Positions 1 through 64,000 of a stretch of 64,000 nt of DNA are shown piece by piece. The position numbers were made by a program, and so were the translations under genes. This stretch comes from Candidatus Dojkabacteria bacterium (GTDB lineage Bacteria; Patescibacteriota; Dojkabacteria; B142; WJKM01). The DNA lies in NCBI GenBank assembly GCA_014729085.1, contig WJKM01000009.1, positions 61,973-125,972 of the forward strand, read 5' to 3'. The notes below the pieces were generated by a model. The model was not told where the DNA came from and searched no databases. It saw only the letters and a program-made list of their open reading frames with translations. Positions within the stretch are counted from its first letter, which is position 1; each line of letters opens with the position of its first letter.

Positions 1-431
1 GCTTTGATTTCAATTTTCTTGGGCTTTACTTCATCCGCCTTAGGCATCTTAATTTTCAAGATTCCTTTTTCAAGTTCAGCTTCTGCTTTTTCAGATTTGA
101 CTTTTGTAGGTAATGCAATAGACCTACTGAATGAATCACATCTAATTTCTTTTCTAAAATACTTTCTTTTTTCATCTTTTTCTTGTTCTTGTTTTTCGGA
201 GGAGGCCGATACAGTAAGTACATTATCTTCTATACTAATATCAAGATCTTCATTGTCGAATCCGGAGATATTATTAAATTCAGCAACTATATTATCATCA
301 TCTTCATATAGATCTACAGCAATAGGAGAGTATTCTCCCACATCAAAGGGACTAAAAAAATTATCAAGCAAAAAGTCATCAGAAAATACTCTTCTTGGAT
401 CAAAAAGAGCTAATCGTCTGTTTTTTCTCAT
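1..431 (-). CDS. Hsp20/alpha-crystallin family small heat-shock protein. C-terminus is cut by the window start. Not in the ORF track because it has no in-window stop.
   Basis: Manual minus-strand translation from the ATG at 431 gives MRKNRRLALFDPRRVFSDDFLLDNFFSPFDVGEYSPIAVDLYEDDDNIVAEFNNISGFDNEDLDISIEDNVLTVSASSEKQEQEKDEKRKYFRKEIRCDSFSRSIALPTKVKSEKAEAELEKGILKIKMPKADEVKPKKIEIK with no stops. The F.R.F.LP and G(I/V)L.I..PK motifs are typical of Hsp20. Confidence 0.65.
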   Translation of the reverse strand, partial: MRKNRRLALFDPRRVFSDDFLLDNFFSPFDVGEYSPIAVDLYEDDDNIVAEFNNISGFDNEDLDISIEDNVLTVSASSEKQEQEKDEKRKYFRKEIRCDSFSRSIALPTKVKSEKAEAELEKGILKIKMPKADEVKPKKIEIK

Positions 432-456
432 AATAATAATTTTAAAAAATAAAATA

Positions 457-483
457 TTAGCAGTTGTTGACTGTGTCTGCTAA
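457..483 (-). promoter_or_regulatory. CIRCE-like inverted repeat (putative HrcA operator) in the Hsp20 leader
   Basis: A 27-nt element reads TTAGCAGAC-N9-AACTGCTAA on the minus strand, a 9-9-9 arrangement that matches the CIRCE consensus TTAGCACTC-N9-GAGTGCTAA at 7/9 positions in each arm. It sits between the predicted -10 box and the ATG. Confidence 0.4.
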
Positions 484-487
484 TTAT

Positions 488-516
488 TATATACAAAAAT
501 TTATTTATTTTGTCAA
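488..516 (-). promoter_or_regulatory. sigma70-like promoter for Hsp20 (-35 TTGACA at 511-516, -10 TATATA at 488-493, 17-nt spacer)
   Basis: Minus-strand reading is TTGACAaaataaataaatttttgTATATAat, with consensus hexamers at canonical spacing about 50 nt upstream of the ATG. Confidence 0.45.
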
Positions 517-651
517 GTTAGCAGATGATATATTTAAATGCTAAGTAAAAAAATGTAATTTTAGATAAAAATTTGCATTTAGATGTTGTAATTGTTTCTA
601 AATTCTGCAAATATATATTGGTAATAATTAAAGGTAATCTATATATATTCA

Positions 652-1914
652 ATGAATAAAGGAAAAGTTTTAATGCTAGGATGGGAGTATGCCCCTTTTT
701 ATTCAGGGGGGCTTGGAATTGTAACCCGTTCTATTGTTAATAGTCTTAAAAAACAAGGAATGGATATTATACTTGTATTACCTAAAGTTCCCTTTGAACT
801 AAATGAAGACCAACTAGAAATAATCAATGCTTCAAAAGTCAAAATAGAAAGCCCCGAAAGTATCATTTATTCAGATATTGAGATTAATAGTCTATTGACT
901 GCTTATTCAACTTCATACAGCTATAAGGAGAGAATTAATAAACTAATTGAAATAGGTGCCAAAGAAATGAGTGACAAAACTGCAAATGAGGTTTACGGAA
1001 CTAATTTGTTCAATGAGGTGGAGAGATATGCTCAAAAAGCTGCTAAGATTGCTGAAAAATATCCTCATCAAGTAATCCATACACATGACTGGATGACTGC
1101 AAAAGCAGGTCTTGCAGCAAAGAAGGTAAGTAATAAACCAATGGTTATGCATATTCATGCAACTGAATTTGAAAGGAGTGCTGGAAATCCTAATCAGGAT
1201 GTATATGAAATTGAACGAGAGGGTATGAATGGTGCAAGTAAAATTATTGCAGTATCTGAACGTACAAAAGAAAAAATTGTAAGCAATTATGGTGTGTCTG
1301 AGGATAAGGTAGTAGTTGTTCATAATGCAATAGAAAAATATCCACAAGCAAAACGTATTGGCAAGAAAATTAATAAAACAGATAAGATTGTATTATTTCT
1401 TGGTAGACTTACTTTACAAAAAGGAGCAGAATTTTTATTGGAAGCAGCAGAAAAAGTTTTAAGGCATAAAAGACGAGTGAAGTTTGTGTTTATTGGTCAT
1501 GGAGATATGCTTCCATTTTTAATTAAAAGGAGTATAGATCTAGGAATTGAAAAAAAAGTTATGTTTACTGGTTTTATGGATCATGAAGATGTAGATAAAG
1601 CCTATCAAATGGCAGATGTATATGTTATGCCTTCCGTGGATGAACCTTTTGGTATTACAACTTTAGAAGCTATTAAAAACGGTACACCAGTTATTATTTC
1701 AAAGCAATCTGGAGTTAGTGAAGTTATTGTAAATGCGTTAAAAGTTGATTTTTGGGATATTGATGAATTAGCAAATCAAATCTTAAGTGTGATTAGATAT
1801 AATCCACTTTCAAAGTGCATAGCCCAAAATGCTGAAGAAGAATTAAAGAGATTAGATTGGGATAAACAATGTAAGAAAATTATGAATGTCTACGAACAAG
1901 TTAATAGTAAGTAG
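652..1914 (+). CDS. Glycogen/starch synthase-like glycosyltransferase (archaeal-type GlgA, GT-B fold)
   Basis: A 420-aa ORF with an N-terminal GWEYAPFYSGGLGIV motif like the (K/E)xGGL of the starch-synthase catalytic domain, and a C-terminal glycosyltransferase-1 domain (EPFGITTLEA). It heads the glucan gene cluster. Confidence 0.7.
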   Translation: MNKGKVLMLGWEYAPFYSGGLGIVTRSIVNSLKKQGMDIILVLPKVPFELNEDQLEIINASKVKIESPESIIYSDIEINSLLTAYSTSYSYKERINKLIEIGAKEMSDKTANEVYGTNLFNEVERYAQKAAKIAEKYPHQVIHTHDWMTAKAGLAAKKVSNKPMVMHIHATEFERSAGNPNQDVYEIEREGMNGASKIIAVSERTKEKIVSNYGVSEDKVVVVHNAIEKYPQAKRIGKKINKTDKIVLFLGRLTLQKGAEFLLEAAEKVLRHKRRVKFVFIGHGDMLPFLIKRSIDLGIEKKVMFTGFMDHEDVDKAYQMADVYVMPSVDEPFGITTLEAIKNGTPVIISKQSGVSEVIVNALKVDFWDIDELANQILSVIRYNPLSKCIAQNAEEELKRLDWDKQCKKIMNVYEQVNSK

Positions 1915-1926
1915 GGAATTATTTTT

Positions 1927-3297
1927 TTGTCAACCTGCACTCATATAATCTTTTCACAGTGTTGTTTTATGTATAAAAAATCCATATGTTTTTATTTTCA
2001 AGTTCATCAACCTTGGCGTCTTTCCAAAGTTAATATACTTCGTTTAGCTGAGCAGGATGATTTATTTGAAGGTTTTGGACATGGGGATAATAAAGCAGTA
2101 TTTAAAAAAGTTGCCGAAAAGTGTTATTTGCCAACTAATAAACTTTTATATTCAATAATTAAGAAGCATCCTGAAGTAAAGGTAACTTTCTCTTTGTCTG
2201 GTGTATTCCTAGATCAGGCAGAATGTTTTGATAAAAGGGTGATTAAAAGTTTTAAAAAACTTCTGGATACTGGTAATGTGGAATTAATGAATGAGACGTA
2301 CTATCATTCATTAGCTTGGCTTTTTTCAAAAAAAGAATTTGCGCATCAAATTAAGATGCATAGATCTAAAATATGGAAATTATTTAAACGGAGACCAGTT
2401 TTTTTTAGAAATACTGAATTAATTTATAACAATCAAGTAGCTAACTTCGCAAGATTAATCGGTTTTAATGGAATAGTTGCAGAGGGATGGGATCCTCTCC
2501 TAAACGGTCAAAATCCAAATTTTGTATATAATGCAAAAACTTGCGATATTCATCCTGAAGATAGAAAAATTGCAGATGATGCTTGTTTTACAAAAAGGCG
2601 AAATCATAAAATTAAATTGTTGTTAAAAAATTATCGCCTTTCTGATGATATTGCTTTTAGATTTTCAAATAAAGACTGGCCTGAGTATCCTCTTACTGTA
2701 GAAAAGTATGCAGATTGGATTGAGTTTTCTGATGGTAATACCTACAATCTATTTTTGGATTATGAAACATTTGGCGAACATCAATGGGAAGAAACTGGAA
2801 TTTTTGAATTTCTTAGAAAACTTCCTACTGAATTACTGCAGAGAAATATATACTTTAGAACTGTATCAGAGACAATCAAAGATTATAGAGTAAAAGGTGA
2901 AATTGATATTCATAACCTCATTTCATGGGCAGATGAAAGTAGAGATCTTTCAGCATGGGTTGGTAATCGGATTCAAGAAGCTGCAATAAAAGCGGTTTAT
3001 GATTTGGAGCCAAGGATAATAGCATTGACTAAAGGAAAAAAGAGAAGAGAGGAAAAAGATGCCCTAATTGAAATTTGGCGTCGACTGCAAACATCTGATC
3101 ATTTTTATTATATGTGTACTAAGTACTGGAATGATGGTGATGTACATAAATACTTCAGTCATTACGAATCACCATATAACGCATTTATTAACTTTATGAA
3201 CTGTTTCAATGATTTTGTTTTACAGCTCGATAAGTTTGAACAACAAGACAAAAAAGACAAAATAGAATCAAAATCGGAAAAAATACATGAAGCTTAA
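1927..3297 (+). CDS. Glycoside hydrolase family 57 protein (alpha-amylase/4-alpha-glucanotransferase/branching-enzyme family). The true start is probably the Met at about 1969.
   Basis: The ICFYFQVHQPWRL block is the signature N-terminal GH57 motif (HQP). Its size and its place in the glucan cluster fit. The first 14 codons (MSTCTHIIFSQCCF) look like a spurious extension. Confidence 0.75.
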   Translation: MSTCTHIIFSQCCFMYKKSICFYFQVHQPWRLSKVNILRLAEQDDLFEGFGHGDNKAVFKKVAEKCYLPTNKLLYSIIKKHPEVKVTFSLSGVFLDQAECFDKRVIKSFKKLLDTGNVELMNETYYHSLAWLFSKKEFAHQIKMHRSKIWKLFKRRPVFFRNTELIYNNQVANFARLIGFNGIVAEGWDPLLNGQNPNFVYNAKTCDIHPEDRKIADDACFTKRRNHKIKLLLKNYRLSDDIAFRFSNKDWPEYPLTVEKYADWIEFSDGNTYNLFLDYETFGEHQWEETGIFEFLRKLPTELLQRNIYFRTVSETIKDYRVKGEIDIHNLISWADESRDLSAWVGNRIQEAAIKAVYDLEPRIIALTKGKKRREEKDALIEIWRRLQTSDHFYYMCTKYWNDGDVHKYFSHYESPYNAFINFMNCFNDFVLQLDKFEQQDKKDKIESKSEKIHEA

Positions 3298-4708
3298 ATA
3301 TATCCTCTATACAACTATCTTGTTATTCTTATTAACCTTTTCTACTATTAACGCAAAAGATATCTGCGATAATATTTTTCTTGATGTTAATTCGGGAGAG
3401 GAAAATTGTAAACATATTGAATACTTGTTGTATCAGGAGGTAATTCCAAATAAGAAATGTTTCTTTCCTCAAAAGCCGGCAAGGAGAGGAGAGGTAGCAC
3501 ATATGATAGTTAATGCTTTTAATTTTAATATCGGATATAGAGAGAATAGTTTTACAGATATAGGGGAAGATTATGAATATTATCAAGAGATTCTAACCTT
3601 GAATCAGCTAGAAATATTAAATGGTTATTCGGATGGATCTTTTAAGCCATACAGGCCAATAACTCGTGGTGAATTTATGAAAATTTTAGCTAATTCATTA
3701 AGAGAAAAAAAATGGTATCTATATAAAGAAAGTACAATAAATTTGGAAACTGTTTTTTCCGATGTTCCTCAAGATTATTGTTTTAGAGAATATATTTCAA
3801 ATTTATATTCGATTAAGCTTCCAAACGAGGAACGAATCTTCCGTGGATTTTCAGATGGAACATTTAAACCCGACAAAAATATATCCAAATCATCTATAGC
3901 AAAAATAATTACAAATACGATGAAGTATGCTGGTTTATTTAATCTTAGTTGTCAGGATTTTTACTGCTCAGATAGATATAGTACTAATCTTCATTTATTA
4001 GGGTTAGAAGACATGTATAAAGAGCAGATAGATTTAGAGAATTTAATCTTAAATCTAGGCTACAGCATAGAAAAAAGACCTATATTGGCACATGTGTTCG
4101 GAGAGGGTTGCGAAACATATTTGTTCATTGGGGGTATCCATGGGAGTGAATATAATTCTAGTAATTTAATGAAGCAATGGATAAAGGAAGTAAAAGGTAA
4201 TCAGGGTATTTGGAATAATAAAAGAATAATAATAATTCCCGAATCAAATCCTGACGGTCTTGTAAAACATAAAAGACTTAATTCAAACAATGTTGATCTA
4301 AACCGTAATTTTGATGCAGATTGGCAACAGGTTACTTTCCTAGGTAATCAGGTTTTTTCAAAGGGTGGTGGCTCATATCCATTTTCTGAACCCGAAACTC
4401 AAGTATTAAGAGACTTTGTTATTGCAACGGAACCTAGTTTGATTATTTCATATCATAGCGCTGCTGGTTTTTCGATACCTAATGATAATAAATTAGCATA
4501 TAACATAGCTTTAGAATACTCCGAGTATTCAGGTTATAGATTTACAGGAGATGATGAGTTAAAAGGGTTTGATTATATTATAACTGGATCCTTAGGGAAT
4601 TGGGCGGCTTCGCTTGATATACCAGCGATAGTTGTTGAACTCTCTTCTACCCATAATAACGAATTTGATAAAAATAAGGATGCGATGTGGCAAATTGTAA
4701 ATAGATAA
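3287..4708 (+). CDS. Secreted protein with three SLH (S-layer homology) repeats and an M14 zinc-carboxypeptidase domain
   Basis: Signal-peptide-like N-terminus. There are three repeats of the F(S/T)D....Y......L......I..GysDG(S/T)FKP....TRGE pattern typical of SLH. M14 motifs follow: GGIHGSEY (HxxE), ESNPDG, DLNRNF, SYHS. Confidence 0.6.
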   Translation: MKLKYILYTTILLFLLTFSTINAKDICDNIFLDVNSGEENCKHIEYLLYQEVIPNKKCFFPQKPARRGEVAHMIVNAFNFNIGYRENSFTDIGEDYEYYQEILTLNQLEILNGYSDGSFKPYRPITRGEFMKILANSLREKKWYLYKESTINLETVFSDVPQDYCFREYISNLYSIKLPNEERIFRGFSDGTFKPDKNISKSSIAKIITNTMKYAGLFNLSCQDFYCSDRYSTNLHLLGLEDMYKEQIDLENLILNLGYSIEKRPILAHVFGEGCETYLFIGGIHGSEYNSSNLMKQWIKEVKGNQGIWNNKRIIIIPESNPDGLVKHKRLNSNNVDLNRNFDADWQQVTFLGNQVFSKGGGSYPFSEPETQVLRDFVIATEPSLIISYHSAAGFSIPNDNKLAYNIALEYSEYSGYRFTGDDELKGFDYIITGSLGNWAASLDIPAIVVELSSTHNNEFDKNKDAMWQIVNR

Positions 4709-4875
4709 TTCTCAATTCTTTAATGAGAATTAAGAAAGAAATCTTAATAAGCTTAGCGAACAAATTGTACTAAGATTAATATAACTAATGTGTAATTGAA
4801 TCATTTTTTACTGGATGAAGGAAATATACTATGATAAATAGGAAGTGAATATATTTTGCATATTAATTATTCTTT

Positions 4876-5994
4876 ATGAGTAACGCAAAACTTACCTATG
4901 ACGAGTTAATAGAACAGCATCTTAAAATTTTGAAGGATTTACAGTATGATTCCGGGCTATTTGCCGCTTCAAGAAAAAATGTAGAAACTGGTTATGATAA
5001 ATCTTGGTTAAGAGATAATTTCTATGAATGCCTTGCTTTTGAAGTAATTGGTGACTGGGATACAGTGGAAAAAACATATGATGCATTATTGGATATATTT
5101 TTAAAATATGAATCAAAGATTGATTGGGCTATAGAGAATAAACCTATGGCCAAACATGAATATATACATGCTCGATACGATCCTGAAAGTTTTAATGAGT
5201 TTTGGGATGAATGGGGAAATAAACAGAATGATGCTGTGGGTGCAATTCTATTCAAAGTTGGACAACTCGAAGGAAATCATAAGAGAGCAGTTTTGGAAAA
5301 TAAAGATCGAATTAGAATTGTGAATAAATTAGTTAAGTATTTGGAAAGTATTGAATATTGGCATGATAGAGATAGTGGAATGTGGGAAGAGGATGAAGAG
5401 ATACATGCATCATCGGTTGGAGCTTGTGTAGCAGGGCTGAAATCTGTAAGAGAACTTCCGCAGATTGATGTTCCAATGTATTTGATCAAGAGAGGTGAGG
5501 AAACTTTGAAAGCATTACTTCCTCGTGAATCTGAGAGAAAGTTCGTGGATCTTGCGTTGCTTTCCCTTATATACCCCTACAACGTTGTTGATAAGAAACA
5601 AAGTCAGCGAATCCTTGATCATGTAGAGTATCATCTTCTAAAGAGTAGAGGAGTAATCAGATATAAAAATGATCATTACTATAATAAGAATCCTGATGGT
5701 TATAGTGAGGAAGCTGAATGGACTTTTGGATTGTCTTGGCTTGCTATTATCTATGAGAGATTGGGTAATACTAAAAAGGCAAAGTTCTTTATCAAAAAGA
5801 TGGTCGATACACTTACAGAAAAAGGCATACCTGAATTATATTTTTCGAACTCTGATCAGTATAATGAAAATAATCCCTTAGGTTGGAGTGAATCTTTGTT
5901 TATTGTAGCTTTGCATGAAATTAACAACAAAATTCTTAAAGGAAACACTATTTCTAAACCTCCAGTTAATGTAAAGTCAGTTAAATTAAATTAA
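4876..5994 (+). CDS. GH15 (glucoamylase-like, alpha/alpha-6 barrel) family protein, short form
   Basis: GLFAASR....GYDKSWLRDNFY and WEEDEE.HASSVGACVAGL resemble GH15 catalytic-domain blocks. It lies in the glucan cluster. Confidence 0.55.
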   Translation: MSNAKLTYDELIEQHLKILKDLQYDSGLFAASRKNVETGYDKSWLRDNFYECLAFEVIGDWDTVEKTYDALLDIFLKYESKIDWAIENKPMAKHEYIHARYDPESFNEFWDEWGNKQNDAVGAILFKVGQLEGNHKRAVLENKDRIRIVNKLVKYLESIEYWHDRDSGMWEEDEEIHASSVGACVAGLKSVRELPQIDVPMYLIKRGEETLKALLPRESERKFVDLALLSLIYPYNVVDKKQSQRILDHVEYHLLKSRGVIRYKNDHYYNKNPDGYSEEAEWTFGLSWLAIIYERLGNTKKAKFFIKKMVDTLTEKGIPELYFSNSDQYNENNPLGWSESLFIVALHEINNKILKGNTISKPPVNVKSVKLN

Positions 5995-6108
5995 GATCAT
6001 TTCAATACAAAAAGTTGTTAAACGAGCAAATATTTTGACTCTCAATTTCCTATAGCATAAAATAAAATATGTAATTTTCATTTATTCATTATTTTTGTAA
6101 CTGCCCGT

Positions 6109-8022
6109 ATGCAGAAAGAATACTTAATTACAAACAGATTAGGAGCTTATTCCTCGAGTACATATGATCTTGGGAACACAAGAAAATATCATGGCTTACT
6201 AGTTGTTTCCAATTCTAATATTGAAAGAAAAGTAATTGTAAACAGGCTAGATGAAAAAGTTGAATTCAGAGGACGGATTGAATATTTAAGCACTAATATT
6301 TATAAAGGTAACTATATAAATCCGTCAGGACATAAATGGCTCAGAAATTTCTCTCTTGAGGATGATCCACTATTTGAATATTTAATAGAATTAATCAGAA
6401 TAAAAAAGAGGATTAAGTTAGCTGATAGATCCAATAAAGTAGAAATTTTTTATGATATAGAAACAAAAATCCCCTTTTTCCTTACAGTTAAACCTTTATT
6501 AACCAATCGTTCTTTTCATGCATTGTCAAAATTTGAAAATACAGATACGTTAAAAGTGTCGGGAAATTATAATGAGGTGAGTGTAGATCTGGATCAAGAA
6601 AGCCATTTAGATATTACTGGAAACTTTAGTGAATTTACTGAAAATAAGGATATTTTTTATAACTTTGAATATCCAGTAGAAAGGGAACGAGGATACGATT
6701 TTCTTGAAGATTTATTTTCAATTGGCGATTTTACATTCAATTTTGGTAGTGGAAAACATAAAATTAATTTGAGGTTTTCTTACCACAATAATAATGATAA
6801 ACAGACCCAGAGCAATAATTTGGATTCTGGGATACTAATAGGAAAACCATCAAAGAGTAATTTGGATACGTTTGATCTACAAAATAACGAGTTGAATGAA
6901 TTTTTGCATTTCTTAGATCAGAAAGCTGATGATTTTATAATAATTAATAATAAGAGAAAATCCATTATAGCTGGCTATCATTGGTTTGAAGATTGGGGGA
7001 GAGATACATTCATTTCATTCAGAGGGTTACTGCTATGTAGAGATAATTTCAATCTTAGTAGGAATATAATTCTGGATTGGATGAAACATATTCGAAACGG
7101 TTTGATTCCAAATCGACCAGGATTAAAGGAATATAACTCATTGGATGCTACACTGTGGTTTATAGTATCTATTTATTATTACTGGCAGGAAACCCAGGAT
7201 GATAAGTTAATTCAATCGTTAATGCCACAGATATCAAATTTGCTTCAGAATCTTATTCTTGGTACTAAATATGGTATCCATACCCTTAAAAATGGTCTTC
7301 TTATCTCTACAGATAATTCCAAAGGTTTAACATGGATGGATGCGGTTGTTAATGGTCAGGCTGTTACTCCAAGGACAGATGCAGCGGTAGAGATCCAGAT
7401 GCTTTGGTATAACGTACTCAATATCTACAAAGTATTTGAATCAAAATTTAATTCATCAAACGATAACTATTATATTAATTTAATCTTAAAAAATCTTAAA
7501 AAGACTTTTAATGAATTATTCTGGGTTGATAAAACTCAATATTTAGCAGACTCAGTTAAACAGAATAATAGGAATATAGAAATAAGACCAAATCCTGTAA
7601 TTGGTATGTCTTTACCTTTTAAATTATTAACCGATAATAAAGCAAAACTTGTTTTAGATAAAATTCAGAAAAAATTACTAACCAAAGTAGGTTTAAAAAC
7701 ATTAAGTCCAGATTCGGAAAAATATATAGGTGAGTACAAAGGAGGGCAAGAAGATCGAGATAGAGCTTATCATAACGGTACTGTATGGCCTTGGCTTTTA
7801 GGGTTCTATTTAAAAAGCTATCTGAATGTTTATGGCAAAACAGAAGTTTCGAAAAATTATATAAAATCTAAACTTTTAGATTTCTGGAGAGAAGTGCAAA
7901 ATCAAGATTTAAATTATTTGCCTGAGGTGTTTTCTGCAGACACTTTGGAACCAAACGGCTGTCTTTCCCAAGCATGGAATTATGCAACTTTAATTGAGGT
8001 TTTATATGATCTTGTTAATTAA
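6109..8022 (+). CDS. Glycogen debranching enzyme (archaeal/bacterial GDE, amylo-alpha-1,6-glucosidase family)
   Basis: A 637-aa ORF. IIAGYHWFEDWGRDTFISFRGLLL is the hallmark of the GDE_C amylo-1,6-glucosidase domain. The N-terminal domain (MQKEYLITNRLGAYSSST..KYHGLLV) is of the GDE_N type. Confidence 0.75.
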   Translation: MQKEYLITNRLGAYSSSTYDLGNTRKYHGLLVVSNSNIERKVIVNRLDEKVEFRGRIEYLSTNIYKGNYINPSGHKWLRNFSLEDDPLFEYLIELIRIKKRIKLADRSNKVEIFYDIETKIPFFLTVKPLLTNRSFHALSKFENTDTLKVSGNYNEVSVDLDQESHLDITGNFSEFTENKDIFYNFEYPVERERGYDFLEDLFSIGDFTFNFGSGKHKINLRFSYHNNNDKQTQSNNLDSGILIGKPSKSNLDTFDLQNNELNEFLHFLDQKADDFIIINNKRKSIIAGYHWFEDWGRDTFISFRGLLLCRDNFNLSRNIILDWMKHIRNGLIPNRPGLKEYNSLDATLWFIVSIYYYWQETQDDKLIQSLMPQISNLLQNLILGTKYGIHTLKNGLLISTDNSKGLTWMDAVVNGQAVTPRTDAAVEIQMLWYNVLNIYKVFESKFNSSNDNYYINLILKNLKKTFNELFWVDKTQYLADSVKQNNRNIEIRPNPVIGMSLPFKLLTDNKAKLVLDKIQKKLLTKVGLKTLSPDSEKYIGEYKGGQEDRDRAYHNGTVWPWLLGFYLKSYLNVYGKTEVSKNYIKSKLLDFWREVQNQDLNYLPEVFSADTLEPNGCLSQAWNYATLIEVLYDLVN

Positions 8023-8030
8023 TATTTTTA

Positions 8031-8468
8031 TTGATAATCATGTTAGATAATATACTAGTTTTTGCAAAAAGCAATCCATTAGTATTTACAGTATTAGCTC
8101 TTGGACTTGTAGTTTTTTTAATGCTTGTATTTGTTGTTTTTACAATAAAAAAAATTGCAGCATTTATAAAATTTGCAGTTTTTGCAATATTTATACTTAT
8201 TCTCTCGATTTTTATATATTTTTCTTTCATAAAAGATAGGAAAGCTCAGTATGATATTTGCGAAACTAATCCTGGAAGTTATGGATGCTGGGTTTGTGAG
8301 AATCAAGATCGCTACTCCGATCTTACTGTCACTCAATGTAATGATTGTAATGATAACCCTGAAGCTTTTATTGTTGGTTCAATTGTCAAATGTAAAGAAG
8401 AAACAGAAGAGGAAGGGGAGGTTTTATCAGAAAAAGAAATAATGGATATATTAGGAGTATCCGAATAG
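8031..8468 (+). CDS. Small membrane protein (2 TM helices) with a C-terminal Cys-rich acidic domain
   Basis: Two hydrophobic helices are followed by CETNPGSYGCWVCEN...CNDCNDNPEA..CKEE. It is tightly packed between the GDE and GH15 genes. I chose it over overlapping small ORFs on both strands. Confidence 0.4.
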   Translation: MIIMLDNILVFAKSNPLVFTVLALGLVVFLMLVFVVFTIKKIAAFIKFAVFAIFILILSIFIYFSFIKDRKAQYDICETNPGSYGCWVCENQDRYSDLTVTQCNDCNDNPEAFIVGSIVKCKEETEEEGEVLSEKEIMDILGVSE

Positions 8469-8507
8469 AGAAAGGTAAAAGAAATTAATTTTAAAATATT
8501 TAGGTGT

Positions 8508-10610
8508 ATGTCCACTGCCCTTGTTCTTGGAAATGGAAGTATGTTAGTCAATATAAATGATCTTTGTCAGGTTACTGACTTTTATTTCCCTTATGTGGGA
8601 CAGGAAAATCACTTATCAACTTTCGTAAATAAACTTTTTTTTCGTATCAATGGTGAATTCGTCCAAATTACTAGGAATAATTTTGATATTGACATCAATT
8701 ACCAGGAAGATTCACTTGTTGGGCATACAAAATTAAAACACAAAAAAACAGGTCTTGAAATAGATTTAATTGACCTTGTGATTCAGAACGATCAGATATT
8801 CCTTCGAAATTTTGAAATCAAAAATAATACCAAAAATCCCATTGAGATATATGTTTATTTTCAAAATAATTTTGCAATTTATTCTTATGATATTGGGGAT
8901 ACAACTGTGTGGTATCAACCGGGAAGATGTTTGGTGCATTATAAACAGAATCGTTATGTAGGTATTGGAAGCACAAAAAAGATTTATCAGTTTACGTGTG
9001 CTGCAAGAACGGATAATGATAATAGAGGAGCATATCCAGACTTAAAAACCGGTGAACTTAATTTTAATCCAATTAGCAATGGAAGCGTGAATTCTTGTGT
9101 TTCATATAAGTTTAACATTCCTCCAGGAGAAACAATGGGATCTAATTATTTCAATGTAACGGGGATGAGTTTTCAACAATTGGAAAAAAGTATAGATAAC
9201 ATTACTTCATGCGATCTGGGAAATACCTGTAAGTCAACAGTAAAATATTGGCAGAATTGGGTTAGATCTAAATCAAATATACTTTTTAGGACTAAAGGAA
9301 CTCCAAGTTTTTTTGGTGAATATGATTTAGATTCGAGAATTTACTCTTTATACAAAAGATCCTTATTAACGATTAGAACACAAATTGATAATGGAGGGGC
9401 GATCATCGCAGCCAATGATGGTAGATATTTGAAAGAAGGCGGGAAAGATACTTATTCATATTTTTGGCCTAGAGATGGTGCTTACATCATTTTGGCTTTG
9501 ATAGAATGTGGATTTAAGGAATTATCGGATGAATATTTTGAATATATTGAAAACCTTTTAACTCCTGAAGGATATTTTCTTCATAAATATTACCCACATA
9601 GTCGAGAAGGCAGAAGTGCATTGGGTAGTAGCTGGCATCCTTGGGTAGATAATTCGGGGAGTCTTCAGGAACCTATACAGGAAGATGAAACAGCTTTGAA
9701 TGTTTATGCTATTTGGAAACATTATGAACACTTCGCAGATCAAGAGTTTTTGAAAAAATATTGGAACAGCTTGATATTTCCAATGGCAAATTTTTTGGGA
9801 AATTACAGGTATACAATTGTTTATGATGCTCCCGACATTCAGGATTATGTTAGTGGTTTTCCTGAAATTGCAAAAGAGGATGAATTTATTAAAACTTATT
9901 CAGGTTCAAAGCTTCCAAAAGCTAGTTATGATTTATGGGAAGAGAGAAGAGGTATTAGTGCTTTTACCTGTTCAACTGTTTATGCTGGATTATTAGCTGC
10001 TTCTAATTTAAGTGAAGTTTTTGGAAGAACGGACTTGAAACAGATTTTTTTGAATTATGCTAATGAAATTAAAGAAGCAACTATCAATTATCTTTTCAAT
10101 GAAGATTTAGGAAGGTTTATAACACATATAATTTGTGATTCAAATACGAGTCAACCGGTAATAGATACAAAATTAGACGCCTCTTTGTATTCACTATGGC
10201 ATTTCGGCCTACTAGATGTAAACGATCCAAGAATAGAAAAAACAATGTGGGAAGTAGAAGACAAATTAACTGTAAGATCAGAAATTGGCGGTATTGCAAG
10301 ACGGGAAAATGATCATTACAATACTATAGATTCAAATTTAGTTGGAAATCCTTGGTTTATTTGCACATTATGGTTAGCTCAATATTGGACTCAGAAAGAT
10401 AATTACGATAAAGCAAAGAAGTATATTAGATGGGCAGTAGATCACGCAGATAAAAGTGGATTAATGGCCGAGCAGGCTCATCCTCATACAGGTCATGGAG
10501 AGTCGGTCAAACCGTTGACTTGGAGTCATGGGGCATTTGTTAGAACCATAAACATGCTTTGGGGAAAGATTTATAAAGGTACGTATCAAATCCCCGGAAG
10601 CAAGGATTAG
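8508..10610 (+). CDS. GH15 family glucoamylase/glucodextranase-like protein (N-terminal beta-sandwich plus catalytic barrel)
   Basis: A 700-aa ORF with the blocks ANDGRYLKEGGKDTYSYFWPRDGAYI and LWEERRGISAFTCSTVYAGL, plus a C-terminal WSHGAF motif, consistent with GH15. Confidence 0.7.
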   Translation: MSTALVLGNGSMLVNINDLCQVTDFYFPYVGQENHLSTFVNKLFFRINGEFVQITRNNFDIDINYQEDSLVGHTKLKHKKTGLEIDLIDLVIQNDQIFLRNFEIKNNTKNPIEIYVYFQNNFAIYSYDIGDTTVWYQPGRCLVHYKQNRYVGIGSTKKIYQFTCAARTDNDNRGAYPDLKTGELNFNPISNGSVNSCVSYKFNIPPGETMGSNYFNVTGMSFQQLEKSIDNITSCDLGNTCKSTVKYWQNWVRSKSNILFRTKGTPSFFGEYDLDSRIYSLYKRSLLTIRTQIDNGGAIIAANDGRYLKEGGKDTYSYFWPRDGAYIILALIECGFKELSDEYFEYIENLLTPEGYFLHKYYPHSREGRSALGSSWHPWVDNSGSLQEPIQEDETALNVYAIWKHYEHFADQEFLKKYWNSLIFPMANFLGNYRYTIVYDAPDIQDYVSGFPEIAKEDEFIKTYSGSKLPKASYDLWEERRGISAFTCSTVYAGLLAASNLSEVFGRTDLKQIFLNYANEIKEATINYLFNEDLGRFITHIICDSNTSQPVIDTKLDASLYSLWHFGLLDVNDPRIEKTMWEVEDKLTVRSEIGGIARRENDHYNTIDSNLVGNPWFICTLWLAQYWTQKDNYDKAKKYIRWAVDHADKSGLMAEQAHPHTGHGESVKPLTWSHGAFVRTINMLWGKIYKGTYQIPGSKD

Positions 10611-11056
10611 TTTTCTTCGTATTCGAAAATTTTGTTAATTCGTCTTAGGTGTCTACCTTTGTCAAATCGAGTATTCAACCAGATTTCAATTATATTTTTC
10701 ATTTCTTCAATCTTCATAAAATCAGCTGATAGACACAAAATATTCGAATTGTGGTGTTGTCTATCTATAATCGCTTCCTTCGGAGTTCGTGGATTTGAGG
10801 CAATTATCCCTTTTACTTTGTTTGCAGCTACCATGATTCCAATGGAGCTTCCACATATCAGTACTCCTCTTGCACCAAAATTTTTTGAAACTTCCTCTGC
10901 TACTTTGAAGGCAAAATCAGGGTAGTCATCTTTTGGATTGAGTTCATAAGCACCTTTGTCTTCCACAACGAAATTTTTTTCTAGATATTCTTTAATTAAT
11001 TCCTTTTTATCAAAACCCCTATGGTCTGCTCCTATATAAATTTTTGAAATTTTCAT
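10607..11056 (-). CDS. rpiB: Ribose-5-phosphate isomerase B
   Basis: MKISKIYIGADHRGFDKKELI...GVLICGSSIGIMVAANKVKGIIAS matches the RpiB/LacAB family. It is 149 aa. Confidence 0.8.
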   Translation of the reverse strand: MKISKIYIGADHRGFDKKELIKEYLEKNFVVEDKGAYELNPKDDYPDFAFKVAEEVSKNFGARGVLICGSSIGIMVAANKVKGIIASNPRTPKEAIIDRQHHNSNILCLSADFMKIEEMKNIIEIWLNTRFDKGRHLRRINKIFEYEEN

Positions 11057-11083
11057 TAGTTGAGAATTTGTGAAAATTAATTA

Positions 11084-11716
11084 CTATTCTAACTCAAATT
11101 TAAAATTTTCAATTTGTTTTCTTGGTCTATTTTGTATTGGATCAAAGATTTGCCAGAATAAATGGGTTGATAAAACAATATAATCAACTCCAATTTTAAA
11201 AGCATTATTTAGTTGAGCTATGTTGGTTACCTCGTCTATACCTATTTTAGTTTGAAAGCCATAAATATCATATGCTCTACAAATTGCTTCTATAATATCG
11301 AAATCGATTTGTTTGTTTTTAATATCTGTCACAGAGATTGTAATATTTTGTATACCAGCCTTTGCAGCTAGTGTTGCTTGAGAAACATTTTGAATGGATG
11401 TTATACAAGTATTTATTTTTTGATGTTCCAATACTTGAGCAGCTTTTATTGTATTTTCGCTCAGATTCATTTTAATTACAGTATCCTTTGCAACCTTTGC
11501 TAGCTTTTTGGATTCGGAGATTATATCGTCAAACTCATATGCATTATTTTGAATTGTAATTGGTAAATCAATTTCTTTTAATATGGATTTAATATGGTCT
11601 TTATATGAGGTTTTATTGTCTGTGTGGAAATACTCTGTATCTATGCCATCAATCAAACCGGTTGCATAAACTCGGCTAAGATCCTTAATTTGGCCGGCTT
11701 TTAAATAGATATACAT
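11084..11716 (-). CDS. Transaldolase/fructose-6-phosphate-aldolase family TIM-barrel protein (divergent)
   Basis: Colinear pattern similarity to Fsa/TalC (M.lYLD.., VIKMNLSENTIKAAQVLEHQKI matching the VVKVPVT...IKMLKAEGI block with the Schiff-base Lys). The GVTTNPS block is not conserved, so its function is uncertain. Confidence 0.45.
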   Translation of the reverse strand: MYIYLKAGQIKDLSRVYATGLIDGIDTEYFHTDNKTSYKDHIKSILKEIDLPITIQNNAYEFDDIISESKKLAKVAKDTVIKMNLSENTIKAAQVLEHQKINTCITSIQNVSQATLAAKAGIQNITISVTDIKNKQIDFDIIEAICRAYDIYGFQTKIGIDEVTNIAQLNNAFKIGVDYIVLSTHLFWQIFDPIQNRPRKQIENFKFELE

Positions 11717-11804
11717 AGAATTTCAGATTTGACTTATTAGTATATGATAAATGATGTAAAGTGAGATATCAATATGATTATATCTATTACAAAAATATAC
11801 TAAA

Positions 11805-12317
11805 TTATTTCCTAGATTTAAAAAGAAGTTTTTTCTTGTGTTTTTCTATATTAATAAAATCATCCGCAATTTCAATAAGTTCTTTGTTTGCAGTTGATTC
11901 AAATGCTGCAATTTCTACCAAACAACCAAGGGCATGTTGAAGGTAATTTACAACAGGTCGAAAATCACCATCCCCTGAGACTAAAACAATTGAATCAACC
12001 TTAATACCAATTCTGATTGCATCCATAGCAATACCTAAATCCCAATCACCTTTTTTAGCTCCGCCAAAAAATGTTTGCAAAGGTTTTTCTTTCACTTCAA
12101 ATCCGGAATTATTTAAAGCGTCAAAAAAACTTTGCTCTGTTTTTTGTTCTGATTTGATTACATAAGCAATAGCTCTAACTAAGAGTCTATTACTGACGGT
12201 TAATTTTAATAGATTTTTAAAATTAACACGTGCTTTATATAGATTTCTTGCCGAATAATACATATTTTGAACATCAACAAGAACTGCAACTCTTTGGTCT
12301 GGATTCTTTACTATCAT
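11805..12317 (-). CDS. NYN-domain (LabA-like) protein
   Basis: AVLVDVQNMYYSARN ... VLVSGDGDFRPVVNYLQ is the NYN/LabA signature. Confidence 0.7.
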   Translation of the reverse strand: MIVKNPDQRVAVLVDVQNMYYSARNLYKARVNFKNLLKLTVSNRLLVRAIAYVIKSEQKTEQSFFDALNNSGFEVKEKPLQTFFGGAKKGDWDLGIAMDAIRIGIKVDSIVLVSGDGDFRPVVNYLQHALGCLVEIAAFESTANKELIEIADDFINIEKHKKKLLFKSRK

Positions 12318-12497
12318 GGTGTTATTAATAAAATATTAGAATGTCTTTATTTATTATAAAGGATTTTAAATATGTATGGATTATAAAAGTATTATACTAT
12401 CCATTTCATATTTCGAGATTTATGCTATGCAGAATTGATGAATACAAAGTAAATAAGGGTAATGAGATTTGCAAGCAGATGTAGAGTACGTAAATTA

Positions 12498-13739
12498 CTA
12501 TTTGGAATATTTATCAATTAGTCTGTTAATAGAGTCCAATCCTTTTTTAATCGTTTTGAGTTCAGAACTGTAACTAATACGTACATAGTTTTGATATTTT
12601 CTATTTTTTCTTTTTGAATGTGGATTCAAATCGAAAAAGATACCAGGAACCACAATGAAATTTTCTTCAAGTCCTTTTTGAAAAAATTTCATCCCATCAT
12701 TCAAAGGTTTGGGTAGATCTTTAAGGTTTGCCCAAATATAAAAGGCTCCCTCCGGTTTGTTATCAATTTTAATGTTCATAGCTTTTAAACGTTTTATCAT
12801 GTAATCTCTTTTATTTCTGAAATGGGTTTTTATCGCTTTACTTTCCTTTCTTAGTTGGTCAAGTTTTAAAAGATTCAATGCAGCATTTTGAAGTGGATGA
12901 TTGGCTCCACCATCAAGAAAAGATCCAGTACTAGTTATTAAGTCTTGGATATCTTTTGGTGCAATAGCCCAGCAAATTCTCCATCCTGGATATCGCCATG
13001 GTTTTGTTAAACCAGCAATAATAACAACAGGATCAGAATTGACGTCCTTAATATATTTCTGTGCAGAAACATAATTCTCACTATCGATGAAAATATAATT
13101 AAAATAAAATTCATCCAGAATTAAGGTAAACTCCATTTCTTTTGCAATTTCGACTAATTTTTTAAGTGAATCTCCATATAACAGATTACCAGTTGGGTTT
13201 GTAGGATTACTAAGCAGAAGTGCTTTTATTTTATTTTCTTCAATAAATTCTTTAAGTCTATCTAAATTAATTTTAAAGTGATTTTTGGACTCTAATTCAT
13301 AGGCAATTGGGTTAATATTATTGAATACACTTAAAATCCCTTCATAAGAAGCATAATCCGGTAGAAAGTAACCAACATTAATCTGTTCCATAGAAGCAAA
13401 AATTCTTGAAAGTGCAACCCTTCCTCCTCCGGCAATGGATACGTTTTCAAGACTAAGCTTACTATCCAGATCTTTCCGGAAAAGATTATTGTAAATATTG
13501 GCAACTGATTTACGTAATTCTTTTACACCTGCAACTGGAGCATAACCATGATTTATCTGAGGAATTTTTACTTCTGAAATTCTAGGAGGGCAATTTTGTA
13601 TCATCCCCAATTCAGGAGCTCCTTGACCTAGATTAGCCCATTTTTTATTTCCATAGTAAAACCCTTTTTTTGATGCTTTCTCCATTACATAAATAACCCC
13701 TGCCTTACCATTTTTTTTGAAAGTTTGAATTTTGTCCAC
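12498..13739 (-). CDS. PLP-dependent aminotransferase, class I/II
   Basis: A 413-aa ORF with an NLGQGAPE N-terminal motif and the overall fold-type-I aminotransferase layout (KPWRYPGWRICWAI region). Confidence 0.6.
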   Translation of the reverse strand: MDKIQTFKKNGKAGVIYVMEKASKKGFYYGNKKWANLGQGAPELGMIQNCPPRISEVKIPQINHGYAPVAGVKELRKSVANIYNNLFRKDLDSKLSLENVSIAGGGRVALSRIFASMEQINVGYFLPDYASYEGILSVFNNINPIAYELESKNHFKINLDRLKEFIEENKIKALLLSNPTNPTGNLLYGDSLKKLVEIAKEMEFTLILDEFYFNYIFIDSENYVSAQKYIKDVNSDPVVIIAGLTKPWRYPGWRICWAIAPKDIQDLITSTGSFLDGGANHPLQNAALNLLKLDQLRKESKAIKTHFRNKRDYMIKRLKAMNIKIDNKPEGAFYIWANLKDLPKPLNDGMKFFQKGLEENFIVVPGIFFDLNPHSKRKNRKYQNYVRISYSSELKTIKKGLDSINRLIDKYSK

Positions 13740-13889
13740 TTTTACAATTTTTAAAATTTAGCGATTGATTATATATCAAGTATGTAACGAAAGACAAGGG
13801 GGATATTTTAAATATGATTAAATGGATAAGAAAATATAATAGTTTTACAGATTAAAGTTTAAGATGGATAAAGTATTTTTGGAAAGTTA

Positions 13890-15266
13890 TTATTGGCTTA
13901 TTAGCTTTATTTGGGTTAAATGTTTGAAGCCATACACCCCATGCTCTCTACCGATCCCCGAAAGTTTGCAACCACCAAAAGGATTTGAGGGGCTGGAGGT
14001 TTTACCTTGATTAATCTCAATCATACCGGCATTGATTCTGTCAGCCACTCTTTCGGCTTGCTTGATGTCTTTTGTATATACTTGAGCACCAAGTCCATAG
14101 ATTGTATCATTTGCAAGTTCGATAGCTTCTTCTTCAGATTGAAAACTTACAATTGGAAGTACCGGTCCAAAGGTTTCTTCCTTCCATATTTTCATATTAC
14201 ACGAGATTTTTGTAACAATAGTAGGGAGATAATATGCACCTTTGAGATTTTCAGGTATTTTCCCACCAGTAATCACATTAGCTCCTTTCTCTCTAGCTTT
14301 ATTAATTTGTTGCATTAATACTTTTCTTTGCTCAAAGGAAGCTAAGGGTCCCATCTCACATTCTGAACTATTAGGGTTACCAATTTTAATCGTTTCAGTC
14401 AACTTTTTTAGTTCAGTTACAACTTCATTGAAAACGGATTTGTGCACAATAAGTCTTTTGACAGCTGTACAGTATTGTCCGCAGTTTGCAAATCTTTTAC
14501 GAAATACTTTGTTAACGTTAGCCTTAAGTTTATAATCGTCAAAGATAATTGCTGGATTAGAACCACCCATTTCTAGGAGTGAGGGTATAAATTTTTTCCC
14601 AGCTAATTTGAACAAAAATTGTCCTGTTTTAGAACTGCCTGTAAACCAAATAAAATTTATATTGTTATTTACCAGTATTCTACCTTGTTTAGCACCGCCA
14701 TATATTTCCTGGAAAACGAAATTTGGAAGTGTAGAGTCAGAAATGATCTCTTCAAGTAACTTTCCTGTTAGCGGACAAAGCTCAGAATGTTTTAGGACTA
14801 CAGTATTCCCTGAAAGTAAAGTAGGAATAACTCCCCAGATAAAAAGCATGAAAGGAAAGTTCCAAGGTAGAATAACAGCCGTAGTTCCATAAGGAATGTA
14901 TTTGATTGAGTGTTTTATTCCATTTTCAGTTTTTTGATTTGGTCTCAGAAATTGCTCTGCATTATCGAGATAGTATTTGAAATATACTAATCCTTTTTCT
15001 AATTCGACTATGCTTTCATTTATCGGCTTTCCAATTTCAGTAGTAATGAGTTGAGCAATTTCCTTTTTCCTTTTACTGAATTTTTCATAAATCATTTTAA
15101 GCAGATCTATCTTTTTTTTGATTGGTAGGAATTTCCAATCCGACTTTACTTTGTTCGAATTTGAGACTATTGTGGATATTTCAGATTTTGTTGAACATTC
15201 AATTTCTCCAATTTTATCTTCAACTGTTGCAGGATTATAAGAAATGACTTTACTCATTATTAACAA
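13890..15266 (-). CDS. NAD(P)-dependent aldehyde dehydrogenase
   Basis: ALDH signature blocks: LEMGGSNP, FANCGQYCTAVKR (catalytic Cys), EETFGPVLPIVSF. Confidence 0.8.
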   Translation of the reverse strand: MLIMSKVISYNPATVEDKIGEIECSTKSEISTIVSNSNKVKSDWKFLPIKKKIDLLKMIYEKFSKRKKEIAQLITTEIGKPINESIVELEKGLVYFKYYLDNAEQFLRPNQKTENGIKHSIKYIPYGTTAVILPWNFPFMLFIWGVIPTLLSGNTVVLKHSELCPLTGKLLEEIISDSTLPNFVFQEIYGGAKQGRILVNNNINFIWFTGSSKTGQFLFKLAGKKFIPSLLEMGGSNPAIIFDDYKLKANVNKVFRKRFANCGQYCTAVKRLIVHKSVFNEVVTELKKLTETIKIGNPNSSECEMGPLASFEQRKVLMQQINKAREKGANVITGGKIPENLKGAYYLPTIVTKISCNMKIWKEETFGPVLPIVSFQSEEEAIELANDTIYGLGAQVYTKDIKQAERVADRINAGMIEINQGKTSSPSNPFGGCKLSGIGREHGVYGFKHLTQIKLISQ

Positions 15267-15330
15267 GATAATGATTTAACAATAAATCTAACTAATATTA
15301 ACAATCCATTGAAAACATAGGTTCCAATAT

Positions 15331-16056
15331 TTATTTAGAAGTGTAGCTTTCATTTAATAGATTTAATCTTTCTTCGTATACTTCTTTTATTTCTGGGTCA
15401 ATACTTCTTTTTGAAGCTTCAGTAAGTAATTCTCGAGCTAGTTCTTTATCACCATTGCAGTCAGTTAGAAAAATCCCTGCATTCCCATAAAGTTTCCTTT
15501 TATCCATTTCGTCTATGTCTTCTAAGTTTGCAAGTTCTTTTGAATATTTGACTACTTGCTTACATTCATCTTGAAGATAATGAATTTGAGCTAGTTTAGA
15601 AAGGGTGAAAGGAGAGTTGGGATATTCACGATAAACTTTTTGACAAGTTTCCAAAGCTTGCTCAAGTTCATTTAAGTGGATAAGAATATAGCATTTCATA
15701 TCAAGAAGTGCAGGTTCTTCAGGATCGTATTCTAGGGCTTTGTTTGTAGTTTCATACGCTTCTGCATAATTTCCTTCAGCATCAAGATCTTCCGCTTTAT
15801 AATATAAATCTACCGCTTTGGAACTTAAATCTTTAAGAAGGAAATAAGTTGCTTCGTTATCATTCTTATCAAATTGGGTAGAATCCTTGAGACTTTTACT
15901 TTCATAATCATTAGTAATGTCTAAGCTTGTATCAAAGTTTTGTGCCACTAAAGCAAAAAAAGTAGGAGCACAACACAGCAGTCCGCAAATTAATAATAAA
16001 AAAAATATTCCAATGAAAATAATAAGATTTGTATTTGATTTTGTTTTTGTAGACAT
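15331..16056 (-). CDS. Membrane-anchored TPR-repeat protein
   Basis: An N-terminal TM helix followed by degenerate TPR-like helical repeats (AEAYETTNKALEYDPEEPALL..). Confidence 0.45.
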   Translation of the reverse strand: MSTKTKSNTNLIIFIGIFFLLLICGLLCCAPTFFALVAQNFDTSLDITNDYESKSLKDSTQFDKNDNEATYFLLKDLSSKAVDLYYKAEDLDAEGNYAEAYETTNKALEYDPEEPALLDMKCYILIHLNELEQALETCQKVYREYPNSPFTLSKLAQIHYLQDECKQVVKYSKELANLEDIDEMDKRKLYGNAGIFLTDCNGDKELARELLTEASKRSIDPEIKEVYEERLNLLNESYTSK

Positions 16057-16075
16057 TTTACTTATAAATTTAAAT

Positions 16076-17338
16076 TTATTTTTTATTTAATTTGCATCTA
16101 CCCAAATCTTTATGGGCTTTAACAAAAGTTCTGCTAGCAAATGCAGCATGAAGACTAATTTCTCCTGCCAGTACAGCAGTTCCAATAATTTCGGCTAATT
16201 TTTGGGTAAGATTTATTTCTTTTTCTTCTTTTTCTTTTAAATTTTTACTTATGTTGGATAGAATTATTTTTTGACATTCGTTCTGAGTTGCAAGCGTTGT
16301 TCCTCCTCCTACTGTAGCAATATTTAATGAGGGGATTCGAGTATGTATATAAAGTCCTTCCTTATTTTTTTCCATATTTAGAGATGCAAGACTTCCACCA
16401 ACTACTTGAGCTGGATCCTGACCTGTGGCAATAAATATTGCAGCAAGCATATTAGCTGCATGTGCATTGAATCCAAAGCTTCCTGCCATTTGACCACCAA
16501 GCCAAATTTTGTTTTTGTTAACCTCTAGAATATCTTCGGGATTGGATTTCAGGTATTTTTTAACTATATTTTGAGGAACTGTAACTTCTGCTTCAACGAT
16601 TCTACCTCTTCCTTTAATAGTATTGATATATGCTGGTTTTTTATCTATACACATATTCCCCGAAATTGCAATAGTTTTTATGCCTTTATATTCTGTCTCA
16701 ATCCAAGAACATATTTTTTTTGTTGCAATAACTGCCATATTCATACCCATTGCATCACCGGTATCAAATACAAACCTAATCCAGATATTTTTACCATTCG
16801 AATAAAACTCATATTCCTTTATTGTTAAATATTTGTCAGTTTGATCACCAACTTTTTTGATCTTTTTAAAGTTATCTTTAAACCATTTCTCAAATTTTGA
16901 GGCTTCTTTGATATTTTTGACTCTGAAAAGAGGAGCACGGGTAATTCCAACATATTTTGATGTGACAGTTGCACCTCCTGATTCTCTTATTATCTTTGAT
17001 CCTCTATTAACACTTGCAACTAAAGCTCCCTCTGTAGTTGCAAGGGGAATTAAATATTCCCCATTTGCATGATTGCCTTTGACAGTCATAGGACCTGCAA
17101 TGCCTATTGGCAAACATGCTCCTCCAATTACATTTTCGCAATTACGTCCATAAATTTTTTTAGGGGAGAATGGAAATTTTGAGAGTGAGTCAAGTTTAGC
17201 ATTAATAAGATCTGCAATATATTCTCTTCGAATTTCTATAGCTTTGTTATGATCAGTATATTTCTCAATTTCATAAAGTTTAATCTTATTTTGATTCAAT
17301 TGTTTAATTATATCTTTCTTCTTCATAAATATAGCCAC
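16076..17338 (-). CDS. 3-hydroxy-3-methylglutaryl-CoA reductase (class I-like)
   Basis: ENVIGGACLPIGIAGPMTVKG, DAMGMNM and GTVGG blocks. It is 420 aa. Confidence 0.85.
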   Translation of the reverse strand: MAIFMKKKDIIKQLNQNKIKLYEIEKYTDHNKAIEIRREYIADLINAKLDSLSKFPFSPKKIYGRNCENVIGGACLPIGIAGPMTVKGNHANGEYLIPLATTEGALVASVNRGSKIIRESGGATVTSKYVGITRAPLFRVKNIKEASKFEKWFKDNFKKIKKVGDQTDKYLTIKEYEFYSNGKNIWIRFVFDTGDAMGMNMAVIATKKICSWIETEYKGIKTIAISGNMCIDKKPAYINTIKGRGRIVEAEVTVPQNIVKKYLKSNPEDILEVNKNKIWLGGQMAGSFGFNAHAANMLAAIFIATGQDPAQVVGGSLASLNMEKNKEGLYIHTRIPSLNIATVGGGTTLATQNECQKIILSNISKNLKEKEEKEINLTQKLAEIIGTAVLAGEISLHAAFASRTFVKAHKDLGRCKLNKK

Positions 17339-17347
17339 TTATTTAAA

Positions 17348-18424
17348 TTATTTTTCGAAATTCCAAAAGCAATCTTTACGTTTGGTCACTTTGTGTTTTG
17401 AGAGTTGTTTTAAATTTTTTGCACCAGATAAAAACATTGCCGTTCTTAATTCATCCTTATATCCTTGAATTATTTTCATGACAGCTTCTGGTGATTGAGT
17501 TGCTGCTTTTAGGAAAGGACGGGCAGATGTAGCCATGTTAGCTCCTAATGCAATAGAGATTGCTATGTGCAATCCACTACGTACTCCTCCTCCTGCAATT
17601 ATATTTAGTCCTTTTATTTTTTTTAGGTCTAATATAGCTTCAGGTGTTGGAATACCCTGAGAACGAAATATATAACCAAGATTACCTTGGGTCCTTTTTT
17701 CTTTATGTTTTAGTCTTCTATAACCTTCAATTAATGCCCAGCTAGTTCCACCAGTTCCAGAAACATCTATCCATTTTACTCCTATTTCGTATAATCTTTT
17801 AGCTGTTTTATAATCTATACCATGACCTACTTCTTTAATAATAACTGGAATTTCCAATTTTGTTACAATTTTTTCGAATTTGTTTAATAAATTTTTGTAA
17901 TTTTTATTGCCCTCGGGTTGAATTGCTTCTTGTAGATGATTAATATGAAAAAAGATCCCGTCTGCCGAGACCTTATCAATTAGATTTTGGATATCATCGT
18001 ATTTCATACCATAGTTAAGTTGCACAATACCCAGATTAGTAAACATAGGTATATTCGGACAATGTTTTTTAACATCAAAACTAGATAAAGTTTCTGGCTT
18101 TTCATAAACTATGCGCATGGATCCAAGTCCAAAACCAATTTTTTCTTCTTCACATGCGATAGCAATATTCGTATTTATCTTTTTAGCAAGTTGACTCCCA
18201 CCTGTCATTGAAGAAATATAAAAGGGAAATGAAAGTGGAAAACCAAAGAAGGAAAAATTTGTTTCTATTTCATTCATATCAATCTCTGGCATAGAAACAT
18301 AATCCAAAAAGTACTGCGACAGATATGAAAAATGAGGTTCTACGTCCTCATGCAATACGATATCTAAGTGTTCGTTTTTCCTTTTACGAATTTTGTTCAT
18401 TTTGTATTTAATTTTATATTTCAT
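17348..18424 (-). CDS. fni: Isopentenyl-diphosphate delta-isomerase, type 2 (FMN-dependent)
   Basis: RKNEHLDIVL, SSMTGG, IIKEVGHGI, IDVSGTGGTSWA, GGVRSGL blocks are colinear with IDI-2. Confidence 0.8.
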   Translation of the reverse strand: MKYKIKYKMNKIRKRKNEHLDIVLHEDVEPHFSYLSQYFLDYVSMPEIDMNEIETNFSFFGFPLSFPFYISSMTGGSQLAKKINTNIAIACEEEKIGFGLGSMRIVYEKPETLSSFDVKKHCPNIPMFTNLGIVQLNYGMKYDDIQNLIDKVSADGIFFHINHLQEAIQPEGNKNYKNLLNKFEKIVTKLEIPVIIKEVGHGIDYKTAKRLYEIGVKWIDVSGTGGTSWALIEGYRRLKHKEKRTQGNLGYIFRSQGIPTPEAILDLKKIKGLNIIAGGGVRSGLHIAISIALGANMATSARPFLKAATQSPEAVMKIIQGYKDELRTAMFLSGAKNLKQLSKHKVTKRKDCFWNFEK

Positions 18425-18484
18425 GAATTATATCGTATATTTACTATAAATTCATATATAATAATAAATCAAGATTAAATTTTT

Positions 18485-18916
18485 ATGTTACGAAAAATGA
18501 AAAAAGAGCGATATTCATTATTTTCAGATGGAGGAGCAAGAGGCAATCCAGGGCCTGCAGGTATTGGCTTTCTAGTATTCAAAGGTAAAAAACTTATAAA
18601 ATTCGATGGCAAATATATTGGTATCTCTACAAACAACAAAGCGGAATACAAAGCTTTAATTATGGGTTTGAAACAGATACAGAAATTAAATATTAAGGAA
18701 ATAGTTTGCTATTTAGATAGTGAGTTAATAGTTAAACAAATCAAGGGTGAATATAAAGTCAAGAGTCCTGACCTGAAGCCTCTTTTTGAAACCGTACAAA
18801 CATATTTATCTAAAATTAAAAATATTTCTTTTGTTCATATACCAAGATCTTCTAATTCATTCGCAGATAAACTTGCCAATATTGCCCTTGATGCAGCTGA
18901 AGACTCACAAAAATAG
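18485..18916 (+). CDS. rnhA: Ribonuclease HI
   Basis: SDGGARGNPGPAGIGF, NNKAEYKALIMGL and a C-terminal ...NSFADKLAN block: the RNase H fold and catalytic-residue pattern. Confidence 0.8.
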   Translation: MLRKMKKERYSLFSDGGARGNPGPAGIGFLVFKGKKLIKFDGKYIGISTNNKAEYKALIMGLKQIQKLNIKEIVCYLDSELIVKQIKGEYKVKSPDLKPLFETVQTYLSKIKNISFVHIPRSSNSFADKLANIALDAAEDSQK

Positions 18917-19055
18917 ATCATAAATACTTGAATGAGATATAATTATTGGGATAAACTAATTAGGGCAATATTAATTATTATTGTTACAAAAAACCATTTT
19001 GATTCTGACCATGTAAAGAGTTATTTAATAAATCAATTTAACTAAGAGAATATAA

Positions 19056-20669
19056 ATGAAAAAAACTAGAGTTATAAATATTAATAAGCAAAGGTTAAAA
19101 GGCAATCCTTCATATCTTAGAAGAAGAAGGAAGCATTCATCAGCTCCAACTCAAAGAAATAAGAGGAAAAAAGGATCCGTTCTTCAAAGATTTAACAATA
19201 CACTGAATAACCTTACTAATATTCAATTTATTTTATTGCTTTTGCTGATTGTTTCATTCTCATTTTTAGGTTTCAATATGGTATCAAGTTCATCGCATGA
19301 AACTTTCTTTAATAATATTTTAAATCCGATTACAGAAGACAAAGACTGCGAAGAGGACCTGCTTAATCCACTATGCTGGCCAAATCAGGTTGTCCCTAAA
19401 TTAAAACAAAGTAATGGATATACCAATGCTTTATTGGTAGGGATAGATACTAGGGAAGATGAAGCTGGGCTTATGAACACTGATACAATTATGGTGGCTT
19501 CCTTCAATCATACAGATGGCAAAACAATGCTTATATCTTTTCCAAGAGATTTATATTTGCCTTATTATGTAGATGGAAAGAATTCTGGATATTTTTCGAA
19601 GGTTAATTCTCTTTATGCAATTGGCGAAAGTAAGAAGAATATCGATGGGCTGACTTTTTTGAAGGAGAACATTGAAGAATGGCTTGATATGGATATACAT
19701 TATACTGGTCTAGTGAATTTTAAGACTCTTGTAGATATTGTTGATGCAGTAGGGGGTATAACAATTGAGGTTGAAGAAAATTATGAGGATATTTATCCAT
19801 ACAAAGAACTATCCGAGGAATATCAGAATAATTGTATACGTGCAAAGGATTATCCAAAATACTGTGTATTTAAATTCTCTAAAGGTATAAACAAGCTTGA
19901 TGGAGAAGATGCTTTAATATATGCACGAATGCGTCAGTATTCCTCGGATTTTGATAGAGCTAGGAGACAGCAACAGGTAATTGATGCAATTAAGCGTAAA
20001 TTTTTAAGTGGAGACGAAAACGCTATCCAAAAAGCGAAATTTGCATGGAATACTTATCAAGCATTGCTTGATGAAACAAATGTGATCTCTAACTTAGAAT
20101 ATAATGATATGATAGCAGGTTTGCTTAAAGTTGGCAGTGTTGATTTAGATCCAATTAGCGTTGTCCTAGATCCTACTTTTGGTGGGCAGGGAGCATTTAT
20201 GTATGAGACAAGAGTAGGGCAAGTACAAGATGAAGAAACGGGAGAATTGGTTGGAGGAATGTATGTTATTCAACTTCGAGACACTACTTTTTCTCAAATA
20301 AACCAAGAACTAGAGAAAGTTCGTAAGTTTCCTGAGTTATATGAAGATAATGCATCAGTAGTAATTGCGAACAAAACGGGAACTACCCTTTCGAGTTCCA
20401 ATGATGCAAAAATTTTAAAAGAAATAGATCCTTATTTTGATTTTCTAGCTTATGTAGAAGACACAAAGGAAAGCTCTTCTCAAGAATACAAAATATTTGT
20501 TTTTAATAAAGAAAAGATTGACACAGTGAATTATTTAAAAGATTATTTTTCTACTGAGAATGTTGAGTATATTGATGAATATTCAACCGAAAGCCAGACT
20601 TCATATAAAGAGGATATTAAAGTAGCTGTTTATGCTTCTCAATCAACCGATCTGAATAATGGAAATTAA
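19056..20669 (+). CDS. LytR-CpsA-Psr (LCP) family cell-envelope glycopolymer transferase
   Basis: An N-terminal TM helix, then LLVGIDTRED...NTDTIMVASFN....LISFPRDLY, the LCP domain signature. Confidence 0.75.
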   Translation: MKKTRVININKQRLKGNPSYLRRRRKHSSAPTQRNKRKKGSVLQRFNNTLNNLTNIQFILLLLLIVSFSFLGFNMVSSSSHETFFNNILNPITEDKDCEEDLLNPLCWPNQVVPKLKQSNGYTNALLVGIDTREDEAGLMNTDTIMVASFNHTDGKTMLISFPRDLYLPYYVDGKNSGYFSKVNSLYAIGESKKNIDGLTFLKENIEEWLDMDIHYTGLVNFKTLVDIVDAVGGITIEVEENYEDIYPYKELSEEYQNNCIRAKDYPKYCVFKFSKGINKLDGEDALIYARMRQYSSDFDRARRQQQVIDAIKRKFLSGDENAIQKAKFAWNTYQALLDETNVISNLEYNDMIAGLLKVGSVDLDPISVVLDPTFGGQGAFMYETRVGQVQDEETGELVGGMYVIQLRDTTFSQINQELEKVRKFPELYEDNASVVIANKTGTTLSSSNDAKILKEIDPYFDFLAYVEDTKESSSQEYKIFVFNKEKIDTVNYLKDYFSTENVEYIDEYSTESQTSYKEDIKVAVYASQSTDLNNGN

Positions 20670-21867
20670 AAAACTAGTCAAATCATTTAAAGATCAATTC
20701 ATAATGCTTGTTGGATCTAATCTTATTGGTTTGCTTAGTCTGATTTTTGCTTTGTTGCTTCTGTATATTGGAAACAAAGGACAGTATAATCTTTACACAT
20801 CTTATACTTCTATTTTTGCGGTATTTTTAGTTCCAAGTAAGCTTATTAAAAGTTTAGCTACAACATATGGTTTAGCAGTCTTCGACAAGGTTCATAGTTT
20901 TTATAATAAATTAAACAGAAATAAATACTGGCTTTTATTATTCTTTTTAGTTTATTTAATCTTAGTTTATTTTATAACTGTTTATATAAAAGGTACTTAT
21001 TTTACAACCGCATTTTTAATTCTTACTGCTGTCTCACAGATAATTCTTCAAGTATTTATAGGAATTATTCAAAATAGAAAAAAGTTTTTTGAATCATCAA
21101 TGATTCTTATAATTCAAAGTATTGGCAAAATTATTCTAGCTTTAGTTTTATTTTATTTTGTTCTTGTAAATGGAATCTGGTTTGCTTTCTTTATGGTATC
21201 CGTTATTACAAACTTTTTTTTAATAAATAACTTTCGCAAAAAATATCAAGATAGAGTGAATAAAACCAATTCAAAAATATTCAATTCAGATATTTTGATT
21301 AATTTGTTTCTTTTAATGAGTTTAGAATTACTATTTAATTTTGATGCAATACTTGCCTCAACCAAATTAAATGCAAACGAGGCCTATATCTACAATTCAT
21401 TAGTATTAGTGAAAAAAACTCTATTTTTCAGTGTTTTTGGACTTACCCAGATTGTTTTGGCTGAATCTCGGAAAATAGAAACTAAAAAAATAAATTCTCT
21501 TATAAAGAATTTATTAATTACTGTCTTAGTTTCAGTTGCTGCGGCAATAGTATTTATTTTGTTTAAAAATATAATCTTTAAGATTATCAATTTAGATATC
21601 AATTATATGAGTTTTTACATTAAATTCATCTTTACAAGCATACTGTTTTCGGTTTTATTTATGATTGGTACATGGTTTACAAGCTTTAGAAACAAGTTTA
21701 TCAGGATTAGTTTATCTTTGTTTATATTGTTTTTTGTTTTTTATTACTTTCAAGTAGTAAAAAACCTTGAAAATATGATAGATATATTTATTTGGGGAAA
21801 TATTGTATTGATCGCTATTCAAATTGGATTAGGCGGTGTGAAATATTTAACTACAAGAAAATTATGA
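20659..21867 (+). CDS. Polytopic membrane protein, possible polysaccharide/lipid-linked-oligosaccharide flippase (MOP/Wzx-like)
   Basis: About 10-12 predicted TM helices. It overlaps the LCP gene by 11 nt (operon). Confidence 0.4.
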   Translation: MEIKKLVKSFKDQFIMLVGSNLIGLLSLIFALLLLYIGNKGQYNLYTSYTSIFAVFLVPSKLIKSLATTYGLAVFDKVHSFYNKLNRNKYWLLLFFLVYLILVYFITVYIKGTYFTTAFLILTAVSQIILQVFIGIIQNRKKFFESSMILIIQSIGKIILALVLFYFVLVNGIWFAFFMVSVITNFFLINNFRKKYQDRVNKTNSKIFNSDILINLFLLMSLELLFNFDAILASTKLNANEAYIYNSLVLVKKTLFFSVFGLTQIVLAESRKIETKKINSLIKNLLITVLVSVAAAIVFILFKNIIFKIINLDINYMSFYIKFIFTSILFSVLFMIGTWFTSFRNKFIRISLSLFILFFVFYYFQVVKNLENMIDIFIWGNIVLIAIQIGLGGVKYLTTRKL

Positions 21868-21967
21868 TTATATTTGTCGTTGCAAACTTATCTCTATGAA
21901 GACAGGTAATATTTTATACTACTTCGAATTTCTCTTATAATCTAAGAAAATCATAAATATAATTTTA

Positions 21968-22525
21968 ATGAAATATCTAGAATTAACTAAACAATTTATT
22001 AAGTCAAAGGCGGATGAAAAGGGAAAGAAAATAGATCATCTACAAAATACACTTCATTGGGTTAAACAATTAGATCCTCAAGCAGATGAAGCATTGCAAA
22101 TTGCTGCCTTTGCCCATGATGTCTCTAGGCTTGTATTAGGTGTTGACATAAGTGAACTGAAGGAAAATAAAAAAGGTTTTCTGGATGTCGAACATATGCG
22201 AGAGCATCAAGAAAAAGGAGCAGAGATTATCACAAAATATTTATTAGAAAAAGGTGCGGATAAAGAGTTTGTTAGCGATGTTGGACAGTTAATTTCTTTT
22301 CATGAGGTGGGTGGAACTCCAAGAGCAGATATTTTGAAAGATGCAGATAGTATAAGTTTTTTCGAAACAAACGCAGAGGATTTCATTAAAAAATTTGTTC
22401 CCTTAGTAGGTAAAGAAAAAGTTGAAGACAAGATAACGTGGATGTTCGCAAGAATAAGTTTGGATAAAGCTAGAGATATTGTACGGGATATGTATAAGGA
22501 GTGCATTAAGAAATGTAGAAAATAG
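21968..22525 (+). CDS. HD-domain phosphohydrolase
   Basis: H...HD motif (AAFAHDVSR) and downstream His/Asp metal ligands. Confidence 0.6.
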   Translation: MKYLELTKQFIKSKADEKGKKIDHLQNTLHWVKQLDPQADEALQIAAFAHDVSRLVLGVDISELKENKKGFLDVEHMREHQEKGAEIITKYLLEKGADKEFVSDVGQLISFHEVGGTPRADILKDADSISFFETNAEDFIKKFVPLVGKEKVEDKITWMFARISLDKARDIVRDMYKECIKKCRK

Positions 22526-22529
22526 ATCT

Positions 22530-22598
22530 GGGGGAAATTTGAGATTCATATGCTCGCTCTCCCAGCGAGTACGTTAGAGACCACTCTGTCATTTGTCC
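22530..22598 (-). pseudogene. Degenerate copy of tRNA-Ser (D-arm plus anticodon arm retained, T-arm decayed), carrying a copy of the upstream promoter region
   Basis: atgacagagtggtctctaacgtactcgctgggagagcgag aligns with the D/anticodon region of the intact tRNA-Ser at 24327-24413. The 5'-flank ccattaatccagattggatatttt aligns with ccattcatttatactggatatttt of the intact gene. Confidence 0.5.
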
Positions 22599-22744
22599 AT
22601 TAATCCAGATTGGATATTTTAATCTCAATTTATTAGATTTAAAATTTGAAGATTGTATTAAAGACTATTTAGCGTTTAGTTAGTTATTCTATACAGATTC
22701 TTTAAAATTTTTCTAAAATATGGGCTGGTTAATATGCCTATATT

Positions 22745-23734
22745 TTATGGTTCTTCTGTCTGTGTACGTTCTTTAATATAATTTTTAACATCTATATTTT
22801 TTACTCTCATTCCTGCTGTCAATGAACAGAAACTATTTTTCCCATACATTGTATTTGAAGCAACTGCTGGACCGAGATATTCACAATTTGGGTTGCATAT
22901 AAATAGACCACCTCCACTGTCACCCTGTTGGAATGCATTTGTAGTGAATGAGTTCTCAAATGTTTCGCAAAGTGAGATATCGCCTTCTAGAAGTTGATCG
23001 TATAACTTTACTGTGGTAGTAACATCATCTAAGTTAGTAACATCATCTGGTAGAGGTGCTAGGCATATAAGTCTATCGTCATCCGGGAGCATATTTTCGG
23101 AACCTGAAAATTGGAGGCAAGTATCATCCGGCAAAGTTATAAATTCTTTTATTTCTTTAGGAGATTTAGATTCATATTCTTCACCTCTGTCTTGATTATG
23201 GATAGCTAGATAGACAAGTTCCCCAGGTTGTAAATTTCCTTCAGATACATCGACGGTTGGTGCATTGGGCATTTCCATTTGCGTAAAAGCTACGTCATAC
23301 CAAATTTTGGACCAGTCGTCATGATGGATTATATGTGTATTGAGAAATGTATTATTCTGAAATTTTACATAATCTTTTGATCTGTATTTTTGCTCATTAC
23401 CTGGACGAGAGTCTACTGCACTACAGTGTGCTGCAGTAATTCCATAGGCTTGGTCTTCCAAACTTTCAGCTATAACTCCCTGGCAGCCATGATAGTATTC
23501 CAAAGGTTCGCCTCTCTGATCTCCGAGTGAAATTGTTGCTTCCCATGGAATTGGCGGATCAGATGATAAAACAGTTTCATCAAATGGAGAATTTAAATCC
23601 CTTGGTGTTGGATCCGGCCTTATTGATTCATCTTCTGTAGACAGCGTTGTAGGTTGATCACATCCGCTTAATAGTAGCATTGTTATTAAACCTATAGGTA
23701 GCCCCAAACGTTTTAAAAAGTTTTCTTGTTCCAT
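22745..23734 (-). CDS. Secreted trypsin-like (S1) serine protease, lipoprotein
   Basis: Lipobox LLSGC. Catalytic His in TAAHC and Ser in GDSGGGLF. Confidence 0.7.
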   Translation of the reverse strand: MEQENFLKRLGLPIGLITMLLLSGCDQPTTLSTEDESIRPDPTPRDLNSPFDETVLSSDPPIPWEATISLGDQRGEPLEYYHGCQGVIAESLEDQAYGITAAHCSAVDSRPGNEQKYRSKDYVKFQNNTFLNTHIIHHDDWSKIWYDVAFTQMEMPNAPTVDVSEGNLQPGELVYLAIHNQDRGEEYESKSPKEIKEFITLPDDTCLQFSGSENMLPDDDRLICLAPLPDDVTNLDDVTTTVKLYDQLLEGDISLCETFENSFTTNAFQQGDSGGGLFICNPNCEYLGPAVASNTMYGKNSFCSLTAGMRVKNIDVKNYIKERTQTEEP

Positions 23735-24027
23735 ATAGTTTGATAAATGTATATGAAAAATAAGTTTTGCATTATATCACAAAGATATATTAGTTGTATG
23801 CGAAAGTGCTTACCAAATTAAGGTGATACTCTAATAGGAAAATATGAAAGTATGAGGAGAAACAATGTATCATATTTAGCTTTTAAAGCATAAAATAAAG
23901 AATATTATTCAATAGAGGTTTAGGTTAAGGAAAGAATAAAATTAAGGGAATTTTGAGGAAATGTCTGGGTAGGGATAGAGGTAAGCTTTGAGGAGAGCAC
24001 TTTACTTCATTAAGAAAATGCAACTAG

Positions 24028-24042
24028 CCTGCCTTGGGCAGG
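24028..24042. terminator. GC-rich hairpin (CCTGCC-TTG-GGCAGG) flanked by T-rich tracts, a possible bidirectional terminator
   Basis: A perfect 6-bp GC stem, followed by atattttct on the plus strand and preceded by the complement of tagttgcattttctt. Confidence 0.3.
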
Positions 24043-24080
24043 ATATTTTCTAAATTTAGCATCCTAATTCTTAAGCTCTA

Positions 24081-24108
24081 TCTTCATCTTCATCTTCATC
24101 TTCATCTT
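24081..24108. repeat. Hexanucleotide microsatellite (TCTTCA) of about 4.7 units
   Basis: tcttcatcttcatcttcatcttcatctt read directly from the sequence. Confidence 0.85.
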
Positions 24109-24233
24109 AACCTTATTTTGCCTTTGGAAAATAGACGAATGAGAAATAATCAGAAAAGTGGAAGGTTAAGAAAAAGTTTAAGATTAAGGGAATTTTGAGA
24201 AATTATTGAGTCAGACTTTGTAAAAGCAAAATT

Positions 24234-24249
24234 CGGAGAGAGGGGGATT
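24234..24249. repeat. 16-nt direct repeat of the tRNA-Ser 3' end (cggagagagggggatt), att-site-like
   Basis: Identical to 24327-24342 (T-arm/acceptor 3' strand of the tRNA), 93 bp away. Confidence 0.8.
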
Positions 24250-24268
24250 TCCCGTACAAATCTCATTT

Positions 24269-24299
24269 CATTCAATTTTACGGGACAGGCTTCTCATCC
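24269..24299 (-). other. Conserved about-31-nt tRNA-trailer motif, copy A (GGATGAGAAGCCTGTCCCGTAAAATTGAATG in tRNA orientation)
   Basis: Lies 27 nt downstream of the tRNA-Ser 3' end. Copy B (60202-60233) has a near-identical core at the same spacing from tRNA-Leu. Confidence 0.5.
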
Positions 24300-24326
24300 C
24301 CCTAGTAATTTATTGCTAAAGCGAAA

Positions 24327-24413
24327 CGGAGAGAGGGGGATTCGAACCCCCGATGAGCTTCCGCCCATACTCGCTCTCCAAGCGAGCGCGTTAGACCACT
24401 CTGCCATCTCTCC
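24327..24413 (-). tRNA. tRNA-Ser (anticodon GGA), class II with a long variable arm
   Basis: Manual cloverleaf: acceptor GGAGAGA/TCTCTCC, anticodon stem CTCGC/GCGAG with loop TTGGAGA, T-arm GGGGG-TTCGAAT-CCCCC, 87 nt, discriminator G, no encoded CCA. Confidence 0.85.
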
Positions 24414-24775
24414 ATTCATTTATACTGGATATTTTATCAGATAATTAGGAGATTACATAAAATTAAAGTTGAAAACTTTTCTATTTCTCATATTCCTTGG
24501 TAAATAGACATTTGATGTCATTATATATTAATGATAATAAACAGATACGCACAATAGCTATAGATATAGTTCTGGTATTATCCCAGAAGATTATTATGGA
24601 TCATTGAGTTGACACAAGAGTAAGGAGCTATTTAAGAATAACAAGCATAAAATTGTTTTAGATTAAAAATATATACCTATTGAATAGCATGTAGAATGAG
24701 TGATTATTAATTAATATAAAAAGATAGACTAGTAGCATTATCATTCAAAAGGATCCATGTTATACTATTTCCAAC

Positions 24776-25915
24776 ATGGGTAATCAAGCTGCTAATAATC
24801 AAGAACCACTTTTTACAATCTCTCTAGACTTACAGGGAAAAGATACGCGTATTTCTTTAGGGTGCATATTTTCTATTTCAATTGTAGTAACCAGCTTTGT
24901 AACTTTTTTTATATTGGCAATTATTACATTAGTTATTCCAGGTTTATCAAAAATTCCTTTAATTCCTACCTTAATAATACTTTGCTTTACTAATACAATT
25001 TCTCTTGTTTTTTTATATAGCTCAATTAAAAAAGGAGTAAAGAATTCTTACATAGCTTTTTATAATAATTATGTATTTGAACATAAAGAGATATATTTGA
25101 TTCCTTTTGCAAAGCCTAAGATAGAAGAGTTATCAATACTATACTCCCAGATTACTAATATCGAAATAGAAAATGAAAAAGTTTTTACGATATACTCCCA
25201 TTATCCTTCAAAGATTACTATATTCTCTTCTAACGCAAACCAAGTATATAATTGGATTATAGGAGTTTTATCTCAAAATAAAACATTTTATTCAGTTATT
25301 GATCAAACTCAACATTTGTTAAGTTATTCCTATTCTTTACCTAATGGATATTTTTTTCAAAAAGATATGAGTAGCCAGGAGTGGACGGCGAAAGTTCGTT
25401 CTGGGGGGGCGGGTAGGATATATGATATCTATAATACTAACAGTACTCATCCAGTAGCTTATATTAAGTTCCCAATCAATATGAATGTTGGTATTGATTT
25501 TTTTTTATATAGTATAAAAGATAATAACTTATTGTACTGGGGAAATTTTCATCAACAATCAAGTTTACATATTGGATTAACGCATAAAGTACAGACTTAT
25601 TCTATATATTTTGGAAATGGAATGTGTTTAGCATTGGGGAAGATGAACTCAACACAGTTTATAATTGGAAAAGAAGATTATGAAATCCAACTTGGAACAG
25701 ATTTGATTACATATAGAGGTAAAGATTTAGCTTTAAAAGAGGCGGGAGAAATAAAGATTAATAATATACCTAGATATAGAATCATTACAAATAATATTTT
25801 AAGTGAAATTAAAGCTACTTCATCAACGTCTCCAATCCCTTTTAGATTATTTTCTGTATTAGTAATGGGTATTACAGCTCAAAAAGAAATGAAATCTGAC
25901 GAAAATAAGCATTAA
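24776..25915 (+). CDS. Hypothetical membrane protein (2 N-terminal TM helices plus a soluble domain)
   Basis: A long ORF in a gene-dense context with no recognizable motifs. Confidence 0.4.
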   Translation: MGNQAANNQEPLFTISLDLQGKDTRISLGCIFSISIVVTSFVTFFILAIITLVIPGLSKIPLIPTLIILCFTNTISLVFLYSSIKKGVKNSYIAFYNNYVFEHKEIYLIPFAKPKIEELSILYSQITNIEIENEKVFTIYSHYPSKITIFSSNANQVYNWIIGVLSQNKTFYSVIDQTQHLLSYSYSLPNGYFFQKDMSSQEWTAKVRSGGAGRIYDIYNTNSTHPVAYIKFPINMNVGIDFFLYSIKDNNLLYWGNFHQQSSLHIGLTHKVQTYSIYFGNGMCLALGKMNSTQFIIGKEDYEIQLGTDLITYRGKDLALKEAGEIKINNIPRYRIITNNILSEIKATSSTSPIPFRLFSVLVMGITAQKEMKSDENKH

Positions 25916-26011
25916 AAGGTTTGATCTTGAAACTATTTTTTTAATTTATGCTAAATCGATTTTGATTTATTGTATAATTCATCGGTATTTTGAATAAATA
26001 AAATAAAAATC

Positions 26012-27265
26012 ATGAATAAACAAGAAGAAAAAAAATCTGAACTAGTAGCAATCCTTCCTGATGATACAGATTGCAGTTTTACTCAACTTAAAAAGAAACT
26101 ACAGCAGTCCCGGTATTTTGCTAACTCAATTATAGAAAATGATATAGATAATGAGGATGTGAAATTTGCCTATAAAATAATCATTGACAATGAGAATTTT
26201 AAGCAAGTATATAAGATTGAATACCATGCTCGTAAATATCCAACGAACTATCATTATGTTCCTCATGACATTACCAAGGCTGAAGTTAAGAATGCTAAGA
26301 ATTCAAAACGCTATTTGTTAATTAAAACTGATTTTCAAAGAGATCCCCTTGTTGACTTTTTTAATCAAATAAAACTACTTGTAACAATAGTTCCTGATGT
26401 AATTTTGATTAAAGATTTAAGTGCGATACAGTTGTTATCTGGTGATTGGGCACGAGATGTGTTTGAAAATGACATTCCTCCTTCTCCACAACGAATGTTT
26501 TCTATACATGGAGTACAACAGGATGATGAAGTATGGCTCCATACACATGGACTCGAAAGGTGCGGACTCAAGGATGTCGAAATATTAGGGGTACCAAAGG
26601 AAGGATATGAAAGAGTAGGGGATTTATTAAATACTATAGTTCAAATGATCATTGACTCGGAACCACCTGTAGAAGGTGAGCCTATTACTGTAGCAAACAA
26701 TATTAAAATAGTTTTTTTGAAATGGAAAAAAGCAATAAAACATCTACAAAATATTAAACTTGGAGGAAAGGAAGATAGGGAAGAAAACCATAGCAGAGAT
26801 AACTTAGTTATAATGTTGCCAGATACTAAAACTATGCTTGGATGGAAGTATAAATCTCCAAAAGAACTATCTAAGAAGTTGGATTCAAATCCTGTGTTTT
26901 ATATTACAGTTAGTGAGACTAAAAGGATGGAAGAATTAGCAAGGAGAAAATTTGAATTATTTACACAGTATTTCAAAAAGTATAAAAAGAACAACGACTG
27001 GAAATTCAGTGTAAAGCTAGGATTTTTAGTCGATAATAATAAGGATAAGAATGACAAAGAGCACCTTTGGTTTAAAGTAGTAAGTATTAATGAAGAGAAT
27101 ATTGAAGGAAAATTGCTAAATGAACCCTATGATATTAAAAGTTTGCATAAAGGAAAAAATTATACCTATACAATTAATACTCTTACGGACTGGTTAATTG
27201 TATCTCCATTTGGGAATTACACCCCAGACAATATTTATGATCTTTTACGTAAACAAAAATTGTAA
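26012..27265 (+). CDS. Hypothetical protein (417 aa)
   Basis: Long ORF. The C-terminal region (HLWFKVVSINEENIEGKLLNEPYDIKSL) is faintly reminiscent of DUF2314-type domains. No confident call. Confidence 0.4.
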   Translation: MNKQEEKKSELVAILPDDTDCSFTQLKKKLQQSRYFANSIIENDIDNEDVKFAYKIIIDNENFKQVYKIEYHARKYPTNYHYVPHDITKAEVKNAKNSKRYLLIKTDFQRDPLVDFFNQIKLLVTIVPDVILIKDLSAIQLLSGDWARDVFENDIPPSPQRMFSIHGVQQDDEVWLHTHGLERCGLKDVEILGVPKEGYERVGDLLNTIVQMIIDSEPPVEGEPITVANNIKIVFLKWKKAIKHLQNIKLGGKEDREENHSRDNLVIMLPDTKTMLGWKYKSPKELSKKLDSNPVFYITVSETKRMEELARRKFELFTQYFKKYKKNNDWKFSVKLGFLVDNNKDKNDKEHLWFKVVSINEENIEGKLLNEPYDIKSLHKGKNYTYTINTLTDWLIVSPFGNYTPDNIYDLLRKQKL

Positions 27266-27556
27266 TCATTTACAAAGTCCATCCAATATATATCATAAAC
27301 TTTAAATGATCTTTATTCCACTATTCCTTTGTTCCTGTGACTACAGTAGTCTTGAAATATCTATTTGTATATGTAAGACTGTAATATAAATCAAGTAACA
27401 AATTAATGTCTATGCTAAATAGAAATTAATATAATGATCGTACAACAAATAAAAAATTACCAGTACTGATAGTTGAGAAATTTTACGTCTTTTAATTGAA
27501 GAGTAGGTAGGCTATTCGATTTGACAAAATTTAATAATAAGATTTAATCAAAAGAT

Positions 27557-28396
27557 ATGGCTAATATCGTTATTTCAAAACCAAATAAATTCAAACATAA
27601 AGTTGAACAATTTATTAAGGATGGAAAAGATAATTTACATATAATCTCAGATTGCGATCGAACTTTAACAAAATGTGTAATTGATGGAGTAAATATGCCT
27701 GCTTTAATACAGATGATTTCACTCCAAGAAAGTTTCAATTGTGATTATTCGAAAAAAGCCGAGGCTTTATTTAAAAAATATCATCCGCTTGAATTGGATG
27801 ATAAAATTTCCCAAGAACGCAAGAATGAATATATGCACGAATGGTGGAGCAAACACTATGCTTTGCTTATAAAGTGTGGTCTGAATAGAACTATAATAGA
27901 AAGAATCATAAGTAAATATGAAGATGTGTTTAGGAAATATGTTTTGGAGTTCTTGAGTCTACTTAATCAGAATGAAGTTCCTTTATTGATTTTTTCTTCT
28001 GGACTTGGGGATTTAATTACTGGTTTTCTGGAAAAAGAGGAAAGCTTATACCAAAATATCACAATTGTATCCAACTTTTTTAATTTCAATAATAAAGATG
28101 AGGTTATTGGGTTAAAATCTGAGATTGTACATGTATTTAATAAGTTTGACATCAAAAAGCATGCGTCAGAATATATTAAGAAAACCAAAGAAAGAACAAA
28201 TATAATTTTAATTGGTGATTCAATGGGAGATCTAAGAATGACTGAACAGCTTGAATTTGAAAATATTATTAGAATTGGTTTTTTAAATGAGGATGTAGAT
28301 AAAAAGATAAAAAAATATGAAGAAGAATATGATCTAGTATTATTTCAAAATTCTAGCTTTAAACCCATTTTGTCTTTATTAAAGCAAATATCTTAA
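27557..28396 (+). CDS. HAD-superfamily pyrimidine 5'-nucleotidase-like protein (UMPH-1/NT5C3 family)
   Basis: HIISDCDRTLTKCVIDG matches the NT5C3 motif-I region (IITDFDMTLSRF). IFSSGLGDLITGFL matches IFSAGIGDVLEEV. There is a C-terminal GDSMGD motif. Size is 279 aa. Confidence 0.5.
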   Translation: MANIVISKPNKFKHKVEQFIKDGKDNLHIISDCDRTLTKCVIDGVNMPALIQMISLQESFNCDYSKKAEALFKKYHPLELDDKISQERKNEYMHEWWSKHYALLIKCGLNRTIIERIISKYEDVFRKYVLEFLSLLNQNEVPLLIFSSGLGDLITGFLEKEESLYQNITIVSNFFNFNNKDEVIGLKSEIVHVFNKFDIKKHASEYIKKTKERTNIILIGDSMGDLRMTEQLEFENIIRIGFLNEDVDKKIKKYEEEYDLVLFQNSSFKPILSLLKQIS

Positions 28397-28486
28397 TGTA
28401 TGTAAGTTATTTGTTTATAAGTTTGTAATACAAAATCAGGACATACTTAATAAAATTAAATATGCCCTGTTAACAAAATTTATTAG

Positions 28487-29680
28487 TTATCCGCATTCTC
28501 CTTGTGCAGCACTTCCGCTCGAATCATATCCAAATCCTGGTCCTGGTGGAGTCTTAGATACTTCAGCATTACATTCTTCAGGTTTTTCTTCAAAACCTGC
28601 ACATATTGTATCTAGTAAACTTTGAGAGTCTCTACCAGATGAAAAGACTTGTCCATTAATTACCAATGTTGGGGAATGGCTAACTCCATATTTTTGATTA
28701 TCATCTGCATGAATATTAAATGGAGGGTAACTGCCCATCCAAGTATTTTCATCATTTAGATTTGCAATTATATTATATTCAGCGTTAGTTGCCTCGTAAC
28801 AACTATCTACAGAGTTTTTGTCAATACTATTAGACGCGATACAACCTTCTGTATCTCCTTTGTCTAGGAAGCATTCCAGATAACCGATAAATTTAGAAGG
28901 CATATTTTTTTGAATACAATACTGCTTTGTTTGCTCGATCAACTCTTTTTCTCCATGCATTGCATAATTAACAAATTTTAATTCAAAGTCAATTTTATCT
29001 CCTAATTTTTTCACCACTGGTATAATTCCCTTTTCTATTTGGGTACCATAAGGACAATGACTCATAACAAAGAGTTCAACCAAAGGCTTTTTTGCTTTGG
29101 GTAAATTAGCAAGCATCTTTTGATAAGCTTCTTCTTCTTTTTTCTTTCGTGCTTCAGCATCTACTAGTACTGAAGCTGGAAAAATTTTCGATCCGTCTTT
29201 GATGATAAAAGATTCGATTTCCTGAGAATCAATTTCTAGTATTACTTTATAATAATCACCATTGTCGGCATCTGTTGTTTCTAGGATTTGGGCATCTTCA
29301 TACCCGCTTGAAATAAAGAATGATAACACCTTATTCTCTGCTTCCTCTTTAGTAAGAGGGGTTTCGCTTGCGGTAGCTTCATGGACAGAAGGAAAAATTG
29401 ACTCTTTGTCTTTGGTAAGGTAGATAGGCATTTCTGTTGTTTCATCTTTAATTGTAACCTTATAGAGCCAGTCGTTTTCTTCGGTAACATCGGTTACCTC
29501 TACACCTTGATATCCAAGTTCTTCATAAAATTTTACAATTAGTTCTTTAATGTCTTTATTTGCATCTGCTTCTGTCTGAACATCATTTGAGGTACTCTTA
29601 TTATTTTTCTTGGGAGTGCATCCAGCAATAAATATAGGAAGAATGATAAGAACAATTATGGGTATATATATTTTTTTCAT
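28487..29680 (-). CDS. Lipoprotein with two PepSY-like repeats and a thioredoxin-fold domain (CPYG motif) plus a C-terminal Cys-rich tail
   Basis: Lipobox IAGC. Tandem repeats of about 50 aa (ELIVKFYEELGYQGVEV.. / KVLSFFISSGYEDAQIL..). VMSHCPYGTQ is a CxxC-like redox motif. Confidence 0.4.
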   Translation of the reverse strand: MKKIYIPIIVLIILPIFIAGCTPKKNNKSTSNDVQTEADANKDIKELIVKFYEELGYQGVEVTDVTEENDWLYKVTIKDETTEMPIYLTKDKESIFPSVHEATASETPLTKEEAENKVLSFFISSGYEDAQILETTDADNGDYYKVILEIDSQEIESFIIKDGSKIFPASVLVDAEARKKKEEEAYQKMLANLPKAKKPLVELFVMSHCPYGTQIEKGIIPVVKKLGDKIDFELKFVNYAMHGEKELIEQTKQYCIQKNMPSKFIGYLECFLDKGDTEGCIASNSIDKNSVDSCYEATNAEYNIIANLNDENTWMGSYPPFNIHADDNQKYGVSHSPTLVINGQVFSSGRDSQSLLDTICAGFEEKPEECNAEVSKTPPGPGFGYDSSGSAAQGECG

Positions 29681-29857
29681 TATGTTTTAATAAAAAATTA
29701 GAAGACTATAGATTCTATACTTTTTAAATAGATTTGTGCAAATCAAGCAGTTAAAATATAATTAAGCTATGTTATGGAAAACGTCTAATCATTTAATACC
29801 GCTCAAACAATAGAGATTATTTGAACCTTTTATTATTATTTAAATTTCTAAAATCTT

Positions 29858-30751
29858 ATGAAATTATCCGATAAATCTAAAGGAATAATTTATATTTTCC
29901 TTTCAATTACTGCATATAGCTTAATGCCCATATTAATTCGAAAGCTTGACTCAGGTAATCTACCACCTATGTCTCAAGTATTTTTAAGATATTGTGTAGC
30001 TTTTATCTGTGCTTCTGTTTATTTTGTTATACGTAAACAAAAGTTAAATTTTAAAAAGGGAAATATTGTTCTATTGATTATCACAAGCATTATAGGTTAT
30101 GGAATAATGAATCTTATTTATACATATTCAATGCTTTATACAGAGGTTTCTAATGCATTGTTTCTTTTCTATTTTTCTTCTGTAATTACACCAATTCTTG
30201 GATATTTTTTTCTAAAAGAAAAATTAAATAAATATAATTTACTTAGTATTACAATAGCATTTGTTGCACTCTTGTTTTTATTTCAACCTACATCAGTAGC
30301 TACGTGGAAGTTAGGAGGAGTATTTGGAATCTTATCTGCTTTAACATGGGCTTTTTATTTGATTGCCAGGAAAAAACTCAAAGAGTATAGCTCAGAATTA
30401 ATTCTTTTATCTAGTACTTTTTTTGGTCTAATAACGGTTGGAAGTATGGCGTTGATATTTGAGAATGATTTTTATTTTGGTGTAGAAGGAATAAATGATT
30501 TAACGAGTGAAACTTGGTTATTAACCGTTTTATTTGGTGTATTAAATTTTGCAGGATGGTACTTTGTAAGTAAAGGTTTTGAGTTTGTGAAAGCCTCTAC
30601 TGGAAGCTTGATAATGCTTGTGGAAAATGTGGTGGTTGGGATATTTGCTTTTCTATTTCTTGAAGAATTACCAAGTTGGGGAACAATAATAGGCGGCTTT
30701 TTTATAATGATTGCAGCTATTATAACGATACTTAAGGGAGATAATACATAA
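29858..30751 (+). CDS. DMT-superfamily (EamA-like) transporter
   Basis: About 10 TM helices arranged as a two-fold repeat. 297 aa. Confidence 0.55.
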   Translation: MKLSDKSKGIIYIFLSITAYSLMPILIRKLDSGNLPPMSQVFLRYCVAFICASVYFVIRKQKLNFKKGNIVLLIITSIIGYGIMNLIYTYSMLYTEVSNALFLFYFSSVITPILGYFFLKEKLNKYNLLSITIAFVALLFLFQPTSVATWKLGGVFGILSALTWAFYLIARKKLKEYSSELILLSSTFFGLITVGSMALIFENDFYFGVEGINDLTSETWLLTVLFGVLNFAGWYFVSKGFEFVKASTGSLIMLVENVVVGIFAFLFLEELPSWGTIIGGFFIMIAAIITILKGDNT

Positions 30752-30753
30752 TC

Positions 30754-31038
30754 TTATTCAATAATTTCAAGTCTATTTCTCACTTTATTTTGTTCGGAGG
30801 GACTAAGTATTTGGAAGAAAGGGCAGGGATAATAACCCATTGAGTCAGAACCAAATTTCATAACTTGAAAAGGGAAAAACAAGCCACCTTGTCCTTTTTT
30901 TGCAACAACTGTTTCTTTGCAAAGAGGATCCCAATTTCCCTTACAAACGACAGTTTCTTCACAAAGTGCCAAATTACATCTATCTGGCCTGGAGCATTTC
31001 TGTATTAAATGTTGTGCTTTTGGATTTATTGTTTCCAT
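30754..31038 (-). CDS. Small Cys-rich hypothetical protein
   Basis: A 94-aa ORF with a CSRPDRC...LCEETVVC....DPLC cluster. No confident family. Confidence 0.3.
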   Translation of the reverse strand: METINPKAQHLIQKCSRPDRCNLALCEETVVCKGNWDPLCKETVVAKKGQGGLFFPFQVMKFGSDSMGYYPCPFFQILSPSEQNKVRNRLEIIE

Positions 31039-31134
31039 ATCTAATTGTATGGGATTTGGATACCTTTATCTTGACAATTTATTGACAGTTGTTATTATAC
31101 TTGATTAAATCAGAAGAAATAGAAGAGTGGGATA

Positions 31135-31233
31135 TAGTTAGTTGCTTACCAGAATCATCATGAGCAAGAAAACCAACACCGCAAGAAAAATTATTTTCCC
31201 TACATTGTATAGATCTTCTATAGATATATACAT
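31135..31233 (-). CDS. Candidate 32-aa hydrophobic micro-protein with a strong Shine-Dalgarno sequence
   Basis: Minus-strand AAGGAG sits 10 nt upstream of the ATG at 31233. The translation is MYISIEDLYNVGKIIFLAVLVFLLMMILVSN followed by a stop. It is not in the ORF track because it is under 60 aa. Confidence 0.3.
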
Positions 31234-31337
31234 TTGATTATTGCTCCTTAAGCTAAAAAGTATTCTAAAAATATTATAACATGAAAATTTTTAATGTAAC
31301 ATCTATTATGTTATAAAATAAATTTTTTTATTCTGCA

Positions 31338-32519
31338 CTAAAAAACTTGAGCTATCATACTTTTTAAATAAGATCCCTCCGGAAAGTAAACTGATATTGG
31401 ATGGTCAGGAGCTTGGATAATGTTTCTTAATGTTTTTAATGTGAGGTTTTGCTGAATAGATGCTTTTTTTAATATGTCATAAAATTCTTGTTGTTTTAAA
31501 TAATGAGAACAGCTGGATGTTGCAAATATTCCCTTATGATTAAGCAATTCCAAGCAAGCTTTATTAACGAAATGATATGCTTTTATCCCCCTGGCTTTTG
31601 CTTTATGTGTTTTGATAAATGCTGGAGGATCTATGATAATCATGTCGTAGCTATCCTGAGGATTGGTATCCAACCATTCAAAGACATCAATTTTCTGTAT
31701 AGAAAATTTGGTATTATCTATATTATTTAGTGAAGCGTTTCTTTTTGCAAGTTCAAGGGCTTGCGAAGATATATCTATATTATGAACCGTCTTGGCGCCC
31801 CCTTTTAAAGCATAAATTCCTGATGCTCCAGAGTAGGAGAATAAGTTTAGAATTTTTAGGTCTTTTGAAAAATTTAAAATTTGTTGTCTTAGAAGTTTTT
31901 GATCCAGAAAAAATCCTGTTTTTTGACCATTAATGATATCAACATAAAAATCAATATCATTTTCTTTTATTATAGTTAGATCAGGAATTTCCCCATAATG
32001 AATGGTCTTCGTTTCTTCTATTTTTTCTCGTCTTCGAATCGAGATATCACTTCTTTCTACAATAGCTTTAGGTTTATAAATTTCAAGTAAAGCATTAAGA
32101 ATATCTTCTTTCATTAAGTCTATTCCAGCTGTCGAGCTTTGGAAAACAATTATATCGTTGTATATATCTATAATTAGTCCAGGTGTACCATCAGATTCAC
32201 CAAAAGCGAGTCTGTAAGCATTAGTTTCTTTAGAAGGGTATCCAAGATTTTGTCTAAAATTTTTTAAATCGTTAATTTTCTGAATCCACCAATCTTGATC
32301 CAAACTTTGTTCTTTAAATTCAAAAATTCTCAGCTTAATCATAGAGTAGGGAGAGTAGGTCCCAGTTGCAACAATTTGATCTTCAGAATCGGTTAAATAT
32401 ACAACAGACCCATTTTGCAAATCAGTCGGAGGGGTTCGAATTGCTTTATCAAATATCCAAGGATGTCTAGTTGAAAGAATATATTCTTTACCTTTTTTTA
32501 ATTTTATCTTTGGATACAT
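31338..32519 (-). CDS. Class I SAM-dependent RNA methyltransferase, RlmI-like (PUA-like N-terminus plus MTase)
   Basis: The N-terminus MYPKIKLKKGKE..HPWIF resembles RlmI. The MTase domain has LNLFSYSGASG (motif I) and IIIDPP (motif IV). Confidence 0.6.
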   Translation of the reverse strand: MYPKIKLKKGKEYILSTRHPWIFDKAIRTPPTDLQNGSVVYLTDSEDQIVATGTYSPYSMIKLRIFEFKEQSLDQDWWIQKINDLKNFRQNLGYPSKETNAYRLAFGESDGTPGLIIDIYNDIIVFQSSTAGIDLMKEDILNALLEIYKPKAIVERSDISIRRREKIEETKTIHYGEIPDLTIIKENDIDFYVDIINGQKTGFFLDQKLLRQQILNFSKDLKILNLFSYSGASGIYALKGGAKTVHNIDISSQALELAKRNASLNNIDNTKFSIQKIDVFEWLDTNPQDSYDMIIIDPPAFIKTHKAKARGIKAYHFVNKACLELLNHKGIFATSSCSHYLKQQEFYDILKKASIQQNLTLKTLRNIIQAPDHPISVYFPEGSYLKSMIAQVF

Positions 32520-32570
32520 GGAGGATGAATTTAGGATTTAGAATCTAGAAATTAAATTGAATACTAATAT

Positions 32571-33038
32571 TTAAGCACTAGGCTTTAAAATCATTTCTTT
32601 TAAATATTTTATATCTTTTTCCTTAATATGTACAAAATATTGCAAAATATTATATTTCCTTGAATGAATAAAATCAGCTATTTTATACATTGTCCAATTG
32701 CAAAATGAGTCAGTTGGTGTTTTGGACAACTTAAAGTTATTACTATTTATTGGAAAGTTCAGTTTATATGATTTGTTTGGATGATTTTCGACTCTTTTTG
32801 TTTGATTAAATTGGTTAATGGTCGTTGGTTCGAAGTATGAAGACCTTGTCTTAGATAAAGCAATTCCAATAATTAAAGAAGGTTCAGAATTTTGGATAAT
32901 TCGTTTGAATTTAACAAAATCTTCTTTCAATTTACCGAAAATAAATAGATTATTGAAATCAACTTGTATTTTACGAATATGTGGAAAGCTTCGAAAAGTA
33001 TAAGGCAGAGTTGTTATGGTCTGGATTTCAGATATCAT
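32571..33038 (-). CDS. Hypothetical protein
   Basis: ORF only. Confidence 0.3.
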   Translation of the reverse strand: MISEIQTITTLPYTFRSFPHIRKIQVDFNNLFIFGKLKEDFVKFKRIIQNSEPSLIIGIALSKTRSSYFEPTTINQFNQTKRVENHPNKSYKLNFPINSNNFKLSKTPTDSFCNWTMYKIADFIHSRKYNILQYFVHIKEKDIKYLKEMILKPSA

Positions 33039-33084
33039 TAATGAATTAGGGTTGATTAATTAATAACAAATAAATAATAGAAAT

Positions 33085-34218
33085 TTAGAAAAGAAGGAAG
33101 TACAACCAGACTCCAAAAATAGAACATACAAGTCCTGTAAGCCAGAATCTTATTACTACTTTTTCTTCGTTCCAACCCTTCATTTCAAAATGATGATGAA
33201 GCGGAGCCATTTCAAAGATTCTTCTACCTAAAAAGCGACGAGAGACTGCTTGAATCAGGGAAGAGCCAACCTCCGCTACAAAAGGTAGTCCAATTATTGG
33301 GAGCAATAAAGGAACTCTGAGAGCAAATGCAATTGTTGCCAATAATGTACCAAGGGCTAGGGAACCTACATCCCCCATTTGGAATCTAGCAGGAGGTGCA
33401 TTAAAATATAGATAAGTTAAAAGACTACCTATTGTTGTGATTATTAATATAGCAATATGGTAATCCTTTTGATATAAGCTAATTACAAAAAATCCTGCAA
33501 AAGATGATAGTAGCAGTCCCGCTGCTAATCCATCCATTCCATCAGATAGATTTACAGCATTGCTCATGCTGATTATTGCAAAGATAATAAATGGAATCAT
33601 TAGAAAACCAAGATCAAACCAACCCCAAAAAGGAAGCCAAATAGATTCCGCATTACTCCAGCCAGTTTTAAAACATATCCAATAGGAAAGTATGAATCCA
33701 ATAATTGATTGAACTAAAATTTTTTCATGGGCATGAATTCCTTTGCCTGGATTAGAACCAATAATAAAAAAAAGTCTTTTGTAGAAATACCATGGCAAGC
33801 ATAATGCGTACCAAATCCTCATTAGGTAACTTTTATGAACTTTAATGAGTTTGAGGATTCGATGAACCTTTTTAATTTTTCGTGGTTTTCCATAGATATT
33901 TAATACATCGTCCAAAGCACCTAAAATTGCGGAAATTCCAAATATAAGGAGTGGCACTTTAATTGAACCGCTTATTGTCCCATTGGGATCTCGATTAAAG
34001 ACGAGATTTATTACAATTACTGAAATTATTACTATTAAGCCACCCATTATTGGGGTTCCAATTTTTTTCTTGCGGTCTTCAATTAAGTTTGCAAAATCCA
34101 CTTCTCCTCTTCTAGTTATTTTGAACTTGTATAAAATATCTATAATTGGAAAAGAGATAATCAGGGAGAATAGCGTTGATACTACCAACAAAGTTGTAAT
34201 GCCTAAAATTGTATTCAT
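33085..34218 (-). CDS. mraY: Phospho-N-acetylmuramoyl-pentapeptide transferase
   Basis: KKIGTPIMGG, LGALDDVLNIYG, NAVNLSDGMDGLAAG and the MraY-specific APLHHHFEMKGW..VVIRFW motif. Confidence 0.85.
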   Translation of the reverse strand: MNTILGITTLLVVSTLFSLIISFPIIDILYKFKITRRGEVDFANLIEDRKKKIGTPIMGGLIVIISVIVINLVFNRDPNGTISGSIKVPLLIFGISAILGALDDVLNIYGKPRKIKKVHRILKLIKVHKSYLMRIWYALCLPWYFYKRLFFIIGSNPGKGIHAHEKILVQSIIGFILSYWICFKTGWSNAESIWLPFWGWFDLGFLMIPFIIFAIISMSNAVNLSDGMDGLAAGLLLSSFAGFFVISLYQKDYHIAILIITTIGSLLTYLYFNAPPARFQMGDVGSLALGTLLATIAFALRVPLLLPIIGLPFVAEVGSSLIQAVSRRFLGRRIFEMAPLHHHFEMKGWNEEKVVIRFWLTGLVCSIFGVWLYFLLF

Positions 34219-34334
34219 TTGGTAAAATATAAAAACTTTTATTAGTTGTAAACTTAGATTTGTTATTTTAAAATTTAATTCAACGTCTGTAAAGCAAATG
34301 TAGGCGAAACTAGTTTATTTGAATAGAGAATATA

Positions 34335-34541
34335 ATGCTTAAAAAACTTATAGCTCCGCTCCAAAAAATTTTACTTCAGAAAAAGCTTTGCCCAGCATGT
34401 ACATCTGATCTTACCATTATTAAGGATCGAAAACCAAAACGTAATGATACCGAGATCGTCACATGTAGATGCGGTCGAATTTTTATCTATGATAAGGACT
34501 TGGATTTATATAGAAGGGCACTTCTAGATGAAATAGAATAG
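34335..34541 (+). CDS. Small zinc-ribbon protein
   Basis: CPAC....CRCG pattern. It lies 9 nt upstream of mnmA. Confidence 0.35.
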   Translation: MLKKLIAPLQKILLQKKLCPACTSDLTIIKDRKPKRNDTEIVTCRCGRIFIYDKDLDLYRRALLDEIE

Positions 34542-34549
34542 CAATTTTT

Positions 34550-35608
34550 TTGTTTTCATTAGATTTAAATATGACTAAAAAAATTTTTGTTGCTCTATCC
34601 GGGGGTGTTGATTCATCAGTTGCCGCATTAAAATTGAAGGAACAGGGATATGAATTAACAGGGGTGCATATGCAGACTGGGTATACAACTGAGGAGGATC
34701 GGTCCAGTGTAGTTGCAATAGGGGAATTATTAGAGATCCCGATTAAATTTTATGATGTTAGGAAAGAATTTGACGAAGATGTCCTCAATTATTTCATTAA
34801 AGAATATACTGCAGGAAGAACACCTAATCCTTGTGTTGTCTGTAATAAGAAAATAAAATTTGGGAAATTATTAGATTTATGTTTTAAAGATGGAGCAGAT
34901 TATATTGCTACCGGACATTATGTTCAAAAAGGCGATGATGATTTATTATTGAGAGGAAAGGATAAACGAAAAGATCAATCATATTTTTTGTATTCCATTT
35001 CTTCACCAGTACTTTCTAAGTGTTTTTTCCCGCTTGGTAATTATCTTAAAGATGAAGTAAGAACTATTGCTTTAAAATCAGGGCTTCCTACTTCTAGTAG
35101 AAAAGAAAGCCAAGATATATGTTTCATGAAAAATGAAAATTATATTACTTTACTAGGTTCGTATATAAAGAACATGAAAGGGGATATTATAGATATCGAT
35201 TCTGGAGATAAAGTTGGAGAACATAATGGTTATTGGAGATATACTATTGGACAAAGAAAAGGTTTAAGAGTCGGTGGAGCAGCAAAGCCATATTTCGTTG
35301 CTAAAATTCATCCAAAGGATAATGTTGTTTACGTTTGCATGGGGAAAGAACATGATGAACTTTACAGTCGGAAGATATATGTTGAAAAGTTAAATTTGAT
35401 TAATCCAAAATATGAAATGTCAGATAATTTATCAGCATCAATTAGATACAACCATAATCCACAACCGGGAGAATTAATTATTAAACAGGAAAATAAAATA
35501 TATTTTGAATTTGAAGAACCTCAAAGAGCTGTAACATTAGGTCAAAGTTTGGTTGTATATGATGGTAGAGTCTGCATTGGGGGAGGAATAATTAGAGATT
35601 CTCAATGA
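34550..35608 (+). CDS. mnmA: tRNA-specific 2-thiouridylase
   Basis: PP-loop ALSGGVDSSVAA, the catalytic CVVCN region and overall MnmA colinearity. Confidence 0.85.
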   Translation: MFSLDLNMTKKIFVALSGGVDSSVAALKLKEQGYELTGVHMQTGYTTEEDRSSVVAIGELLEIPIKFYDVRKEFDEDVLNYFIKEYTAGRTPNPCVVCNKKIKFGKLLDLCFKDGADYIATGHYVQKGDDDLLLRGKDKRKDQSYFLYSISSPVLSKCFFPLGNYLKDEVRTIALKSGLPTSSRKESQDICFMKNENYITLLGSYIKNMKGDIIDIDSGDKVGEHNGYWRYTIGQRKGLRVGGAAKPYFVAKIHPKDNVVYVCMGKEHDELYSRKIYVEKLNLINPKYEMSDNLSASIRYNHNPQPGELIIKQENKIYFEFEEPQRAVTLGQSLVVYDGRVCIGGGIIRDSQ

Positions 35609-35630
35609 GATTTTTCCTTAATTTATTCAT

Positions 35631-36176
35631 TTATTGACATCTTGCATAACAGATCCAAATTTTTCCAACAATATTTTCTTTTGGAATGAAACCTGTATGC
35701 CTGGAATCTTGAGAGTTTTTTCTGTTATCTCCTAAAACAAAATAAGAATCTGGTGGTACAGTTATGGATTGATTCTCTTTAAGAAATTCATCTTCGTTTG
35801 TTTCGACATTTTGATTAAGATAAGCTTCTTCTAAAATTTCGCCATTGATGTATATATTTGAGTTTTTCAGTAGTATCTTATCACCAGGCATGCCAATAAT
35901 TCTGTGTACATATTGAATTTTGGAATCCGTTTTAGATTTGTACACAATTATATCTCCTCTTGATACATAATTTACATTGTTTATACCTTTTAATATAAAA
36001 TGCATAGATCCATCCGATAGCGTTGGAGCCATAGCTTTTCCATTTATTTGTACAGGTTGTAAAAGTAGAATATAGATTATGGGTACTAAAGTAACTCCAC
36101 AAAATATGAGGATTGCAAAAAGTATTAGTACAATTATTGGTAGAGATTTTATTTTACGAAAGAAAAGTTTTTTCAT
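35631..36176 (-). CDS. lepB: Signal peptidase I (bacterial P-type)
   Basis: N-terminal TM, box B KAMAPTL (SMxPTL), box D RGDIIVYK, box E VLGDNRKNSQDSRHTGFI. Confidence 0.8.
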   Translation of the reverse strand: MKKLFFRKIKSLPIIVLILFAILIFCGVTLVPIIYILLLQPVQINGKAMAPTLSDGSMHFILKGINNVNYVSRGDIIVYKSKTDSKIQYVHRIIGMPGDKILLKNSNIYINGEILEEAYLNQNVETNEDEFLKENQSITVPPDSYFVLGDNRKNSQDSRHTGFIPKENIVGKIWICYARCQ

Positions 36177-36189
36177 TAAAGACTATATA

Positions 36190-36720
36190 TTACACAAAAG
36201 ATAACATATTTATTCCTTTTTCATATATTTCATCATTAAGTAAATTTAATTTTGCTTTTTTCTCATTGTAATCATCAAGCAAGGGAGTGATGTCCTTCCC
36301 CTTAGTACCAGTTTGGAGAATTAAATCGACAGTTTCAGATATACTAAAACAAATTTGAGCATATTCAGCATTAAGATCTTTTAGTTCCTTCAGTTTCGGA
36401 TCTGTTGGAGAAGTTGTAATATAGAAATTAAATTCATTTACTGCAGCAATAAAATTATTATTTGCTTTAGAGATTTTAACTAGATCATCTGTTTCATTTA
36501 GTGTTTTAGTAAGCACTCTATACTCTTTGATGATTTCATTTCTTTTCTTCACAGTTATAGTATTGTAATCAAGTATTTCACGCTTATCTGCCACTTCATT
36601 TGTAATATGAGATCCTATAAGTATGAATATTGTTATTAGAAGAAAAAATATAAATACTGGAATAAATAGAAAATAAAGTATGTATTTTTTATTTAATGAT
36701 ATTGGTTTGAATTTCACCAT
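36190..36720 (-). CDS. Hypothetical membrane-anchored protein (LemA-like size and topology)
   Basis: An N-terminal TM helix followed by a helical soluble domain. Confidence 0.35.
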   Translation of the reverse strand: MVKFKPISLNKKYILYFLFIPVFIFFLLITIFILIGSHITNEVADKREILDYNTITVKKRNEIIKEYRVLTKTLNETDDLVKISKANNNFIAAVNEFNFYITTSPTDPKLKELKDLNAEYAQICFSISETVDLILQTGTKGKDITPLLDDYNEKKAKLNLLNDEIYEKGINMLSFV

Positions 36721-36783
36721 GAGTAAGAATGACTAGCAAAAATTATTTTAATAATAAAATAAGAAAAAGAAAATATTTGATTT

Positions 36784-37392
36784 CTACACACCTTTCGTAT
36801 GGTTGTTTAGATATTTTAAAAGAACTGCAACACTCCTATCTTCAGATATTTTGCCATTTAGAGATAATTTTTTTACTTGTTTATAAGAATACCAATTTGG
36901 TTCAATGTTTTCACCAACTTCCAGATTTTGTTCTTCGAATCTTGGTTTATCAATATGAGAAATGAAATAATAGAGATCCCATTCTATTGTACTTCCGCCA
37001 CTTTGTGCAATGTAAAATAATCTTGGGTCTGAAATATTTAGTCCGCATTCTTCGTGTATTTCGGTTAGGGCTGCTTTTTTTGCAGATGGCTTCACATCTT
37101 TGTTTTCCTTGAGGTAAGTCTTGTATTTACTAAGAGTATTAAATACTTTACCTCCTGGAAGCCTATAATCCCAGGCTTCCAGTTCCGGTCTATATTCCTT
37201 AGTAAGTAAAAGTTCCTGCGAATCATTTGTATCTATGATGACACGTACACTAGGTGAGCGCCTTACACATTCATAGGTGATCATTTTTTCTCCTACTTTC
37301 ATTTTTTGTTCAAACAATTCAAGTATTTTACCCGAATAAATAATTTTCTCTTTTCCCATAGGTTTTGGTAACTTGTCCTCTAGCTTGAACAT
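36784..37392 (-). CDS. Nudix hydrolase
   Basis: Nudix box: GGKV..........AALTEIHEECGL. Confidence 0.65.
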   Translation of the reverse strand: MFKLEDKLPKPMGKEKIIYSGKILELFEQKMKVGEKMITYECVRRSPSVRVIIDTNDSQELLLTKEYRPELEAWDYRLPGGKVFNTLSKYKTYLKENKDVKPSAKKAALTEIHEECGLNISDPRLFYIAQSGGSTIEWDLYYFISHIDKPRFEEQNLEVGENIEPNWYSYKQVKKLSLNGKISEDRSVAVLLKYLNNHTKGV

Positions 37393-38033
37393 TATTTACA
37401 GCACTTACAATCACAATCCTCACAACATAAATCATCCATATCTTCAAATCTTTCTTTAAACAATTTTTGCGCTTCTTCTATTATTTCAAATGACTTTTCT
37501 TTCCCCTCCCAGGCCTCCAATTTAACTTCTTTATCTGTTTGCCCTTTATATTTAAACTGAAGATCTTTATATCTTTCGAAGAAAAATCCAATTTCATCTT
37601 TTTGATGCTCTGGAATATCATCAATTGATTTAATGTGTTTAAACCTAATGTCGTCAACTGGAACAGCTAGGATCTTATCGTCTTTTTCACCAGTATCATT
37701 GAATAACATAACCCCAATAGGTCTTACTGAAAGTAGGCAATATGGAAAAGTAGGGTAGGTGACCAGACACATTACATCAAGCAAATCTTCATCTTCATCC
37801 CAAGTTTGAGGAATTGCACCGTATTCAATTGGATAAGGTAGTTTTTCATATAAGACTCTATCTAATTTAATTAAACCTGTTTGAGTATGAAATTCATATT
37901 TATTAATACTACCCATTGGGGTTTCTACAAGCATATTTATCTCCTCCGGAACTTTGTCCCCTACAGGAAGTTTGAGAAGAGGGTTAAATTTGATCGGATA
38001 GAGTTTGTCGCCCAAGTGATTTATATCTGACAT
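37392..38033 (-). CDS. ppa: Inorganic pyrophosphatase (family I) with a roughly 35-aa C-terminal extension ending in a Cys cluster (CCEDCDCKCCK)
   Basis: The EDEDLLDVMCLV block matches the DGDPLDVLVL core and the rest is colinear. The extension is beyond the normal 175-aa length. Confidence 0.8.
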   Translation of the reverse strand: MSDINHLGDKLYPIKFNPLLKLPVGDKVPEEINMLVETPMGSINKYEFHTQTGLIKLDRVLYEKLPYPIEYGAIPQTWDEDEDLLDVMCLVTYPTFPYCLLSVRPIGVMLFNDTGEKDDKILAVPVDDIRFKHIKSIDDIPEHQKDEIGFFFERYKDLQFKYKGQTDKEVKLEAWEGKEKSFEIIEEAQKLFKERFEDMDDLCCEDCDCKCCK

Positions 38034-38094
38034 TTGGATAATGTAATAATTTAAATACTTAAATTTAAGTCAGTAAGTCGTTACCTACTGAAAT

Positions 38095-38736
38095 CTATGA
38101 AAATTGTTTAATTTTTTCTTTTAGATTTAGATATGCTTTTATTGGATGTCTTTGTTTTATTATACCTGATCCAATTATTAATTCATCTGGTTTATATTGC
38201 ATTACTTCCTTGATTGTGTTGGTATTAACACCTCCATCTACCATAATTTTTCCTTTAAAATTTAATTCTCTCAGTTCAGTAATTTTTTTTAAATTTGTTT
38301 TTAGGAATTTATTTCCTTGTTTTCCGGGACTGACAGTAAGAATAAGTACTCCTTGAAAAAATGAAAGTAGATCTTTTATAGCTTCTATCTTTACTTCAGG
38401 GCCTAAGGCAAGGTTAAATTTAATATTTTTATATTTTTTTAAGGAATTTGGATCACCAAAATCGGACTCGGGATGGAAACTAATCTCATCGATGTTATAT
38501 TTTAAACACGTTTTAATATTAACAATTGGTTTTTGAGACATTAAATGCACATAACGATAAAGTGGTGTTTGTATTTTTAATATTTTATCTAACTCTGCAG
38601 TTTTATTTTTTAAAAATTTACCATCAATAAAGTCAATATGCACACTTGTATTGCCAGGAAATGTCTCAAAAAGTCTAAATGCTTCTTGATAAATTTTTAT
38701 ATTGTTTGAAAGAACCGCGGGTAAGATTTTAGTCAT
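38095..38736 (-). CDS. rpe: Ribulose-phosphate 3-epimerase
   Basis: ILPAVLS (IAPSILS), VHIDFIDGKF (HVDVMDGHF), IMVDGGVN blocks. Confidence 0.7.
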   Translation of the reverse strand: MTKILPAVLSNNIKIYQEAFRLFETFPGNTSVHIDFIDGKFLKNKTAELDKILKIQTPLYRYVHLMSQKPIVNIKTCLKYNIDEISFHPESDFGDPNSLKKYKNIKFNLALGPEVKIEAIKDLLSFFQGVLILTVSPGKQGNKFLKTNLKKITELRELNFKGKIMVDGGVNTNTIKEVMQYKPDELIIGSGIIKQRHPIKAYLNLKEKIKQFS

Positions 38737-38840
38737 CGTTATAATTTTTGGCTTATTATACAGATAAAATTACTGTAAATCTATCAGTTTTTATTATATG
38801 ATTAATATAAGTTCTCGAGATATATCATAACACTTACTAG

Positions 38841-41060
38841 ATGAACTTCATAAAAAATAAAAAATTTAGAAATATTTTTCTTTTAATATTTCTATTCGTT
38901 CTGATAAGTATTGCTGTTATATTACTTTTTGTTTTTGTTAAGTATAAAGATCAAGAAGATAGAAGAAGTTTCCAAGCCGAAAGATATAGTATTGAAATTG
39001 ACGATTCTTCTATTAATCCTTCAATTAAAATAGAACGCGGTGGGACTTCCCTCGAATTTGAATTCATTTCTGAGGAGATTGAAAGTAACTCAGGACAATC
39101 TCAAGTCAAAGGGGTTTCAATCGATAAAGAAAAAATTTCAAAAACAGATATACCGAGTCAAGGTATTACATTTTTCAATATTCATAAAAAAGATAAGAGA
39201 AAATTCAGAAAAAAAATAACAGATTCACTTGAAGTTCTATATACTTTAACTGATACTCAAATTAAAGAAGAGTTCGTTCTGTCCGAACCTAAAGATATAG
39301 ATCATCTAAAGTTCAAAATTAATCTTGAAGGACTTGATGCACGAAAGGGATATGATGGTATTTGGAGGTTTTACAATGAGAACGGAACTGAAACCTTCTA
39401 TATACCAAAGTCATTCATGAAAGATGCAAATGATGTTCATACTGAGAATGTAAGTATTGATATTGTAGATAATATGATGGTAATGAATTTGGATAAAGGA
39501 TGGTTGCTTTCTTCTGAGAGAAAGTATCCTGTACTTATAGACCCAACAATTGTACTTAGTATATTAACCGTTCATTCACATCCACAAACCGGAGATGATT
39601 GGATTGTAGATTTTAAAACTGAAGGAACTGCTGATTTAACTATTACTCCAGATGATCAAGCAACAATAGATGATATTGACTTTCTAACTCTTAGTTGCGG
39701 TAAGGAAGAGAGGACTCCGCAAATACTTGAGAATGATGTTATTTTCTATAAAAATTGGAACTGTGAAGATACGGCCAAAGTTTTTCATTACGTAAACACA
39801 GCTGCTCCACACAGGTTGAAGTTCCAGTTTGGGCAGGAAGTCGATTATGCATATAATTCGCCAAATAGTACTATATATGCATTTTCTGGTTTATCAACTT
39901 CGATACAAGATAGATTTGCTTATGAAAAATATCCAGATTCGTTTACAGGTCCTACGGATACGGGAGTATCGGAAGCTACAGCATCTGCTTACACTAGTTT
40001 AGAGGCTGATGATGGTTCGAGATGGGTGACAGATGGAGCAAGTAATAATGGGGAGATAGATGCTCAGCTTTATAAATTCATTATAGAAGAACAAGAAGCA
40101 AGTATAACGGATCTTAATATTAAGTGGAATGGTTTTGGCGATACTAGCGGAGGAGATACAGAATTATCTATTTGGAATTGGAATTTAAATCAATGGACAC
40201 AACTTGATAGCTATCAATTTAATAATAGTACGGATCTAGATCTTATTGGGTCAATATCAGGGGGCTTTTCTTCAATTGATCCATATGTATCAAGTCAGAA
40301 TGAGGTTATACTTATGGTTCATTCTAAAAAAACATTTGTTTGCGGAGAAGATATATTATATGGTGGCCAGTATTATAATACCGTACAAATAGGTAACCAA
40401 TGTTGGATGGCAGAAAATTTAAATATAACAGATGGAAATGAAGATGGAAATTGTACTTTTACAAGTGACTGTTATATTAGTTCTTCAACTGATACTGATA
40501 ATTGTAGTACGTTTGGAGGTTTGTATTACTGGGATGAAGCAAGGTGCGGTGAAACTGCATGCAATGGTACTGGAAAGACACAACCTGAATGTACAAATCC
40601 TGTTCAAGGAATATGTCCGGATGGATGGCATATCCCTAGTCATTATGAATGGAATGCACTCGAACAGCAAGTATGTTCAGATATTGGTAATACAAATTGT
40701 AACACCGAATTTCCTTATGATGAAACTACCACTAATTACAGAGGCCAAAGTAGCTCGGATGCACATGGGGAGGCCTCTGCATTAGCCGGGGGTTGTAGTT
40801 TATGGAACAATGATGTTTTAGATAACTATGGTTCATGTAATAACGATTTCGGTACTACAGGATTAAATCTTCTTCCTGGTGGTATGTATTCTTTTGGAAG
40901 TTATCATGAGAAAAATAGAGCAGGGTATTATCTTAGTTCAACAGAAAAAGATTCAACATATATTTGGCATAGAATGTTTCATTATGCATACACGCAGACT
41001 TATAGACAACCTGTAAATAAGTCAAATGTCAATTTTTCAATACGATGTATTAAAGACTAA
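38841..41060 (+). CDS. Large secreted/membrane-anchored protein with a C-terminal Fibrobacter-succinogenes-major-paralogous (Fib_succ_major, TIGR02145-like) domain
   Basis: N-terminal TM/signal. The C-terminal roughly 240 aa begin YYNTVQIGNQCWMAENLNI and end NFSIRCIKD, the diagnostic start and end of the Fib_succ_major domain. Many Cys. Confidence 0.6.
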   Translation: MNFIKNKKFRNIFLLIFLFVLISIAVILLFVFVKYKDQEDRRSFQAERYSIEIDDSSINPSIKIERGGTSLEFEFISEEIESNSGQSQVKGVSIDKEKISKTDIPSQGITFFNIHKKDKRKFRKKITDSLEVLYTLTDTQIKEEFVLSEPKDIDHLKFKINLEGLDARKGYDGIWRFYNENGTETFYIPKSFMKDANDVHTENVSIDIVDNMMVMNLDKGWLLSSERKYPVLIDPTIVLSILTVHSHPQTGDDWIVDFKTEGTADLTITPDDQATIDDIDFLTLSCGKEERTPQILENDVIFYKNWNCEDTAKVFHYVNTAAPHRLKFQFGQEVDYAYNSPNSTIYAFSGLSTSIQDRFAYEKYPDSFTGPTDTGVSEATASAYTSLEADDGSRWVTDGASNNGEIDAQLYKFIIEEQEASITDLNIKWNGFGDTSGGDTELSIWNWNLNQWTQLDSYQFNNSTDLDLIGSISGGFSSIDPYVSSQNEVILMVHSKKTFVCGEDILYGGQYYNTVQIGNQCWMAENLNITDGNEDGNCTFTSDCYISSSTDTDNCSTFGGLYYWDEARCGETACNGTGKTQPECTNPVQGICPDGWHIPSHYEWNALEQQVCSDIGNTNCNTEFPYDETTTNYRGQSSSDAHGEASALAGGCSLWNNDVLDNYGSCNNDFGTTGLNLLPGGMYSFGSYHEKNRAGYYLSSTEKDSTYIWHRMFHYAYTQTYRQPVNKSNVNFSIRCIKD

Positions 41061-41074
41061 TTTAATCCAAAAAT

Positions 41075-44000
41075 ATGATATCAAGCATAAAACAAAAGAT
41101 ATTAAACAATATAAAAAAAATAATAAAAATTGTTATTATCCTTTGGATTTCATCAATTGTTCTTCTATTTGTAAATAGGAATTCAGAGGCTAGTTTAAAT
41201 TCTGATTATATTGAGTTAATTGTAATTTTCACCAAATCTAACGGTGAGACATGTTCAAGCGGAACAGATTGTACCTCAGGTTTTTGTATAGATGGAGTGT
41301 GTTGTGATTCGGCATGTAATACTACATGCGAGGCATGCAACCTGAGTGGTACTGAAGGTGTTTGTACTAATATTCCGGATAATCAGGATCCAGATTCGGA
41401 ATGTAGTGCTGAAATATGGTCATCTTGTGATAGTGTATGTGTAAAAAGGGGAGCAGATGGATACTGCGATGGAGCTGGAGCCTGTGATACTAATGATGAT
41501 ACTTCCTATATTCAGACTGCTGGAAAGGTGTGTTCTTCCGGAAACGAAGTAGATCCAAACTCTTCACATTATTGTGATAGAACAATTGAATGTAACGATG
41601 GTATTTGTTCTGCAACTAGATACTATAGAGGTTGCAGCTCAGGTGGTTCTTCTTGTACAGATACTGGACGAATTTCTTATGGTAATTGGAATGCTCCAGA
41701 AAATAGTACTGTTTCAGAGAATAATTATAAGACTGGCACTACCTGTTTGACTAATTTAGATTTTTGTAAATATGGAACCTACCAATGTACAGGTACAGGT
41801 TCTCCTTATTCTTGCCAGCGTTCAAGAGAAGTCTTTAGGTGTGATGGAAGTGGTTCCTGTACATATAACGCAGGAAGTGAAGTTGCAGACATTCCTAGTG
41901 GAAGTGTCTGTACAGGATCAGGGAATATAACTGCTGGAAGTTCGGACTATTATGCATTTTTAGATACTAGCGATCGCTGTTCAGATTCAACTCCGGGAAG
42001 CGGTTTTGGAGATAGAGTATATGATGTCTTTGCATGTGATGGTAATAATGCACAGGGACCTGACGTCGGAGATAGAACAATTGATTGTGCAGATGCATGT
42101 TGTTACGATGAGGGTGCGACAACTATGTGTGTTGCATCAGAAAATTTTAATACTTATGATTGGTATGATTTTGGAGTTGGAGATAGTACAGCTACTGATT
42201 ATTGCAGTATGCAGACAGTATACGATTGTTATAACGACAATGATTGTCAGCCTGGTTATTATTGTTCATCTAATTCTTGTATAAATACTTGTTCCCAAAA
42301 TTCTGATTGTCCAAATGGGTATTTTTGCAGTGAGATAGGTTCCTGTTCACCACAAAAAGTAAGTAGTGAAGCTTGTGATTTTTCAATCACAGAAACAGAC
42401 TCATCAAGCGAAAGTAATGGCGTTTGTAGTTCAGGTTATTGCAGAGATGATTACGACAATACTGAAGACGGTGATGGAAGCTGTGAAAATGGTGAATCTT
42501 GTTGGTGTGCTGATTCAAGTTTTGATTGTACAACTGATGGGATTTCTGTGAATACAGGAGAATTTGCCTCAAATGATTGTTTTGAGGGTGGTTCTGGAAT
42601 AAATCCAGGTTCACGGGCACAGTGTTCAGCAGGTGCATGGCAGTCTGTCACTTGTGGATATAGTACTTATAATTCCTGTAACAATTCCTGCGAAAAAGGA
42701 AGAGACGTTTATCACTGCGATAATACAGATAATACATGTTTTGATAGCGGAGAAGATGATTATAGTACAGTCTCTTTAAGCAAAGTATGTGATAACGGAA
42801 ATGAAGTTAATGCAACAAGTGAGACGTTAGCATGTGATAACAACACTGATTATTTTTGTACTAAAGGAGCCTGTGCCGGATCTTATAGATATTCCGAATG
42901 TAATGGATCTGGTATTTGTGATACAAGTTCAACTAACAATTACGAAGAGTATGGAGTTACTGCTGACGTAGGGTATACACTAACTTCAAATTGTCAAACT
43001 AATGGAACTACTATTTGTGGAACAGGAAGCTGGATTTGTTCTGGAACATGCGGTATTACCCGCGAAGAATATAGATGTGATTCAAGCCAGACATGCTCAG
43101 AATATATAGGAGATGAATCACAACCTTGTGGAATTGGGGAATATTGCAGCTCTGGTGCTTGTGGGACAGGAACATGTAATGAAACTAGAACCTATTGTCC
43201 TGCATCTGGTGATGATAATTATAATGTGGGTGGAGATTTATTTTGCCAAGCAACATGTGATGGAAATTATAACTGTGATTATGCAACAAATTGTATTGAG
43301 GTATGTGGAGATAGTGTTGTTTCTGTTTCCGAGGGATGTGATGACGGAGATACCGAAGATAACGATGGTTGTTCTTCTGCTTGTACTGTAGAAACAGGAT
43401 GGAGTTGCAGTGGAGAACCGAGTGTATGTACAGAGATACACGGAGACGGAGTAATAGCAGGAGCAGAAGAATGCGATGATGGGAATACAGAAGATGGAGA
43501 CGGTTGTACATCAATTGGAAATATAGAAACAGGATGGAGTTGCAGCGGAGAACCAAGTGTATGTACTGAGATACACGGAGACGGAATAATAGTAGGAACA
43601 GAAGAATGTGATGATGGGAATACAGACAACGGAGATGGTTGTACATCAACTGGAAATATAGAAACAGGATGGAGTTGTAGCGGTGAGCCAAGTGTATGTA
43701 CAGAGGATGATACAGATGGTGATGGATTGACTGATAATTATGAGTTACTTATAGGTACTGATCCTAATGTTTATGATAGTTGTGATCAAGCAAGCGATTG
43801 TGAATCCGATGAATTTTGTGCTTCTACTTTACAGGTAGGTGCCTGTCTTTTAAAAAAATCAACGGGTAGTGTCTGTGATTATAACGAAACAGAAACTGAT
43901 TCAGCTGCAGAAAGTCATGCAGTTTGCAATTCGGGAGTTTGTCATGATGATTATGATAATAGTCTAGAAAATGGTAATGGTTTATGTGAAGCAAATGAGG

Positions 44001-45586
44001 AATGTTGGTGTGTTTCTAACCAAAATGAATGTGTTACAGATGGTAACTTAGTAAATAACCAATCATATGCATCCAATAATTGTATTTCAGATGGGTCTGG
44101 AACTACATCTGGACAAAGAGCCCAATGTATAGATGGAGTATGGAGTGGGGCTTATTGCGAATTCGGAGATTGGGATACTTGTAATGGACGTTGCGAAAAA
44201 GGAAGATCGGTTTTCTATTGCGAAGATTCATCAAATTCTTGTTACGAAAGTGGTATAAAGGCCTATTCTTCTTTACAAATACCAAGTAAGGTATGTCAAA
44301 ATGGAAATGAAATAGATGCTAATAACGAAACAATTGCCTGTGATGGCGATACTAATACATTCTGTAATGATGGTGCTTGTGTAGGCTTTATTAGATTTTC
44401 AGAATGTGATACCAGCTCTAATTGTGATAATGAATCTAATACCTATTATGAACAAATAGAAATTACTGCCGATGTAGGACATACTCTTACTTCAAATTGT
44501 TCAACTGCAGGCAATACGATTTGTGATTATGGAAATTGGAGATGTAGTGGGTCTTGTGAACGTGAAAGAGATAAATATAGATGTGATTCAAATCAGCAAT
44601 GCGAAGAAGAAGTTGGAGAGGAAAACGAAAACATTAATGCTAATAGAGTTTGTAAAGATGGTAGAAATGTCGATGCAAACTCTATAGACTTATCTTGCAA
44701 TCAATCAGCAGATTATTTTTGTGATTCCGGTGCGTGTTCAGGTTATATACTGTACCCAGAGTGTGATGGGGATGGTTTTTGTGATACTCTTGCTAAGGAA
44801 TTTTATGAAAAAATAAATATTACTGCAGAAGAGGGATTTGCACTTACTGCTCAATGTAAGCAGCAAGAAAGCTCAACATGTGGAGAAGGTACAACTTTCA
44901 TACAAGATGATTCAATTCCGAGATCTGCGGTTTGCGGAGATGGTATTGTTCAGAATGGAGAAGAGTGTGATGATCATAATGTCATTGCTGGAGATGGATG
45001 TTCACCTGAATGTAGAAATGAGGTTTCTGAAACTGAGGATTCTACTTATGATGGACAGTCTACTGATGATTCCGAGACGAGTAGGAGTCCCGAAATAACA
45101 GCTACGGGAACTATAGTTGTGACAGGAACTTCGATACCTTCTGAGGAGGTTGATAAAAAAGCTGATTCTGATTCAGATCAAATCCCTGATTATTGGGAAA
45201 AACAATATTCATGTATGAATTGGGAACTTATCAATAGTGCTGATGATTCTGATGGTGATGGGTTAAGTAATCTGAAAGAATTTGAAATCAATACAAACCC
45301 CTGCGATAAAGATTCAGATAAAGATGGCATTGAAGATGGTGATGAAGTTAATCAAGGACTTAATCCAAGAATTGCAAATTTGGAAAATATTTCTATTGAA
45401 GATCAGAAAGATATAACACGAACAGATGATGATATACAGGTCTCAGAAGATATTCAGGTTACACGTGAAGAATCTTTTATTGCTAAATTATTTAGTAATA
45501 AAAGTATATTAATCGCTGGTTCATTTTCATTGCTTTTTTTAATTGGAGTTATAATTGCAATCTTTGTAAAAAAGAAGATTACATAG
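41075..45586 (+). CDS. Giant (1503 aa) secreted Cys-rich repeat protein with Myxococcus-type cysteine-rich repeats, thrombospondin-3-like Ca-binding motifs and a C-terminal TM anchor
   Basis: Signal/TM N-terminus. About 12% Cys. Three tandem CGD..V..EGCDDG(N/D)TEDGDGC...ETGWSCSGEPSVCTE repeats (DUF4215/TIGR02232-like) plus a fourth at CGDGIVQNGEECDDHNVIAGDGCSPEC. Also DTDGDGLTDNYE and DSDGDGLSNLKE..DKDSDKDGIEDGDE motifs. It ends LIAGSFSLLFLIGVIIAIFVKKKIT. Confidence 0.7.
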   Translation: MISSIKQKILNNIKKIIKIVIILWISSIVLLFVNRNSEASLNSDYIELIVIFTKSNGETCSSGTDCTSGFCIDGVCCDSACNTTCEACNLSGTEGVCTNIPDNQDPDSECSAEIWSSCDSVCVKRGADGYCDGAGACDTNDDTSYIQTAGKVCSSGNEVDPNSSHYCDRTIECNDGICSATRYYRGCSSGGSSCTDTGRISYGNWNAPENSTVSENNYKTGTTCLTNLDFCKYGTYQCTGTGSPYSCQRSREVFRCDGSGSCTYNAGSEVADIPSGSVCTGSGNITAGSSDYYAFLDTSDRCSDSTPGSGFGDRVYDVFACDGNNAQGPDVGDRTIDCADACCYDEGATTMCVASENFNTYDWYDFGVGDSTATDYCSMQTVYDCYNDNDCQPGYYCSSNSCINTCSQNSDCPNGYFCSEIGSCSPQKVSSEACDFSITETDSSSESNGVCSSGYCRDDYDNTEDGDGSCENGESCWCADSSFDCTTDGISVNTGEFASNDCFEGGSGINPGSRAQCSAGAWQSVTCGYSTYNSCNNSCEKGRDVYHCDNTDNTCFDSGEDDYSTVSLSKVCDNGNEVNATSETLACDNNTDYFCTKGACAGSYRYSECNGSGICDTSSTNNYEEYGVTADVGYTLTSNCQTNGTTICGTGSWICSGTCGITREEYRCDSSQTCSEYIGDESQPCGIGEYCSSGACGTGTCNETRTYCPASGDDNYNVGGDLFCQATCDGNYNCDYATNCIEVCGDSVVSVSEGCDDGDTEDNDGCSSACTVETGWSCSGEPSVCTEIHGDGVIAGAEECDDGNTEDGDGCTSIGNIETGWSCSGEPSVCTEIHGDGIIVGTEECDDGNTDNGDGCTSTGNIETGWSCSGEPSVCTEDDTDGDGLTDNYELLIGTDPNVYDSCDQASDCESDEFCASTLQVGACLLKKSTGSVCDYNETETDSAAESHAVCNSGVCHDDYDNSLENGNGLCEANEECWCVSNQNECVTDGNLVNNQSYASNNCISDGSGTTSGQRAQCIDGVWSGAYCEFGDWDTCNGRCEKGRSVFYCEDSSNSCYESGIKAYSSLQIPSKVCQNGNEIDANNETIACDGDTNTFCNDGACVGFIRFSECDTSSNCDNESNTYYEQIEITADVGHTLTSNCSTAGNTICDYGNWRCSGSCERERDKYRCDSNQQCEEEVGEENENINANRVCKDGRNVDANSIDLSCNQSADYFCDSGACSGYILYPECDGDGFCDTLAKEFYEKINITAEEGFALTAQCKQQESSTCGEGTTFIQDDSIPRSAVCGDGIVQNGEECDDHNVIAGDGCSPECRNEVSETEDSTYDGQSTDDSETSRSPEITATGTIVVTGTSIPSEEVDKKADSDSDQIPDYWEKQYSCMNWELINSADDSDGDGLSNLKEFEINTNPCDKDSDKDGIEDGDEVNQGLNPRIANLENISIEDQKDITRTDDDIQVSEDIQVTREESFIAKLFSNKSILIAGSFSLLFLIGVIIAIFVKKKIT
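43390..43700. repeat. About 2.6 tandem copies of a 120-bp near-identical in-frame coding repeat inside the giant protein gene
   Basis: gaaacaggatggagttgcag(t/c)gga gaacc(g/a)agtgtatgtac(a/t)gagatacacggagacgga recurs with period 120 at about 43390, 43510 and 43630. Confidence 0.75.
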
Positions 45587-45596
45587 AGATATATAG

Positions 45597-45881
45597 TTAA
45601 TTTTTTTTCTTTTCTACAAAATAATAAACCGCCGCTCCTATGATATGGGTAAAAACTATGATCAGTACCCACATTAATTTATCGTTTTCCTTATCATACT
45701 CTCTTTGTATTGCATCAATCAACATTAGAATCCAGAATATGGTACCAAATACGCTAAATACAATTATACTTACCCATATAAGACACCATATAAGAACAAA
45801 AAACATCTGAAATCCACAAATAAAGGGCATTAAAACTAAACCTGCCATATCTCCTCCGGAATTATTAACAAGAAAATGCAT
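45597..45881 (-). CDS. Small membrane protein with a PLD-nuclease N-terminal-like (PLDc_N) domain
   Basis: Two TM helices, then W.L.L.DA....Y......W.L.I.F....G...Y, the PLDc_N pattern. Confidence 0.45.
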   Translation of the reverse strand: MHFLVNNSGGDMAGLVLMPFICGFQMFFVLIWCLIWVSIIVFSVFGTIFWILMLIDAIQREYDKENDKLMWVLIIVFTHIIGAAVYYFVEKKKN

Positions 45882-45899
45882 GATTTTGATAATTAATAA

Positions 45900-46589
45900 T
45901 TAAAATATTTTTTTTATTTCTTTAATAATAGTATTCGCTTTTTGCGTAACTGTCCAATTTCTGCTTTGAGCAAGATTTAACATGTATTCCTTCTTATTAT
46001 CAATGATAAAGGGAATGTCAACTAGTTCGAGCATAGGAATATCACCTAAGCTATCGCCAAATCCAATTGTAAGTCTGTCAGGATATTCCTCTAAAATTGA
46101 TTTAGTAATTATTGCTTTTGCTTTATCATTTACTATTTTAATAATTTTACTTGTATATTTATTGTTTTTTATTTCAAACTCAGAGGCATATATTTCTTCA
46201 AATTTCAATTTTTGTACAATATGATATGCGGCAGGTTTTAGTGAACCTGTTATTAGATAAGAAACCCAATCATTCTGATTAAGAAAATCAAATACAAGTT
46301 CTACCCATGAATAATACTCTTTATGTGAATTTTTAAAAATATCTCGGTAAAGGTTGTCAATTTCATCTTCACGAAAGTTCTTAAGCATAGAGGCAGTTAA
46401 ATCAAGAAGTTTATTCACAGTTTCATTGTAATTAGATTTGTGATCTTGAAAAGATTTAGTTATTTTCTTTTCTTCTTTTTCAGACCATTTTAGATTCGAA
46501 AAATTTCTTCTTAAATGAATTCTTACTTCTTCAAGAGAATATCGTCTATATATGGTTTTATCAAGGTCAAAGAAAGCTAGTTTTTGCAT
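45900..46589 (-). CDS. HAD-superfamily hydrolase
   Basis: Motif I FFDLDKTI and a C-terminal GDSLGD motif. Confidence 0.6.
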   Translation of the reverse strand: MQKLAFFDLDKTIYRRYSLEEVRIHLRRNFSNLKWSEKEEKKITKSFQDHKSNYNETVNKLLDLTASMLKNFREDEIDNLYRDIFKNSHKEYYSWVELVFDFLNQNDWVSYLITGSLKPAAYHIVQKLKFEEIYASEFEIKNNKYTSKIIKIVNDKAKAIITKSILEEYPDRLTIGFGDSLGDIPMLELVDIPFIIDNKKEYMLNLAQSRNWTVTQKANTIIKEIKKIF

Positions 46590-46601
46590 TTATTAAATCT
46601 T

Positions 46602-47813
46602 TTAGCTTAAAATTTTTAAAAGATCATCTATATCCAGTAATTTTTGTTCACCTTTCCTCATATTTTTTAATGAAATCTTATTATTCTTTAATTCATCTTC
46701 TCCCAGAATAATTACATATTTATATCCATTCTTGTCCGCATATTTGAACTGTTTTTTAAAATCTCTGCTTGGATTAGGATAAATATCTACTGTTAACCCT
46801 TCAGCTCTAAGTTTGTTTACAATTTTTAAGGATTTCTTTAAAGTTTTATCATCAAATGCACTCATAAGTATATTATTATTATTGTCGCCAATTGGTATTA
46901 GTTCTAATTGGTCTGCAGCTTCTAGGGTTCTATCGAAACCTAAACCAAATCCTGTTCCAGGTACATCAACACCTGATATTGAATTAGTTAGGTTATCAAA
47001 CCTTTCACCACCTAAGACAGAACCTACTTTATATTCTTTTATTTTCACTTCCCAAATTGGACCATCAGAATAAGAGAAGGACCTTGCAATTGTTGGATCA
47101 AATTCATACCAGGACTTATCAAATCCATAGGATTCTAGATAATCTAAGATAATTTGGATAGTGTCATTTGGCTCAATATTCGCTACATAATCTAGATACT
47201 CTTGTGCTTTGGATTTATCTATATCCTTTTTTTCCATATCTCTAATTACTCCTTTTTCTCCGATTTTTTCTAGTTTGTCTATTGCAACGATAGCTTCATA
47301 TGGTATATCTTTAAACAATGTTCTGTCATTGATTAAAACTTTAGGATTTTTAAAACCAATTTCTTTGTAAATATCCAAGGATAAAGCTATAACTTCGGCA
47401 TCAGCGTAAGGACTTTTTACACCAAAAATATCTGCATCACACTGTAGAAATTCCCTATACCTTCCTTTTTGTGGTTTTTCAGCTCTAAATGCTGGTTGTA
47501 TCTGATATCTTTTGAATGGAAAATACAATTGACCTTTATATTGACCCATTACTCTACAAATTGGAACGGTTTGATCATATCGTAAAGCCACATTTCTTCC
47601 ACCATGATCTGTGAATTTGTAAAATAATTTTTCATCTTCTCCAATTTGGCCTTCAAATAAATCAAGAGGTTCTAAGGTTGGAGTTTCAAAAGGTTTATAC
47701 CCCCATCTTTCAAATACTTGAATAATTTTCGATCTTAGCCACTCTCTTTTTTTTGCCTCTTTAGGAAAGATATCTCTAAAACCTTTTAATGTTTGTATCT
47801 TTTTATTACTCAT
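46602..47813 (-). CDS. hisS: Histidyl-tRNA synthetase
   Basis: LKGFRDIFP..., class II aaRS motifs (FRAEKPQKGRYREF, GGERFD) and a C-terminal anticodon-binding domain. Confidence 0.85.
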   Translation of the reverse strand: MSNKKIQTLKGFRDIFPKEAKKREWLRSKIIQVFERWGYKPFETPTLEPLDLFEGQIGEDEKLFYKFTDHGGRNVALRYDQTVPICRVMGQYKGQLYFPFKRYQIQPAFRAEKPQKGRYREFLQCDADIFGVKSPYADAEVIALSLDIYKEIGFKNPKVLINDRTLFKDIPYEAIVAIDKLEKIGEKGVIRDMEKKDIDKSKAQEYLDYVANIEPNDTIQIILDYLESYGFDKSWYEFDPTIARSFSYSDGPIWEVKIKEYKVGSVLGGERFDNLTNSISGVDVPGTGFGLGFDRTLEAADQLELIPIGDNNNNILMSAFDDKTLKKSLKIVNKLRAEGLTVDIYPNPSRDFKKQFKYADKNGYKYVIILGEDELKNNKISLKNMRKGEQKLLDIDDLLKILS

Positions 47814-47868
47814 TCGTTTATATTTAATAAATTATTTAAAATACTTTTATTGATTACTTATAATTATT

Positions 47869-48642
47869 CTATTCATTATTACTAAGATAAATCTTGCCCT
47901 CTGATAAAATTTCAACTCCTGCTTCAGTGTAAATATTATCATTTATTTGGGCTTTAATAAACTGACCTGATGGTTGAAACCATATACCATCCTTAGTTGG
48001 AAAAGAAAGTTGGGTTGCAATTGTTCCAGTTGTACATCCTTCTTCGTAAGTAATTGTATCAATGGATTTAACCCAAATTAAGGGTTTTAATTTGTTTGAG
48101 TCTATAATTTGAATAATCCCCAAGCATGGAAAGCTGTTTGTATTTAGTTCCTTATCAATTTTATTTAATAAATTGATATTAATATTTTTAATAATTGCTT
48201 CCTTTGTGACAAAATATGCAATACCATCTAAATGAACACTATATCCTGAAACACCAAGCTGATTGCAGAATTTAAATCTCGGTTTATTTTTTATTGTTTT
48301 AAGTGGAAGTGAAAGTTTGACAAATTTTTGAATCTTATTCCTTGTAATAATATCTGCTTTAAAAGATTGATTTACTGAAAGAATTGAAGTTGAGCCTGAA
48401 AAATTGTTCATTATTACAGTGCTTGCAAGAAGTGCACCACCACAAAGCTCATCTCCAAATGTATCCATTACACAATAGTTTTCTTTTTTTGAGAGAAATG
48501 CATATTGTTCAGCTTCAATATTTTTATTTTTAATAATGGATTCGACAATATTTTTTCTTTGGATGATGTTATCAACTGAAAGTATAAAACCTGTACGATT
48601 TCCAGCGGTACTTGTTTTAATAAATTTAAATGGTTTAATCAT
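47869..48642 (-). CDS. Diaminopimelate-epimerase-like (DapF/PhzF fold) protein
   Basis: The N-terminus has the GN..F pattern. The two half-site Cys motifs are FGDELCGGALLA (like CGNGARC) and EEGCTTGTIATQ (like ACGSGACA). Confidence 0.5.
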   Translation of the reverse strand: MIKPFKFIKTSTAGNRTGFILSVDNIIQRKNIVESIIKNKNIEAEQYAFLSKKENYCVMDTFGDELCGGALLASTVIMNNFSGSTSILSVNQSFKADIITRNKIQKFVKLSLPLKTIKNKPRFKFCNQLGVSGYSVHLDGIAYFVTKEAIIKNININLLNKIDKELNTNSFPCLGIIQIIDSNKLKPLIWVKSIDTITYEEGCTTGTIATQLSFPTKDGIWFQPSGQFIKAQINDNIYTEAGVEILSEGKIYLSNNE

Positions 48643-48954
48643 AATTTCATAATAAAAAAATAAACTCCAAATTTTTGGAGTAAATAAACTTGCTTAAGAC
48701 TGGATATGGAATAAAAGAGAATATACCAGCCTAAAGCTGGTTACTATGAGTAAAATATTGTATTAGTTTATTATTAAAATTCATATTAATATATAATACA
48801 ACTTTACCATAATAAAGTCAAGAAGGAGTAAAACTTATAATAAATATATTTCGTATTAGACCGAAAATATACAGAATATATATGGAATATACTTGCCTAT
48901 ATTTTAGATACATAATAATATATATGTGTTAAATATTGTAATAAATATTATTTA

Positions 48955-49920
48955 ATGAGCATTTTTAACAATTTATTTACACCACTGAATATTGCTGTCG
49001 TACTTCTAATTGCCATATCAATAGCATTTATAATTCGTTTGATTAAGAAAAAGAAAAAACTTTCTATTTATTTTCATGGTCACGTAAATCACGATATCCT
49101 TGATTTAATAATTAAAAAGTATAATCATATTAATATTTCAGGTGAACAAAGAATTTTAACAGTTATGTTTATTGATATTAAAGGTTTTACAGCTTTGTCT
49201 GAGAATCTATCAAATAAAAAGATTGTTGAGTTATTAAATACATATTTCAGTGATATTTCTAAGATTATTTTTACTCATTATGGTACCGTTGATAAGTATA
49301 TCGGAGATACAGTAATGGCGTTCTGGGGAGCTCCACTTCTTGACAGATATCAGGCTTCGAATGCATTAAAGGCTGCAATTGAGATACAAAACTATTTTCA
49401 ACAAAAAGGCAGGGGTATTAGAATTGGAATAAACACAGGACCGGTTTTGGTCGGGAATATAGGAAATCCGAATATGATGAGTTACACCGCTATTGGAGAT
49501 TCTGTTAATGTGGCTTCCAGACTTGAATCGCTTTGCAAACAATATGGGGTTAATATTTTGTTTTCAAAAAGCACAAAAGAAAAATTGCAAAGTGAGGTTA
49601 AAAGTATAGATAAAGAAGTTTTTTGGAGGGAAATAGATAAGGTAAGAGTCTATGGTAGAAGAGAAGTTACATATATTTATGAGCTTATAGGTTCAAAAGA
49701 AAGAATTTTACCACGTGAGATAAGTGGATATGAATATTTTGAGGATGGTTTAATATGTTATCGAAATGGAAATTGGGAAAAAGCAGAATCATTATTTCGT
49801 AGAGCATCTCGTAGGTTAAATAAGGATAAAGCTTCTAAAACATTTATTAAAAGATGTAAAAAATTTCAAATAAGCCCACCAAAAGGTAAGTGGAATGGTA
49901 CCTTGACATTACTTAAGTAA
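48955..49920 (+). CDS. Membrane-anchored class III adenylate/guanylate cyclase
   Basis: An N-terminal TM helix, then ILTVMFIDIKGFTALSE...YIGDTVMAFWGAP...GINTGPVLVGNIG, the CHD cyclase domain. Confidence 0.75.
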   Translation: MSIFNNLFTPLNIAVVLLIAISIAFIIRLIKKKKKLSIYFHGHVNHDILDLIIKKYNHINISGEQRILTVMFIDIKGFTALSENLSNKKIVELLNTYFSDISKIIFTHYGTVDKYIGDTVMAFWGAPLLDRYQASNALKAAIEIQNYFQQKGRGIRIGINTGPVLVGNIGNPNMMSYTAIGDSVNVASRLESLCKQYGVNILFSKSTKEKLQSEVKSIDKEVFWREIDKVRVYGRREVTYIYELIGSKERILPREISGYEYFEDGLICYRNGNWEKAESLFRRASRRLNKDKASKTFIKRCKKFQISPPKGKWNGTLTLLK

Positions 49921-49923
49921 TAC

Positions 49924-51072
49924 TTAGTTTATAATATCTGTAATCAGACCTTTTGTGCCAAATCCTACATCGTAAAATTTGTAGTGGTAGTTTGCGGCTA
50001 ATTCTTGAAGTAAACTTTTATTTGAATGATAAGTCAACAGCGCACCTGATTTATCCTTGCCTTGTCCTCCTGCTCCAGAGATTTTACATGCACCTCCCCT
50101 AGATCTAATAATAGCAGAAATTTCCTTGACTCTATCAGATACAACACCTAATTTTTCTAATAAGATACCATTAGAGTTAATAAAATCTATATATTTTTTA
50201 GTACTGAATTTATTACTTTCAGATTCATTAATAAATTGTTCTAAGTTTGTTTGAATTGCATCAAATATTTTATTAGTTCTTCTTCTATTGAATGATTTTT
50301 CTTTTTGTACAAAATTTACCAATTCACCTGTCGATTGATCAGCGGATCCGGTATGAATAATGATTGAATTAGAAAGCATGGATTTTAGATCTGGATTTTT
50401 TATTTCTAATTGTTTTATAGAAGGTTTACTTGTTGATTTTTTTGAAAACTGTATCATTTGTCCATAAACTATTATTGCTGGATCTGCTCCGCTAGGATTC
50501 CCGTGTTGAAACTTTTCATATTCCAGTGTCAGATCAAATATTTTTTTATTATTAAAGTCGATTTCTGCAGCTTTAAGCATAGAAGAGATTAAAGAAGCTC
50601 CTAAAGAAGCAGAAAATCCGAAACCTGCCGAAAAAGGTAAATTGGAATTGAAGTTGATATTAAAAGACGGATAATACCCGAGATGTTTATCAATCTCTGT
50701 TAAGGCAATGGCAAAAATGATTTTAAAAAACCCATAATCTTCGTTAACAACTTTAGATAGTGATTGAAAATCCCCTCCACTCAAATAATTATTACGAGCT
50801 TTTTGGGCTTGTTCATATGTTTTGAATATTTCTTGTTGGGAATAAGACATATCTTTCATTTTATAAAGAGGGTTTTTATACTCCAAGAAATTAATATTTC
50901 CATTTTTGCCCGTTATTTGGGCTTCTGCAGAAGAATTTAAATTAATTGTTGTTAGTATCGCATCATACTTAGGATAGACTACTGTATGTTCACCAAATAG
51001 AATTGTTTTTCCCGGTGTAACTGCAAATGCTTTTGACATATTAAAGTAATTTATAATATTGGAAAATATCAA
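49924..51072 (-). CDS. GHMP kinase, probable phosphomevalonate kinase (could instead be a second mevalonate-kinase paralog)
   Basis: GKTILFGEHTVVY, GHMP motif NLPFSAGFGFSASLGASL, C-terminal ISGAGGQG. It is the last gene of the mevalonate operon. Confidence 0.5.
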   Translation of the reverse strand: MIFSNIINYFNMSKAFAVTPGKTILFGEHTVVYPKYDAILTTINLNSSAEAQITGKNGNINFLEYKNPLYKMKDMSYSQQEIFKTYEQAQKARNNYLSGGDFQSLSKVVNEDYGFFKIIFAIALTEIDKHLGYYPSFNINFNSNLPFSAGFGFSASLGASLISSMLKAAEIDFNNKKIFDLTLEYEKFQHGNPSGADPAIIVYGQMIQFSKKSTSKPSIKQLEIKNPDLKSMLSNSIIIHTGSADQSTGELVNFVQKEKSFNRRRTNKIFDAIQTNLEQFINESESNKFSTKKYIDFINSNGILLEKLGVVSDRVKEISAIIRSRGGACKISGAGGQGKDKSGALLTYHSNKSLLQELAANYHYKFYDVGFGTKGLITDIIN

Positions 51073-51889
51073 TCAACCCATTTTGATCAACATGGCTACC
51101 AATACAGCTGTTATCGTAACGCATAATTTTCTTCTTAAGATTTTTGTGTCCATTAGCTAGCGTAGCTTTATAACTGCATTCTGAAATGAAATCCCAGTCA
51201 TTCATTCCATCACCTACACCTAAGGTATATTGCAGGTTAAGTGGAATAACCTTTACTAGTTCCAGTAATCCAGATTTTTTACTTATATTTTTACATGTTA
51301 ATACAGCCGCCCAATAACTACCGAGTTTGGGTGCATAACTCCATTTAAAATCAATATGGTTATCATAATTTTGAATTCTTTTTTCTATATTTGTTTTATA
51401 ATCTTGAAGAGTGAATAAGCTTACTCTTACTATCTTTTCGTTGTTGATAATTTCCTGAAGATTATCAACTTTCATCGGTCCTATTCCTCTTAACTCCGTT
51501 AAAATATCTGTGAGATTCGATTGTTGTGCTGTGTCGATATAGTAATTTTTAGTTGTATTTATTTCTGTATAAATATTTGATTCTATACTATCCTTAATAA
51601 TTTTTTTTGCTATATCTCTATTTATATAATATATGCTTAATTTTTTACTTTTTGGTGAGTAAACAATTGCTCCATTATCAGATATAAATGGAATATTTTC
51701 TAGGTCTAAATATTTGATCAGTTCTTTAGTAGCTACCATAGGTTTAGCTGTACATAGAATAATCTGAATTTTGTTTTCTTGGATTATCTTTAGCATCTCT
51801 ATTACTTTTGGATTCGGTTTAGGATAATTGAATCCATTTTTACTTCCTATGAGTACACCATCTATATCAAGGATAATTGCTTGGATCAT
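51041..51889 (-). CDS. Cof-type HAD-IIB phosphatase
   Basis: Motif I LDIDGVL and motif IV GDGMND, 282 aa. It overlaps the GHMP kinase gene by 32 nt. Confidence 0.6.
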   Translation of the reverse strand: MIQAIILDIDGVLIGSKNGFNYPKPNPKVIEMLKIIQENKIQIILCTAKPMVATKELIKYLDLENIPFISDNGAIVYSPKSKKLSIYYINRDIAKKIIKDSIESNIYTEINTTKNYYIDTAQQSNLTDILTELRGIGPMKVDNLQEIINNEKIVRVSLFTLQDYKTNIEKRIQNYDNHIDFKWSYAPKLGSYWAAVLTCKNISKKSGLLELVKVIPLNLQYTLGVGDGMNDWDFISECSYKATLANGHKNLKKKIMRYDNSCIGSHVDQNGLIDIFQYYKLL

Positions 51890-51923
51890 ATTACAATATT
51901 TATAAAGTCATATATTTATTGAA

Positions 51924-52550
51924 TTATAATACATTTAGTAAATCTAAATCTTTTAAGTAAGATTCAAGCTGCTCAGGATCGTGGTACAAAAATGTATTAA
52001 TCTTTGTAAGTTTTGCATTCAAAAGATACTCTTCTTTATTATCAATCATTAAAGTTTCTGAAGGATTAATATCTAACTTTTGGATTACATATTTGTAGAC
52101 TTTGGTGCTTTGTTTAATTGCTTTTATTTGAGAGGATAAAAATATATTTGAATGAAAATATTTATGAATACCTTGAGGTGAGTTTTTATTTGTTTCTAAA
52201 TATTGAACTAAAATATTATAAGAGTTAGAAAGAACTGCTAGAAGTATTTCAGGCTTAATTTTTTTGATAATTTCAATAACATTTGGATCTGGACTTTCAA
52301 ATATTTGTAACGATTGTTTAAATAGCTGCTTATTTTCTTCGTTTATTTTTACTTTCAATTGTTTGAGAGCAAAGTTTGCATACTCATTAAAAGAAATTGT
52401 TCCCTTGCAATAATTATCATAATACTTTTGTCTATTAGTTCTAGTAATTTTTTTAAACTGTTTTATACTTTTATTGAATAAATCAGCTCCTTTTTGCCAG
52501 TTAGTTTTGAATATAACTCCTCCAAGGTCAAATATTATATTTTTTATCAT
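51924..52550 (-). CDS. HAD-IA family hydrolase
   Basis: Motif I FDLGGVIF, motif II LSNS and an IDN motif-IV variant. Confidence 0.5.
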   Translation of the reverse strand: MIKNIIFDLGGVIFKTNWQKGADLFNKSIKQFKKITRTNRQKYYDNYCKGTISFNEYANFALKQLKVKINEENKQLFKQSLQIFESPDPNVIEIIKKIKPEILLAVLSNSYNILVQYLETNKNSPQGIHKYFHSNIFLSSQIKAIKQSTKVYKYVIQKLDINPSETLMIDNKEEYLLNAKLTKINTFLYHDPEQLESYLKDLDLLNVL

Positions 52551-52551
52551 A

Positions 52552-53580
52552 TTAGAATAAATGATTATCGGTTAGATATGCACCATTACCAGGCCTATTA
52601 ATTCTTATATCTTTTACTTCTGGTACAGATTCAAGCTTGTTATTAATCTTTTGAACTGTGTCTGGTTCGCAAAGAATATGGACATCCTGCCCGGTATTAA
52701 CTGTAAAATAAGCTTTTATATTTTCTTGTTTGCGCCATTGCTTTATTAGTTTCATTATCTTCAAACTTTCTGGAGTCCAGTAAATTAATTGAGGAGTGGA
52801 ACTTAACATTATGCAGTGTAGTTCCATTGCTTCCAATTCGATGAATTCCCCAAGCTTCTGAAAGTTCTTTTCCTTTATTATTTTCTTACATAATTGATTT
52901 TTTTGTTTCATATATTTAAGCCTAGTCTCAAAAAACGGACTTGTTTGAGCATAAGTATGTCCAATAGATGTTGGTACAAGTTTTTTGTCTTTACTTACAA
53001 CCGCAATAATGTCAATTAATTCCCAGTGATTTTTAGGGAATAATTGTTTTACATATGATGATTCGCTTGTATCTCCGTCAACCCATTCGCAAAAACCTCC
53101 TAAAATAGATCTGCTAGAAGAACCTGATCCTTGGCGTGACAAAATTGTTAACTCTTTATTCTCTATATTAAGATTAGAAGCTGCAGTAGCAGCTTTTGTA
53201 AGTGCAGCGAAACCAGAAGCAGAAGAAGATAATCCGGTACTTGTAGGAAAGTTGTTTTCTGACACAACTTTTGCAAATAATTTAATTCTAGCTCTTTTTC
53301 GAATTCTATCTAAATGCTTGGAAACACGTTTTGCTTCTTTATCAATTTTTTGTCCATCAATAATGATGTCGTCGCTATCATATTTATCTGAGAATTCGAC
53401 TGTTGTGGTTGTTAATAGATTGTCAAGGGTCATTGAAATACTCCCATTAGATGGAAGTCTTAATTTTTCATCTTTTCGGCCCCAATATTTTGTAAATGCA
53501 ATATTTGAACCAGCAATTGCTGTAGATTTCATATCAAATATGTAATATATTAATTTATTAAGTTTAATGTTCTCAGACAC
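52552..53580 (-). CDS. mvaD: Diphosphomevalonate decarboxylase (MVD/PMD family)
   Basis: AGSNIAFTKYWGRKDEKLRLPSNGSISMTLD and the GHMP-like SGSSARS... blocks. Confidence 0.8.
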   Translation of the reverse strand: MSENIKLNKLIYYIFDMKSTAIAGSNIAFTKYWGRKDEKLRLPSNGSISMTLDNLLTTTTVEFSDKYDSDDIIIDGQKIDKEAKRVSKHLDRIRKRARIKLFAKVVSENNFPTSTGLSSSASGFAALTKAATAASNLNIENKELTILSRQGSGSSSRSILGGFCEWVDGDTSESSYVKQLFPKNHWELIDIIAVVSKDKKLVPTSIGHTYAQTSPFFETRLKYMKQKNQLCKKIIKEKNFQKLGEFIELEAMELHCIMLSSTPQLIYWTPESLKIMKLIKQWRKQENIKAYFTVNTGQDVHILCEPDTVQKINNKLESVPEVKDIRINRPGNGAYLTDNHLF

Positions 53581-54050
53581 TTTTTACAGGCTGGAGTTAA
53601 CTTATTAGCAATACTTTTGATTGATTCTTTGTTATAAAACTTTACTTCATCCACCTCTTTACGACTAATCATAAAAGGACCATTGTGAATTCCGGTAAAT
53701 ATTGAAATATAAGCTCTATTTTGTGGAGTATTTGTTATAAATTTTTTTGTAAAGTGTAATTCAATATCTTTTATCCCAAGTTCCTCCTTAACTTCCTTTA
53801 ATGCAGCTTCTTCATATGTTTCACCTTTTTCAACATGACCGGTGGGTGAGTTTGTATACATACCAGGGAAGGTTTTTTTGTTTGTACTTCTTTTTTGGAT
53901 TAAGAATTCACCTTTTTTATTAAGAAGACAAATATGTACTTCTCGATGTAATAATAGTTTAGATGGATTATGGCAAATGCTTCTTGGTTGAAAATCAATG
54001 ATTTTATCATTTTTATCGACAACTATTAGAGTTTCAATTTTTTGATTCAT
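53550..54050 (-). CDS. idi: Isopentenyl-diphosphate delta-isomerase, type 1 (Nudix-like)
   Basis: LHREVHICLLN..G.FLIQKRS..KKTFPGMYTNSPTGH...E.YEEAALKEVKEELGI is colinear with IDI-1 (HRAFS..., K.TFPG.WTNS.CGHP). It overlaps MVD by 31 nt. Confidence 0.7.
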   Translation of the reverse strand: MNQKIETLIVVDKNDKIIDFQPRSICHNPSKLLLHREVHICLLNKKGEFLIQKRSTNKKTFPGMYTNSPTGHVEKGETYEEAALKEVKEELGIKDIELHFTKKFITNTPQNRAYISIFTGIHNGPFMISRKEVDEVKFYNKESIKSIANKLTPACKKCLRTLNLIN

Positions 54051-54146
54051 AAGCCTGCATTAATATATTACATAAATTATAGAATAAATAGTGATTTGAA
54101 GAAATATATCTTATAGTGTATAATAATAGTATATTAAACAAATTAA

Positions 54147-54794
54147 ATGCCAAAAGAAAACTTACAAAATATTGAAAACAAAGAACCTTCTAGTGAAGAA
54201 ATTGAATATGTTGCTGTAATAAATAATGAAGGCGAAGTAGAATTCGAAGCGAGAGATAAAGCATCAAATCCTGAAAATGATCTAAAAAGGTTAATTATAG
54301 GCTTGTTAGGATTTACAAGGAATGAAGAAGGAGAAGATTGTATGATACTTCAAAGACGTTCCAGATCCAAAAAGGAATATCCTGATCATTTAACATTTGC
54401 AGCATCTGGACATATAAATCCTGAAGACTTGGTTGAAGATGAAGTTGATTTTATAGGTGCTATGGCTAGAGAACTAAATGAGGAGATGGGTATTACTACT
54501 ATACCAAGTTTAGCATTAATTTCATCTTTTGAAAGTAGAGAACAAAAAGAAGGATACCCTGATATAAGGAAAGAAATGATGTTAGGGGTTACTCAAATTG
54601 AGCTTTCTCAATTAGAAAATTTTACTACGACAGATGAAGTTAGTAGTTATGAATTAATTCCTTGGGAAAAAGTATTAACTCAGGTCATGACTGATCCAGA
54701 AGATAGGGAAGAGAAGTATAAATTTACAATTCCATTTGAGCAGTCAATTCTTCATTTAGTTGACACAGCAGATGCCTTAATGCGAGAACCTTAA
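54147..54794 (+). CDS. Nudix hydrolase (IDI-1-like fold, acidic N-terminus)
   Basis: Nudix box GHINPEDLVEDEVDFIGAMARELNEEMGI. It runs convergent to and overlaps the mevalonate kinase gene by 4 nt. Confidence 0.55.
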   Translation: MPKENLQNIENKEPSSEEIEYVAVINNEGEVEFEARDKASNPENDLKRLIIGLLGFTRNEEGEDCMILQRRSRSKKEYPDHLTFAASGHINPEDLVEDEVDFIGAMARELNEEMGITTIPSLALISSFESREQKEGYPDIRKEMMLGVTQIELSQLENFTTTDEVSSYELIPWEKVLTQVMTDPEDREEKYKFTIPFEQSILHLVDTADALMREP

Positions 54795-55762
54795 TTTTCT
54801 AATCTGACTCCTTCCACATTAGTCTTAATTTTAATTGGTTCACCTCCTGCGTTTAAGATGGCGTTTTCTATTTGATTCATCTTTGATTTCGGAGCAACAG
54901 CTATCATATTGTCTCCTATACCAGCACCGGAGAGTTTAGCACCAAAAGCTCCAGAATTACGCGCTGCATATACTAGTTTTGAAAGTATTAAACTATTTAC
55001 ACCTAGAGATTCTAAATAACCTTGATTGAAATTCATCAGATCACCAAATAATTTCAAATCATAGTCCAATAGGGCTTTTTTACCTTTCTGTACTAAATAT
55101 GAAATTGAATCAAATATAGAGTTTACTACATTCGGATATTTTTCTAATTTTTCTGCTACTTTTTCTACTATATCTGCGGTATGAGCTTTAGTTTTTGTGT
55201 AACCTATTATTAAAGGCAAGGATTCTACATCAATTTTTTTAATTATTTCTCCTCTTTTAGAGTAAAATAAAGTTTTTCCATATACTGCAGCTGCTATATC
55301 AAATCCAGAGCTTAGTCCTCGAATATCAAAGTGAGTTTTATAAGCCAAATTAAAAACTTGTCTAGGTGTAATTTTAATCCCAAATATCTCGGCCAAAGCT
55401 TTGATTGTACATACTGCAGAAGCAGAAGAGGATCCAAAACCCAATTTTGAAGAGAATTCTGAATTTGTTGAGATCGAAATTCCAGTATCAATTTTATATT
55501 CATCACTAAAGTTTTTAACCGCAGTTTCAATATACAATGCACCTTTGGGAATATCATTCTGCAAAAGTTTATTAAAAGGTTTTTTGTAATTTTTTACTTT
55601 AACATCCGGTGCGTTTAAGATTAAAATATCATCTTTAATAATGTGCATATTAAGATACAGTCTTTGTTCAACGGCTGTAACGATACATGGATGCTTGTGA
55701 ACAACTGAGTGTTCTCCCAATAACATTAATTTCCCAGGAGCAGATACTTTAATTTTTTTCAT
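54791..55762 (-). CDS. mvk: Mevalonate kinase
   Basis: SAPGKLMLLGEHSVV, GHMP motif KLGFGSSSASAV, C-terminal LSGAGIGDNMIA. Confidence 0.75.
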   Translation of the reverse strand: MKKIKVSAPGKLMLLGEHSVVHKHPCIVTAVEQRLYLNMHIIKDDILILNAPDVKVKNYKKPFNKLLQNDIPKGALYIETAVKNFSDEYKIDTGISISTNSEFSSKLGFGSSSASAVCTIKALAEIFGIKITPRQVFNLAYKTHFDIRGLSSGFDIAAAVYGKTLFYSKRGEIIKKIDVESLPLIIGYTKTKAHTADIVEKVAEKLEKYPNVVNSIFDSISYLVQKGKKALLDYDLKLFGDLMNFNQGYLESLGVNSLILSKLVYAARNSGAFGAKLSGAGIGDNMIAVAPKSKMNQIENAILNAGGEPIKIKTNVEGVRLEN

Positions 55763-56506
55763 TTATAATTCAATTTTTAAGTAATTTAGCAGTACATTTT
55801 GGATGGTATTATGTTTAACCTTTTGAATTTTATCAGGAATTTGAGTGTTTTCATCAATATTGTTTGTAATTAGAAACCCTTTTTTAGTTTTTAAAAGAAG
55901 TGGAATATCCCCAACTGAATCTCCAACTGAAAATGTAAAGTTAAAATCAATTTCTTTGAATTTTTTTTTCATAAATTCGGCTTTATTCAATGAGTTACAA
56001 TAAAATAGAACTTCTCCATTGTATTTTTTGTGAGGATCCTTTTTAAGGATTGAGTTTAATTGTCCATTAATTTCAATATGCGGTGCATCTTTATTGAGTA
56101 GATACTTAAATAGTCTTACAAAAGCTCCGGTAGAATTTGTCACAATATAGATTTTAATATCAAGATTATTCAGTTTTTCAAATATAGGTATTACCCAAGA
56201 AGCTATTTGCGAAATTTTTAAATTATTTTTAGAAAAGCTGATTAAATCACTGAAAAGTACATCTTCGGATTTATTCTGATATTCTAAGGCAAGCAAATCA
56301 ATAAAGTCTTTTGCTAATTTATCGTAGTTATGATCAATTTTATAATTAACAACCAAATTCCTAGTATGATTAGAAAAGGTTTCATATTCTTCTTTAAAAT
56401 AAATTTTTTTGTCGGTTTTATAATGAAGTCCAAATTGTAGAATAAATACATGCTCAAATAAAGTTCCATCTAAATCAAACAGTGAATATTTTATCATCAA
56501 TATCAA
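55763..56506 (-). CDS. HAD-superfamily phosphatase
   Basis: Motif I LFDLDGTLFE, motif II VTNST, motif IV VGDSVGDIP. It sits immediately upstream of mvk with no gap. Confidence 0.6.
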   Translation of the reverse strand: MILMIKYSLFDLDGTLFEHVFILQFGLHYKTDKKIYFKEEYETFSNHTRNLVVNYKIDHNYDKLAKDFIDLLALEYQNKSEDVLFSDLISFSKNNLKISQIASWVIPIFEKLNNLDIKIYIVTNSTGAFVRLFKYLLNKDAPHIEINGQLNSILKKDPHKKYNGEVLFYCNSLNKAEFMKKKFKEIDFNFTFSVGDSVGDIPLLLKTKKGFLITNNIDENTQIPDKIQKVKHNTIQNVLLNYLKIEL

Positions 56507-56637
56507 TTTTAATATTATTAGCTACTGTAATTATATATCTTTTGAATTCTAATATTAAATGTTAGAATTGATTGATTATTATTAGCACAAAATAATGCTA
56601 TTGATATTTAACAATCAATATATAATTTTAAAAAAAT

Positions 56638-58080
56638 ATGAAAATGATAACTAAAAGAACAAAAATTGTGTGTACATTAGGACCCTCAACTTGGGATAAA
56701 AAGTCAATATCCCGGCTATTTAAAGCAGGAATGAATGTAGCTAGAATTAATACTGCGTTCATTGAAGATTTAAAAGAACTAAAGGAAATAGCAGATATTG
56801 TTAGAAGTATAAGTTCAGAAATAGCTTTGATGCTGGATATTAAGGGTAACGACGTACGTTTGAATAATTTTTCAACTCCAATTAAATTGAAAAAAGGAGA
56901 TGAAATTGTTATTGGTAGTTCAACTGGTGATCAGATATATCCTGCAAACTATCTTGACTTATACAAAGATCTCAAGAAGGGAGATGAATTATTTTTTGAT
57001 GATGGTTATGTTAAGGTTGTGGTTGAAAAGATTAGTAAGAAAAAAATATATTGTAAAGTAAGAGAAGGTGAGGTATTAAATCCCGGTAAGTCGTTAAATA
57101 CACCTGGTATTTACCTATCTTTACCTCCAATAACAAAAAAGGATAAAGAGCAGATAGATTTTTGTGTAAAAGACGGATGGGATTTTGTTGCGGCTTCATA
57201 TATTAGAGATAAAAAGGATGCTCAAGCTGTTATGAAATATCTCAAAGACACTAATGTTCATGTAATTGCAAAAATTGAGGAAGGGATGGGAGTTTCTAAC
57301 ATTGAAGATATAATTCAGGTAGTTGACGGTATAATGATTGCGCGTGGAGATATGGCAGTCGAAATGCCCTATGAGCAAATACCATCAATTCAAAAAATGG
57401 TTATTTCTTTATGTAATATCGCTGCAAAGCCGGTTATAAATGCAACAGAAGTTGTAAATTCCATGAAAAACCAACCAAGACCAACCAGAGCGGAAATAAC
57501 GGACGTAGCCAATGCAATTCTAGATGGAACCGATGCAATTATGACTTCAGGTGAAACTTCGGTAGGAAGATATCCTGATGAAGCAGTACGTGCTATCTCT
57601 AGAATAGCTGTAGAGAATGAAAAATATTTGGAGTCGATGTTAATTGAATCTAGAATTAAAAAACAAGATCAGATTGCAGTAGCAATGACTGAAGCAGCTT
57701 TTCAAGTAATTTTTGAGCTTGATATTAATAAAGTATTTGTAATCACTCAGACAGGAACTACAGCAAGAATGCTTTCAAGGTATGATCTTCCTGTAGAGAT
57801 AGATGCTTTTGTTCCAAATGATACAATCAAGAGGCAACTTGCAATGACAAAGGGAGTAACTTCATATGTCTTCCCACCACAGCATAAAACTGAGGATTAT
57901 TCTTTACTTAAACTTGTTGAGTACGCCATTAATAACGATCTTACAAAATCATCGGACAAAATATTAATCTTTGGGAAAGTATACTGGACAGAAGTTGATT
58001 TTCCAAATATTTTTGAATACGTTGAAATGAAAAAATTCCTAAAGGATATGAAGGATAAACTGGAAATTAAAAAATCATAA
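56638..58080 (+). CDS. pyk: Pyruvate kinase
   Basis: KRTKIVCTLGPST, MNVARINTAF, MIARGDMAVE blocks. 480 aa. Confidence 0.85.
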   Translation: MKMITKRTKIVCTLGPSTWDKKSISRLFKAGMNVARINTAFIEDLKELKEIADIVRSISSEIALMLDIKGNDVRLNNFSTPIKLKKGDEIVIGSSTGDQIYPANYLDLYKDLKKGDELFFDDGYVKVVVEKISKKKIYCKVREGEVLNPGKSLNTPGIYLSLPPITKKDKEQIDFCVKDGWDFVAASYIRDKKDAQAVMKYLKDTNVHVIAKIEEGMGVSNIEDIIQVVDGIMIARGDMAVEMPYEQIPSIQKMVISLCNIAAKPVINATEVVNSMKNQPRPTRAEITDVANAILDGTDAIMTSGETSVGRYPDEAVRAISRIAVENEKYLESMLIESRIKKQDQIAVAMTEAAFQVIFELDINKVFVITQTGTTARMLSRYDLPVEIDAFVPNDTIKRQLAMTKGVTSYVFPPQHKTEDYSLLKLVEYAINNDLTKSSDKILIFGKVYWTEVDFPNIFEYVEMKKFLKDMKDKLEIKKS

Positions 58081-58085
58081 GTGAT

Positions 58086-58619
58086 ATGATCGAATTGGAG
58101 AAAACATATTTGGCAAAATATATTCCTGAAGATCTCTCAGACTCTAAATATATTGAAATATGTGATAAGTATTTCCCTGTAAATTCAACCCACCCCGTAT
58201 TAAGATTGAGAAGAAAGAATAAGAAATACTTACTTACTAAAAAAAAGCCATTATCAAAGCATGATTCTTCAAAACAAAAAGAAGAGACTATTATCCTTTC
58301 TCAAGAGGAATACAAAACTTTCCTTGCAATTCCAGGGCGGAAAATCTATAAAAGACGTTATTTTTACGAATATAATAATAAAATTGCAGAGTTTGATGTT
58401 TTTTTAGATAAACTTAAAGGACTAGTAACTATTGATGTTGAATTCCAAAATGAAGAAAATAAAAATAGATTCAAAACACCAGAGTTCTGTTTGATTGAAG
58501 TTACACAAGAAAAGTTTATTGCGGGAGGAATGTTATGTAGGAAGAGTTATAAAGATATAAAAAATGAGTTAGAAAATTTTAATTACAAAAAATTAAATTA
58601 TAGTTTTTCTAGGCAATAA
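58086..58619 (+). CDS. CYTH-domain protein (CyaB/thiamine-triphosphatase-like)
   Basis: N-terminal IELEKTYL (EIE(R/K)K(F/Y)L motif), an acidic patch and size about 177 aa. Confidence 0.45.
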   Translation: MIELEKTYLAKYIPEDLSDSKYIEICDKYFPVNSTHPVLRLRRKNKKYLLTKKKPLSKHDSSKQKEETIILSQEEYKTFLAIPGRKIYKRRYFYEYNNKIAEFDVFLDKLKGLVTIDVEFQNEENKNRFKTPEFCLIEVTQEKFIAGGMLCRKSYKDIKNELENFNYKKLNYSFSRQ

Positions 58620-58631
58620 CTTATGAAAAAT

Positions 58632-58657
58632 AAAGACGGGTTAATAAACCCGTCTTT
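58632..58657. terminator. Bidirectional rho-independent terminator between convergent genes
   Basis: AAAGACGGGTT-aata-AACCCGTCTTT (11-bp stem, 4-nt loop) flanked by A-run and T-run sequences. Confidence 0.6.
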
Positions 58658-58678
58658 ATTTATGACTAGTCTATAAAT

Positions 58679-59998
58679 TTATATCAAGTCCTTACTTTTA
58701 ATTATCTTTTCTAATTCATTTTTACCTTCTTCGGACAAGCTGTACTTTACTCGAGTGTAGGGTTTTTCAATCTTTATGAATCTTGCTAGATCAATAGGAG
58801 TTCCAATAACTACACTATCGCAATCTACTTTATTAATCGTTTCTTCTAAATCTTCCATTTGTTTATCGCTATATCCCATTGCAGGAAGAATGGTTCCAAT
58901 TTCTGGATAATGTTGATATGTTTCTTCCATTTTACCTACAACATATGGTCTTGGATCTACAAATTTAGCAACTCCAGTTCTTTCAGCTGCTACATAGCCA
59001 GCTCCAATTTTCATTTCTCCATGTGTTAAAGTTGGGCCATCTTCAATGACAAGGACATTTTTATCTTTAATTACTTCTGGATCTTCAACTTCAAGGGTAG
59101 ATTCAGCTTTTATAATTTCTGCATCAGGATTATATTTCTTCACATTATCTATGACTGTTTGTATATCTTCTTTTTTAGCAGAATCAATTTTATTAAGCAA
59201 GACTATATCTGCCATTCTTAAATTTACTTCTCCCGGATAATAACTAACTTCATGACCTGGTCTTAAAGGATCTGCTACAACTATTGTTAGATCGGATTTA
59301 TAAAATGTCATATCGTTATTACCTCCATCCCATACAATTACATCAGCTTCCTTTTCTGCCTCTCTTAATATTGCTTCATAATCGACCCCAGCATAAATAA
59401 TACTTCCCATATTAATATGGGGTTCATATTCTTCCATTTCTTCTATTGTACAATCATATTTATCTAGGTCTTCTAGTTTTTCATATCTTTGAACTCTTTG
59501 TTTTTCTAGATCTCCATAAGGCATCGGATGTCTAATTGAGACGACTTTCTTGCCAGCTTCTTTTAATATTTCCACAACTCTTCTTGTTGTTTGGCTCTTT
59601 CCGCATCCTGTTCTTACAGCAAGAATAGATATTACAGGCTTAGAACTTTTTAACATGGTTTGGTCAGATCCCAACATCGAAAATTTTGCACCTGCTGCCA
59701 TTACTTTGGAAGCAAGATGCATAACGTAGTCATAGGAAAGATCACTATATGAAAGAACACATTCATCTATATTTTCTTCTTTAATAATTTGCTCTAAGTT
59801 TTTTTCATCTTTAATCGGTACACCATCAGGATATAAGTCACCAGCTAGACTCGCTGGATACTTTCTTCCGACAATATCTGGTATTTGGGTTGCAGTGAAA
59901 GCCACAACTTCGGTGGAATCATCTTCTCTATATACAGAATTGAAATTATGGAAGTCTCTTCCAGCTGCCCCTAAAATAAGGATACGGTTTTTTTGCAT
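58679..59998 (-). CDS. Uncharacterized two-domain protein with an internal P-loop (Walker A VRTGCGKSQT)
   Basis: A 439-aa ORF with an N-terminal Rossmann-like segment ILILGAAG and a mid-protein P-loop. It may belong to the DUF1611 or cyclic-2,3-diphosphoglycerate-synthetase-like families; I cannot confirm either. Confidence 0.3.
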   Translation of the reverse strand: MQKNRILILGAAGRDFHNFNSVYREDDSTEVVAFTATQIPDIVGRKYPASLAGDLYPDGVPIKDEKNLEQIIKEENIDECVLSYSDLSYDYVMHLASKVMAAGAKFSMLGSDQTMLKSSKPVISILAVRTGCGKSQTTRRVVEILKEAGKKVVSIRHPMPYGDLEKQRVQRYEKLEDLDKYDCTIEEMEEYEPHINMGSIIYAGVDYEAILREAEKEADVIVWDGGNNDMTFYKSDLTIVVADPLRPGHEVSYYPGEVNLRMADIVLLNKIDSAKKEDIQTVIDNVKKYNPDAEIIKAESTLEVEDPEVIKDKNVLVIEDGPTLTHGEMKIGAGYVAAERTGVAKFVDPRPYVVGKMEETYQHYPEIGTILPAMGYSDKQMEDLEETINKVDCDSVVIGTPIDLARFIKIEKPYTRVKYSLSEEGKNELEKIIKSKDLI

Positions 59999-60201
59999 AT
60001 TTTGTATATTAAAAAATAAAATAATGCAATTTCTAAGAGGAGTAAGGATTGATTAATTAGATGAATATATTATCAATATAGACCAGGTTCCATCTTTTTG
60101 CAAATTTATGTTGAATCTAGAAACTAGTTGTTTAGAAATTTAAATGTAGATTAGCTTCACAAAATGAATAGAATCAACTGATTTTACGAATAATATTCCT
60201 A

Positions 60202-60233
60202 CATTTAAAATTTCCGGGACAGGCTTATCATCC
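60202..60233 (-). other. Conserved about-31-nt tRNA-trailer motif, copy B (GGATGATAAGCCTGTCCCGGAAATTTTAAATG in tRNA orientation)
   Basis: The 19-nt core cgggacaggctt(a/c)tcatcc differs at 1 position between the copies. Both lie exactly 27 nt past the tRNA 3' end. Confidence 0.5.
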
Positions 60234-60260
60234 TGCAAAGTATCTATGTAGAATTCTAAG

Positions 60261-60346
60261 TGCCGGGAGCGGGACTCGAACCCGCACGCTTTATTAAGAG
60301 CAAAGGATTTTAAGTCCTTCGTGTCTACCAGTTCCACCACCCCGGC
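60261..60346 (-). tRNA. tRNA-Leu (anticodon TAA), class II
   Basis: Manual fold: acceptor GCCGGGG/CCCGGC(T), anticodon stem AAGGA/TCCTT with loop CTTAAAA, long variable arm, T-arm GCGGG-TTCGAGT-CCCGC, 86 nt, discriminator A, no CCA. Confidence 0.85.
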
Positions 60347-60385
60347 TATTAATTATCAGTGTGCAATTCTAGTTAAATAAAAAAG

Positions 60386-60462
60386 TGGAGGCCACGGTGG
60401 GATTCGAACCCACGCATAGGGGTTTTGCAGACCCCTGCCTTAACCAGCTTGGCTACGTGACC
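60386..60462 (-). tRNA. tRNA-Cys (anticodon GCA) with genomically encoded CCA
   Basis: Manual fold: acceptor GGTCACG/CGTGGCC, anticodon stem GGGGT/ACCCC with loop CTGCAAA, T-arm GTGGG-TTCGAAT-CCCAC, discriminator U followed by CCA (74 plus 3 nt). Confidence 0.85.
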
Positions 60463-60586
60463 GTTATAATGCATTATCTAGATTTATTAAAGATCCTTTA
60501 ATTGCCTAACAAAATAAATTCAGGATTGTATATTATTAAGCAAGAATAATTATAACAAAATCGAATTTGATGTTAATAGACAAATT

Positions 60587-60985
60587 TTATACTTTTGTCC
60601 ACTTTAATCCATAATGTATTATGCCATCTTTTCCATCCTCAAAATATTTTCTGAAAGTCGGAATAAAAACATCTCCCTTTTGGAGTTTATTATAGTCAAC
60701 GTCAACTATCTGAGTTGTAATTCTCTCGCCATTTTTAAATTCCAGAATACCAACAATATAAGGTTTCATATCTTCAAAACCAGCAGGTGGTGCATTGACT
60801 TCAGACCAAGTTATTAACTTTGCTTCGTTTTCAAATCTATACGCTTCGAATTCGGTATTGCTGTTTTCAGGTTCGACGAAGACTGGTGGATAATACGCTT
60901 TGTCAGTTTTTTTTGATTTACTGCCAATTAATAGATATCTACTTTTAAATTTTCTCCAAATTTTTGAGGGTGATTTTTTATGCAT
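60587..60985 (-). CDS. DUF35-like OB-fold protein (scaffold partner of thiolase/HMG-CoA synthase) lacking zinc-ribbon cysteines
   Basis: It is directly downstream of the thiolase gene. It has the yyPP motif and a C-terminal OB-fold-like region (YIVGILEF..GERITTQIVD) typical of DUF35. No Cys anywhere. Confidence 0.5.
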   Translation of the reverse strand: MHKKSPSKIWRKFKSRYLLIGSKSKKTDKAYYPPVFVEPENSNTEFEAYRFENEAKLITWSEVNAPPAGFEDMKPYIVGILEFKNGERITTQIVDVDYNKLQKGDVFIPTFRKYFEDGKDGIIHYGLKWTKV

Positions 60986-61010
60986 TTTAATTATTGTATT
61001 TAATTATTTA

Positions 61011-62153
61011 TTATATTTTTTCAAATATGTTTACAATACAGGTAGCTCCGCTACCTCCTATATTATGTGTTAGGCCATATTTCATATCTTTTTGAACTTG
61101 TCGTTTACCTGCTTTTCCGGTAAGTTGTTTAACAATTTCAACTGCTTGCTTAACTCCAGTGGCACCTACAGGATGTCCTGCTGCTTTAAGCCCTCCGGAC
61201 AGGTTTGTTGGAATTGAGCCATCCATTTGAGTATCTCCAGATTCCACAAATTGACCCCCTTTACCTTTCTCAACAAACCCAAGATCTTCATAAGCTAAAA
61301 TTTCAGCTATTGAAAAGCAGTCATGTACCTCCATAATATCAATATCTTTATTTTTAAGCTTTGATTGTTTAAATGCTCTTTCTTTAGCTTTGATTGTAGC
61401 TTCTAGAATTGTGATATCTTTTCGATCATGTAAGGCAAGGGAATCTTGAGCATGTCCAGATGCTATTAGTCTAATCTCAGATTTTTTCTTTGATGACATT
61501 ACAATTGCAGCCGCTCCATCTGAAATAGGAGAGGAATCGAAAAGTTTTAAAGGATCAGCAACAACCGGAGATCTTAAAACCTGTTCAACAGTAATCTCTT
61601 TTTGGAAATGTGCGTCTGGATTAAGAGTACCGTGTTTATGATTTTTTACAGAGCACATTGCTAGCTGTTCATGACTTGTTCCATATCTATTCATATGCTC
61701 TCTTGCGATCATTGCATAAAGTGATGGGAAAGTCACACCATAAAAAGCTTCCCATTCCTCATCGCTTGCGCCTGATAAACCTTCAGTTGCATTTTTAGTG
61801 TTTACATCGGTCATTTTTTCAACTCCTAGAATCAGGGCATTTTCTGAAGATCCACTAAGTAAATCAAGGAAACCAGCTCTAATTGCTGCAGAACCTGAGG
61901 CACAAGCTGCTTCAATATGAAACGCTGGACAATCCAGACCTAATTCTGTTGCAAATAAAGCACCTAGGTGGTCTTGTCCTGTGTAATGGGATGCTGCCAT
62001 ATTTGCAACATATAACACATCAATATCCTGAAGATTTATTTTAGAGTTTTGAACGGCATTAACTGCAGCCTCAACTCCAAGATCTCTAAAGTCTCGTTTC
62101 CAAAGTTCCCCAAATTTGGTTGTGTAGCCTCCGTTAACATATACTTGTTTCAT
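61011..62153 (-). CDS. Thiolase (acetyl-CoA C-acetyltransferase, archaeal/SCP-x-like type)
   Basis: The active-site Cys region EAACASGSAAIRAG, the C-terminal NIGGSGATCIVNI and overall 380-aa thiolase colinearity. Confidence 0.8.
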   Translation of the reverse strand: MKQVYVNGGYTTKFGELWKRDFRDLGVEAAVNAVQNSKINLQDIDVLYVANMAASHYTGQDHLGALFATELGLDCPAFHIEAACASGSAAIRAGFLDLLSGSSENALILGVEKMTDVNTKNATEGLSGASDEEWEAFYGVTFPSLYAMIAREHMNRYGTSHEQLAMCSVKNHKHGTLNPDAHFQKEITVEQVLRSPVVADPLKLFDSSPISDGAAAIVMSSKKKSEIRLIASGHAQDSLALHDRKDITILEATIKAKERAFKQSKLKNKDIDIMEVHDCFSIAEILAYEDLGFVEKGKGGQFVESGDTQMDGSIPTNLSGGLKAAGHPVGATGVKQAVEIVKQLTGKAGKRQVQKDMKYGLTHNIGGSGATCIVNIFEKI

Positions 62154-62169
62154 TTAAAACGTGTAAAAA

Positions 62170-62601
62170 TTAGATTTGGCTTGAATTTTTTTCAACTTTT
62201 ATGTCTGTTTCTTGTATTTCATCGAATTGATAGAAACCTGTTTTGGGATCTTTCTTTATTTTGAAATATCTTACCGGAATTTTTAACTCTTTTTCACAAT
62301 AATAAATCTCAGCAGCTACACCATCAGAGACTTTATCAAAAACCCATAGTTCATTAGCTAATCTGATTAAATTATCATTGACATCATATATCAATTTTCT
62401 TGAGATAGTATCCCCAAAAAAATAGTTAAAATTCATGAATGGATTAAGGGGAACTAATTTTTTTTCTAGAATAAATTTGGATATATGTTCTCTTAGAAAA
62501 AATTTTTGTTTAGAGTATGCAGGATATATTACCTTGAATTTTTTCCTTTTTCTCTTTAAATCATTTTTATTTATAATTTTTTGAATTTTTTTAATCATCA
62601 A
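62170..62601 (-). CDS. Hypothetical protein (possible nucleoside-2-deoxyribosyltransferase-like/DUF4406 fold)
   Basis: A weak pattern (LVPLNPF...ELWVFD..SDGVAAEIYYC) only. Confidence 0.25.
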   Translation of the reverse strand: MMIKKIQKIINKNDLKRKRKKFKVIYPAYSKQKFFLREHISKFILEKKLVPLNPFMNFNYFFGDTISRKLIYDVNDNLIRLANELWVFDKVSDGVAAEIYYCEKELKIPVRYFKIKKDPKTGFYQFDEIQETDIKVEKNSSQI

Positions 62602-63394
62602 TATTTTTTAATTTTTTGTTAACAAGTATGAATATACCAAATAGTAAAACTAGTCCAGAACTATTAATCACAATATATGCAGTTGATTTTCTAAGCATTG
62701 AGTTCCGTTCCGTAACATTTGAATATACCCCTGAAACGTTGTATCCTCTTGAAGATAAGCCACAATCAGTATTTACATAATTTGAGAGAAGATTTGCAGA
62801 ATTTGTAACATCTACATAATGTGCAAGTTTGGAATAATTAAAAAATGTTCCTTTTGGGAACCATTTATATACAACTTTTGTCTCTTTGTTATTTTCATTA
62901 CCTTCCTGAATATTTTCAATTTCTACTTTCTTTTCTATTTCATCTGCAGGAAATAGAATTGTACAAGAAGCTACATCGCTTTGACCATTCATATCTATAA
63001 TTGAAAGTCTTACATTATAATATCCTGGATATTTAAATTGATGGGCAAGTTTTTTTTCACCGACGAGACCTGTTCCATCATCTATTCGCCAAATATACTT
63101 TTCAACCTCATCTTTATACGTTTTGGAAATAGAGGCATCAAATTCAATTATTCTATTTTCCCAGTCTATATTTGCGACAAATCTTGCAATAGGATTGAAG
63201 GCAGCTGGCCATATTTCTGAACCCTTTATTTTAACTAAGTCTGTAATATAAGGAATTGTAGAGAGTAAAAGTGATATTTCTAGAAAAAGAAAAATACATA
63301 ACAAAAATATTTTTAGTATTTTTTTATATTTTTTCTTAAAAAAATCAGTTGTAGTATTGAATAATCTTTCTATTGTCTTTTTCTTTTTAGCCAT
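62591..63394 (-). CDS. Membrane-anchored protein with a PKD-like domain
   Basis: An N-terminal TM helix. WRIDDGTG......HQFKYPGYYNVRLSIIDMNGQSDVASCTI matches the PKD pattern WdFGDG...HtY..pG.YtVtLtVtD. Confidence 0.45.
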   Translation of the reverse strand: MAKKKKTIERLFNTTTDFFKKKYKKILKIFLLCIFLFLEISLLLSTIPYITDLVKIKGSEIWPAAFNPIARFVANIDWENRIIEFDASISKTYKDEVEKYIWRIDDGTGLVGEKKLAHQFKYPGYYNVRLSIIDMNGQSDVASCTILFPADEIEKKVEIENIQEGNENNKETKVVYKWFPKGTFFNYSKLAHYVDVTNSANLLSNYVNTDCGLSSRGYNVSGVYSNVTERNSMLRKSTAYIVINSSGLVLLFGIFILVNKKLKNIDD

Positions 63395-63418
63395 AAGTAA
63401 TAGACTTCTGAAGTAATT

Positions 63419-64000
63419 TTAATGAATTAATTTCTCCGTATGACGGACATATTCACCATAGGTAAGATAGATTTTTTTATTCAGTTGCTCATCAATATCC
63501 AGATCAAATTTTAATTTATCAATATTTTTCCGGTAACTAATAATATTTTTTGTTACCTCCAAAGCTATTGAATCACTACCCGCTCCGGAACCATAGCTGG
63601 TTACTAAGATTTTTTCTCCCGGATTAGCATTATCTAATACAGCTGCAAGCCCTAATAAGGAACAGGCAGAGTAGGTATTGCCTAGTTTTGAGACTATGAA
63701 GCCATGTTTCAGTTGTTCTTTATTTACTCCAAGATTTTTTGCAGCAACTAATGGGAATTTTCCATTAGGCATATGAAATATAACATGGTTGAAATCTGAT
63801 ATCTGCATTTTGGCTTCTTTTAATAGTTGCTTGGTAGCGCTTTTAATGTGTTTAAAATATGCAGGTTTTCCGGTAAATCTACCTCCGTGTTTAGGAAAAT
63901 GTCTATGTTCCCTTCTCCAGAAATCGGGAGTATCGGAAGTATATGAGGTAGTATGGATTATTCTTGCGATAACATCTTTATCACCAACAATAAATGCTGC
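63419..64000 (-). CDS. HMG-CoA synthase, C-terminal part (gene runs off the window end; N-terminus not in window)
   Basis: Manual extension of the reading frame upstream of the Met at 63808 shows no stops up to position 64000 (..AAFIVGDKDVIARIIHTTSYTSDTPDFWRREHRHFPKHGGRFTGKPAYF..). The C-terminal block SYGSGAGSDSIALEV and the rest are colinear with archaeal-type HMGCS/MvaS. Confidence 0.7.
   Translation of the reverse strand, partial: AAFIVGDKDVIARIIHTTSYTSDTPDFWRREHRHFPKHGGRFTGKPAYFKHIKSATKQLLKEAKMQISDFNHVIFHMPNGKFPLVAAKNLGVNKEQLKHGFIVSKLGNTYSACSLLGLAAVLDNANPGEKILVTSYGSGAGSDSIALEVTKNIISYRKNIDKLKFDLDIDEQLNKKIYLTYGEYVRHTEKLIH

Follow-up and report, generated by a model that had tools for sequence, protein, structure and literature searches.

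Domain duplication on an evolutionary time scale as the probable origin of a three-unit DUF4215 array in a predicted 1503-aa cysteine-rich surface protein of a putative CPR bacterium

A tandem repeat in a gene for a 1503-aa protein (41075–45586 on the forward strand of the window, i.e. the whole stretch of 64 000 nt that was analysed) is, judged from its sequence, three consecutive DUF4215 domains, a family also called 'Myxococcus cysteine-rich acidic repeat'. The array lies in the predicted ectodomain of a putatively membrane-anchored, disulfide-rich protein of an uncultured, very small bacterium, apparently of the CPR type. We consider it probable (roughly 70%) that domain duplication in the course of evolution gave rise to the array, as opposed to a contingency locus whose length varies actively. 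As a tandem repeat it is ordinary, and nothing in its sequence points to variation in antigen or in length. A life attached to other cells is assumed for CPR bacteria, and among the leading candidates for making that contact are their large cysteine-rich surface proteins, none of which, to our knowledge, has been characterised so far. The gene described here would be a clean example of build-up by nested duplication of disulfide-rich modules, and since one of its modules can be linked to a Ca2+-binding domain of human pappalysin whose structure has been solved, structural and biochemical tests should be straightforward.

The gene encodes a predicted cysteine-rich modular surface protein with 135 cysteines (9.0% of its residues), in which Pfam finds DUF4215 four times, together with TSP3_bac, and NCBIfam finds TIGR02232 four times. 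According to a Kyte–Doolittle scan there is a hydrophobic segment near the N-terminus (aa 12–37, 41108–41185), which may be a signal peptide or a signal anchor, and a second one at the C-terminus (aa 1472–1503, 45488–45583), a putative anchor followed by KKKIT. A reading of the DNA made without database searches (hereafter the sequence-only reading) had called the product a surface protein, and with hydrophobic segments at both termini this is what we predict as well; its surface exposure, and any Ca2+ binding or adhesive role, are proposed from homology and composition.

Between the two termini, on the same strand, a series of modules can be distinguished. The N-terminal cysteine-rich region (aa 40–403, 41192–42283) matches no Pfam family, even with the threshold relaxed to E ≤ 1, and includes a diverged copy of a sub-module that we call beta (local jackhmmer match at aa 64–232; by blastp, aa 115–292 are 30% identical to aa 1033–1206). 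It is followed by cysteine-rich module 1 (aa 404–742, 42284–43300), composed of sub-modules alpha, beta and gamma, by the DUF4215 array and by a bacterial TSP3 calcium-binding motif, DTDGDGLTDNYE (43709–43744; Pfam TSP3_bac, PF18884, at aa 879–898, with 43 bits against a cutoff of 25). Then comes cysteine-rich module 2 (aa 901–1285, 43775–44929), composed of alpha, beta and a second beta (by blastp, aa 1072–1153 are 38% identical to aa 1191–1272), and, after a fourth DUF4215 unit, two more TSP3-like motifs (aa 1391–1402 and aa 1413–1424, 45245–45346), which are found by Pfam as two stretches of TSP3_bac, by the motif scan and by a blastp match of aa 880–908 to aa 1392–1415. In the motif scan, D-x-D-x-D-G-x-x-D-x-x-E motifs start at aa 879, 1391 and 1413. 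The raised GC of the gene is explained by its GC2 of 0.49; its GC3 (0.19) equals that of the neighbouring genes, so we regard the gene as native and rejected recent horizontal transfer as the source of the raised GC.

The assignment to DUF4215 (PFAM ID: PF13948) has a score of 70.5 bits (cutoff 27) and the assignment to TIGR02232 a score of 123.4 bits (cutoff 20.8), each over four stretches of the protein. By homology, a DUF4215 unit has 45 residues: a small coil-rich head with the acidic motif E-x-C-D-D-G-N-x3-G-D-G-C, and then a beta-hairpin tail, E-T-G-W-S-C-S-G-E-P-S-V-C. In the domain register, as set by our own HMM over 224 repeat instances, three 45-aa units follow one another: unit A (aa 743–787, 43301–43435), which is canonical and has all six conserved cysteines, unit B (aa 788–832, 43436–43570; in the register of the sequence-only reading it corresponds to 43388–43522), in which His stands in place of Cys1 and Gly in place of Cys4, and unit C (aa 833–877, 43571–43705), a duplicate of unit B in which the same two cysteines are missing. 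Unit D (aa 1286–1316, 44930–45022), which stands apart behind module 2, is a head with four cysteines and without the tail hairpin. The acidic motif is exact in units B and C and deviates at single positions in unit A (D for N, and N-D-G-C) and in unit D (D-D-H-N). Units B and C thus keep four of the six cysteines expected of DUF4215; both still score as members of the family, so we regard them as a degenerate variant and not as a different domain. Among the 224 instances, no other full-length unit is seen to have lost Cys1 or Cys4.

The same unit leads to proteins of known structure. A phmmer search of the PDB with the whole protein gave no match, and pappalysin was found only with a profile of the unit: the profile, built from 49 units, matches pappalysin-2 (8sl1, residues 880–925) with E 1e-11 and pappalysin-1 (7ufg/7y5n/8a7d, residues 866–910) with E 1.4e-10, over all 45 positions in each case. 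An AF2 model of the three units has a pLDDT of 95.5, with secondary structure alike in all three, and all 11 of the Foldseek PDB matches reported at probabilities of 0.94–1.00 are pappalysin chains. By profile and by modelled fold, then, the DUF4215 unit is the same small domain as domain M3 of human pappalysin-1. This domain binds two Ca2+ ions (PMC9579167), and by homology the units described here probably bind Ca2+ too. The disulfides of M3 are C867–C895, C880–C891 and C903–C910 (PMC9780223), which correspond to Cys1–Cys4, Cys2–Cys3 and Cys5–Cys6; on this map, the absence of Cys1 and Cys4 from units B and C means that exactly the Cys1–Cys4 disulfide would be lost.

At the DNA level, TRF reports the tandem repeat at 43389–43705 (score 529, 91% matches), far above chance, and the repeat matches itself in blastn with E 3e-75. 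Its period is 135 nt (45 aa), and the 120 nt (40 aa) given by the sequence-only reading has to be replaced; the consensus string in that reading is itself 45 residues long. The same reading had described three consecutive units of about 90% identity: the tandem repeat and the level of identity are real, but the high-identity register holds only 2.35 copies, namely two full units (43388–43522 and 43523–43657, with 13 differences, i.e. 90.4% identity) and a partial third copy of 48 nt (43658–43705), which is 87.5–92% identical to the matching part of the other two. The 13 differing sites are 11 transitions and two transversions, and fall in five synonymous and seven non-synonymous codons. In the domain register, the first 87 nt of unit A are only ∼60% identical to those of unit B (35 out of 87 differ), as compared with nine differences out of 87 between the heads of units B and C, and the 16-aa tails of units A, B and C have the same protein sequence except for V/I at the first residue (their DNA is 87.5–92% identical). 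A single 135-nt duplication does not explain the 48-nt partial copy, for which strong constraint on the tail protein, an extra event or gene conversion is needed.

Several measures bear on the age of the array. Between the two full high-identity units dS is ∼0.24 and dN 0.07 (dN/dS ∼0.28), the 13 differences are evenly spread, and exact matches between any two copies reach 22 nt at most; given these differences, the dS and the lack of any longer exact run, we do not regard the duplication as very recent, and slippage would find little to act on in such an array. In S. Lovett's work on repeat instability in bacteria, slippage and RecA-mediated exchange are reported to drop steeply at a few percent divergence; our literature search returned no directly usable quantitative data on repeat divergence versus deletion rate. 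No further copy of the unit was found elsewhere in the 64 000-nt window, and, as the protein too occurs only once there, a silent cassette was rejected. The very recent expansion, or ongoing variation in repeat number, that the sequence-only reading had proposed therefore receives no backing from the sequence (dS ∼0.24, a longest run of 22 nt, ∼2.35 copies and no further copy in the window).

That proposal, spelled out, is a contingency locus: 135-nt units would be expanding and contracting at present, by slipped-strand mispairing or unequal recombination, and would give rise to surface-antigen length variants in the population. We find it unlikely. In-frame tandem units in the gene of a predicted surface protein are what it would lead us to expect, but several near-identical DNA copies, which it would equally call for, are not there: the units are only 90.4% identical, with evenly spread differences, no exact run above 22 nt and a dS of 0.24, and there are only 2.35 copies with no donor copies elsewhere in the window. 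The alpha C/Rib proteins of group B streptococci, which have many identical or nearly identical DNA copies and undergo copy-number changes, offer a comparison: as in the protein described here, entire structural units of a surface protein are repeated in tandem and in frame, but here there are 2.35 copies at ∼90% identity. In favour of present variability, unit pairs similar to B and C (78–89% identity) exist in five other DUF4215 proteins, so that the birth of units recurs in the family, and in CPR bacteria strain variation has been reported for large extracellular proteins rich in cysteine (PMC4736985). Among the 90%-identity cluster mates of related proteins that we examined, however, the differences in length are due to truncated gene calls and not to changes in unit number. 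Improbable as well, in our judgement, is a duplication much older than it appears, with gene conversion (concerted evolution) keeping unit B like unit C and the three tails like one another. The tails, identical in protein bar V/I and 87.5–92% identical in DNA next to a unit A head at ∼60%, would fit such a process, as would the 2.35 copies that a single 135-nt duplication leaves unexplained; but a recent event should have left a long identical tract (the longest is 22 nt), and the synonymous divergence of the tails (pS 0.32–0.53) is no lower than that of the B and C heads (pS 0.155), which, on very small counts, fits protein constraint better than homogenisation of DNA.

Two further explanations carry very little weight. 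Tandem repeats are a known hazard for assembly, and the repeat number could have been collapsed or inflated by mis-assembly; we hold this to be very improbable, because without an exact repeat above 22 nt all k-mers of 23 nt or longer are unique within the repeat, the reading frame is intact across all units, the differences look like those left by selection (dN/dS 0.28, with the motif residues conserved) and the three-unit model has a pLDDT of 95.5. CPR bacteria are rich in diversity-generating retroelements, and two repeats of ∼135 nt at ∼90% identity might be taken for a template/variable repeat pair. We put the probability of this reading close to nil and rejected it for its pattern of substitutions: of the 13 differences, eight lie at non-adenine positions in one unit and 11 in the other, and six are pyrimidine (C/T) transitions; moreover, both units are coding and lie side by side. 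A Pfam scan of 42 ORFs of the window, which take in all but about ten of those of at least 150 aa, revealed no reverse transcriptase.

The gene also bears the trace of a much more diverged duplication: aa 404–674 (42284–43096, in module 1) and aa 901–1176 (43775–44602, in module 2) share 49% amino acid identity (E 1.3e-80), and the best DNA segment in self-blastn is ∼66% identical. An older diverged duplication had been noticed in the sequence-only reading within ∼80 nt of these positions, and its proposal that the gene grew by module duplication is borne out by self-comparisons at the DNA and protein levels and by jackhmmer. The diverged duplication appears, from the sequence, to be part of a duplication of a ∼500-aa super-module. 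The non-DUF4215 cysteine-rich modules have 35 matches among 1.84 billion representative proteins, and for the ∼340-aa alpha-beta-gamma modules we found no Pfam family and no relative of solved structure. As a tentative and rather doubtful proposal, these modules might be a new family, perhaps restricted to episymbionts of ultra-small size (CPR bacteria and DPANN-type archaea), which would use it for attachment to the host; the length of a DUF4215/TSP3 stalk might be adjusted as 45-aa units are gained and lost, and might even now be polymorphic in the population.

If the array was built up by domain duplication in the course of evolution, as we prefer, the following course of events may be envisaged. 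The older duplication of the ∼500-aa super-module would have given the ectodomain its two halves, each with a cysteine-rich module, then DUF4215 units and then TSP3 motifs. Within the array, one 135-nt unit, which had already lost its Cys1–Cys4 disulfide, would have been duplicated in tandem and in frame, by unequal exchange or replication slippage; since then about a quarter of the synonymous sites would have changed, with purifying selection acting on both copies. Homology and composition suggest that the DUF4215 and TSP3 units could form a Ca2+-stiffened spacer or stalk, which would hold the novel cysteine-rich modules at a distance from the cell, where they could attach to a host cell or a polymer.

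The array resembles other DUF4215/TIGR02232 arrays (from Myxococcota, other bacteria and some eukaryotes) in its 45-aa period, acidic motif, hairpin tail and tandem order. Arrays of 3–11 units with a period of 43–56 aa are usual among DUF4215 homologues; here the spacings are 45 and 45, and the array is short, with three units plus one, versus up to 11 in a row. Units B and C differ from the other full-length units examined in having neither Cys1 nor Cys4, and the host is a low-GC bacterium, apparently of the CPR type, and not a myxobacterium. With M3 of pappalysin-1 and -2 (PDB 7UFG, 8A7D, 7Y5N and 8SL1) the units share profile similarity (E 1e-10 to 1e-11), the modelled fold and the six-cysteine pattern, the two Ca2+ ions being a feature of pappalysin; M3, however, occurs as a single copy within a metalloprotease scaffold and retains the 1–4 disulfide that is missing from units B and C, whereas here the domain forms a tandem array in a predicted non-enzymatic surface protein.

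A parallel exists in CPR Peribacteria, in which large extracellular proteins rich in cysteine and weakly similar to Myxococcus repeats and to pappalysin-1 have been described and a role in attachment proposed (PMC4736985). The protein described here has the marks of that group: more than 1000 aa, several percent cysteine, an N-terminal hydrophobic segment, and matches to DUF4215 and pappalysin. As compared with the proteins of Candidatus Peribacter riflensis, its size is 1503 aa versus 1655 ± 751 aa and its cysteine content 9.0% versus 7.2 ± 2.4%, and, like them, it resembles Myxococcus repeats and pappalysin-1 and has a (here predicted) signal sequence (PMC4736985). It differs from them in that its non-DUF4215 modules are rare, that the nearest marker is from WWE3 and that it is encoded by a single gene beside a FISUMP-domain gene and not in a 14-gene cluster.

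The GC content of the window is 30%, its genes include bacterial housekeeping genes and those of a mevalonate pathway, and its HisRS has its closest relative in a candidate division WWE3 MAG (61% identity), a placement of the lineage on one marker only. No comparable gene was found at the locus in the three nearest genomes (HisRS identity 61–62%), and no record of the exact protein was found in public assemblies. The whole-protein homologue search returned partial matches only, with coverage of at most 21%, and so yielded no orthologue with which repeat numbers could be compared; a metagenome scan with module 1 returned nothing close and one weak match of 32 residues. On the reverse strand, an ORF of 168 aa with a TTG start (43185–43691) and another nested in it (43279–43629) have no Pfam match (best E 0.17–0.42); read in the sense frame, these bases match DUF4215 with E 1.5e-19. 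We judged both to be non-genes, in agreement with the sequence-only reading, which had taken them for artifacts: they match no family and overlap a stop-poor, repeated sense sequence with strong matches. Upstream of the surface-protein gene, on the same strand, lies another gene (38841–41060), whose 739-aa product has a membrane segment at its N-terminus and a FISUMP (Fib_succ_major) domain at its C-terminus; as only 14 nt separate the two genes, the upstream one is probably an operon partner.

The surface protein (1503 aa) is encoded by one long ORF (41075-45586, plus strand), and the tandem repeat lies inside it. Tandem Repeats Finder reports a single strong array at 43389-43705 (period 135 nt, 2.3 copies, 91% matches, score 529), and self-blastn aligns the repeat with its own shifted sequence at an E-value of 3e-75, so the repeat is real and far beyond chance. 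The sequence-only reading was right about its existence but not about its period and copy number: it had described three units of 120 nt (40 aa), whereas the measured period is 135 nt (45 codons), and the consensus string in that reading itself has 45 residues. Aligned by codons in the register where identity is highest, the array has two full units (43388-43522 and 43523-43657), which differ at 13 positions (90.4% identity); a third, partial copy (48 nt; 43658-43705) follows directly. The 13 changes are evenly distributed along the unit and 11 of them are transitions; the longest exact run common to any two copies is 22 nt.

The repeat region is assigned to DUF4215 (Pfam ID: PF13948; E 1.5e-19) and to the NCBIfam family TIGR02232 ('cysteine-rich acidic repeat'; E 2.2e-36), in four stretches in each case. 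The domain register gives three complete 45-aa units: A (aa 743-787; 43301-43435), B (aa 788-832; 43436-43570) and C (aa 833-877; 43571-43705). Each consists of a head of 29 aa (x-C-G-D-G-x5-E-x-C-D-D-G-N-x3-G-D-G-C-S-x-x-C) followed by a tail of 16 aa (V/I-E-T-G-W-S-C-S-G-E-P-S-V-C-T-E). Between heads B and C, 9 of 87 nt differ; head A is more distant from both (35-37 of 87 nt). Pairwise, the tails show only 4-6 differences in 48 nt, and their protein sequences are identical save for V/I at the first residue. Despite this near-identity, a third to a half of the synonymous sites of the tails differ. Duplicating one 135-nt unit once does not account for the 48-nt partial copy.

By the Nei-Gojobori method the two full units have 6 synonymous and 7 non-synonymous differences (dS 0.24, dN 0.07, dN/dS about 0.28): substitutions have affected about a quarter of the synonymous sites, and purifying selection has acted on both copies. 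This dS, the even spread of the differences and the short exact runs do not fit the very recent expansion proposed earlier, and the ongoing repeat-number variation proposed with it finds no support in the sequence. In bacteria, slippage and RecA-dependent exchange drop steeply at a few percent divergence and require longer perfect matches; given the divergence of its units, the array is ill suited to frequent changes in copy number, and a contingency locus, in which copy number would be actively changing, is not supported on the same grounds. Protein, genome and metagenome searches located no orthologue of the protein and no sister genome.

Gene conversion could have made the three tails similar, but synonymous differences are at least as high in the tails as in the heads, and constraint at the protein level fits better. 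That the repeat arose in assembly is argued against by the uniqueness of k-mers of 23 or more, by the intact frame and by differences that respect the conserved residues of the domain. A DGR template/variable pair is ruled out by the substitution pattern, and the 42 window ORFs that were scanned include no reverse transcriptase. Silent cassettes were likewise rejected, as neither the unit nor the protein has another copy in the window.

A profile built from 49 homologue units and run against PDB sequences matches pappalysin-2 (8sl1, residues 880-925; E 1e-11) and pappalysin-1 (7ufg/7y5n/8a7d, residues 866-910; E 1.4e-10) over its whole length of 45 positions, six cysteines included. The AlphaFold model of the three units (pLDDT 95.5) has a coil-plus-hairpin secondary structure common to all of them, and all 11 Foldseek PDB matches at probability 0.94-1.00 are pappalysin chains. 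The counterpart segment is domain M3 of PAPP-A, which according to cryo-EM work (PMC9579167) consists of 'coils and strands' and binds two Ca2+ ions; M3 (S944-G995) matches the DUF4215 unit profile from end to end (E 1e-10). The disulfides of M3 in a PAPP-A cryo-EM structure (PMC9780223) are C867-C895, C880-C891 and C903-C910, corresponding to Cys1-Cys4, Cys2-Cys3 and Cys5-Cys6 of the unit.

In units B and C (43436-43705, aa 788-877) Cys1 is replaced by His and Cys4 by Gly, while Cys2, Cys3, Cys5, Cys6 and the acidic motif are kept. This paired loss agrees with the experimentally determined pappalysin-1 pairing. Since B and C share the loss of both partners, the unit that was duplicated would already have been without exactly one disulfide. 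A purpose-built HMM gathered 224 repeat instances from 17 proteins (the window protein and 16 homologues); among these no other full-length unit has lost Cys1 or Cys4, and duplicated units without one specific disulfide are of modest interest. The homologues carry arrays of 3-11 units with periods of 43-56 aa, and five of them hold pairs of units with 78-89% protein identity (P0107, 0.89; P0032, 0.84; P0108, 0.83; P0034, 0.78; P0043, 0.78), compared with 85% for the window pair. A similar unit pair is thus not unusual for the family, and unit duplication is a recurring family-wide mode of evolution.

When one half of the protein is compared with the other by blastp, aa 404-674 align with aa 901-1176 (49% identity, E 1.3e-80; ~66% identity in DNA, at an offset of ~1.5 kb). 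This bears out the diverged internal duplication of the sequence-only reading, which had placed it to within ~80 nt, and supports its proposal that the gene grew by module duplication. The first half (aa 404-900) has a cysteine-rich module (sub-modules alpha, beta, gamma), the three DUF4215 units and one TSP3 motif; the second (aa 901-1424) has a cysteine-rich module (alpha, beta, beta), one DUF4215 unit and two TSP3 motifs. This order of parts suggests that a super-module of ~500 aa was duplicated as a whole. The protein has 135 cysteines, an N-terminal hydrophobic segment (aa 12-37) and, at the C-terminus, a second hydrophobic segment and then KKKIT (aa 1472-1503). Third-position GC of the gene (0.19) equals that of its neighbours, so the raised local GC reflects amino-acid composition, not foreign origin. 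Antisense ORFs across the repeats, already taken for artefacts, are without family support, and the sense sequence they overlap is strongly supported, which bears out that view of them.

The modules outside DUF4215 have no Pfam match, even at a threshold of E<=1. The predicted structure of module 1, the copy in the first half, is all-beta (pLDDT 73; ~90 across residues 120-300). In an exhaustive phmmer search of 1.84 billion representatives, just 35 proteins reach E<=1e-3, and not one of them covers the whole module. Most homologues from word-indexed searches carry no organism label; the few named ones are labelled Woesearchaeota, Thorarchaeota, 'archaeon', Polyangiaceae or other Myxococcota/'Deltaproteobacteria'. 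Such rare, uncharacterised flanking modules are also of modest interest.

The kind of protein is already known: extracellular proteins that are large (1655 +/- 751 aa) and rich in cysteine (7.2%) were reported from CPR Peribacteria in 2016; they weakly resemble Myxococcus repeats and pappalysin-1, and a role in attachment was proposed for them (PMC4736985). Just upstream (38841-41060), ending 14 nt before the surface-protein gene, lies the gene of a membrane-anchored protein (739 aa) that carries a FISUMP (Fibrobacter succinogenes major paralogous) domain at its C-terminus; the two probably form a co-transcribed operon for envelope proteins. The surrounding genes have bacterial housekeeping functions (MnmA, signal peptidase I, inorganic pyrophosphatase, ribulose-phosphate epimerase, HisRS and HAD hydrolase), and GC of the window is ~30%. 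The HisRS shares 61% identity with its counterpart in a candidate division WWE3 MAG; equally close (62%) are the HisRS proteins of two contigs titled 'uncultured Gammaproteobacteria' (CAZRUW010000031.1 and CAZEJU010000001.1), MAG records whose taxonomic labels look doubtful.

Genes of mevalonate-pathway type lie at 16076-17338, 49924-51072, 54791-55762 and 61011-62153; the set comprises HMG-CoA reductase, thiolase and a GHMP kinase (49924-51072, Pfam-confirmed), and 54791-55762 is a kinase-like ORF, judged from its N-terminal sequence only. This pathway is also reported for CPR Peribacteria genomes. A glycogen/starch-type cluster at 652-10610, interrupted at 3287-4708 by an M14 carboxypeptidase that has S-layer homology domains, comprises a GT4/GT5 synthase, GH57, a debranching enzyme and two GH15-like proteins. 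The product of 62591-63394 (267 aa), which has a PKD domain and whose N-terminus is basic, is possibly a further envelope protein.

What the first reader, a model, noticed from the sequence alone, without database searches (positions are those of the whole stretch)
49924..56506. Mevalonate operon interleaved with three HAD phosphatases and a Nudix hydrolase
The minus-strand operon reads HAD(55763-56506)-MVK-[convergent Nudix, plus strand]-IDI-1-MVD-HAD-HAD-GHMP kinase(PMK-like). Junctions are zero-gap or overlapping (MVD/IDI overlap 31 nt, HAD/GHMP overlap 32 nt), so the HAD genes are co-transcribed with the pathway genes. HAD and Nudix enzymes hydrolyse phosphate or diphosphate esters. Their embedding suggests deliberate dephosphorylation of pathway intermediates or products (for example IPP/DMAPP to isopentenyl/prenyl phosphate or alcohols, or an alternative phosphorylation order), or proofreading of toxic prenyl diphosphates. 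This is not the textbook bacterial mvaK1-mvaD-mvaK2 layout. It may represent an undescribed pathway variant or detoxification shunt.
Basis: partly seen in the sequence, partly recalled or inferred. Interest (0 to 1): 0.6.

Follow-up and report, generated by a model that had tools for sequence, protein, structure and literature searches.

The report
Mevalonate gene cluster with built-in phosphatases
A tiny uncultured bacterium (Dojkabacteria) keeps its isoprenoid-precursor (mevalonate) genes packed together with five phosphate-removing enzymes, one of which had been mistaken for a pathway isomerase. Related genomes share the arrangement, which suggests, but does not prove, a built-in valve that strips phosphates from pathway products.

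Summary
The layout is real. On the minus strand lie HAD-IB, MVK, then a convergent plus-strand Nudix, then Nudix, decarboxylase, HAD-IA, HAD-IIB and a second GHMP kinase. The window comes from a Candidatus Dojkabacteria (CPR) genome.

Two details are wrong:
- The 31- and 32-nt overlaps are longest-ORF artefacts. True gaps are 17 and 1 nt, still tight.
- "IDI-1" is not a canonical isomerase. It lacks Cys67, Glu114, Glu116 and Trp161 but has an intact hydrolase Nudix box. A genuine type-2 IDI sits beside HMGR at 17348-18424.

Relatives of this Cys-less Nudix are fused to MVK, to the decarboxylase, to true IDI-1 and to HAD domains.

Four related clusters all carry a HAD gene downstream of the decarboxylase, and HAD-IIB recurs in three. 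Against a functional link:
- The HAD-IA slot is filled by non-orthologous genes, and HAD-IB is unique to this window.
- HAD-IIB homologues in three other Patescibacteria contigs lie away from mevalonate genes.
- CPR mevalonate operons also carry plainly unrelated inserts.

Best reading (confidence about 0.4): a CPR mevalonate operon with a lineage-conserved Nudix plus HAD set that dephosphorylates C5 isoprenoid (di)phosphates. No substrate has been tested. I rate it a new variant of a known kind, of moderate interest.

The parts
55763..56506 (-). HAD-IB-like phosphatase (probable ATG start at 56497). First gene of the HAD-IB/MVK unit, 0-nt junction with MVK.
   Evidence: Pfam HAD PF12710 at 22 bits and TIGR01488 at 28.7 bits, both below cut-off. 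Motifs read directly: FDLDGTL, VTNS, Lys, GDSVGD. It is 27% identical to the HAD-IB at 45900-46589. No PDB hit. No counterpart in L093 or L095.
54791..55762 (-). Mevalonate kinase (MVK)
   Evidence: TIGR00549 scores 205.9 bits, above the 163 cut-off. It is 45-46% identical to MVK in L001, L093 and L095.
54147..54794 (+). Nudix2: a hydrolase-type paralogue of Nudix1 that converges on MVK with a 4-nt overlap
   Evidence: PF00293 at 40.9 bits. Nudix box RELNEEMGI. It is 30% identical to Nudix1. Homologues are 32% identical in L093, in the same convergent position relative to MVK, and 39% identical in L095, where the gene lies upstream of MVK and is transcribed away from it. No PDB hit.
53550..54050 (-).
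   Evidence: All equivalog scores are below cut-off: YfcD 80.6/152, IDI 74.2/127 and 70.7/105.8. Best PDB hit is YfcD 2fkb. In E. coli IDI numbering it reads K21R, H25, H32, R51, K55, C67T, H69, E87, Y104F, E114N, E116A, W161A. The Nudix box is GX5EX7KEVKEELGI.
52552..53532 (-). CPR-type mevalonate (di)phosphate decarboxylase
   Evidence: TIGR01240 scores 273.6 bits, above the 171 cut-off. Best PDB hit is A. thermophila phosphomevalonate decarboxylase 6n0x at 275.6 bits, against S. aureus DMD at 213.9 (PMC9254496). Specificity positions are R21, R27, T192, S193, H196, shared with most of the 120 closest CPR homologues.
51924..52550 (-). HAD-IA, YihX-like, with motif I FDLGGV (Asp+2 replaced by Gly)
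   Evidence: PF00702 at 43.1 bits and PF13419 at 29.8 bits. Glucose-1-phosphatase NF006991 scores 44.7 bits, far below its 295 cut-off. PDB hits are weak: 4jb3, 2i6x, YihX and the HAD domain of drimenol synthase. No orthologue in L001 or L093.
51041..51889 (-). HAD-IIB (Cof-like, C2 cap) phosphatase, the recurrent HAD of the cluster
   Evidence: PF08282 at 98.4 bits. TIGR01484 scores 56.6 bits, above the 41.8 cut-off. Cof TIGR00099 scores 86.4, below 137. Motifs DIDGV, CTAKP, K204 and GVGDGMND are conserved (A3). Orthologues sit in the mevalonate clusters of L001 (38% identity) and L093 (frameshifted).
49924..51039 (-). GHMP2: an MVK-derived second kinase, the presumed phosphomevalonate kinase
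   Evidence: TIGR00549 scores 132.6 bits (below 163) and Gram-positive PMK scores 31.9 bits. The family profile scores MVK 140 bits, Listeria Lin0012 91 bits and S. pneumoniae PMK 40 bits. It co-occurs with MVK and the decarboxylase in L001, L093, L006/L007 and L094.
17348..18424 (-). Type-2 (FMN-dependent) isopentenyl-diphosphate isomerase, the genuine isomerase of this genome
   Evidence: TIGR02151 scores 357.6 bits, above the 281.3 cut-off. PF01070 also matches. It lies 9 nt upstream of HMGR.
16076..17338 (-). Class I HMG-CoA reductase
   Evidence: PF00368 at 396.9 bits. TIGR00533 scores 432.1 bits, just below the 441.8 cut-off.
60587..64000 (-). Upper pathway: OB/DUF35 protein 60587-60985, archaeal-type thiolase 61011-62153 and HMG-CoA synthase 63419 to beyond 64000. 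Unrelated DUF7768 (62170-601) and PKD-domain (62591-63394) genes interrupt it.
   Evidence: tblastn with the L006 proteins and Pfam.

Best explanation
This is the lower mevalonate-pathway cluster of a Dojkabacteria (CPR) bacterium.

The core is mevalonate kinase, a CPR-type mevalonate (di)phosphate decarboxylase and a second, MVK-derived GHMP kinase that most likely acts as the phosphomevalonate kinase. Isomerisation of IPP to DMAPP is done by a type-2 IDI encoded next to HMG-CoA reductase about 35 kb away.

A lineage-conserved accessory set of phosphohydrolases is embedded in the cluster and very probably co-transcribed with it. It comprises two IDI-like Nudix proteins and one to three HAD phosphatases.
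- The Nudix proteins keep the diphosphate-binding residues of IDI. They have lost its isomerase residues and carry a canonical hydrolase box.
- Of the HADs, the Cof-like HAD-IIB recurs in relatives.

Inferred mechanism: the Nudix enzymes hydrolyse C5 diphosphates to monophosphates (IPP/DMAPP to IP/DMAP, possibly mevalonate diphosphate). A HAD enzyme then removes the remaining phosphate. This would give a co-expressed overflow or pool-control valve for toxic pathway diphosphates.

Shown: gene content, motifs, synteny and domain fusions. Inferred: all substrates and the physiological role.
For: - Identity and organism.
- A true IDI-2 is present.
- Nudix1 lacks Cys67, Glu114, Glu116 and Trp161. 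It keeps K21(R), R51, K55, His25, His32, His69, Glu87 and a GX5EX7KEUXEEXGU box. The box definitions come from PMC5389931.
- Among the domains of its 150 best representatives, every Cys67 domain has an IDI-like degenerate box. Nearly all domains with S/G/A/T at position 67 have an intact RExxEE box.
- Cys-less domains are fused to MVK (7 representatives; P0257 passes TIGR00549), to the CPR decarboxylase (P0146), to bona fide IDI-1 (P0172, P0175, P0176, P0182; P0175 passes both IDI-1 cut-offs) and to HAD-IA domains (P0237, P0239, P0275).
- Synteny at 42-66% protein identity:
  - L001: GHMP2-MVK-Nudix1-decarboxylase-HAD-HAD-IIB.
  - L093: MVK, convergent Nudix2, Nudix1, decarboxylase, a 130-aa gene, HAD-IIB, GHMP2.
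  - L095: Nudix2-like, MVK, Nudix, Nudix1, decarboxylase, HAD.
- Junctions are tight, and there is no terminator-like site at any junction between the co-directional genes of the two units.
- HAD and Nudix genes are enriched in the cluster relative to the rest of the window.
- Precedents for Nudix hydrolysis of IPP/DMAPP exist, for example 10.1101/2023.11.29.569174.
Against: - No enzymology exists for any of these proteins.
- Only HAD-IIB is orthologous across clusters. The gene after the decarboxylase is a YihX-like HAD here, a PGP/PpaX-like HAD in L001 and L095, and a non-HAD in L093. HAD-IB occurs only here.
- The L093 HAD-IIB carries a frameshift.
- HAD-IIB homologues at 32-37% identity in three other Patescibacteria contigs have no mevalonate neighbours.
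- Other CPR mevalonate operons lack HADs.
- Unrelated genes do get inserted into CPR mevalonate operons: a ParE/PhdYeFM pair in L094, and PKD and DUF7768 genes in this window.
- HAD and Nudix genes are common in this genome; three more lie in the window.
- The same Nudix subfamily is also fused to unrelated domains (RrnaAD, IspA, MazG, GNAT).
- The HAD domains of the HAD-Nudix fusions are not specifically related to the window's HADs.
- The relatives have no verified taxonomy, and the sample is four clusters.
Confidence: 0.4

Rival explanations
1. Passenger genes. The HADs, and perhaps Nudix2, are ordinary housekeeping phosphatases for nucleotide, sugar-phosphate or cofactor salvage. They sit in a compact CPR operon through insertion and inherited synteny and have no role in isoprenoid metabolism. 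Only MVK, GHMP2, the decarboxylase and possibly Nudix1 belong to the pathway.
For: - The HAD-IIB family is spread through Patescibacteria, and three of three sampled non-Dojkabacteria loci are not near mevalonate genes.
- Occupants of the HAD-IA slot are non-orthologous, and HAD-IB is unique to the window.
- The best family matches are generic sugar or cofactor phosphatases such as Cof, YcsE-related, YihX and PGP.
- The L093 HAD-IIB is frameshifted.
- Unrelated insertions occur in CPR mevalonate operons.
- HAD and Nudix density is high elsewhere in the window.
Against: - A HAD gene lies downstream of the decarboxylase in all four related clusters, even though the rest of the order has been rearranged and protein identity is only 40-50%.
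- HAD-Nudix fusions exist in the same Nudix subfamily.
- The 1-nt junctions place the HADs between two pathway genes, the decarboxylase and GHMP2.
Confidence: 0.3
2. Alternative phosphorylation order. The decarboxylase acts on mevalonate 5-phosphate, as in the Chloroflexi/haloarchaeal route. GHMP2 or another kinase then phosphorylates isopentenyl phosphate. The phosphohydrolases belong to a non-classical route or an IP/IPP cycle.
For: - The closest solved structure is a phosphomevalonate decarboxylase: 6n0x scores 275.6 bits against 213.9 for a true DMD (PMC9254496).
- PMD-like residues occur at positions 27 (Arg), 192 (Thr) and 196 (His) (PMC3857490 Table 4).
- GHMP2 matches no PMK model above cut-off and resembles MVK more than PMK.
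- CPR genomes often carry unexplained IPK genes syntenic with 'IDI-I' (PMC6107057).
Against: - Position 21 is basic (Arg or Lys) in all 120 closest homologues. DMDs have Lys at this position; the Anaerolinea PMD has Asn.
- TIGR01240 is passed, while the PMD model NF040704 scores 190 against a cut-off of 475.
- The decarboxylase in L001 carries the full DMD signature (K, I, S, R, M) in the same kind of cluster.
- No amino-acid-kinase-family IPK is present in the 64-kb window.
- A conserved second GHMP kinase is what the classical route requires.
Confidence: 0.12
3. Nudix1 is a working type-1 IDI after all, using non-canonical catalytic residues, and is redundant with IDI-2. The first reader's label would then be right.
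For: - It occupies the operon position that the IDI-like gene holds in other CPR.
- It keeps His25, His32, His69, Glu87 and the diphosphate-binding basic residues.
- PMC6107057 counts such genes as IDI-I.
Against: - Cys67, Glu114, Glu116 and Trp161 are all replaced.
- The Nudix box is of the hydrolase type, whereas every Cys-bearing domain in the family has the degenerate IDI-type box.
- All IDI equivalog cut-offs are failed.
- A bona fide IDI-2 is present.
- Tandem proteins pair a true IDI-1 domain with a Cys-less domain, which implies different activities.
Confidence: 0.06

Closest known systems
Mevalonate pathway of the Candidate Phyla Radiation (Hoshino and Gaucher 2018, PMC6107057)
   Same: The enzyme set is the same: archaeal-type thiolase, HMGS and OB protein, class I HMGR, MVK, a second GHMP kinase called PMVK, a decarboxylase called DPMD, and a Nudix-family gene called IDI-I. 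Dojkabacteria are named there as carriers.
   Different: That paper does not mention Nudix hydrolases (a text search found none), and the passages read contained nothing on HAD genes. It treats the Nudix gene as IDI-I. Here that gene lacks the isomerase residues and a type-2 IDI is present. The cluster also carries up to three HAD genes and a second Nudix.
Gram-positive mvaK1-mvaD-mvaK2(-fni) operon
   Same: MVK, decarboxylase and a second GHMP kinase are clustered, and the isomerase is type 2.
   Different: The order differs and five phosphohydrolase genes are interleaved. The second kinase does not reach the PMK models (31.9 bits against a 165.7 cut-off). The decarboxylase has a CPR-specific residue signature. 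IDI-2 sits with HMGR, not in this cluster.
Type-1 isopentenyl-diphosphate isomerase (E. coli Idi, PDB 1nfs, 1hx3 and others)
   Same: Nudix fold, E about 1e-10 to 1e-12 to IDI structures. His25, His32, His69, Glu87 and the basic residues that bind the diphosphate are conserved.
   Different: Cys67 is Thr, Glu114 is Asn, Glu116 is Ala and Trp161 is Ala. The Nudix box is canonical (KEVKEE) instead of RRxxYE. The protein scores below the IDI cut-offs.
E. coli YfcD (PDB 2fkb) and IPP/DMAPP-hydrolysing Nudix enzymes. Examples: plant NUDX1/NUDX3 acting with IPK, human NUDT15/NUDT18 (preprint 10.1101/2023.11.29.569174), and the Methanosarcina mazei IPP/DMAPP-specific Nudix hydrolase (recalled from memory; NCBIfam NF041653 may represent it).
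   Same: YfcD is the best PDB and NCBIfam match. The box is of the hydrolase type. The proposed chemistry is prenyl or isopentenyl diphosphate to monophosphate.
   Different: Scores are far below the equivalog cut-offs (YfcD 80.6/152, NF041653 51.8/300). The YfcD substrate is unknown to me. No activity data exist for the CPR proteins. The plant and human enzymes belong to other Nudix subfamilies.
Phosphomevalonate decarboxylase / IPK route of Chloroflexi and haloarchaea (Dellas 2013, PMC3857490; AthPMD 6n0x)
   Same: The decarboxylase is most similar to AthPMD among solved structures and shares Arg27 and His196 with it.
   Different: Position 21 is basic as in DMDs. A second GHMP kinase is present. 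No IPK is present in the window.
Cof-type HAD-IIB phosphatases. Examples: E. coli Cof (an HMP-PP phosphatase), YidA, YigL, and Plasmodium HAD1, which regulates MEP-pathway flux (these functions are from memory).
   Same: The core motifs and cap type are the same, and TIGR01484 is passed. There is a weak PDB hit to 4qjb, which I recall as PfHAD1.
   Different: The protein scores below the Cof-subfamily cut-off and has no close characterised relative (best PDB hit 44.7 bits). It belongs to a Patescibacteria-wide family that mostly lies outside mevalonate clusters.
HAD-like phosphatase domain of bacterial drimenol synthase (PDB 9m7d, 9mhs)
   Same: It is a HAD-IA variant 3 domain. Dephosphorylation of a terpenoid diphosphate is a function I recall from memory. 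The window's HAD-IA hits it weakly (24 bits).
   Different: The similarity is at superfamily level only. The window protein is a stand-alone YihX-like HAD lacking Asp+2.

Membership tests
Classical (DMD-route) lower mevalonate pathway | Mevalonate kinase | tested here: met
   54791-55762 scores 205.9 bits on TIGR00549, cut-off 163.
Classical (DMD-route) lower mevalonate pathway | Phosphomevalonate kinase | tested here: inconclusive
   GHMP2 reaches no PMK model: TIGR01220 scores 31.9 against 165.7, and there is no hit to the archaeal or ERG8 PMK models. Its family profile scores MVK 140, Listeria Lin0012 91 and S. pneumoniae PMK 40 bits. The role is inferred from conserved co-occurrence with MVK and the decarboxylase.
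Classical (DMD-route) lower mevalonate pathway | Decarboxylase specific for mevalonate 5-diphosphate | tested here: inconclusive
   TIGR01240 scores 273.6, above the 171 cut-off. The specificity residues are mixed (R21, R27, T192, S193, H196), and the closest structure is a PMD.
Classical (DMD-route) lower mevalonate pathway | IPP isomerase present | tested here: met
   Type-2 IDI at 17348-18424 scores 357.6 bits on TIGR02151, cut-off 281.3. It lies outside the reported interval.
Type-1 IPP isomerase (for 53550-54050) | Catalytic Cys67 and Glu116, metal ligand Glu114, and Trp161 (E. coli numbering) | tested here: not met
   The residues are Thr, Ala, Asn and Ala. It is consistent with the PDB alignment and with the box given in PMC5389931.
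Type-1 IPP isomerase (for 53550-54050) | Curated model cut-offs | tested here: not met
   PRK03759 scores 74.2 against 127, and TIGR02150 scores 70.7 against 105.8.
Nudix pyrophosphohydrolase (Nudix1 and Nudix2) | Nudix box GX5EX7REUXEEXGU | tested here: met
   Nudix1 has GHVEKGE-x7-KEVKEELGI. The R-to-K change also occurs in the active E. coli hydrolase YffH (PMC5389931). Nudix2 has RELNEEMGI but altered upstream spacing.
Nudix pyrophosphohydrolase (Nudix1 and Nudix2) | Hydrolytic activity on a diphosphate substrate | not testable with these tools
   This needs an enzyme assay.
IPP/DMAPP-specific Nudix hydrolase (Methanosarcina type, NF041653) | Equivalog score | tested here: not met
   Nudix1 scores 51.8 and Nudix2 scores 28.2 bits against a cut-off of 300.
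HAD-superfamily phosphatase | Four core motifs, including the nucleophile Asp and the Asp+2 general acid/base | tested here: met
   HAD-IIB has DIDGV, CTAKP, Lys and GVGDGMND. HAD-IB has FDLDGTL, VTNS, Lys and GDSVGD. This row applies to HAD-IIB and HAD-IB.
HAD-superfamily phosphatase | Asp+2 general acid/base in HAD-IA 51924-52550 | tested here: not met
   Motif I is FDLGGV, with Gly at Asp+2, as I recall for YihX-type enzymes. The L001 and L095 proteins in the same slot have DVGGV.
Cof-type HAD-IIB subfamily | TIGR00099 cut-off | tested here: not met
   It scores 86.4 against 137. The broader HAD-SF-IIB model TIGR01484 is passed at 56.6 against 41.8.
PMD/IPK (haloarchaea-type) mevalonate route | Isopentenyl phosphate kinase present | tested here: inconclusive
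   No PF00696-type kinase was found among the ORFs of at least 100 aa in the window. The rest of the 198-kb contig and the genome could not be read.

The most novel reading that the evidence does not exclude
The Nudix genes embedded in Dojkabacteria mevalonate operons, counted in the literature as 'IDI-I', are not isomerases. They would be diphosphatases acting on IPP/DMAPP or mevalonate diphosphate. The same may hold for the wider Cys-less subfamily found fused to MVK, to the decarboxylase and to true IDI-1. Together with operon-encoded HAD monophosphatases, and with the so far unexplained IPK of other CPR, they would form a built-in phosphorylation/dephosphorylation control loop on the C5 pool. 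This would be a bacterial counterpart of the plant Nudix/IPK cycle, and it would change how the CPR pathway is reconstructed.
Probability: 0.3. Interest if true: 0.65.

Novelty: new variant of a known kind. Interest (0 to 1): 0.48.

Why it matters
CPR mevalonate genes are used in arguments about how isoprenoid biosynthesis evolved, and the role of several CPR components is explicitly open (PMC6107057).

If the operon-embedded Nudix is a hydrolase, the 'universal IDI-I of CPR' needs re-examination. The pathway would also have a previously unrecognised, co-expressed dephosphorylation branch.

There are practical uses too. Such Nudix/HAD pairs are candidate parts for isopentenol or prenol production and for relieving IPP toxicity in engineered strains.

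If the HADs turn out to be passengers, the case is a caution against reading function from operon membership in compact CPR genomes.

Tried and rejected
- **Exact look-up of the window MVK:** not on record.
- **Genome-contig scan with the GHMP2 alignment:** The second used the generic MVK motif PGKxILFGE and returned only archaeal and Chloroflexi MVK loci. This wasted the only scan.
- **Two metagenome scans with HAD-IIB alignments:** poor patterns, no relatives and one weak hit.
- **Promoter/terminator scan:** promoter-like sites were at the shuffle expectation in this 30% GC DNA, so it was uninformative.
- **Regex detector for HAD/Nudix genes**, meant to measure background adjacency in 80 control loci: too insensitive even on the positive controls, so it was abandoned.
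- **Idea that HAD-IA supplies the cell's pyrophosphatase:** rejected, because a family I inorganic pyrophosphatase is present at 37392-38033.
- **Idea that the HAD-Nudix fusions are a direct Rosetta stone for the window's HADs:** rejected, because their HAD domains show no specific similarity.
- **Literature searches for the M. mazei IPP/DMAPP Nudix hydrolase paper and for YfcD function:** nothing usable in the held library. Those points are marked as memory.
- **Structure prediction:** not run. Fold assignments were already unambiguous from sequence, and a fold would not resolve substrates.

Full report
**Observation**

The ORF table and the Pfam and NCBIfam scans confirm the reported layout.
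- Minus strand: HAD-IB-like protein (55763-56506), mevalonate kinase (54791-55762), a 166-aa Nudix protein (53550-54050), a mevalonate (di)phosphate decarboxylase, a 208-aa HAD-IA (51924-52550), a 282-aa HAD-IIB (51041-51889) and a second GHMP kinase.
- Plus strand: a 215-aa Nudix protein (54147-54794) that converges on MVK with a 4-nt overlap.

The deposited proteins are 371 aa (P0001) and 326 aa (P0048), and homologues begin at the internal ATGs. The genes therefore start at 51039 and 53532.

The real junctions are 0, 17, 1, 34 and 1 nt. The plus-strand Nudix divides the minus-strand genes into two arrays: HAD-IB-MVK, and Nudix1-decarboxylase-HAD-IA-HAD-IIB-GHMP2. A 96-nt divergent spacer lies between them.

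Promoter-like sites are no more frequent than in shuffled sequence, and no terminator-like site lies at a junction inside the arrays. Co-transcription is therefore likely but not shown.

**Source and wider context**

The proteins are identical to entries from a Candidatus Dojkabacteria (WS6, CPR) metagenome-assembled genome on a 198-kb contig.

The rest of the pathway is also in the window.
- Class I HMGR is at 16076-17338. Directly upstream is a type-2 IDI at 17348-18424, which scores 357.6 bits on TIGR02151 against a cut-off of 281.3.
- The archaeal-type thiolase, OB protein and HMGS lie at 60587 to beyond 64000.
- The upper-pathway group is itself interrupted by a DUF7768 gene and a PKD-domain gene.

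No amino-acid-kinase-family IPK is present among the window's ORFs. A CPR mevalonate pathway that includes Dojkabacteria has been described (PMC6107057), so the core pathway is not new.

**The 'IDI-1' is not a canonical isomerase**

The 166-aa Nudix protein fails all curated cut-offs: YfcD 80.6/152, IDI 74.2/127 and 70.7/105.8. Its best solved relative is E. coli YfcD, followed by IDIs.

Against IDI it reads TNSPTGH where IDIs have TNSVCGH, so the catalytic Cys is Thr. In small and large alignments its residues, in E. coli numbering, are:
- Retained: His25, His32, His69, Glu87 and the basic residues at positions 21, 51 and 55.
- Replaced: Asn and Ala at Glu114 and Glu116, and Ala at Trp161.

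Its Nudix box is GX5EX7KEVKEELGI, the hydrolase form. E. coli IDI has GX5EX7RRX2YEXGU (PMC5389931). The plus-strand paralogue (30% identical) has RELNEEMGI.

**The Nudix subfamily**

An exhaustive representative search found 7901 relatives. Among the domains of the best 150:
- All five Cys67 domains have the degenerate IDI-type box.
- Nearly all domains with Ser, Gly, Ala or Thr at that position have an intact RExxEE box.

Cys-less domains are fused to several partners:
- to MVK in seven representatives (P0257 passes the MVK cut-off);
- to the CPR-type decarboxylase (P0146);
- to bona fide IDI-1 domains in tandem proteins (P0172, P0175, P0176, P0182; P0175 passes both IDI-1 cut-offs in its N-terminal half only);
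- to HAD-IA domains (P0237, P0239, P0275).

They are also fused to unrelated domains (RrnaAD, IspA, MazG, GNAT), so not every member need act in isoprenoid metabolism.

The IDI-like genes in Microgenomates-type operons (L006, L094) keep Tyr104, Glu114, Glu116 and Trp161 and have a degenerate box. The loss of isomerase residues is therefore specific to the Dojkabacteria-type genes and the wider Cys-less group. The sequences show a hydrolase-type protein with an IDI-like diphosphate site. That IPP or DMAPP is the substrate is an inference.

**The HADs**

- HAD-IIB passes the HAD-SF-IIB model but not the Cof-subfamily cut-off. It has all core motifs and no close characterised relative.
- HAD-IA is YihX-like, with motif I FDLGGV, so the Asp+2 general acid/base is missing.
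- HAD-IB-like has canonical motifs but only weak profile scores. It is a 27% paralogue of a HAD-IB at 45900-46589.

**Synteny**

Three related clusters were recovered. Their taxonomy is not verified; their proteins are 32-66% identical to the window's.
- L001: GHMP2-MVK-Nudix1-decarboxylase-HAD-IA'-HAD-IIB.
- L093: MVK, convergent Nudix2, Nudix1, decarboxylase, a 130-aa non-HAD gene, HAD-IIB with one frameshift, then GHMP2.
- L095: Nudix2-like, MVK, Nudix, Nudix1, decarboxylase, then after 298 nt the same HAD-IA' family as L001, at the contig end.

Every cluster of this type therefore has a HAD downstream of the decarboxylase, and HAD-IIB recurs in three of the four. The gene order around them has been rearranged.

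Several observations argue against a functional link.
- The window's HAD-IA is not orthologous to HAD-IA', which is PGP/PpaX-like.
- HAD-IB has no counterpart elsewhere.
- HAD-IIB homologues at similar identity in three other Patescibacteria contigs lie among unrelated genes.
- A second kind of Dojkabacteria cluster (L002, L004, L005) and the Microgenomates-type operons (L006-L008, L094) have no HAD.
- L094 carries a ParE/PhdYeFM pair inside its mevalonate operon.

Within the window, HAD or Nudix genes are 5 of 8 cluster genes against 3 of about 49 others (p = 6e-4, boundaries chosen after the fact).

**Kinase and decarboxylase**

GHMP2 keeps the MVK-like motifs, including Lys11 and the HGNPSGxD Asp. 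It scores below the MVK cut-off and far below the PMK models. By profile it sits between MVK and PMK. Its conserved partnership with MVK and the decarboxylase supports a PMK role, as assumed in PMC6107057.

The decarboxylase passes the DMD model. Its closest structure, however, is the Anaerolinea phosphomevalonate decarboxylase (PMC9254496).

At the positions that distinguish DMD from PMD it reads R21, R27, T192, S193, H196. These positions come from PMC3857490 Table 4 and from the two substitutions seen in the 6n0z variant. Reference signatures are:
- AthPMD: N, R, S, T, H.
- S. aureus DMD: K, I, S, R, M.
- The 120 closest CPR homologues: mostly [RK]-R-T-S-[HQM].
- L001: the full DMD signature.

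The substrate cannot be decided from sequence.

**Mechanism**

My best reading is a classical-type lower mevalonate operon. MVK, GHMP2 acting as PMK, and the decarboxylase make IPP, and IDI-2 does the isomerisation. Co-expressed Nudix enzymes convert C5 diphosphates to monophosphates, and a HAD removes the last phosphate. This would act as an overflow or pool-control valve. Confidence is about 0.4.

The rivals are:
- passenger phosphatases (0.3);
- a PMD-type or otherwise reordered route (0.12);
- Nudix1 as a non-canonical isomerase (0.06).

Precedents for Nudix action on IPP/DMAPP exist in plants and humans (for example 10.1101/2023.11.29.569174). From memory, there are also precedents in Methanosarcina mazei and in E. 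coli isopentenol engineering.

**Novelty**

The pathway, and Nudix hydrolysis of isoprenoid diphosphates, are known kinds. I did not find the following described in the library:
- the hydrolase character of the operon-embedded 'IDI-I' in Dojkabacteria alongside a true IDI-2;
- the recurrent HAD partner;
- the fusion pattern that links Cys-less IDI-like Nudix domains to MVK, the decarboxylase, IDI-1 and HAD.

I rate this a new variant of a known kind, of moderate interest. No substrate has been tested, and the comparison rests on four clusters.

Noticed in passing
window 16076-18424 (-): A type-2 IDI (TIGR02151 357.6 bits) and class I HMGR form their own two-gene unit with a 9-nt gap, about 32 kb from the lower-pathway cluster. 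This is the genome's real isomerase.
   Followed up: yes
window 60587-64000 (-): The upper pathway genes (HMGS, archaeal-type thiolase, OB/DUF35 protein) are interrupted by a PKD-domain protein (62591-63394) and a DUF7768 protein (62170-62601). tRNA-Cys and tRNA-Leu lie just downstream (60260-60462).
   Followed up: partly
L002, L004 and L005 (e.g. L004 9096-12724): A second kind of Dojkabacteria cluster reads NTP-transferase, GHMP2, decarboxylase, then a 196-aa guanylate-kinase-like P-loop protein. No MVK, Nudix or HAD is adjacent. In these GHMP2 copies the conserved Asp of the HGNPSGxD motif is Gly.
   Followed up: partly
P0172, P0175, P0176, P0182 (representative library): These tandem proteins join a bona fide IDI-1 domain to a Cys-less, hydrolase-box IDI-like domain. 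The IDI-1 domain has Cys67, Trp161 and a degenerate box. One source names P0175 simply 'isopentenyl-diphosphate delta-isomerase'.
   Followed up: partly
120 closest decarboxylase homologues (P0048-P0167): CPR decarboxylases share a signature ([RK]21, R27, T192, S193, [HQM]196) that lies between the characterised PMD and DMD signatures. The window's decarboxylase is 58-66% identical to these 119 other homologues, the few named ones being Microgenomates-group such as Daviesbacteria. It is only 40-43% identical to the L001 and L004 copies.
   Followed up: partly
L094 6497-7000: A PhdYeFM antitoxin/ParE toxin pair is inserted between the second GHMP kinase and MVK of a Microgenomates-type mevalonate operon.
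   Followed up: no
L093 4941-5812: The HAD-IIB gene in the closest related cluster has a single frameshift near 5270. This is either a pseudogene or an assembly error. It is more similar (44-53%) to homologues not linked to mevalonate genes than to the window's copy (27-43%).
   Followed up: partly
window 36784-38736 (-): A third Nudix gene (202 aa), a family I inorganic pyrophosphatase and ribulose-phosphate 3-epimerase lie in a row.
   Followed up: no
window 27557-28396 (+): A UMPH-1-type pyrimidine 5'-nucleotidase (PF05822, 220.8 bits). From memory, this family belongs to the HAD superfamily and is better known from eukaryotes.
   Followed up: no
window 652-10610 (+): A glycogen/starch metabolism block: GT4/GT5 synthase-like protein, GH57, an M14 carboxypeptidase with an SLH domain, two GH15 proteins and a debranching enzyme (GDE_N/GDE_C).
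   Followed up: no
window 38841-45586 (+): Two very large probable surface proteins lie in the only stretch with raised GC (0.36-0.39) and strong GC skew. One is 739 aa with a Fib_succ_major domain. The other is 1503 aa with DUF4215 and bacterial TSP3 repeats.
   Followed up: no
window 47869-48642 (-) and 46602-47813 (-): A weak histidine-racemase-like protein (NF052224 at 59 bits, far below cut-off) lies immediately upstream of a 403-aa gene that I took, from its sequence alone, to be histidyl-tRNA synthetase (not profile-searched).
   Followed up: no
window 48955-49920 (+): A membrane-anchored class III adenylate/guanylate cyclase converges on GHMP2 with a 3-nt gap. Pyruvate kinase (56638-58080) is divergent from the HAD-IB/MVK unit. 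Pyruvate kinase is also next to the cluster in L095 and near it in L001.
   Followed up: no

What the first reader, a model, noticed from the sequence alone, without database searches (positions are those of the whole stretch)
60587..64000. Archaeal-style HMG-CoA synthase / thiolase / DUF35 module in a bacterium-like genome, with a cysteine-less DUF35 and two unrelated genes inserted
Thiolase (61011-62153) is followed immediately by a DUF35-like OB-fold protein (60587-60985). An archaeal/MvaS-type HMGCS (63419 to the window end) lies upstream on the same strand. In archaea these three form a channeling complex in which the DUF35 zinc ribbon is structural. Here the DUF35-like protein has the yyPP motif but no cysteine at all. 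HMGCS is separated from thiolase by a PKD-domain membrane protein and a small hypothetical. Together with HMGR and IDI-2, this gives the organism a complete, archaeal-flavoured mevalonate route alongside bacterial cell-wall genes (MraY, LCP, LepB).
Basis: partly seen in the sequence, partly recalled or inferred. Interest (0 to 1): 0.5.

Follow-up and report, generated by a model that had tools for sequence, protein, structure and literature searches.

The report
Zinc-free scaffold in CPR mevalonate operon
A tiny uncultured bacterium (Candidatus Dojkabacteria) makes the first mevalonate-pathway intermediate with the archaeal-type three-protein machine, which was already known for this bacterial group; the small new point is that its scaffold subunit has lost all four zinc-binding cysteines, as have many of its relatives.

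Summary
On the minus strand lie HMG-CoA synthase (63419 to the window end), a PKD membrane protein, a small DUF7768 protein, a thiolase (61011-62153) and a DUF35 OB-fold protein (60587-60985). The gaps are 16-25 bp and one pair overlaps. The best solved-structure matches of all three enzyme subunits are the three chains of the Methanothermococcus thiolase/HMGCS/DUF35 complex (6ESQ). The catalytic motifs visible in the window are intact.

The genome is Candidatus Dojkabacteria (CPR). An archaeal-type thiolase and HMGCS with class-I HMGR in CPR was published in 2018, so the headline is known. The lower pathway here is the classical MVK/MDD type, not the archaeal one.

The DUF35 protein has no cysteine. 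This is a lineage trait:
- The four zinc ligands are replaced by conserved Ser, Thr/Ser, Glu and Asn/Thr in about 18 relatives.
- The ribbon region is no less conserved than in Cys-bearing relatives and is modelled confidently.
- Other CPR lineages lost the cysteines separately or deleted the whole ribbon, while the protein stayed in the operon.
- All sampled archaeal homologues keep Cys4.

The two inserted genes are private to this lineage and unrelated to mevalonate. Verdict: a modest new variant of a known system.

The parts
63419..64000 (-). HMG-CoA synthase, archaeal type. Only the C-terminal 193 aa are in the window; the N-terminal half lies beyond base 64000.
   Evidence: The frame is open to the window end. 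NCBIfam PRK04262 scores 252.5 bits (cut-off 244) against 67.8 for the bacterial TIGR01835. The best PDB hit is 6esq_I, E=1.2e-53, with H238 and N270 of the catalytic tetrad aligned to H76 and N108 of the fragment. The tetrad's E and C lie outside the window but are conserved in orthologues L001, L002, L004 and L092.
62591..63394 (-). Inserted gene 1: a 267-aa PKD-domain protein with hydrophobic segments near the N- and C-termini. It is not part of the pathway.
   Evidence: PF18911 PKD_4, E=3e-10. No homologue was found in the 85 related loci then held. It starts 24 bp after the HMGCS stop and its stop overlaps the start of the next gene.
62170..62601 (-). Inserted gene 2: a DUF7768 protein of 143 aa (142 aa from the ATG at 62598) with a weakly supported nucleoside 2-deoxyribosyltransferase/DNPH1-like fold. 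It is not part of the pathway.
   Evidence: PF24963, 29.5 bits. 56 homologues occur in CPR and archaea. In other genomes they sit next to NUDIX/ParE genes or EF-P/FtsJ, never next to mevalonate genes. The AF2 model has pLDDT 87.7, and its top Foldseek hits are all Ndt/DNPH1/ThsB-like but weak (E>=3.8e-3, TM about 0.5).
61011..62153 (-). Acetoacetyl-CoA thiolase, archaeal/SCP2-like type, 380 aa.
   Evidence: NCBIfam PRK06064 scores 508.8 bits (cut-off 420). The Methanothermococcus equivalog scores 479.9, below its cut-off of 600. The best PDB hit is 6esq_A, E=1e-98. The catalytic Cys (EAACASGS), the HDCF motif and the GH motif are conserved in that alignment. The protein falls in a CPR clade with 195-199/200 NJ bootstrap support.
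60587..60985 (-). DUF35 scaffold subunit, 132 aa, with no cysteine.
   Evidence: PF01796, E=7.8e-10, with no PF12172 hit. A profile of the family hits 6esq_E at E=6.7e-37. The AF2 model has pLDDT 82.5 and its best Foldseek match is 6esq_E/F/G (TM 0.74-0.77, 39% identity). The protein is 100% identical to a Candidatus Dojkabacteria protein that NCBI labels 'transcriptional regulator'.
60851..60922 (-). Degenerate zinc ribbon, residues 22-45. The four former Cys ligands are now S24 (60914-60916), T27 (60905-60907), E38 (60872-60874) and N41 (60863-60865).
   Evidence: Column-by-column alignment with CxxC...CxxC homologues. In the Cys-less clade the replacements are conserved: S 15/18, T/S 17/18, E 15/18, N/T 15/18, and K23 18/18. 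Mean pairwise identity in the ribbon is 0.50, against 0.47 in the Cys4 group. Modelled pLDDT is above 90 across residues 21-60.
16076..18424 (-). HMG-CoA reductase class I (16076-17338) and type-2 IPP isomerase (17348-18424). These are the next pathway genes. In relatives they lie directly upstream of HMGCS; here they are 45 kb away.
   Evidence: tblastn with genes of L001, L002 and L004. TIGR00533 scores 432.1 bits, just under its cut-off of 441.8, against 53 for the class II model. TIGR02151 scores 357.6 bits (cut-off 281.3). HMGR-HMGCS-thiolase-DUF35 are contiguous in L001, L002, L004, L007, L010, L018 and L093.
49924..55762 (-). Lower mevalonate pathway genes: a GHMP kinase that may be phosphomevalonate kinase (49924-51072), diphosphomevalonate decarboxylase (52552-53580), an IDI-1-like Nudix protein (53550-54050) and mevalonate kinase (54791-55762). 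HAD and Nudix genes are interspersed.
   Evidence: TIGR01240 scores 273.6 bits (cut-off 171) for the decarboxylase. TIGR00549 scores 205.9 bits (cut-off 163) for the kinase at 54791-55762. The kinase at 49924-51072 passes no equivalog model. TIGR02150 scores 70.7, below its cut-off of 105.8, for the Nudix protein. L091 shows the same synteny.
60260..60462 (-). tRNA-Cys (60386-60462) and tRNA-Leu (60260-60346). They mark the downstream boundary of the gene cluster.
   Evidence: ARAGORN and Rfam. A promoter-like site (TTAACA-16-TATAAT, 11/12 matches) lies at 60576-60549 between the DUF35 gene and the tRNAs.

Best explanation
This is the entry module of the mevalonate pathway of a Candidatus Dojkabacteria (CPR) bacterium.

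The thiolase condenses two acetyl-CoA molecules to acetoacetyl-CoA. The HMG-CoA synthase adds a third to give HMG-CoA. By homology with the solved Methanothermococcus complex, the small DUF35 protein bridges the two enzymes so that the unfavourable first step is pulled by the second. HMG-CoA then passes to HMGR-I, mevalonate kinase, probably a phosphomevalonate kinase, diphosphomevalonate decarboxylase and IPP isomerase, all encoded in the same window.

The module was inherited within CPR; it was not recently borrowed from an archaeon. The DUF35 subunit has exchanged its Cys4 zinc site for a conserved Ser/Thr/Glu/Asn set (plus an invariant Lys23) while keeping the ribbon's length and predicted fold. 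It most likely still acts as the scaffold, without metal.

The PKD and DUF7768 genes are a lineage-private insertion and are probably co-transcribed with the pathway genes.

Shown: gene identities, the state of the catalytic motifs, the cysteine loss and its conservation, synteny, and the phylogenetic grouping. Inferred: complex formation, channelling, metal independence and co-transcription.
For: Identity of the three subunits:
- Their best PDB matches are the three chains of 6ESQ/6ET9: thiolase E=1e-98, HMGCS half E=1.2e-53, DUF35 profile E=6.7e-37.
- The DUF35 model's best structural match is 6esq_E/F/G, TM 0.74-0.77.
- The catalytic Cys, HDCF and GH motifs of the thiolase, and H and N of the HMGCS tetrad, are retained. 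E and C are retained in orthologues.

Pathway context:
- HMGR-I, IDI-2, MVK and MDD are in the window.
- The HMGCS-thiolase-DUF35 order is conserved in 46 of 77 informative loci from archaea and several bacterial phyla.

Inheritance within CPR:
- The nine CPR-type loci (window included) form one thiolase clade, 195/200.
- Literature already reports this for CPR, dojkabacteria included.

Cys-less DUF35 under constraint:
- About 18 homologues at 45-73% identity have intact ORFs.
- The ribbon region is as conserved as in Cys4 relatives, and the replacement residues are themselves conserved.
- The ribbon is modelled at pLDDT above 90.

Operon-like packing:
- Gaps are 24, -11, 16 and 25 bp, with no convincing internal terminator.
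Against: - No experiment shows that a Cys-less DUF35 binds the two enzymes or that a complex forms in CPR.
- AlphaFold confidence does not prove stability without zinc.
- The thiolase scores below NCBI's equivalog cut-off for the Methanothermococcus enzyme (480 against 600).
- The HMGCS N-terminal half, with the catalytic Glu and Cys, is outside the window, so this copy could not be checked.
- Relatives that deleted the ribbon altogether show that the ribbon is dispensable. That is also compatible with the ribbon here being a tolerated relic rather than a functional element.
Confidence: 0.8

Rival explanations
1. The Cys-less DUF35 is a decaying remnant. The Dojkabacteria thiolase and HMGCS work without a scaffold, and the small ORF is on its way to being lost.
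For: All four zinc ligands are gone. Other CPR lineages have deleted the ribbon entirely. According to PMC6996347, every structurally characterised DUF35 binds zinc.
Against: The ORF is intact in about 18 Cys-less homologues at 45-73% identity, with invariant residues throughout. The ribbon region is no less conserved than in Cys4 relatives, 0.50 against 0.47. Even the ribbon-deleted versions keep the N-terminal WR..RY motif, the OB fold and the position right after the thiolase. In no sampled CPR cluster is the gene missing.
Confidence: 0.12
2. The three proteins form a repurposed Friedel-Crafts C-acyltransferase of the PhlABC/MucABC kind rather than an HMG-CoA-forming complex.
For: PhlABC and MucABC are bacterial HMGS/ACAT/DUF35-type complexes. 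They appear as second-tier PDB hits for all three proteins.
Against: Scores to 6ESQ are far higher than to 5M3K: 334 against 98 bits, 185 against 89, and 130 against 64. The HDxF motif and the H and N of the tetrad, which are lost in Phl/Muc, are retained here. The rest of the mevalonate pathway is encoded nearby, and in relatives HMGR is the adjacent gene.
Confidence: 0.03
3. The module is a recent transfer from a DPANN archaeon, or the contig is archaeal or chimeric.
For: In the NJ thiolase tree, DPANN sequences and one Babeliales sequence are the nearest neighbours of the CPR clade. The window has low GC, as DPANN genomes do.
Against: GC is flat across the window, 0.30-0.35 at the module. 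Bacterial genes share the contig: LCP, MnmA, SLH-M14 and GT4. The nine CPR-type loci, at 55-70% identity, form one clade with 195/200 support and sit in bacterial contexts with Mur ligase, FtsW, L21/L27, TsaD and HU. So the module is old within CPR, as published.
Confidence: 0.05

Closest known systems
[quoted passage not shown] 2018, cited in PMC12960953 and PMC6996347)
   Same: The same three protein families appear in the same gene order. Each window protein's best solved-structure match is the corresponding chain. The thiolase Cys/HDxF/GH motifs and the HMGCS His and Asn are conserved. The DUF35 protein keeps the N-terminal helix, a ribbon-length segment and the OB fold.
   Different: The host is a CPR bacterium. 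The DUF35 subunit has no Cys4 zinc site. Two unrelated genes are inserted between HMGCS and thiolase. Complex formation here is untested.
CPR mevalonate pathway as described by Hoshino & Gaucher 2018 (PMC6107057) and Anantharaman et al. 2016 (PMC4736985)
   Same: Archaeal-type AACT and HMGS, HMGR-I, and the classical MVK/PMVK/DPMD steps in CPR, with dojkabacteria named explicitly. The CPR enzymes form their own clade near archaea.
   Different: Those papers do not mention the DUF35 subunit (0 occurrences). This genome has IDI-2, which they call sparse in CPR, plus only a sub-threshold IDI-1-like Nudix protein. HMGR/IDI are separated from HMGCS by 45 kb.
PhlABC (5M3K) and MucABC (9VBO/9VBT) bacterial Friedel-Crafts acyltransferases
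   Same: They have a tripartite HMGS-like/ACAT-like/DUF35 architecture in bacteria and are second-tier hits for all three proteins.
   Different: Phl/Muc lost the E-C-H-N tetrad and the HDxF motif but keep a zinc ribbon in DUF35. The window shows the opposite pattern: catalytic motifs kept, zinc site lost.
Cys-minus (C-) forms of zinc-ribbon ribosomal proteins (Makarova et al. 2001; from my own knowledge, not checked here)
   Same: Metal-binding cysteines are lost repeatedly and lineage-specifically from a small zinc ribbon while the protein stays functional.
   Different: It is a different protein family. For ribosomal proteins the C- forms are often paralogues used under zinc limitation. Here the Cys-less protein was the only copy found beside the thiolase in each locus examined.

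Membership tests
Archaeal-type thiolase/HMGCS/DUF35 complex (6ESQ type) | Co-directional gene cluster in the order HMGCS, thiolase, DUF35 | tested here: met
   All three are on the minus strand in that order. The order is conserved in 46 of 77 informative loci. Here a 1.25-kb two-gene insertion sits between HMGCS and thiolase.
Archaeal-type thiolase/HMGCS/DUF35 complex (6ESQ type) | Thiolase of the archaeal/SCP2-like type with catalytic Cys, GH and HDxF motifs | tested here: met
   The alignment to 6esq_A (E=1e-98) shows EAACASGS, EVHDCF and AGHPVG conserved. PRK06064 is passed. The METTL equivalog score (480) is below its cut-off of 600.
Archaeal-type thiolase/HMGCS/DUF35 complex (6ESQ type) | HMGCS with the E-C-H-N catalytic tetrad | tested here: inconclusive
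   His and Asn align to H238 and N270 of 6esq_I. Glu and Cys lie beyond the window end. They are conserved in CPR orthologues L001, L002, L004 and L092.
Archaeal-type thiolase/HMGCS/DUF35 complex (6ESQ type) | DUF35 subunit with a C-terminal OB fold | tested here: met
   PF01796, E=7.8e-10. The AF2 model matches 6esq_E at TM 0.74-0.77.
Archaeal-type thiolase/HMGCS/DUF35 complex (6ESQ type) | DUF35 subunit with a Cys4 rubredoxin-like zinc ribbon | tested here: not met
   Zero cysteines. The ligand columns hold S, T, E and N. There is no PF12172 hit. All sampled archaeal homologues have CCCC.
Archaeal-type thiolase/HMGCS/DUF35 complex (6ESQ type) | Physical hetero-oligomer with a shared CoA site that channels acetoacetyl-CoA | not testable with these tools
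   No multimer prediction or biochemistry was available.
Pfam DUF35 two-domain architecture (PF12172 + PF01796) | Both domain models hit | tested here: not met
   Only PF01796 hits. Among homologues, PF12172 is recorded only for Cys-bearing ones: P0017, P0021, P0023, P0024 and P0027.
Bacterial MvaS / thiolase II (AtoB) upper mevalonate pathway | HMGCS matches TIGR01835 and thiolase matches TIGR01930 above cut-off | tested here: not met
   TIGR01835 scores 67.8 bits against 360. TIGR01930 scores 91 bits against 240.6.
PhlABC/MucABC Friedel-Crafts acyltransferases | Loss of the HMGS tetrad and of the thiolase HDxF motif | tested here: not met
   HDCF is present. The tetrad's H and N are present. 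The criteria come from PMC12960953.
CPR-type mevalonate pathway (Hoshino & Gaucher 2018) | [quoted passage not shown] | tested here: met
   PMVK is only a candidate: the GHMP kinase at 49924-51072 passes no equivalog model. HMGR scores 432.1 bits against a cut-off of 441.8.

The most novel reading that the evidence does not exclude
In CPR bacteria the scaffold subunit of the thiolase/HMGCS complex has become metal-independent several times over. One route replaced Cys4 with a conserved polar set, Ser/Thr/Glu/Asn plus an invariant Lys (window clade, L004 clade). The other excised the ribbon outright, giving 'mini-DUF35' proteins of about 100 aa (L018, L093-L096 and at least 12 further representative clusters). 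This would define the N-terminal helix plus the OB fold as the minimal scaffold and show that the zinc ribbon, present in every solved DUF35 structure, is dispensable for channelling. An independent, similar replacement pattern (F/S/D/T) in a non-CPR bacterial lineage (L053/P0238) hints at a constrained substitution path.
Probability: 0.45. Interest if true: 0.45.

Novelty: new variant of a known kind. Interest (0 to 1): 0.3.

Why it matters
The main claim, archaeal-type mevalonate entry enzymes in a bacterium, is already central to the debate on the origin of isoprenoid synthesis. This window adds one more Dojkabacteria example.

The new point is structural. PMC6996347 (2019) states that every DUF35 protein solved up to then binds zinc. 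Here a whole bacterial radiation keeps the scaffold gene in place after losing the zinc site or the entire ribbon. If these proteins still assemble the complex, they define a smaller, metal-free scaffold, which could be useful for engineering channelled acetyl-CoA to HMG-CoA modules. They would also be another case of recurrent zinc-ribbon decay in streamlined genomes.

There is also an annotation problem. NCBI labels this protein 'transcriptional regulator', and the PF12172 model misses it, so domain-based surveys of the complex that require the zinc-ribbon model will under-count CPR.

Tried and rejected
- Exact-sequence look-ups of the window's thiolase and DUF35 protein found no contig on record. 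Context came from relatives instead.
- The third homology search, with the HMGCS fragment, did not return the full-length protein of this genome among the 120 hits listed (best identity 61%), so its catalytic Glu and Cys could not be checked.
- Vögeli et al. 2018 is not held in the library. Its content is cited second-hand from PMC12960953 and PMC6996347.
- P0022, P0029 and P0030 (97-98 aa) first looked like ribbon deletions. They are N-terminally truncated fragments or mis-called starts. True ribbon deletions were established from L018 and from representatives that keep the N-terminal WR..RY motif.
- A genome-wide 'zinc/cysteine economy' explanation was considered. The window's proteins are 1.75% Cys, and other proteins keep paired CxxC motifs (8031-8468; 37392-38033). 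There is therefore no sign of general avoidance, though 56 ORFs is a small sample.
- The first Biopython bootstrap timed out and was replaced by a numpy NJ. The trees are NJ on Kimura distances, not maximum likelihood.
- The Rfam scan found only three tRNAs.
- The promoter/terminator scan gave nothing convincing inside the cluster.

Full report
**What is in the sequence**

The window is about 30% GC throughout, and 0.30-0.35 at the locus. Five tightly packed genes lie on the minus strand:
- HMG-CoA synthase, 63419 to the window end. The frame is open to base 64000, so only the C-terminal 193 aa are visible.
- A PKD-domain protein, 62591-63394.
- A DUF7768 protein, 62170-62601.
- A thiolase, 61011-62153.
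- A 132-aa DUF35-like protein, 60587-60985.

The gaps are 24 bp, an 11-bp overlap, 16 bp and 25 bp. The consensus scan finds no convincing terminator inside the cluster. A good promoter-like site follows the DUF35 gene, ahead of tRNA-Cys and tRNA-Leu.

**Identity of the three pathway proteins**

- DUF35-like protein. It hits Pfam PF01796 (OB_ChsH2_C) at E=7.8e-10, above threshold, and gives no hit to the zinc-ribbon model PF12172.
- Thiolase. It passes NCBIfam PRK06064 (509 bits). It scores 480 bits on the Methanothermococcus acetyl-CoA acetyltransferase equivalog, below that model's cut-off of 600. The ordinary bacterial thiolase model TIGR01930 scores 91 bits.
- HMGCS fragment. It passes the archaeal-type model PRK04262 (252.5 bits) although only half of the protein is present. 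The bacterial MvaS model TIGR01835 gives 68 bits.
- Solved structures. The best hit of each protein is one chain of the same entry, 6ESQ/6ET9, the M. thermolithotrophicus thiolase/HMGCS/DUF35 complex: thiolase 1e-98, HMGCS half 1.2e-53, DUF35 family profile 6.7e-37.
- Catalytic motifs. In those alignments the thiolase keeps the catalytic Cys (EAACASGS), the HDCF motif and the GH motif. The HMGCS fragment keeps the residues aligned to H238 and N270 of the E-C-H-N tetrad. PMC12960953 lists these motifs as the ones lost in the repurposed PhlABC/MucABC acyltransferases. The Glu and Cys of the tetrad lie beyond the window; they are conserved in four CPR orthologues.

**Whose genome this is**

- The DUF35 and DUF7768 proteins are 100% identical to NCBI proteins of a Candidatus Dojkabacteria bacterium on a 198-kb contig. 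Dojkabacteria is candidate division WS6, which the literature places in the CPR.
- Bacterial genes are spread over the window:
  - an LCP (LytR_cpsA_psr) protein at 19056-20669;
  - MnmA at 34550-35608;
  - an SLH-domain M14 peptidase at 3287-4708;
  - a Glycos_transf_4 (MraY/WecA family) protein at 33085-34218.
- The rest of the pathway is in the window too:
  - class-I HMGR (16076-17338) and IDI-2 (17348-18424);
  - mevalonate kinase (54791-55762);
  - diphosphomevalonate decarboxylase (52552-53580);
  - a second GHMP kinase that may be phosphomevalonate kinase (49924-51072).
- The upper pathway is therefore archaeal-type and the lower pathway is the classical one.

**Is that new?**

No.
- Hoshino & Gaucher 2018 (PMC6107057) report that CPR carry archaeal-type AACT and HMGS, HMGR-I and the classical MVK/PMVK/DPMD steps. 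They find that these enzymes form a CPR clade next to archaea, and they name dojkabacteria.
- Anantharaman et al. 2016 (PMC4736985) had already described the pathway in Peregrinibacteria.
- My data agree. In related CPR contigs the genes form one cluster, (IDI-2)-HMGR-HMGCS-thiolase-DUF35, among Mur ligase, FtsW, L21/L27, trigger factor, ClpP, TsaD and HU genes.
- A scan of one genome per species found the HMGCS-thiolase-DUF35 order in archaea and also in Aminicenantes, Bacteroidota, Cloacimonadota, TA06, Zixibacteria and Babeliales. Thiolase lies just upstream of DUF35 in 49 of 77 informative loci, and HMGCS lies upstream of that in 46.
- In NJ trees of the thiolase, the CPR-type loci form one clade (199/200 with six loci, window included; 195/200 with nine). 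This clade is distinct from a clade of the other bacterial phyla (199/200) and sits among DPANN sequences.

**The cysteine-less DUF35**

This is the part not found in the literature I could search. DUF35 does not occur in the two papers on CPR or archaeal isoprenoid evolution that I checked for the term. No listed paper pairs DUF35 with CPR. PMC6996347 states that all structurally characterised DUF35 proteins bind a zinc ion at equivalent positions.

- The window protein has no cysteine.
- Alignment shows that the four ligand columns (CxxC, a gap of about ten residues, CxxC) hold S24, T27, E38 and N41, with the spacing preserved.
- It is a clade trait. Eighteen sequences at 45-73% identity (the window protein and 17 homologues) lack the cysteines. 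The replacements are conserved: Ser 15/18, Thr/Ser 17/18, Glu 15/18, Asn/Thr 15/18. Lys23 is invariant in this clade but variable in Cys-bearing relatives.
- The ribbon segment is not evolving faster than in the Cys4 group. Mean pairwise identity is 0.50 against 0.47, compared with 0.61 against 0.58 for the OB fold.
- An AlphaFold2 model built from this alignment has mean pLDDT 82.5. Residues 21-60 are above 90, and the strands at 19-24 and 46-51 flank the loop as described for zinc-bound DUF35 proteins.
- The model's best structural match is the DUF35 chain of 6ESQ, at TM 0.74-0.77 and 39% identity.

**Wider pattern of zinc-site loss**

- In the 80 loci from the species scan, every archaeal homologue and nearly all bacterial ones have CCCC.
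- The exceptions fall in four groups:
  - the window clade (L001, L002/L003, L006);
  - L004/L005, with G, S, S, N;
  - L053, a MAG labelled Zixibacteria, with F, S, D, T;
  - L018, a Dojkabacteria MAG whose 98-aa ORF has an in-frame deletion of the whole ribbon.
- An exhaustive profile search of 1.84 billion representatives gave 2982 hits. Of the best 150, 119 are CCCC and at least five are full-length Cys-less forms.
- About thirteen more are proteins of 93-119 aa in which the N-terminal WR..RY motif is joined directly to the OB fold.
- Two of these mini-DUF35 proteins were traced to contigs. Both sit directly after the thiolase in HMGR-HMGCS-thiolase clusters, next to a GHMP kinase and MDD, in bacterial contexts.
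- On the thiolase tree the CPR clade splits in two:
  - Subclade A is window, L092, L001 and L002, all Cys-less (191/200).
  - Subclade B contains all three states: L007 with Cys4, L004 Cys-less, and L018, L093 and L095 ribbon-deleted (195/200).
- With Cys4 as the outgroup state, this needs at least three independent losses or deletions in CPR. L053 adds one more, because its thiolase and DUF35 group with non-CPR bacteria.
- These are NJ trees, and the order inside subclade B is weakly supported (71-126/200), so the count is a minimum estimate and not a reconstruction.

**How it most likely works**

Shown:
- The enzyme pair and the scaffold homologue are present.
- The visible catalytic motifs are intact.
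- The downstream pathway is encoded.
- The Cys-less protein is under constraint.

Inferred:
- The three proteins assemble as in 6ESQ, so that HMG-CoA formation pulls the unfavourable thiolase step.
- The DUF35 subunit does this without zinc. The ribbon knuckles would be held by a polar or ionic cluster. The co-conserved K23 and E38 suggest a salt bridge, and S24, T27 and N41 suggest hydrogen bonds.
- The ribbon-deleted relatives argue that the helix plus the OB fold carry the essential contacts.

I found no sign that the genome avoids cysteine or zinc ribbons in general. I therefore do not favour a zinc-economy explanation, though the sample is small.

**The two inserted genes**

- The DUF7768 protein has 56 detectable homologues in CPR and archaea. 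The two traced to contigs lie beside NUDIX and toxin-antitoxin genes, or between EF-P and FtsJ.
- Its model (pLDDT 87.7) resembles nucleoside 2-deoxyribosyltransferase/DNPH1/ThsB-like folds, but only weakly (E>=3.8e-3, TM about 0.5).
- The PKD protein had no counterpart in the related loci searched.
- The 66%-identical relative L092 has HMGCS followed by thiolase after 30 bp, so the insertion is private to the window's lineage.
- Insertions elsewhere in the cluster are not rare. BacA sits between thiolase and DUF35 in L001, there is a 2.2-kb insert in L030, and there are others.
- In this lineage HMGR and IDI-2 have also moved 45 kb away. In L092, HMGR is not directly upstream of HMGCS either.

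**Verdict**

The headline (an archaeal-type module in a bacterium) is established knowledge for CPR, and the pathway's lower half is not archaeal.
- The cysteine-less scaffold is real and conserved. It is part of a broader, apparently undescribed tendency of CPR to strip the zinc ribbon from this subunit.
- That makes it a new variant of a known system, of moderate-to-low interest until biochemistry shows whether the complex still forms.

Noticed in passing
L018:7001-7294; L093/L094:7001-7306; L095/L096:7001-7330; proteins P0225, P0229, P0255, P0290, P0300, P0310, P0317, P0319, P0320, P0337, P0341, P0342, P0348: 'Mini-DUF35' proteins of 93-119 aa. The whole zinc ribbon is deleted in frame, and the N-terminal WR..RY motif is joined directly to the OB fold. 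In the five loci listed they still sit right after the thiolase in HMGR-HMGCS-thiolase clusters; L018 is labelled Dojkabacteria, and L093/L095 have bacterial neighbours and fall in the CPR thiolase clade.
   Followed up: partly
L053:5530-5898 (MAG labelled Zixibacteria) and representative P0238: An independent Cys-less DUF35 (F, S, D, T at the ligand columns). Its thiolase and DUF35 group with non-CPR bacteria, yet its ribbon sequence (KFKKSGKTYYPPRSVDPETGDT) resembles the CPR Cys-less forms P0013 and P0020. This could be convergence or a partial transfer; it is unresolved.
   Followed up: partly
window 53550-54050 (-) and 17348-18424 (-): A Nudix protein that overlaps the start of the diphosphomevalonate decarboxylase gene is IDI-1-like but below threshold (TIGR02150, 70.7 bits against 105.8). 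The genome also has a clear IDI-2. Hoshino & Gaucher report IDI-1 as the usual CPR form and IDI-2 as sparse.
   Followed up: partly
window 60587-60985 (-): The identical NCBI protein is named 'transcriptional regulator'. This looks like a misannotation, possibly linked to the loss of the zinc-ribbon signature.
   Followed up: yes
window 41075-45586 (+): A 1503-aa protein with 135 cysteines (9%), DUF4215 and bacterial TSP3 repeats. It lies in the only stretch of the window with raised GC (0.36-0.39) and strong GC skew. It is probably a large Cys-rich surface protein of the kind noted for Peregrinibacteria.
   Followed up: no
window 652-10610 (+): A glycogen or alpha-glucan gene cluster: a starch-synthase-like GT5/GT4, GH57, an SLH-M14 peptidase, two GH15 proteins and a glycogen debranching enzyme.
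   Followed up: no
L029, L033, L037, L043-L047, L051, L052 and about 18 more loci, mostly Methanobacteriaceae: In 28 loci the closest DUF35 homologue has no thiolase or HMGCS within 7 kb upstream. Most are Methanobacteriaceae; L011 (Aenigmatarchaeota) and L017 (Nanohalarchaeota) are exceptions. The three-gene cluster is therefore not universal in archaea.
   Followed up: no
window 58086-59998 compared with L091:1681-2469: The 73%-identical relative L091 shares the thiolase-DUF35 ... pyruvate kinase ... MVK-Nudix-Nudix-MDD synteny. It has only about 0.8 kb between DUF35 and pyruvate kinase, where the window has two tRNAs, a 439-aa cobW-like P-loop protein (58679-59998) and a 177-aa ORF with no family hit (58086-58619).
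   Followed up: no
protein P0208 (148 aa; longest contig 17.8 kb): A DUF35 homologue whose ribbon segment is replaced by a proline-rich stretch (NRPQTNQPPSFPPTSYPPLPGSP). This is another way of losing the zinc site.
   Followed up: no
window 62170-62601 (-), L086:6001-6879, L088:1367-2245: DUF7768 proteins have a conserved PLNPF motif and a C-terminal ELWVFG..SDGV..E motif, with a weak Ndt/DNPH1-like fold match. In L086-L088 the gene is followed directly by a NUDIX gene, which hints at nucleotide metabolism or a defence role.
   Followed up: partly
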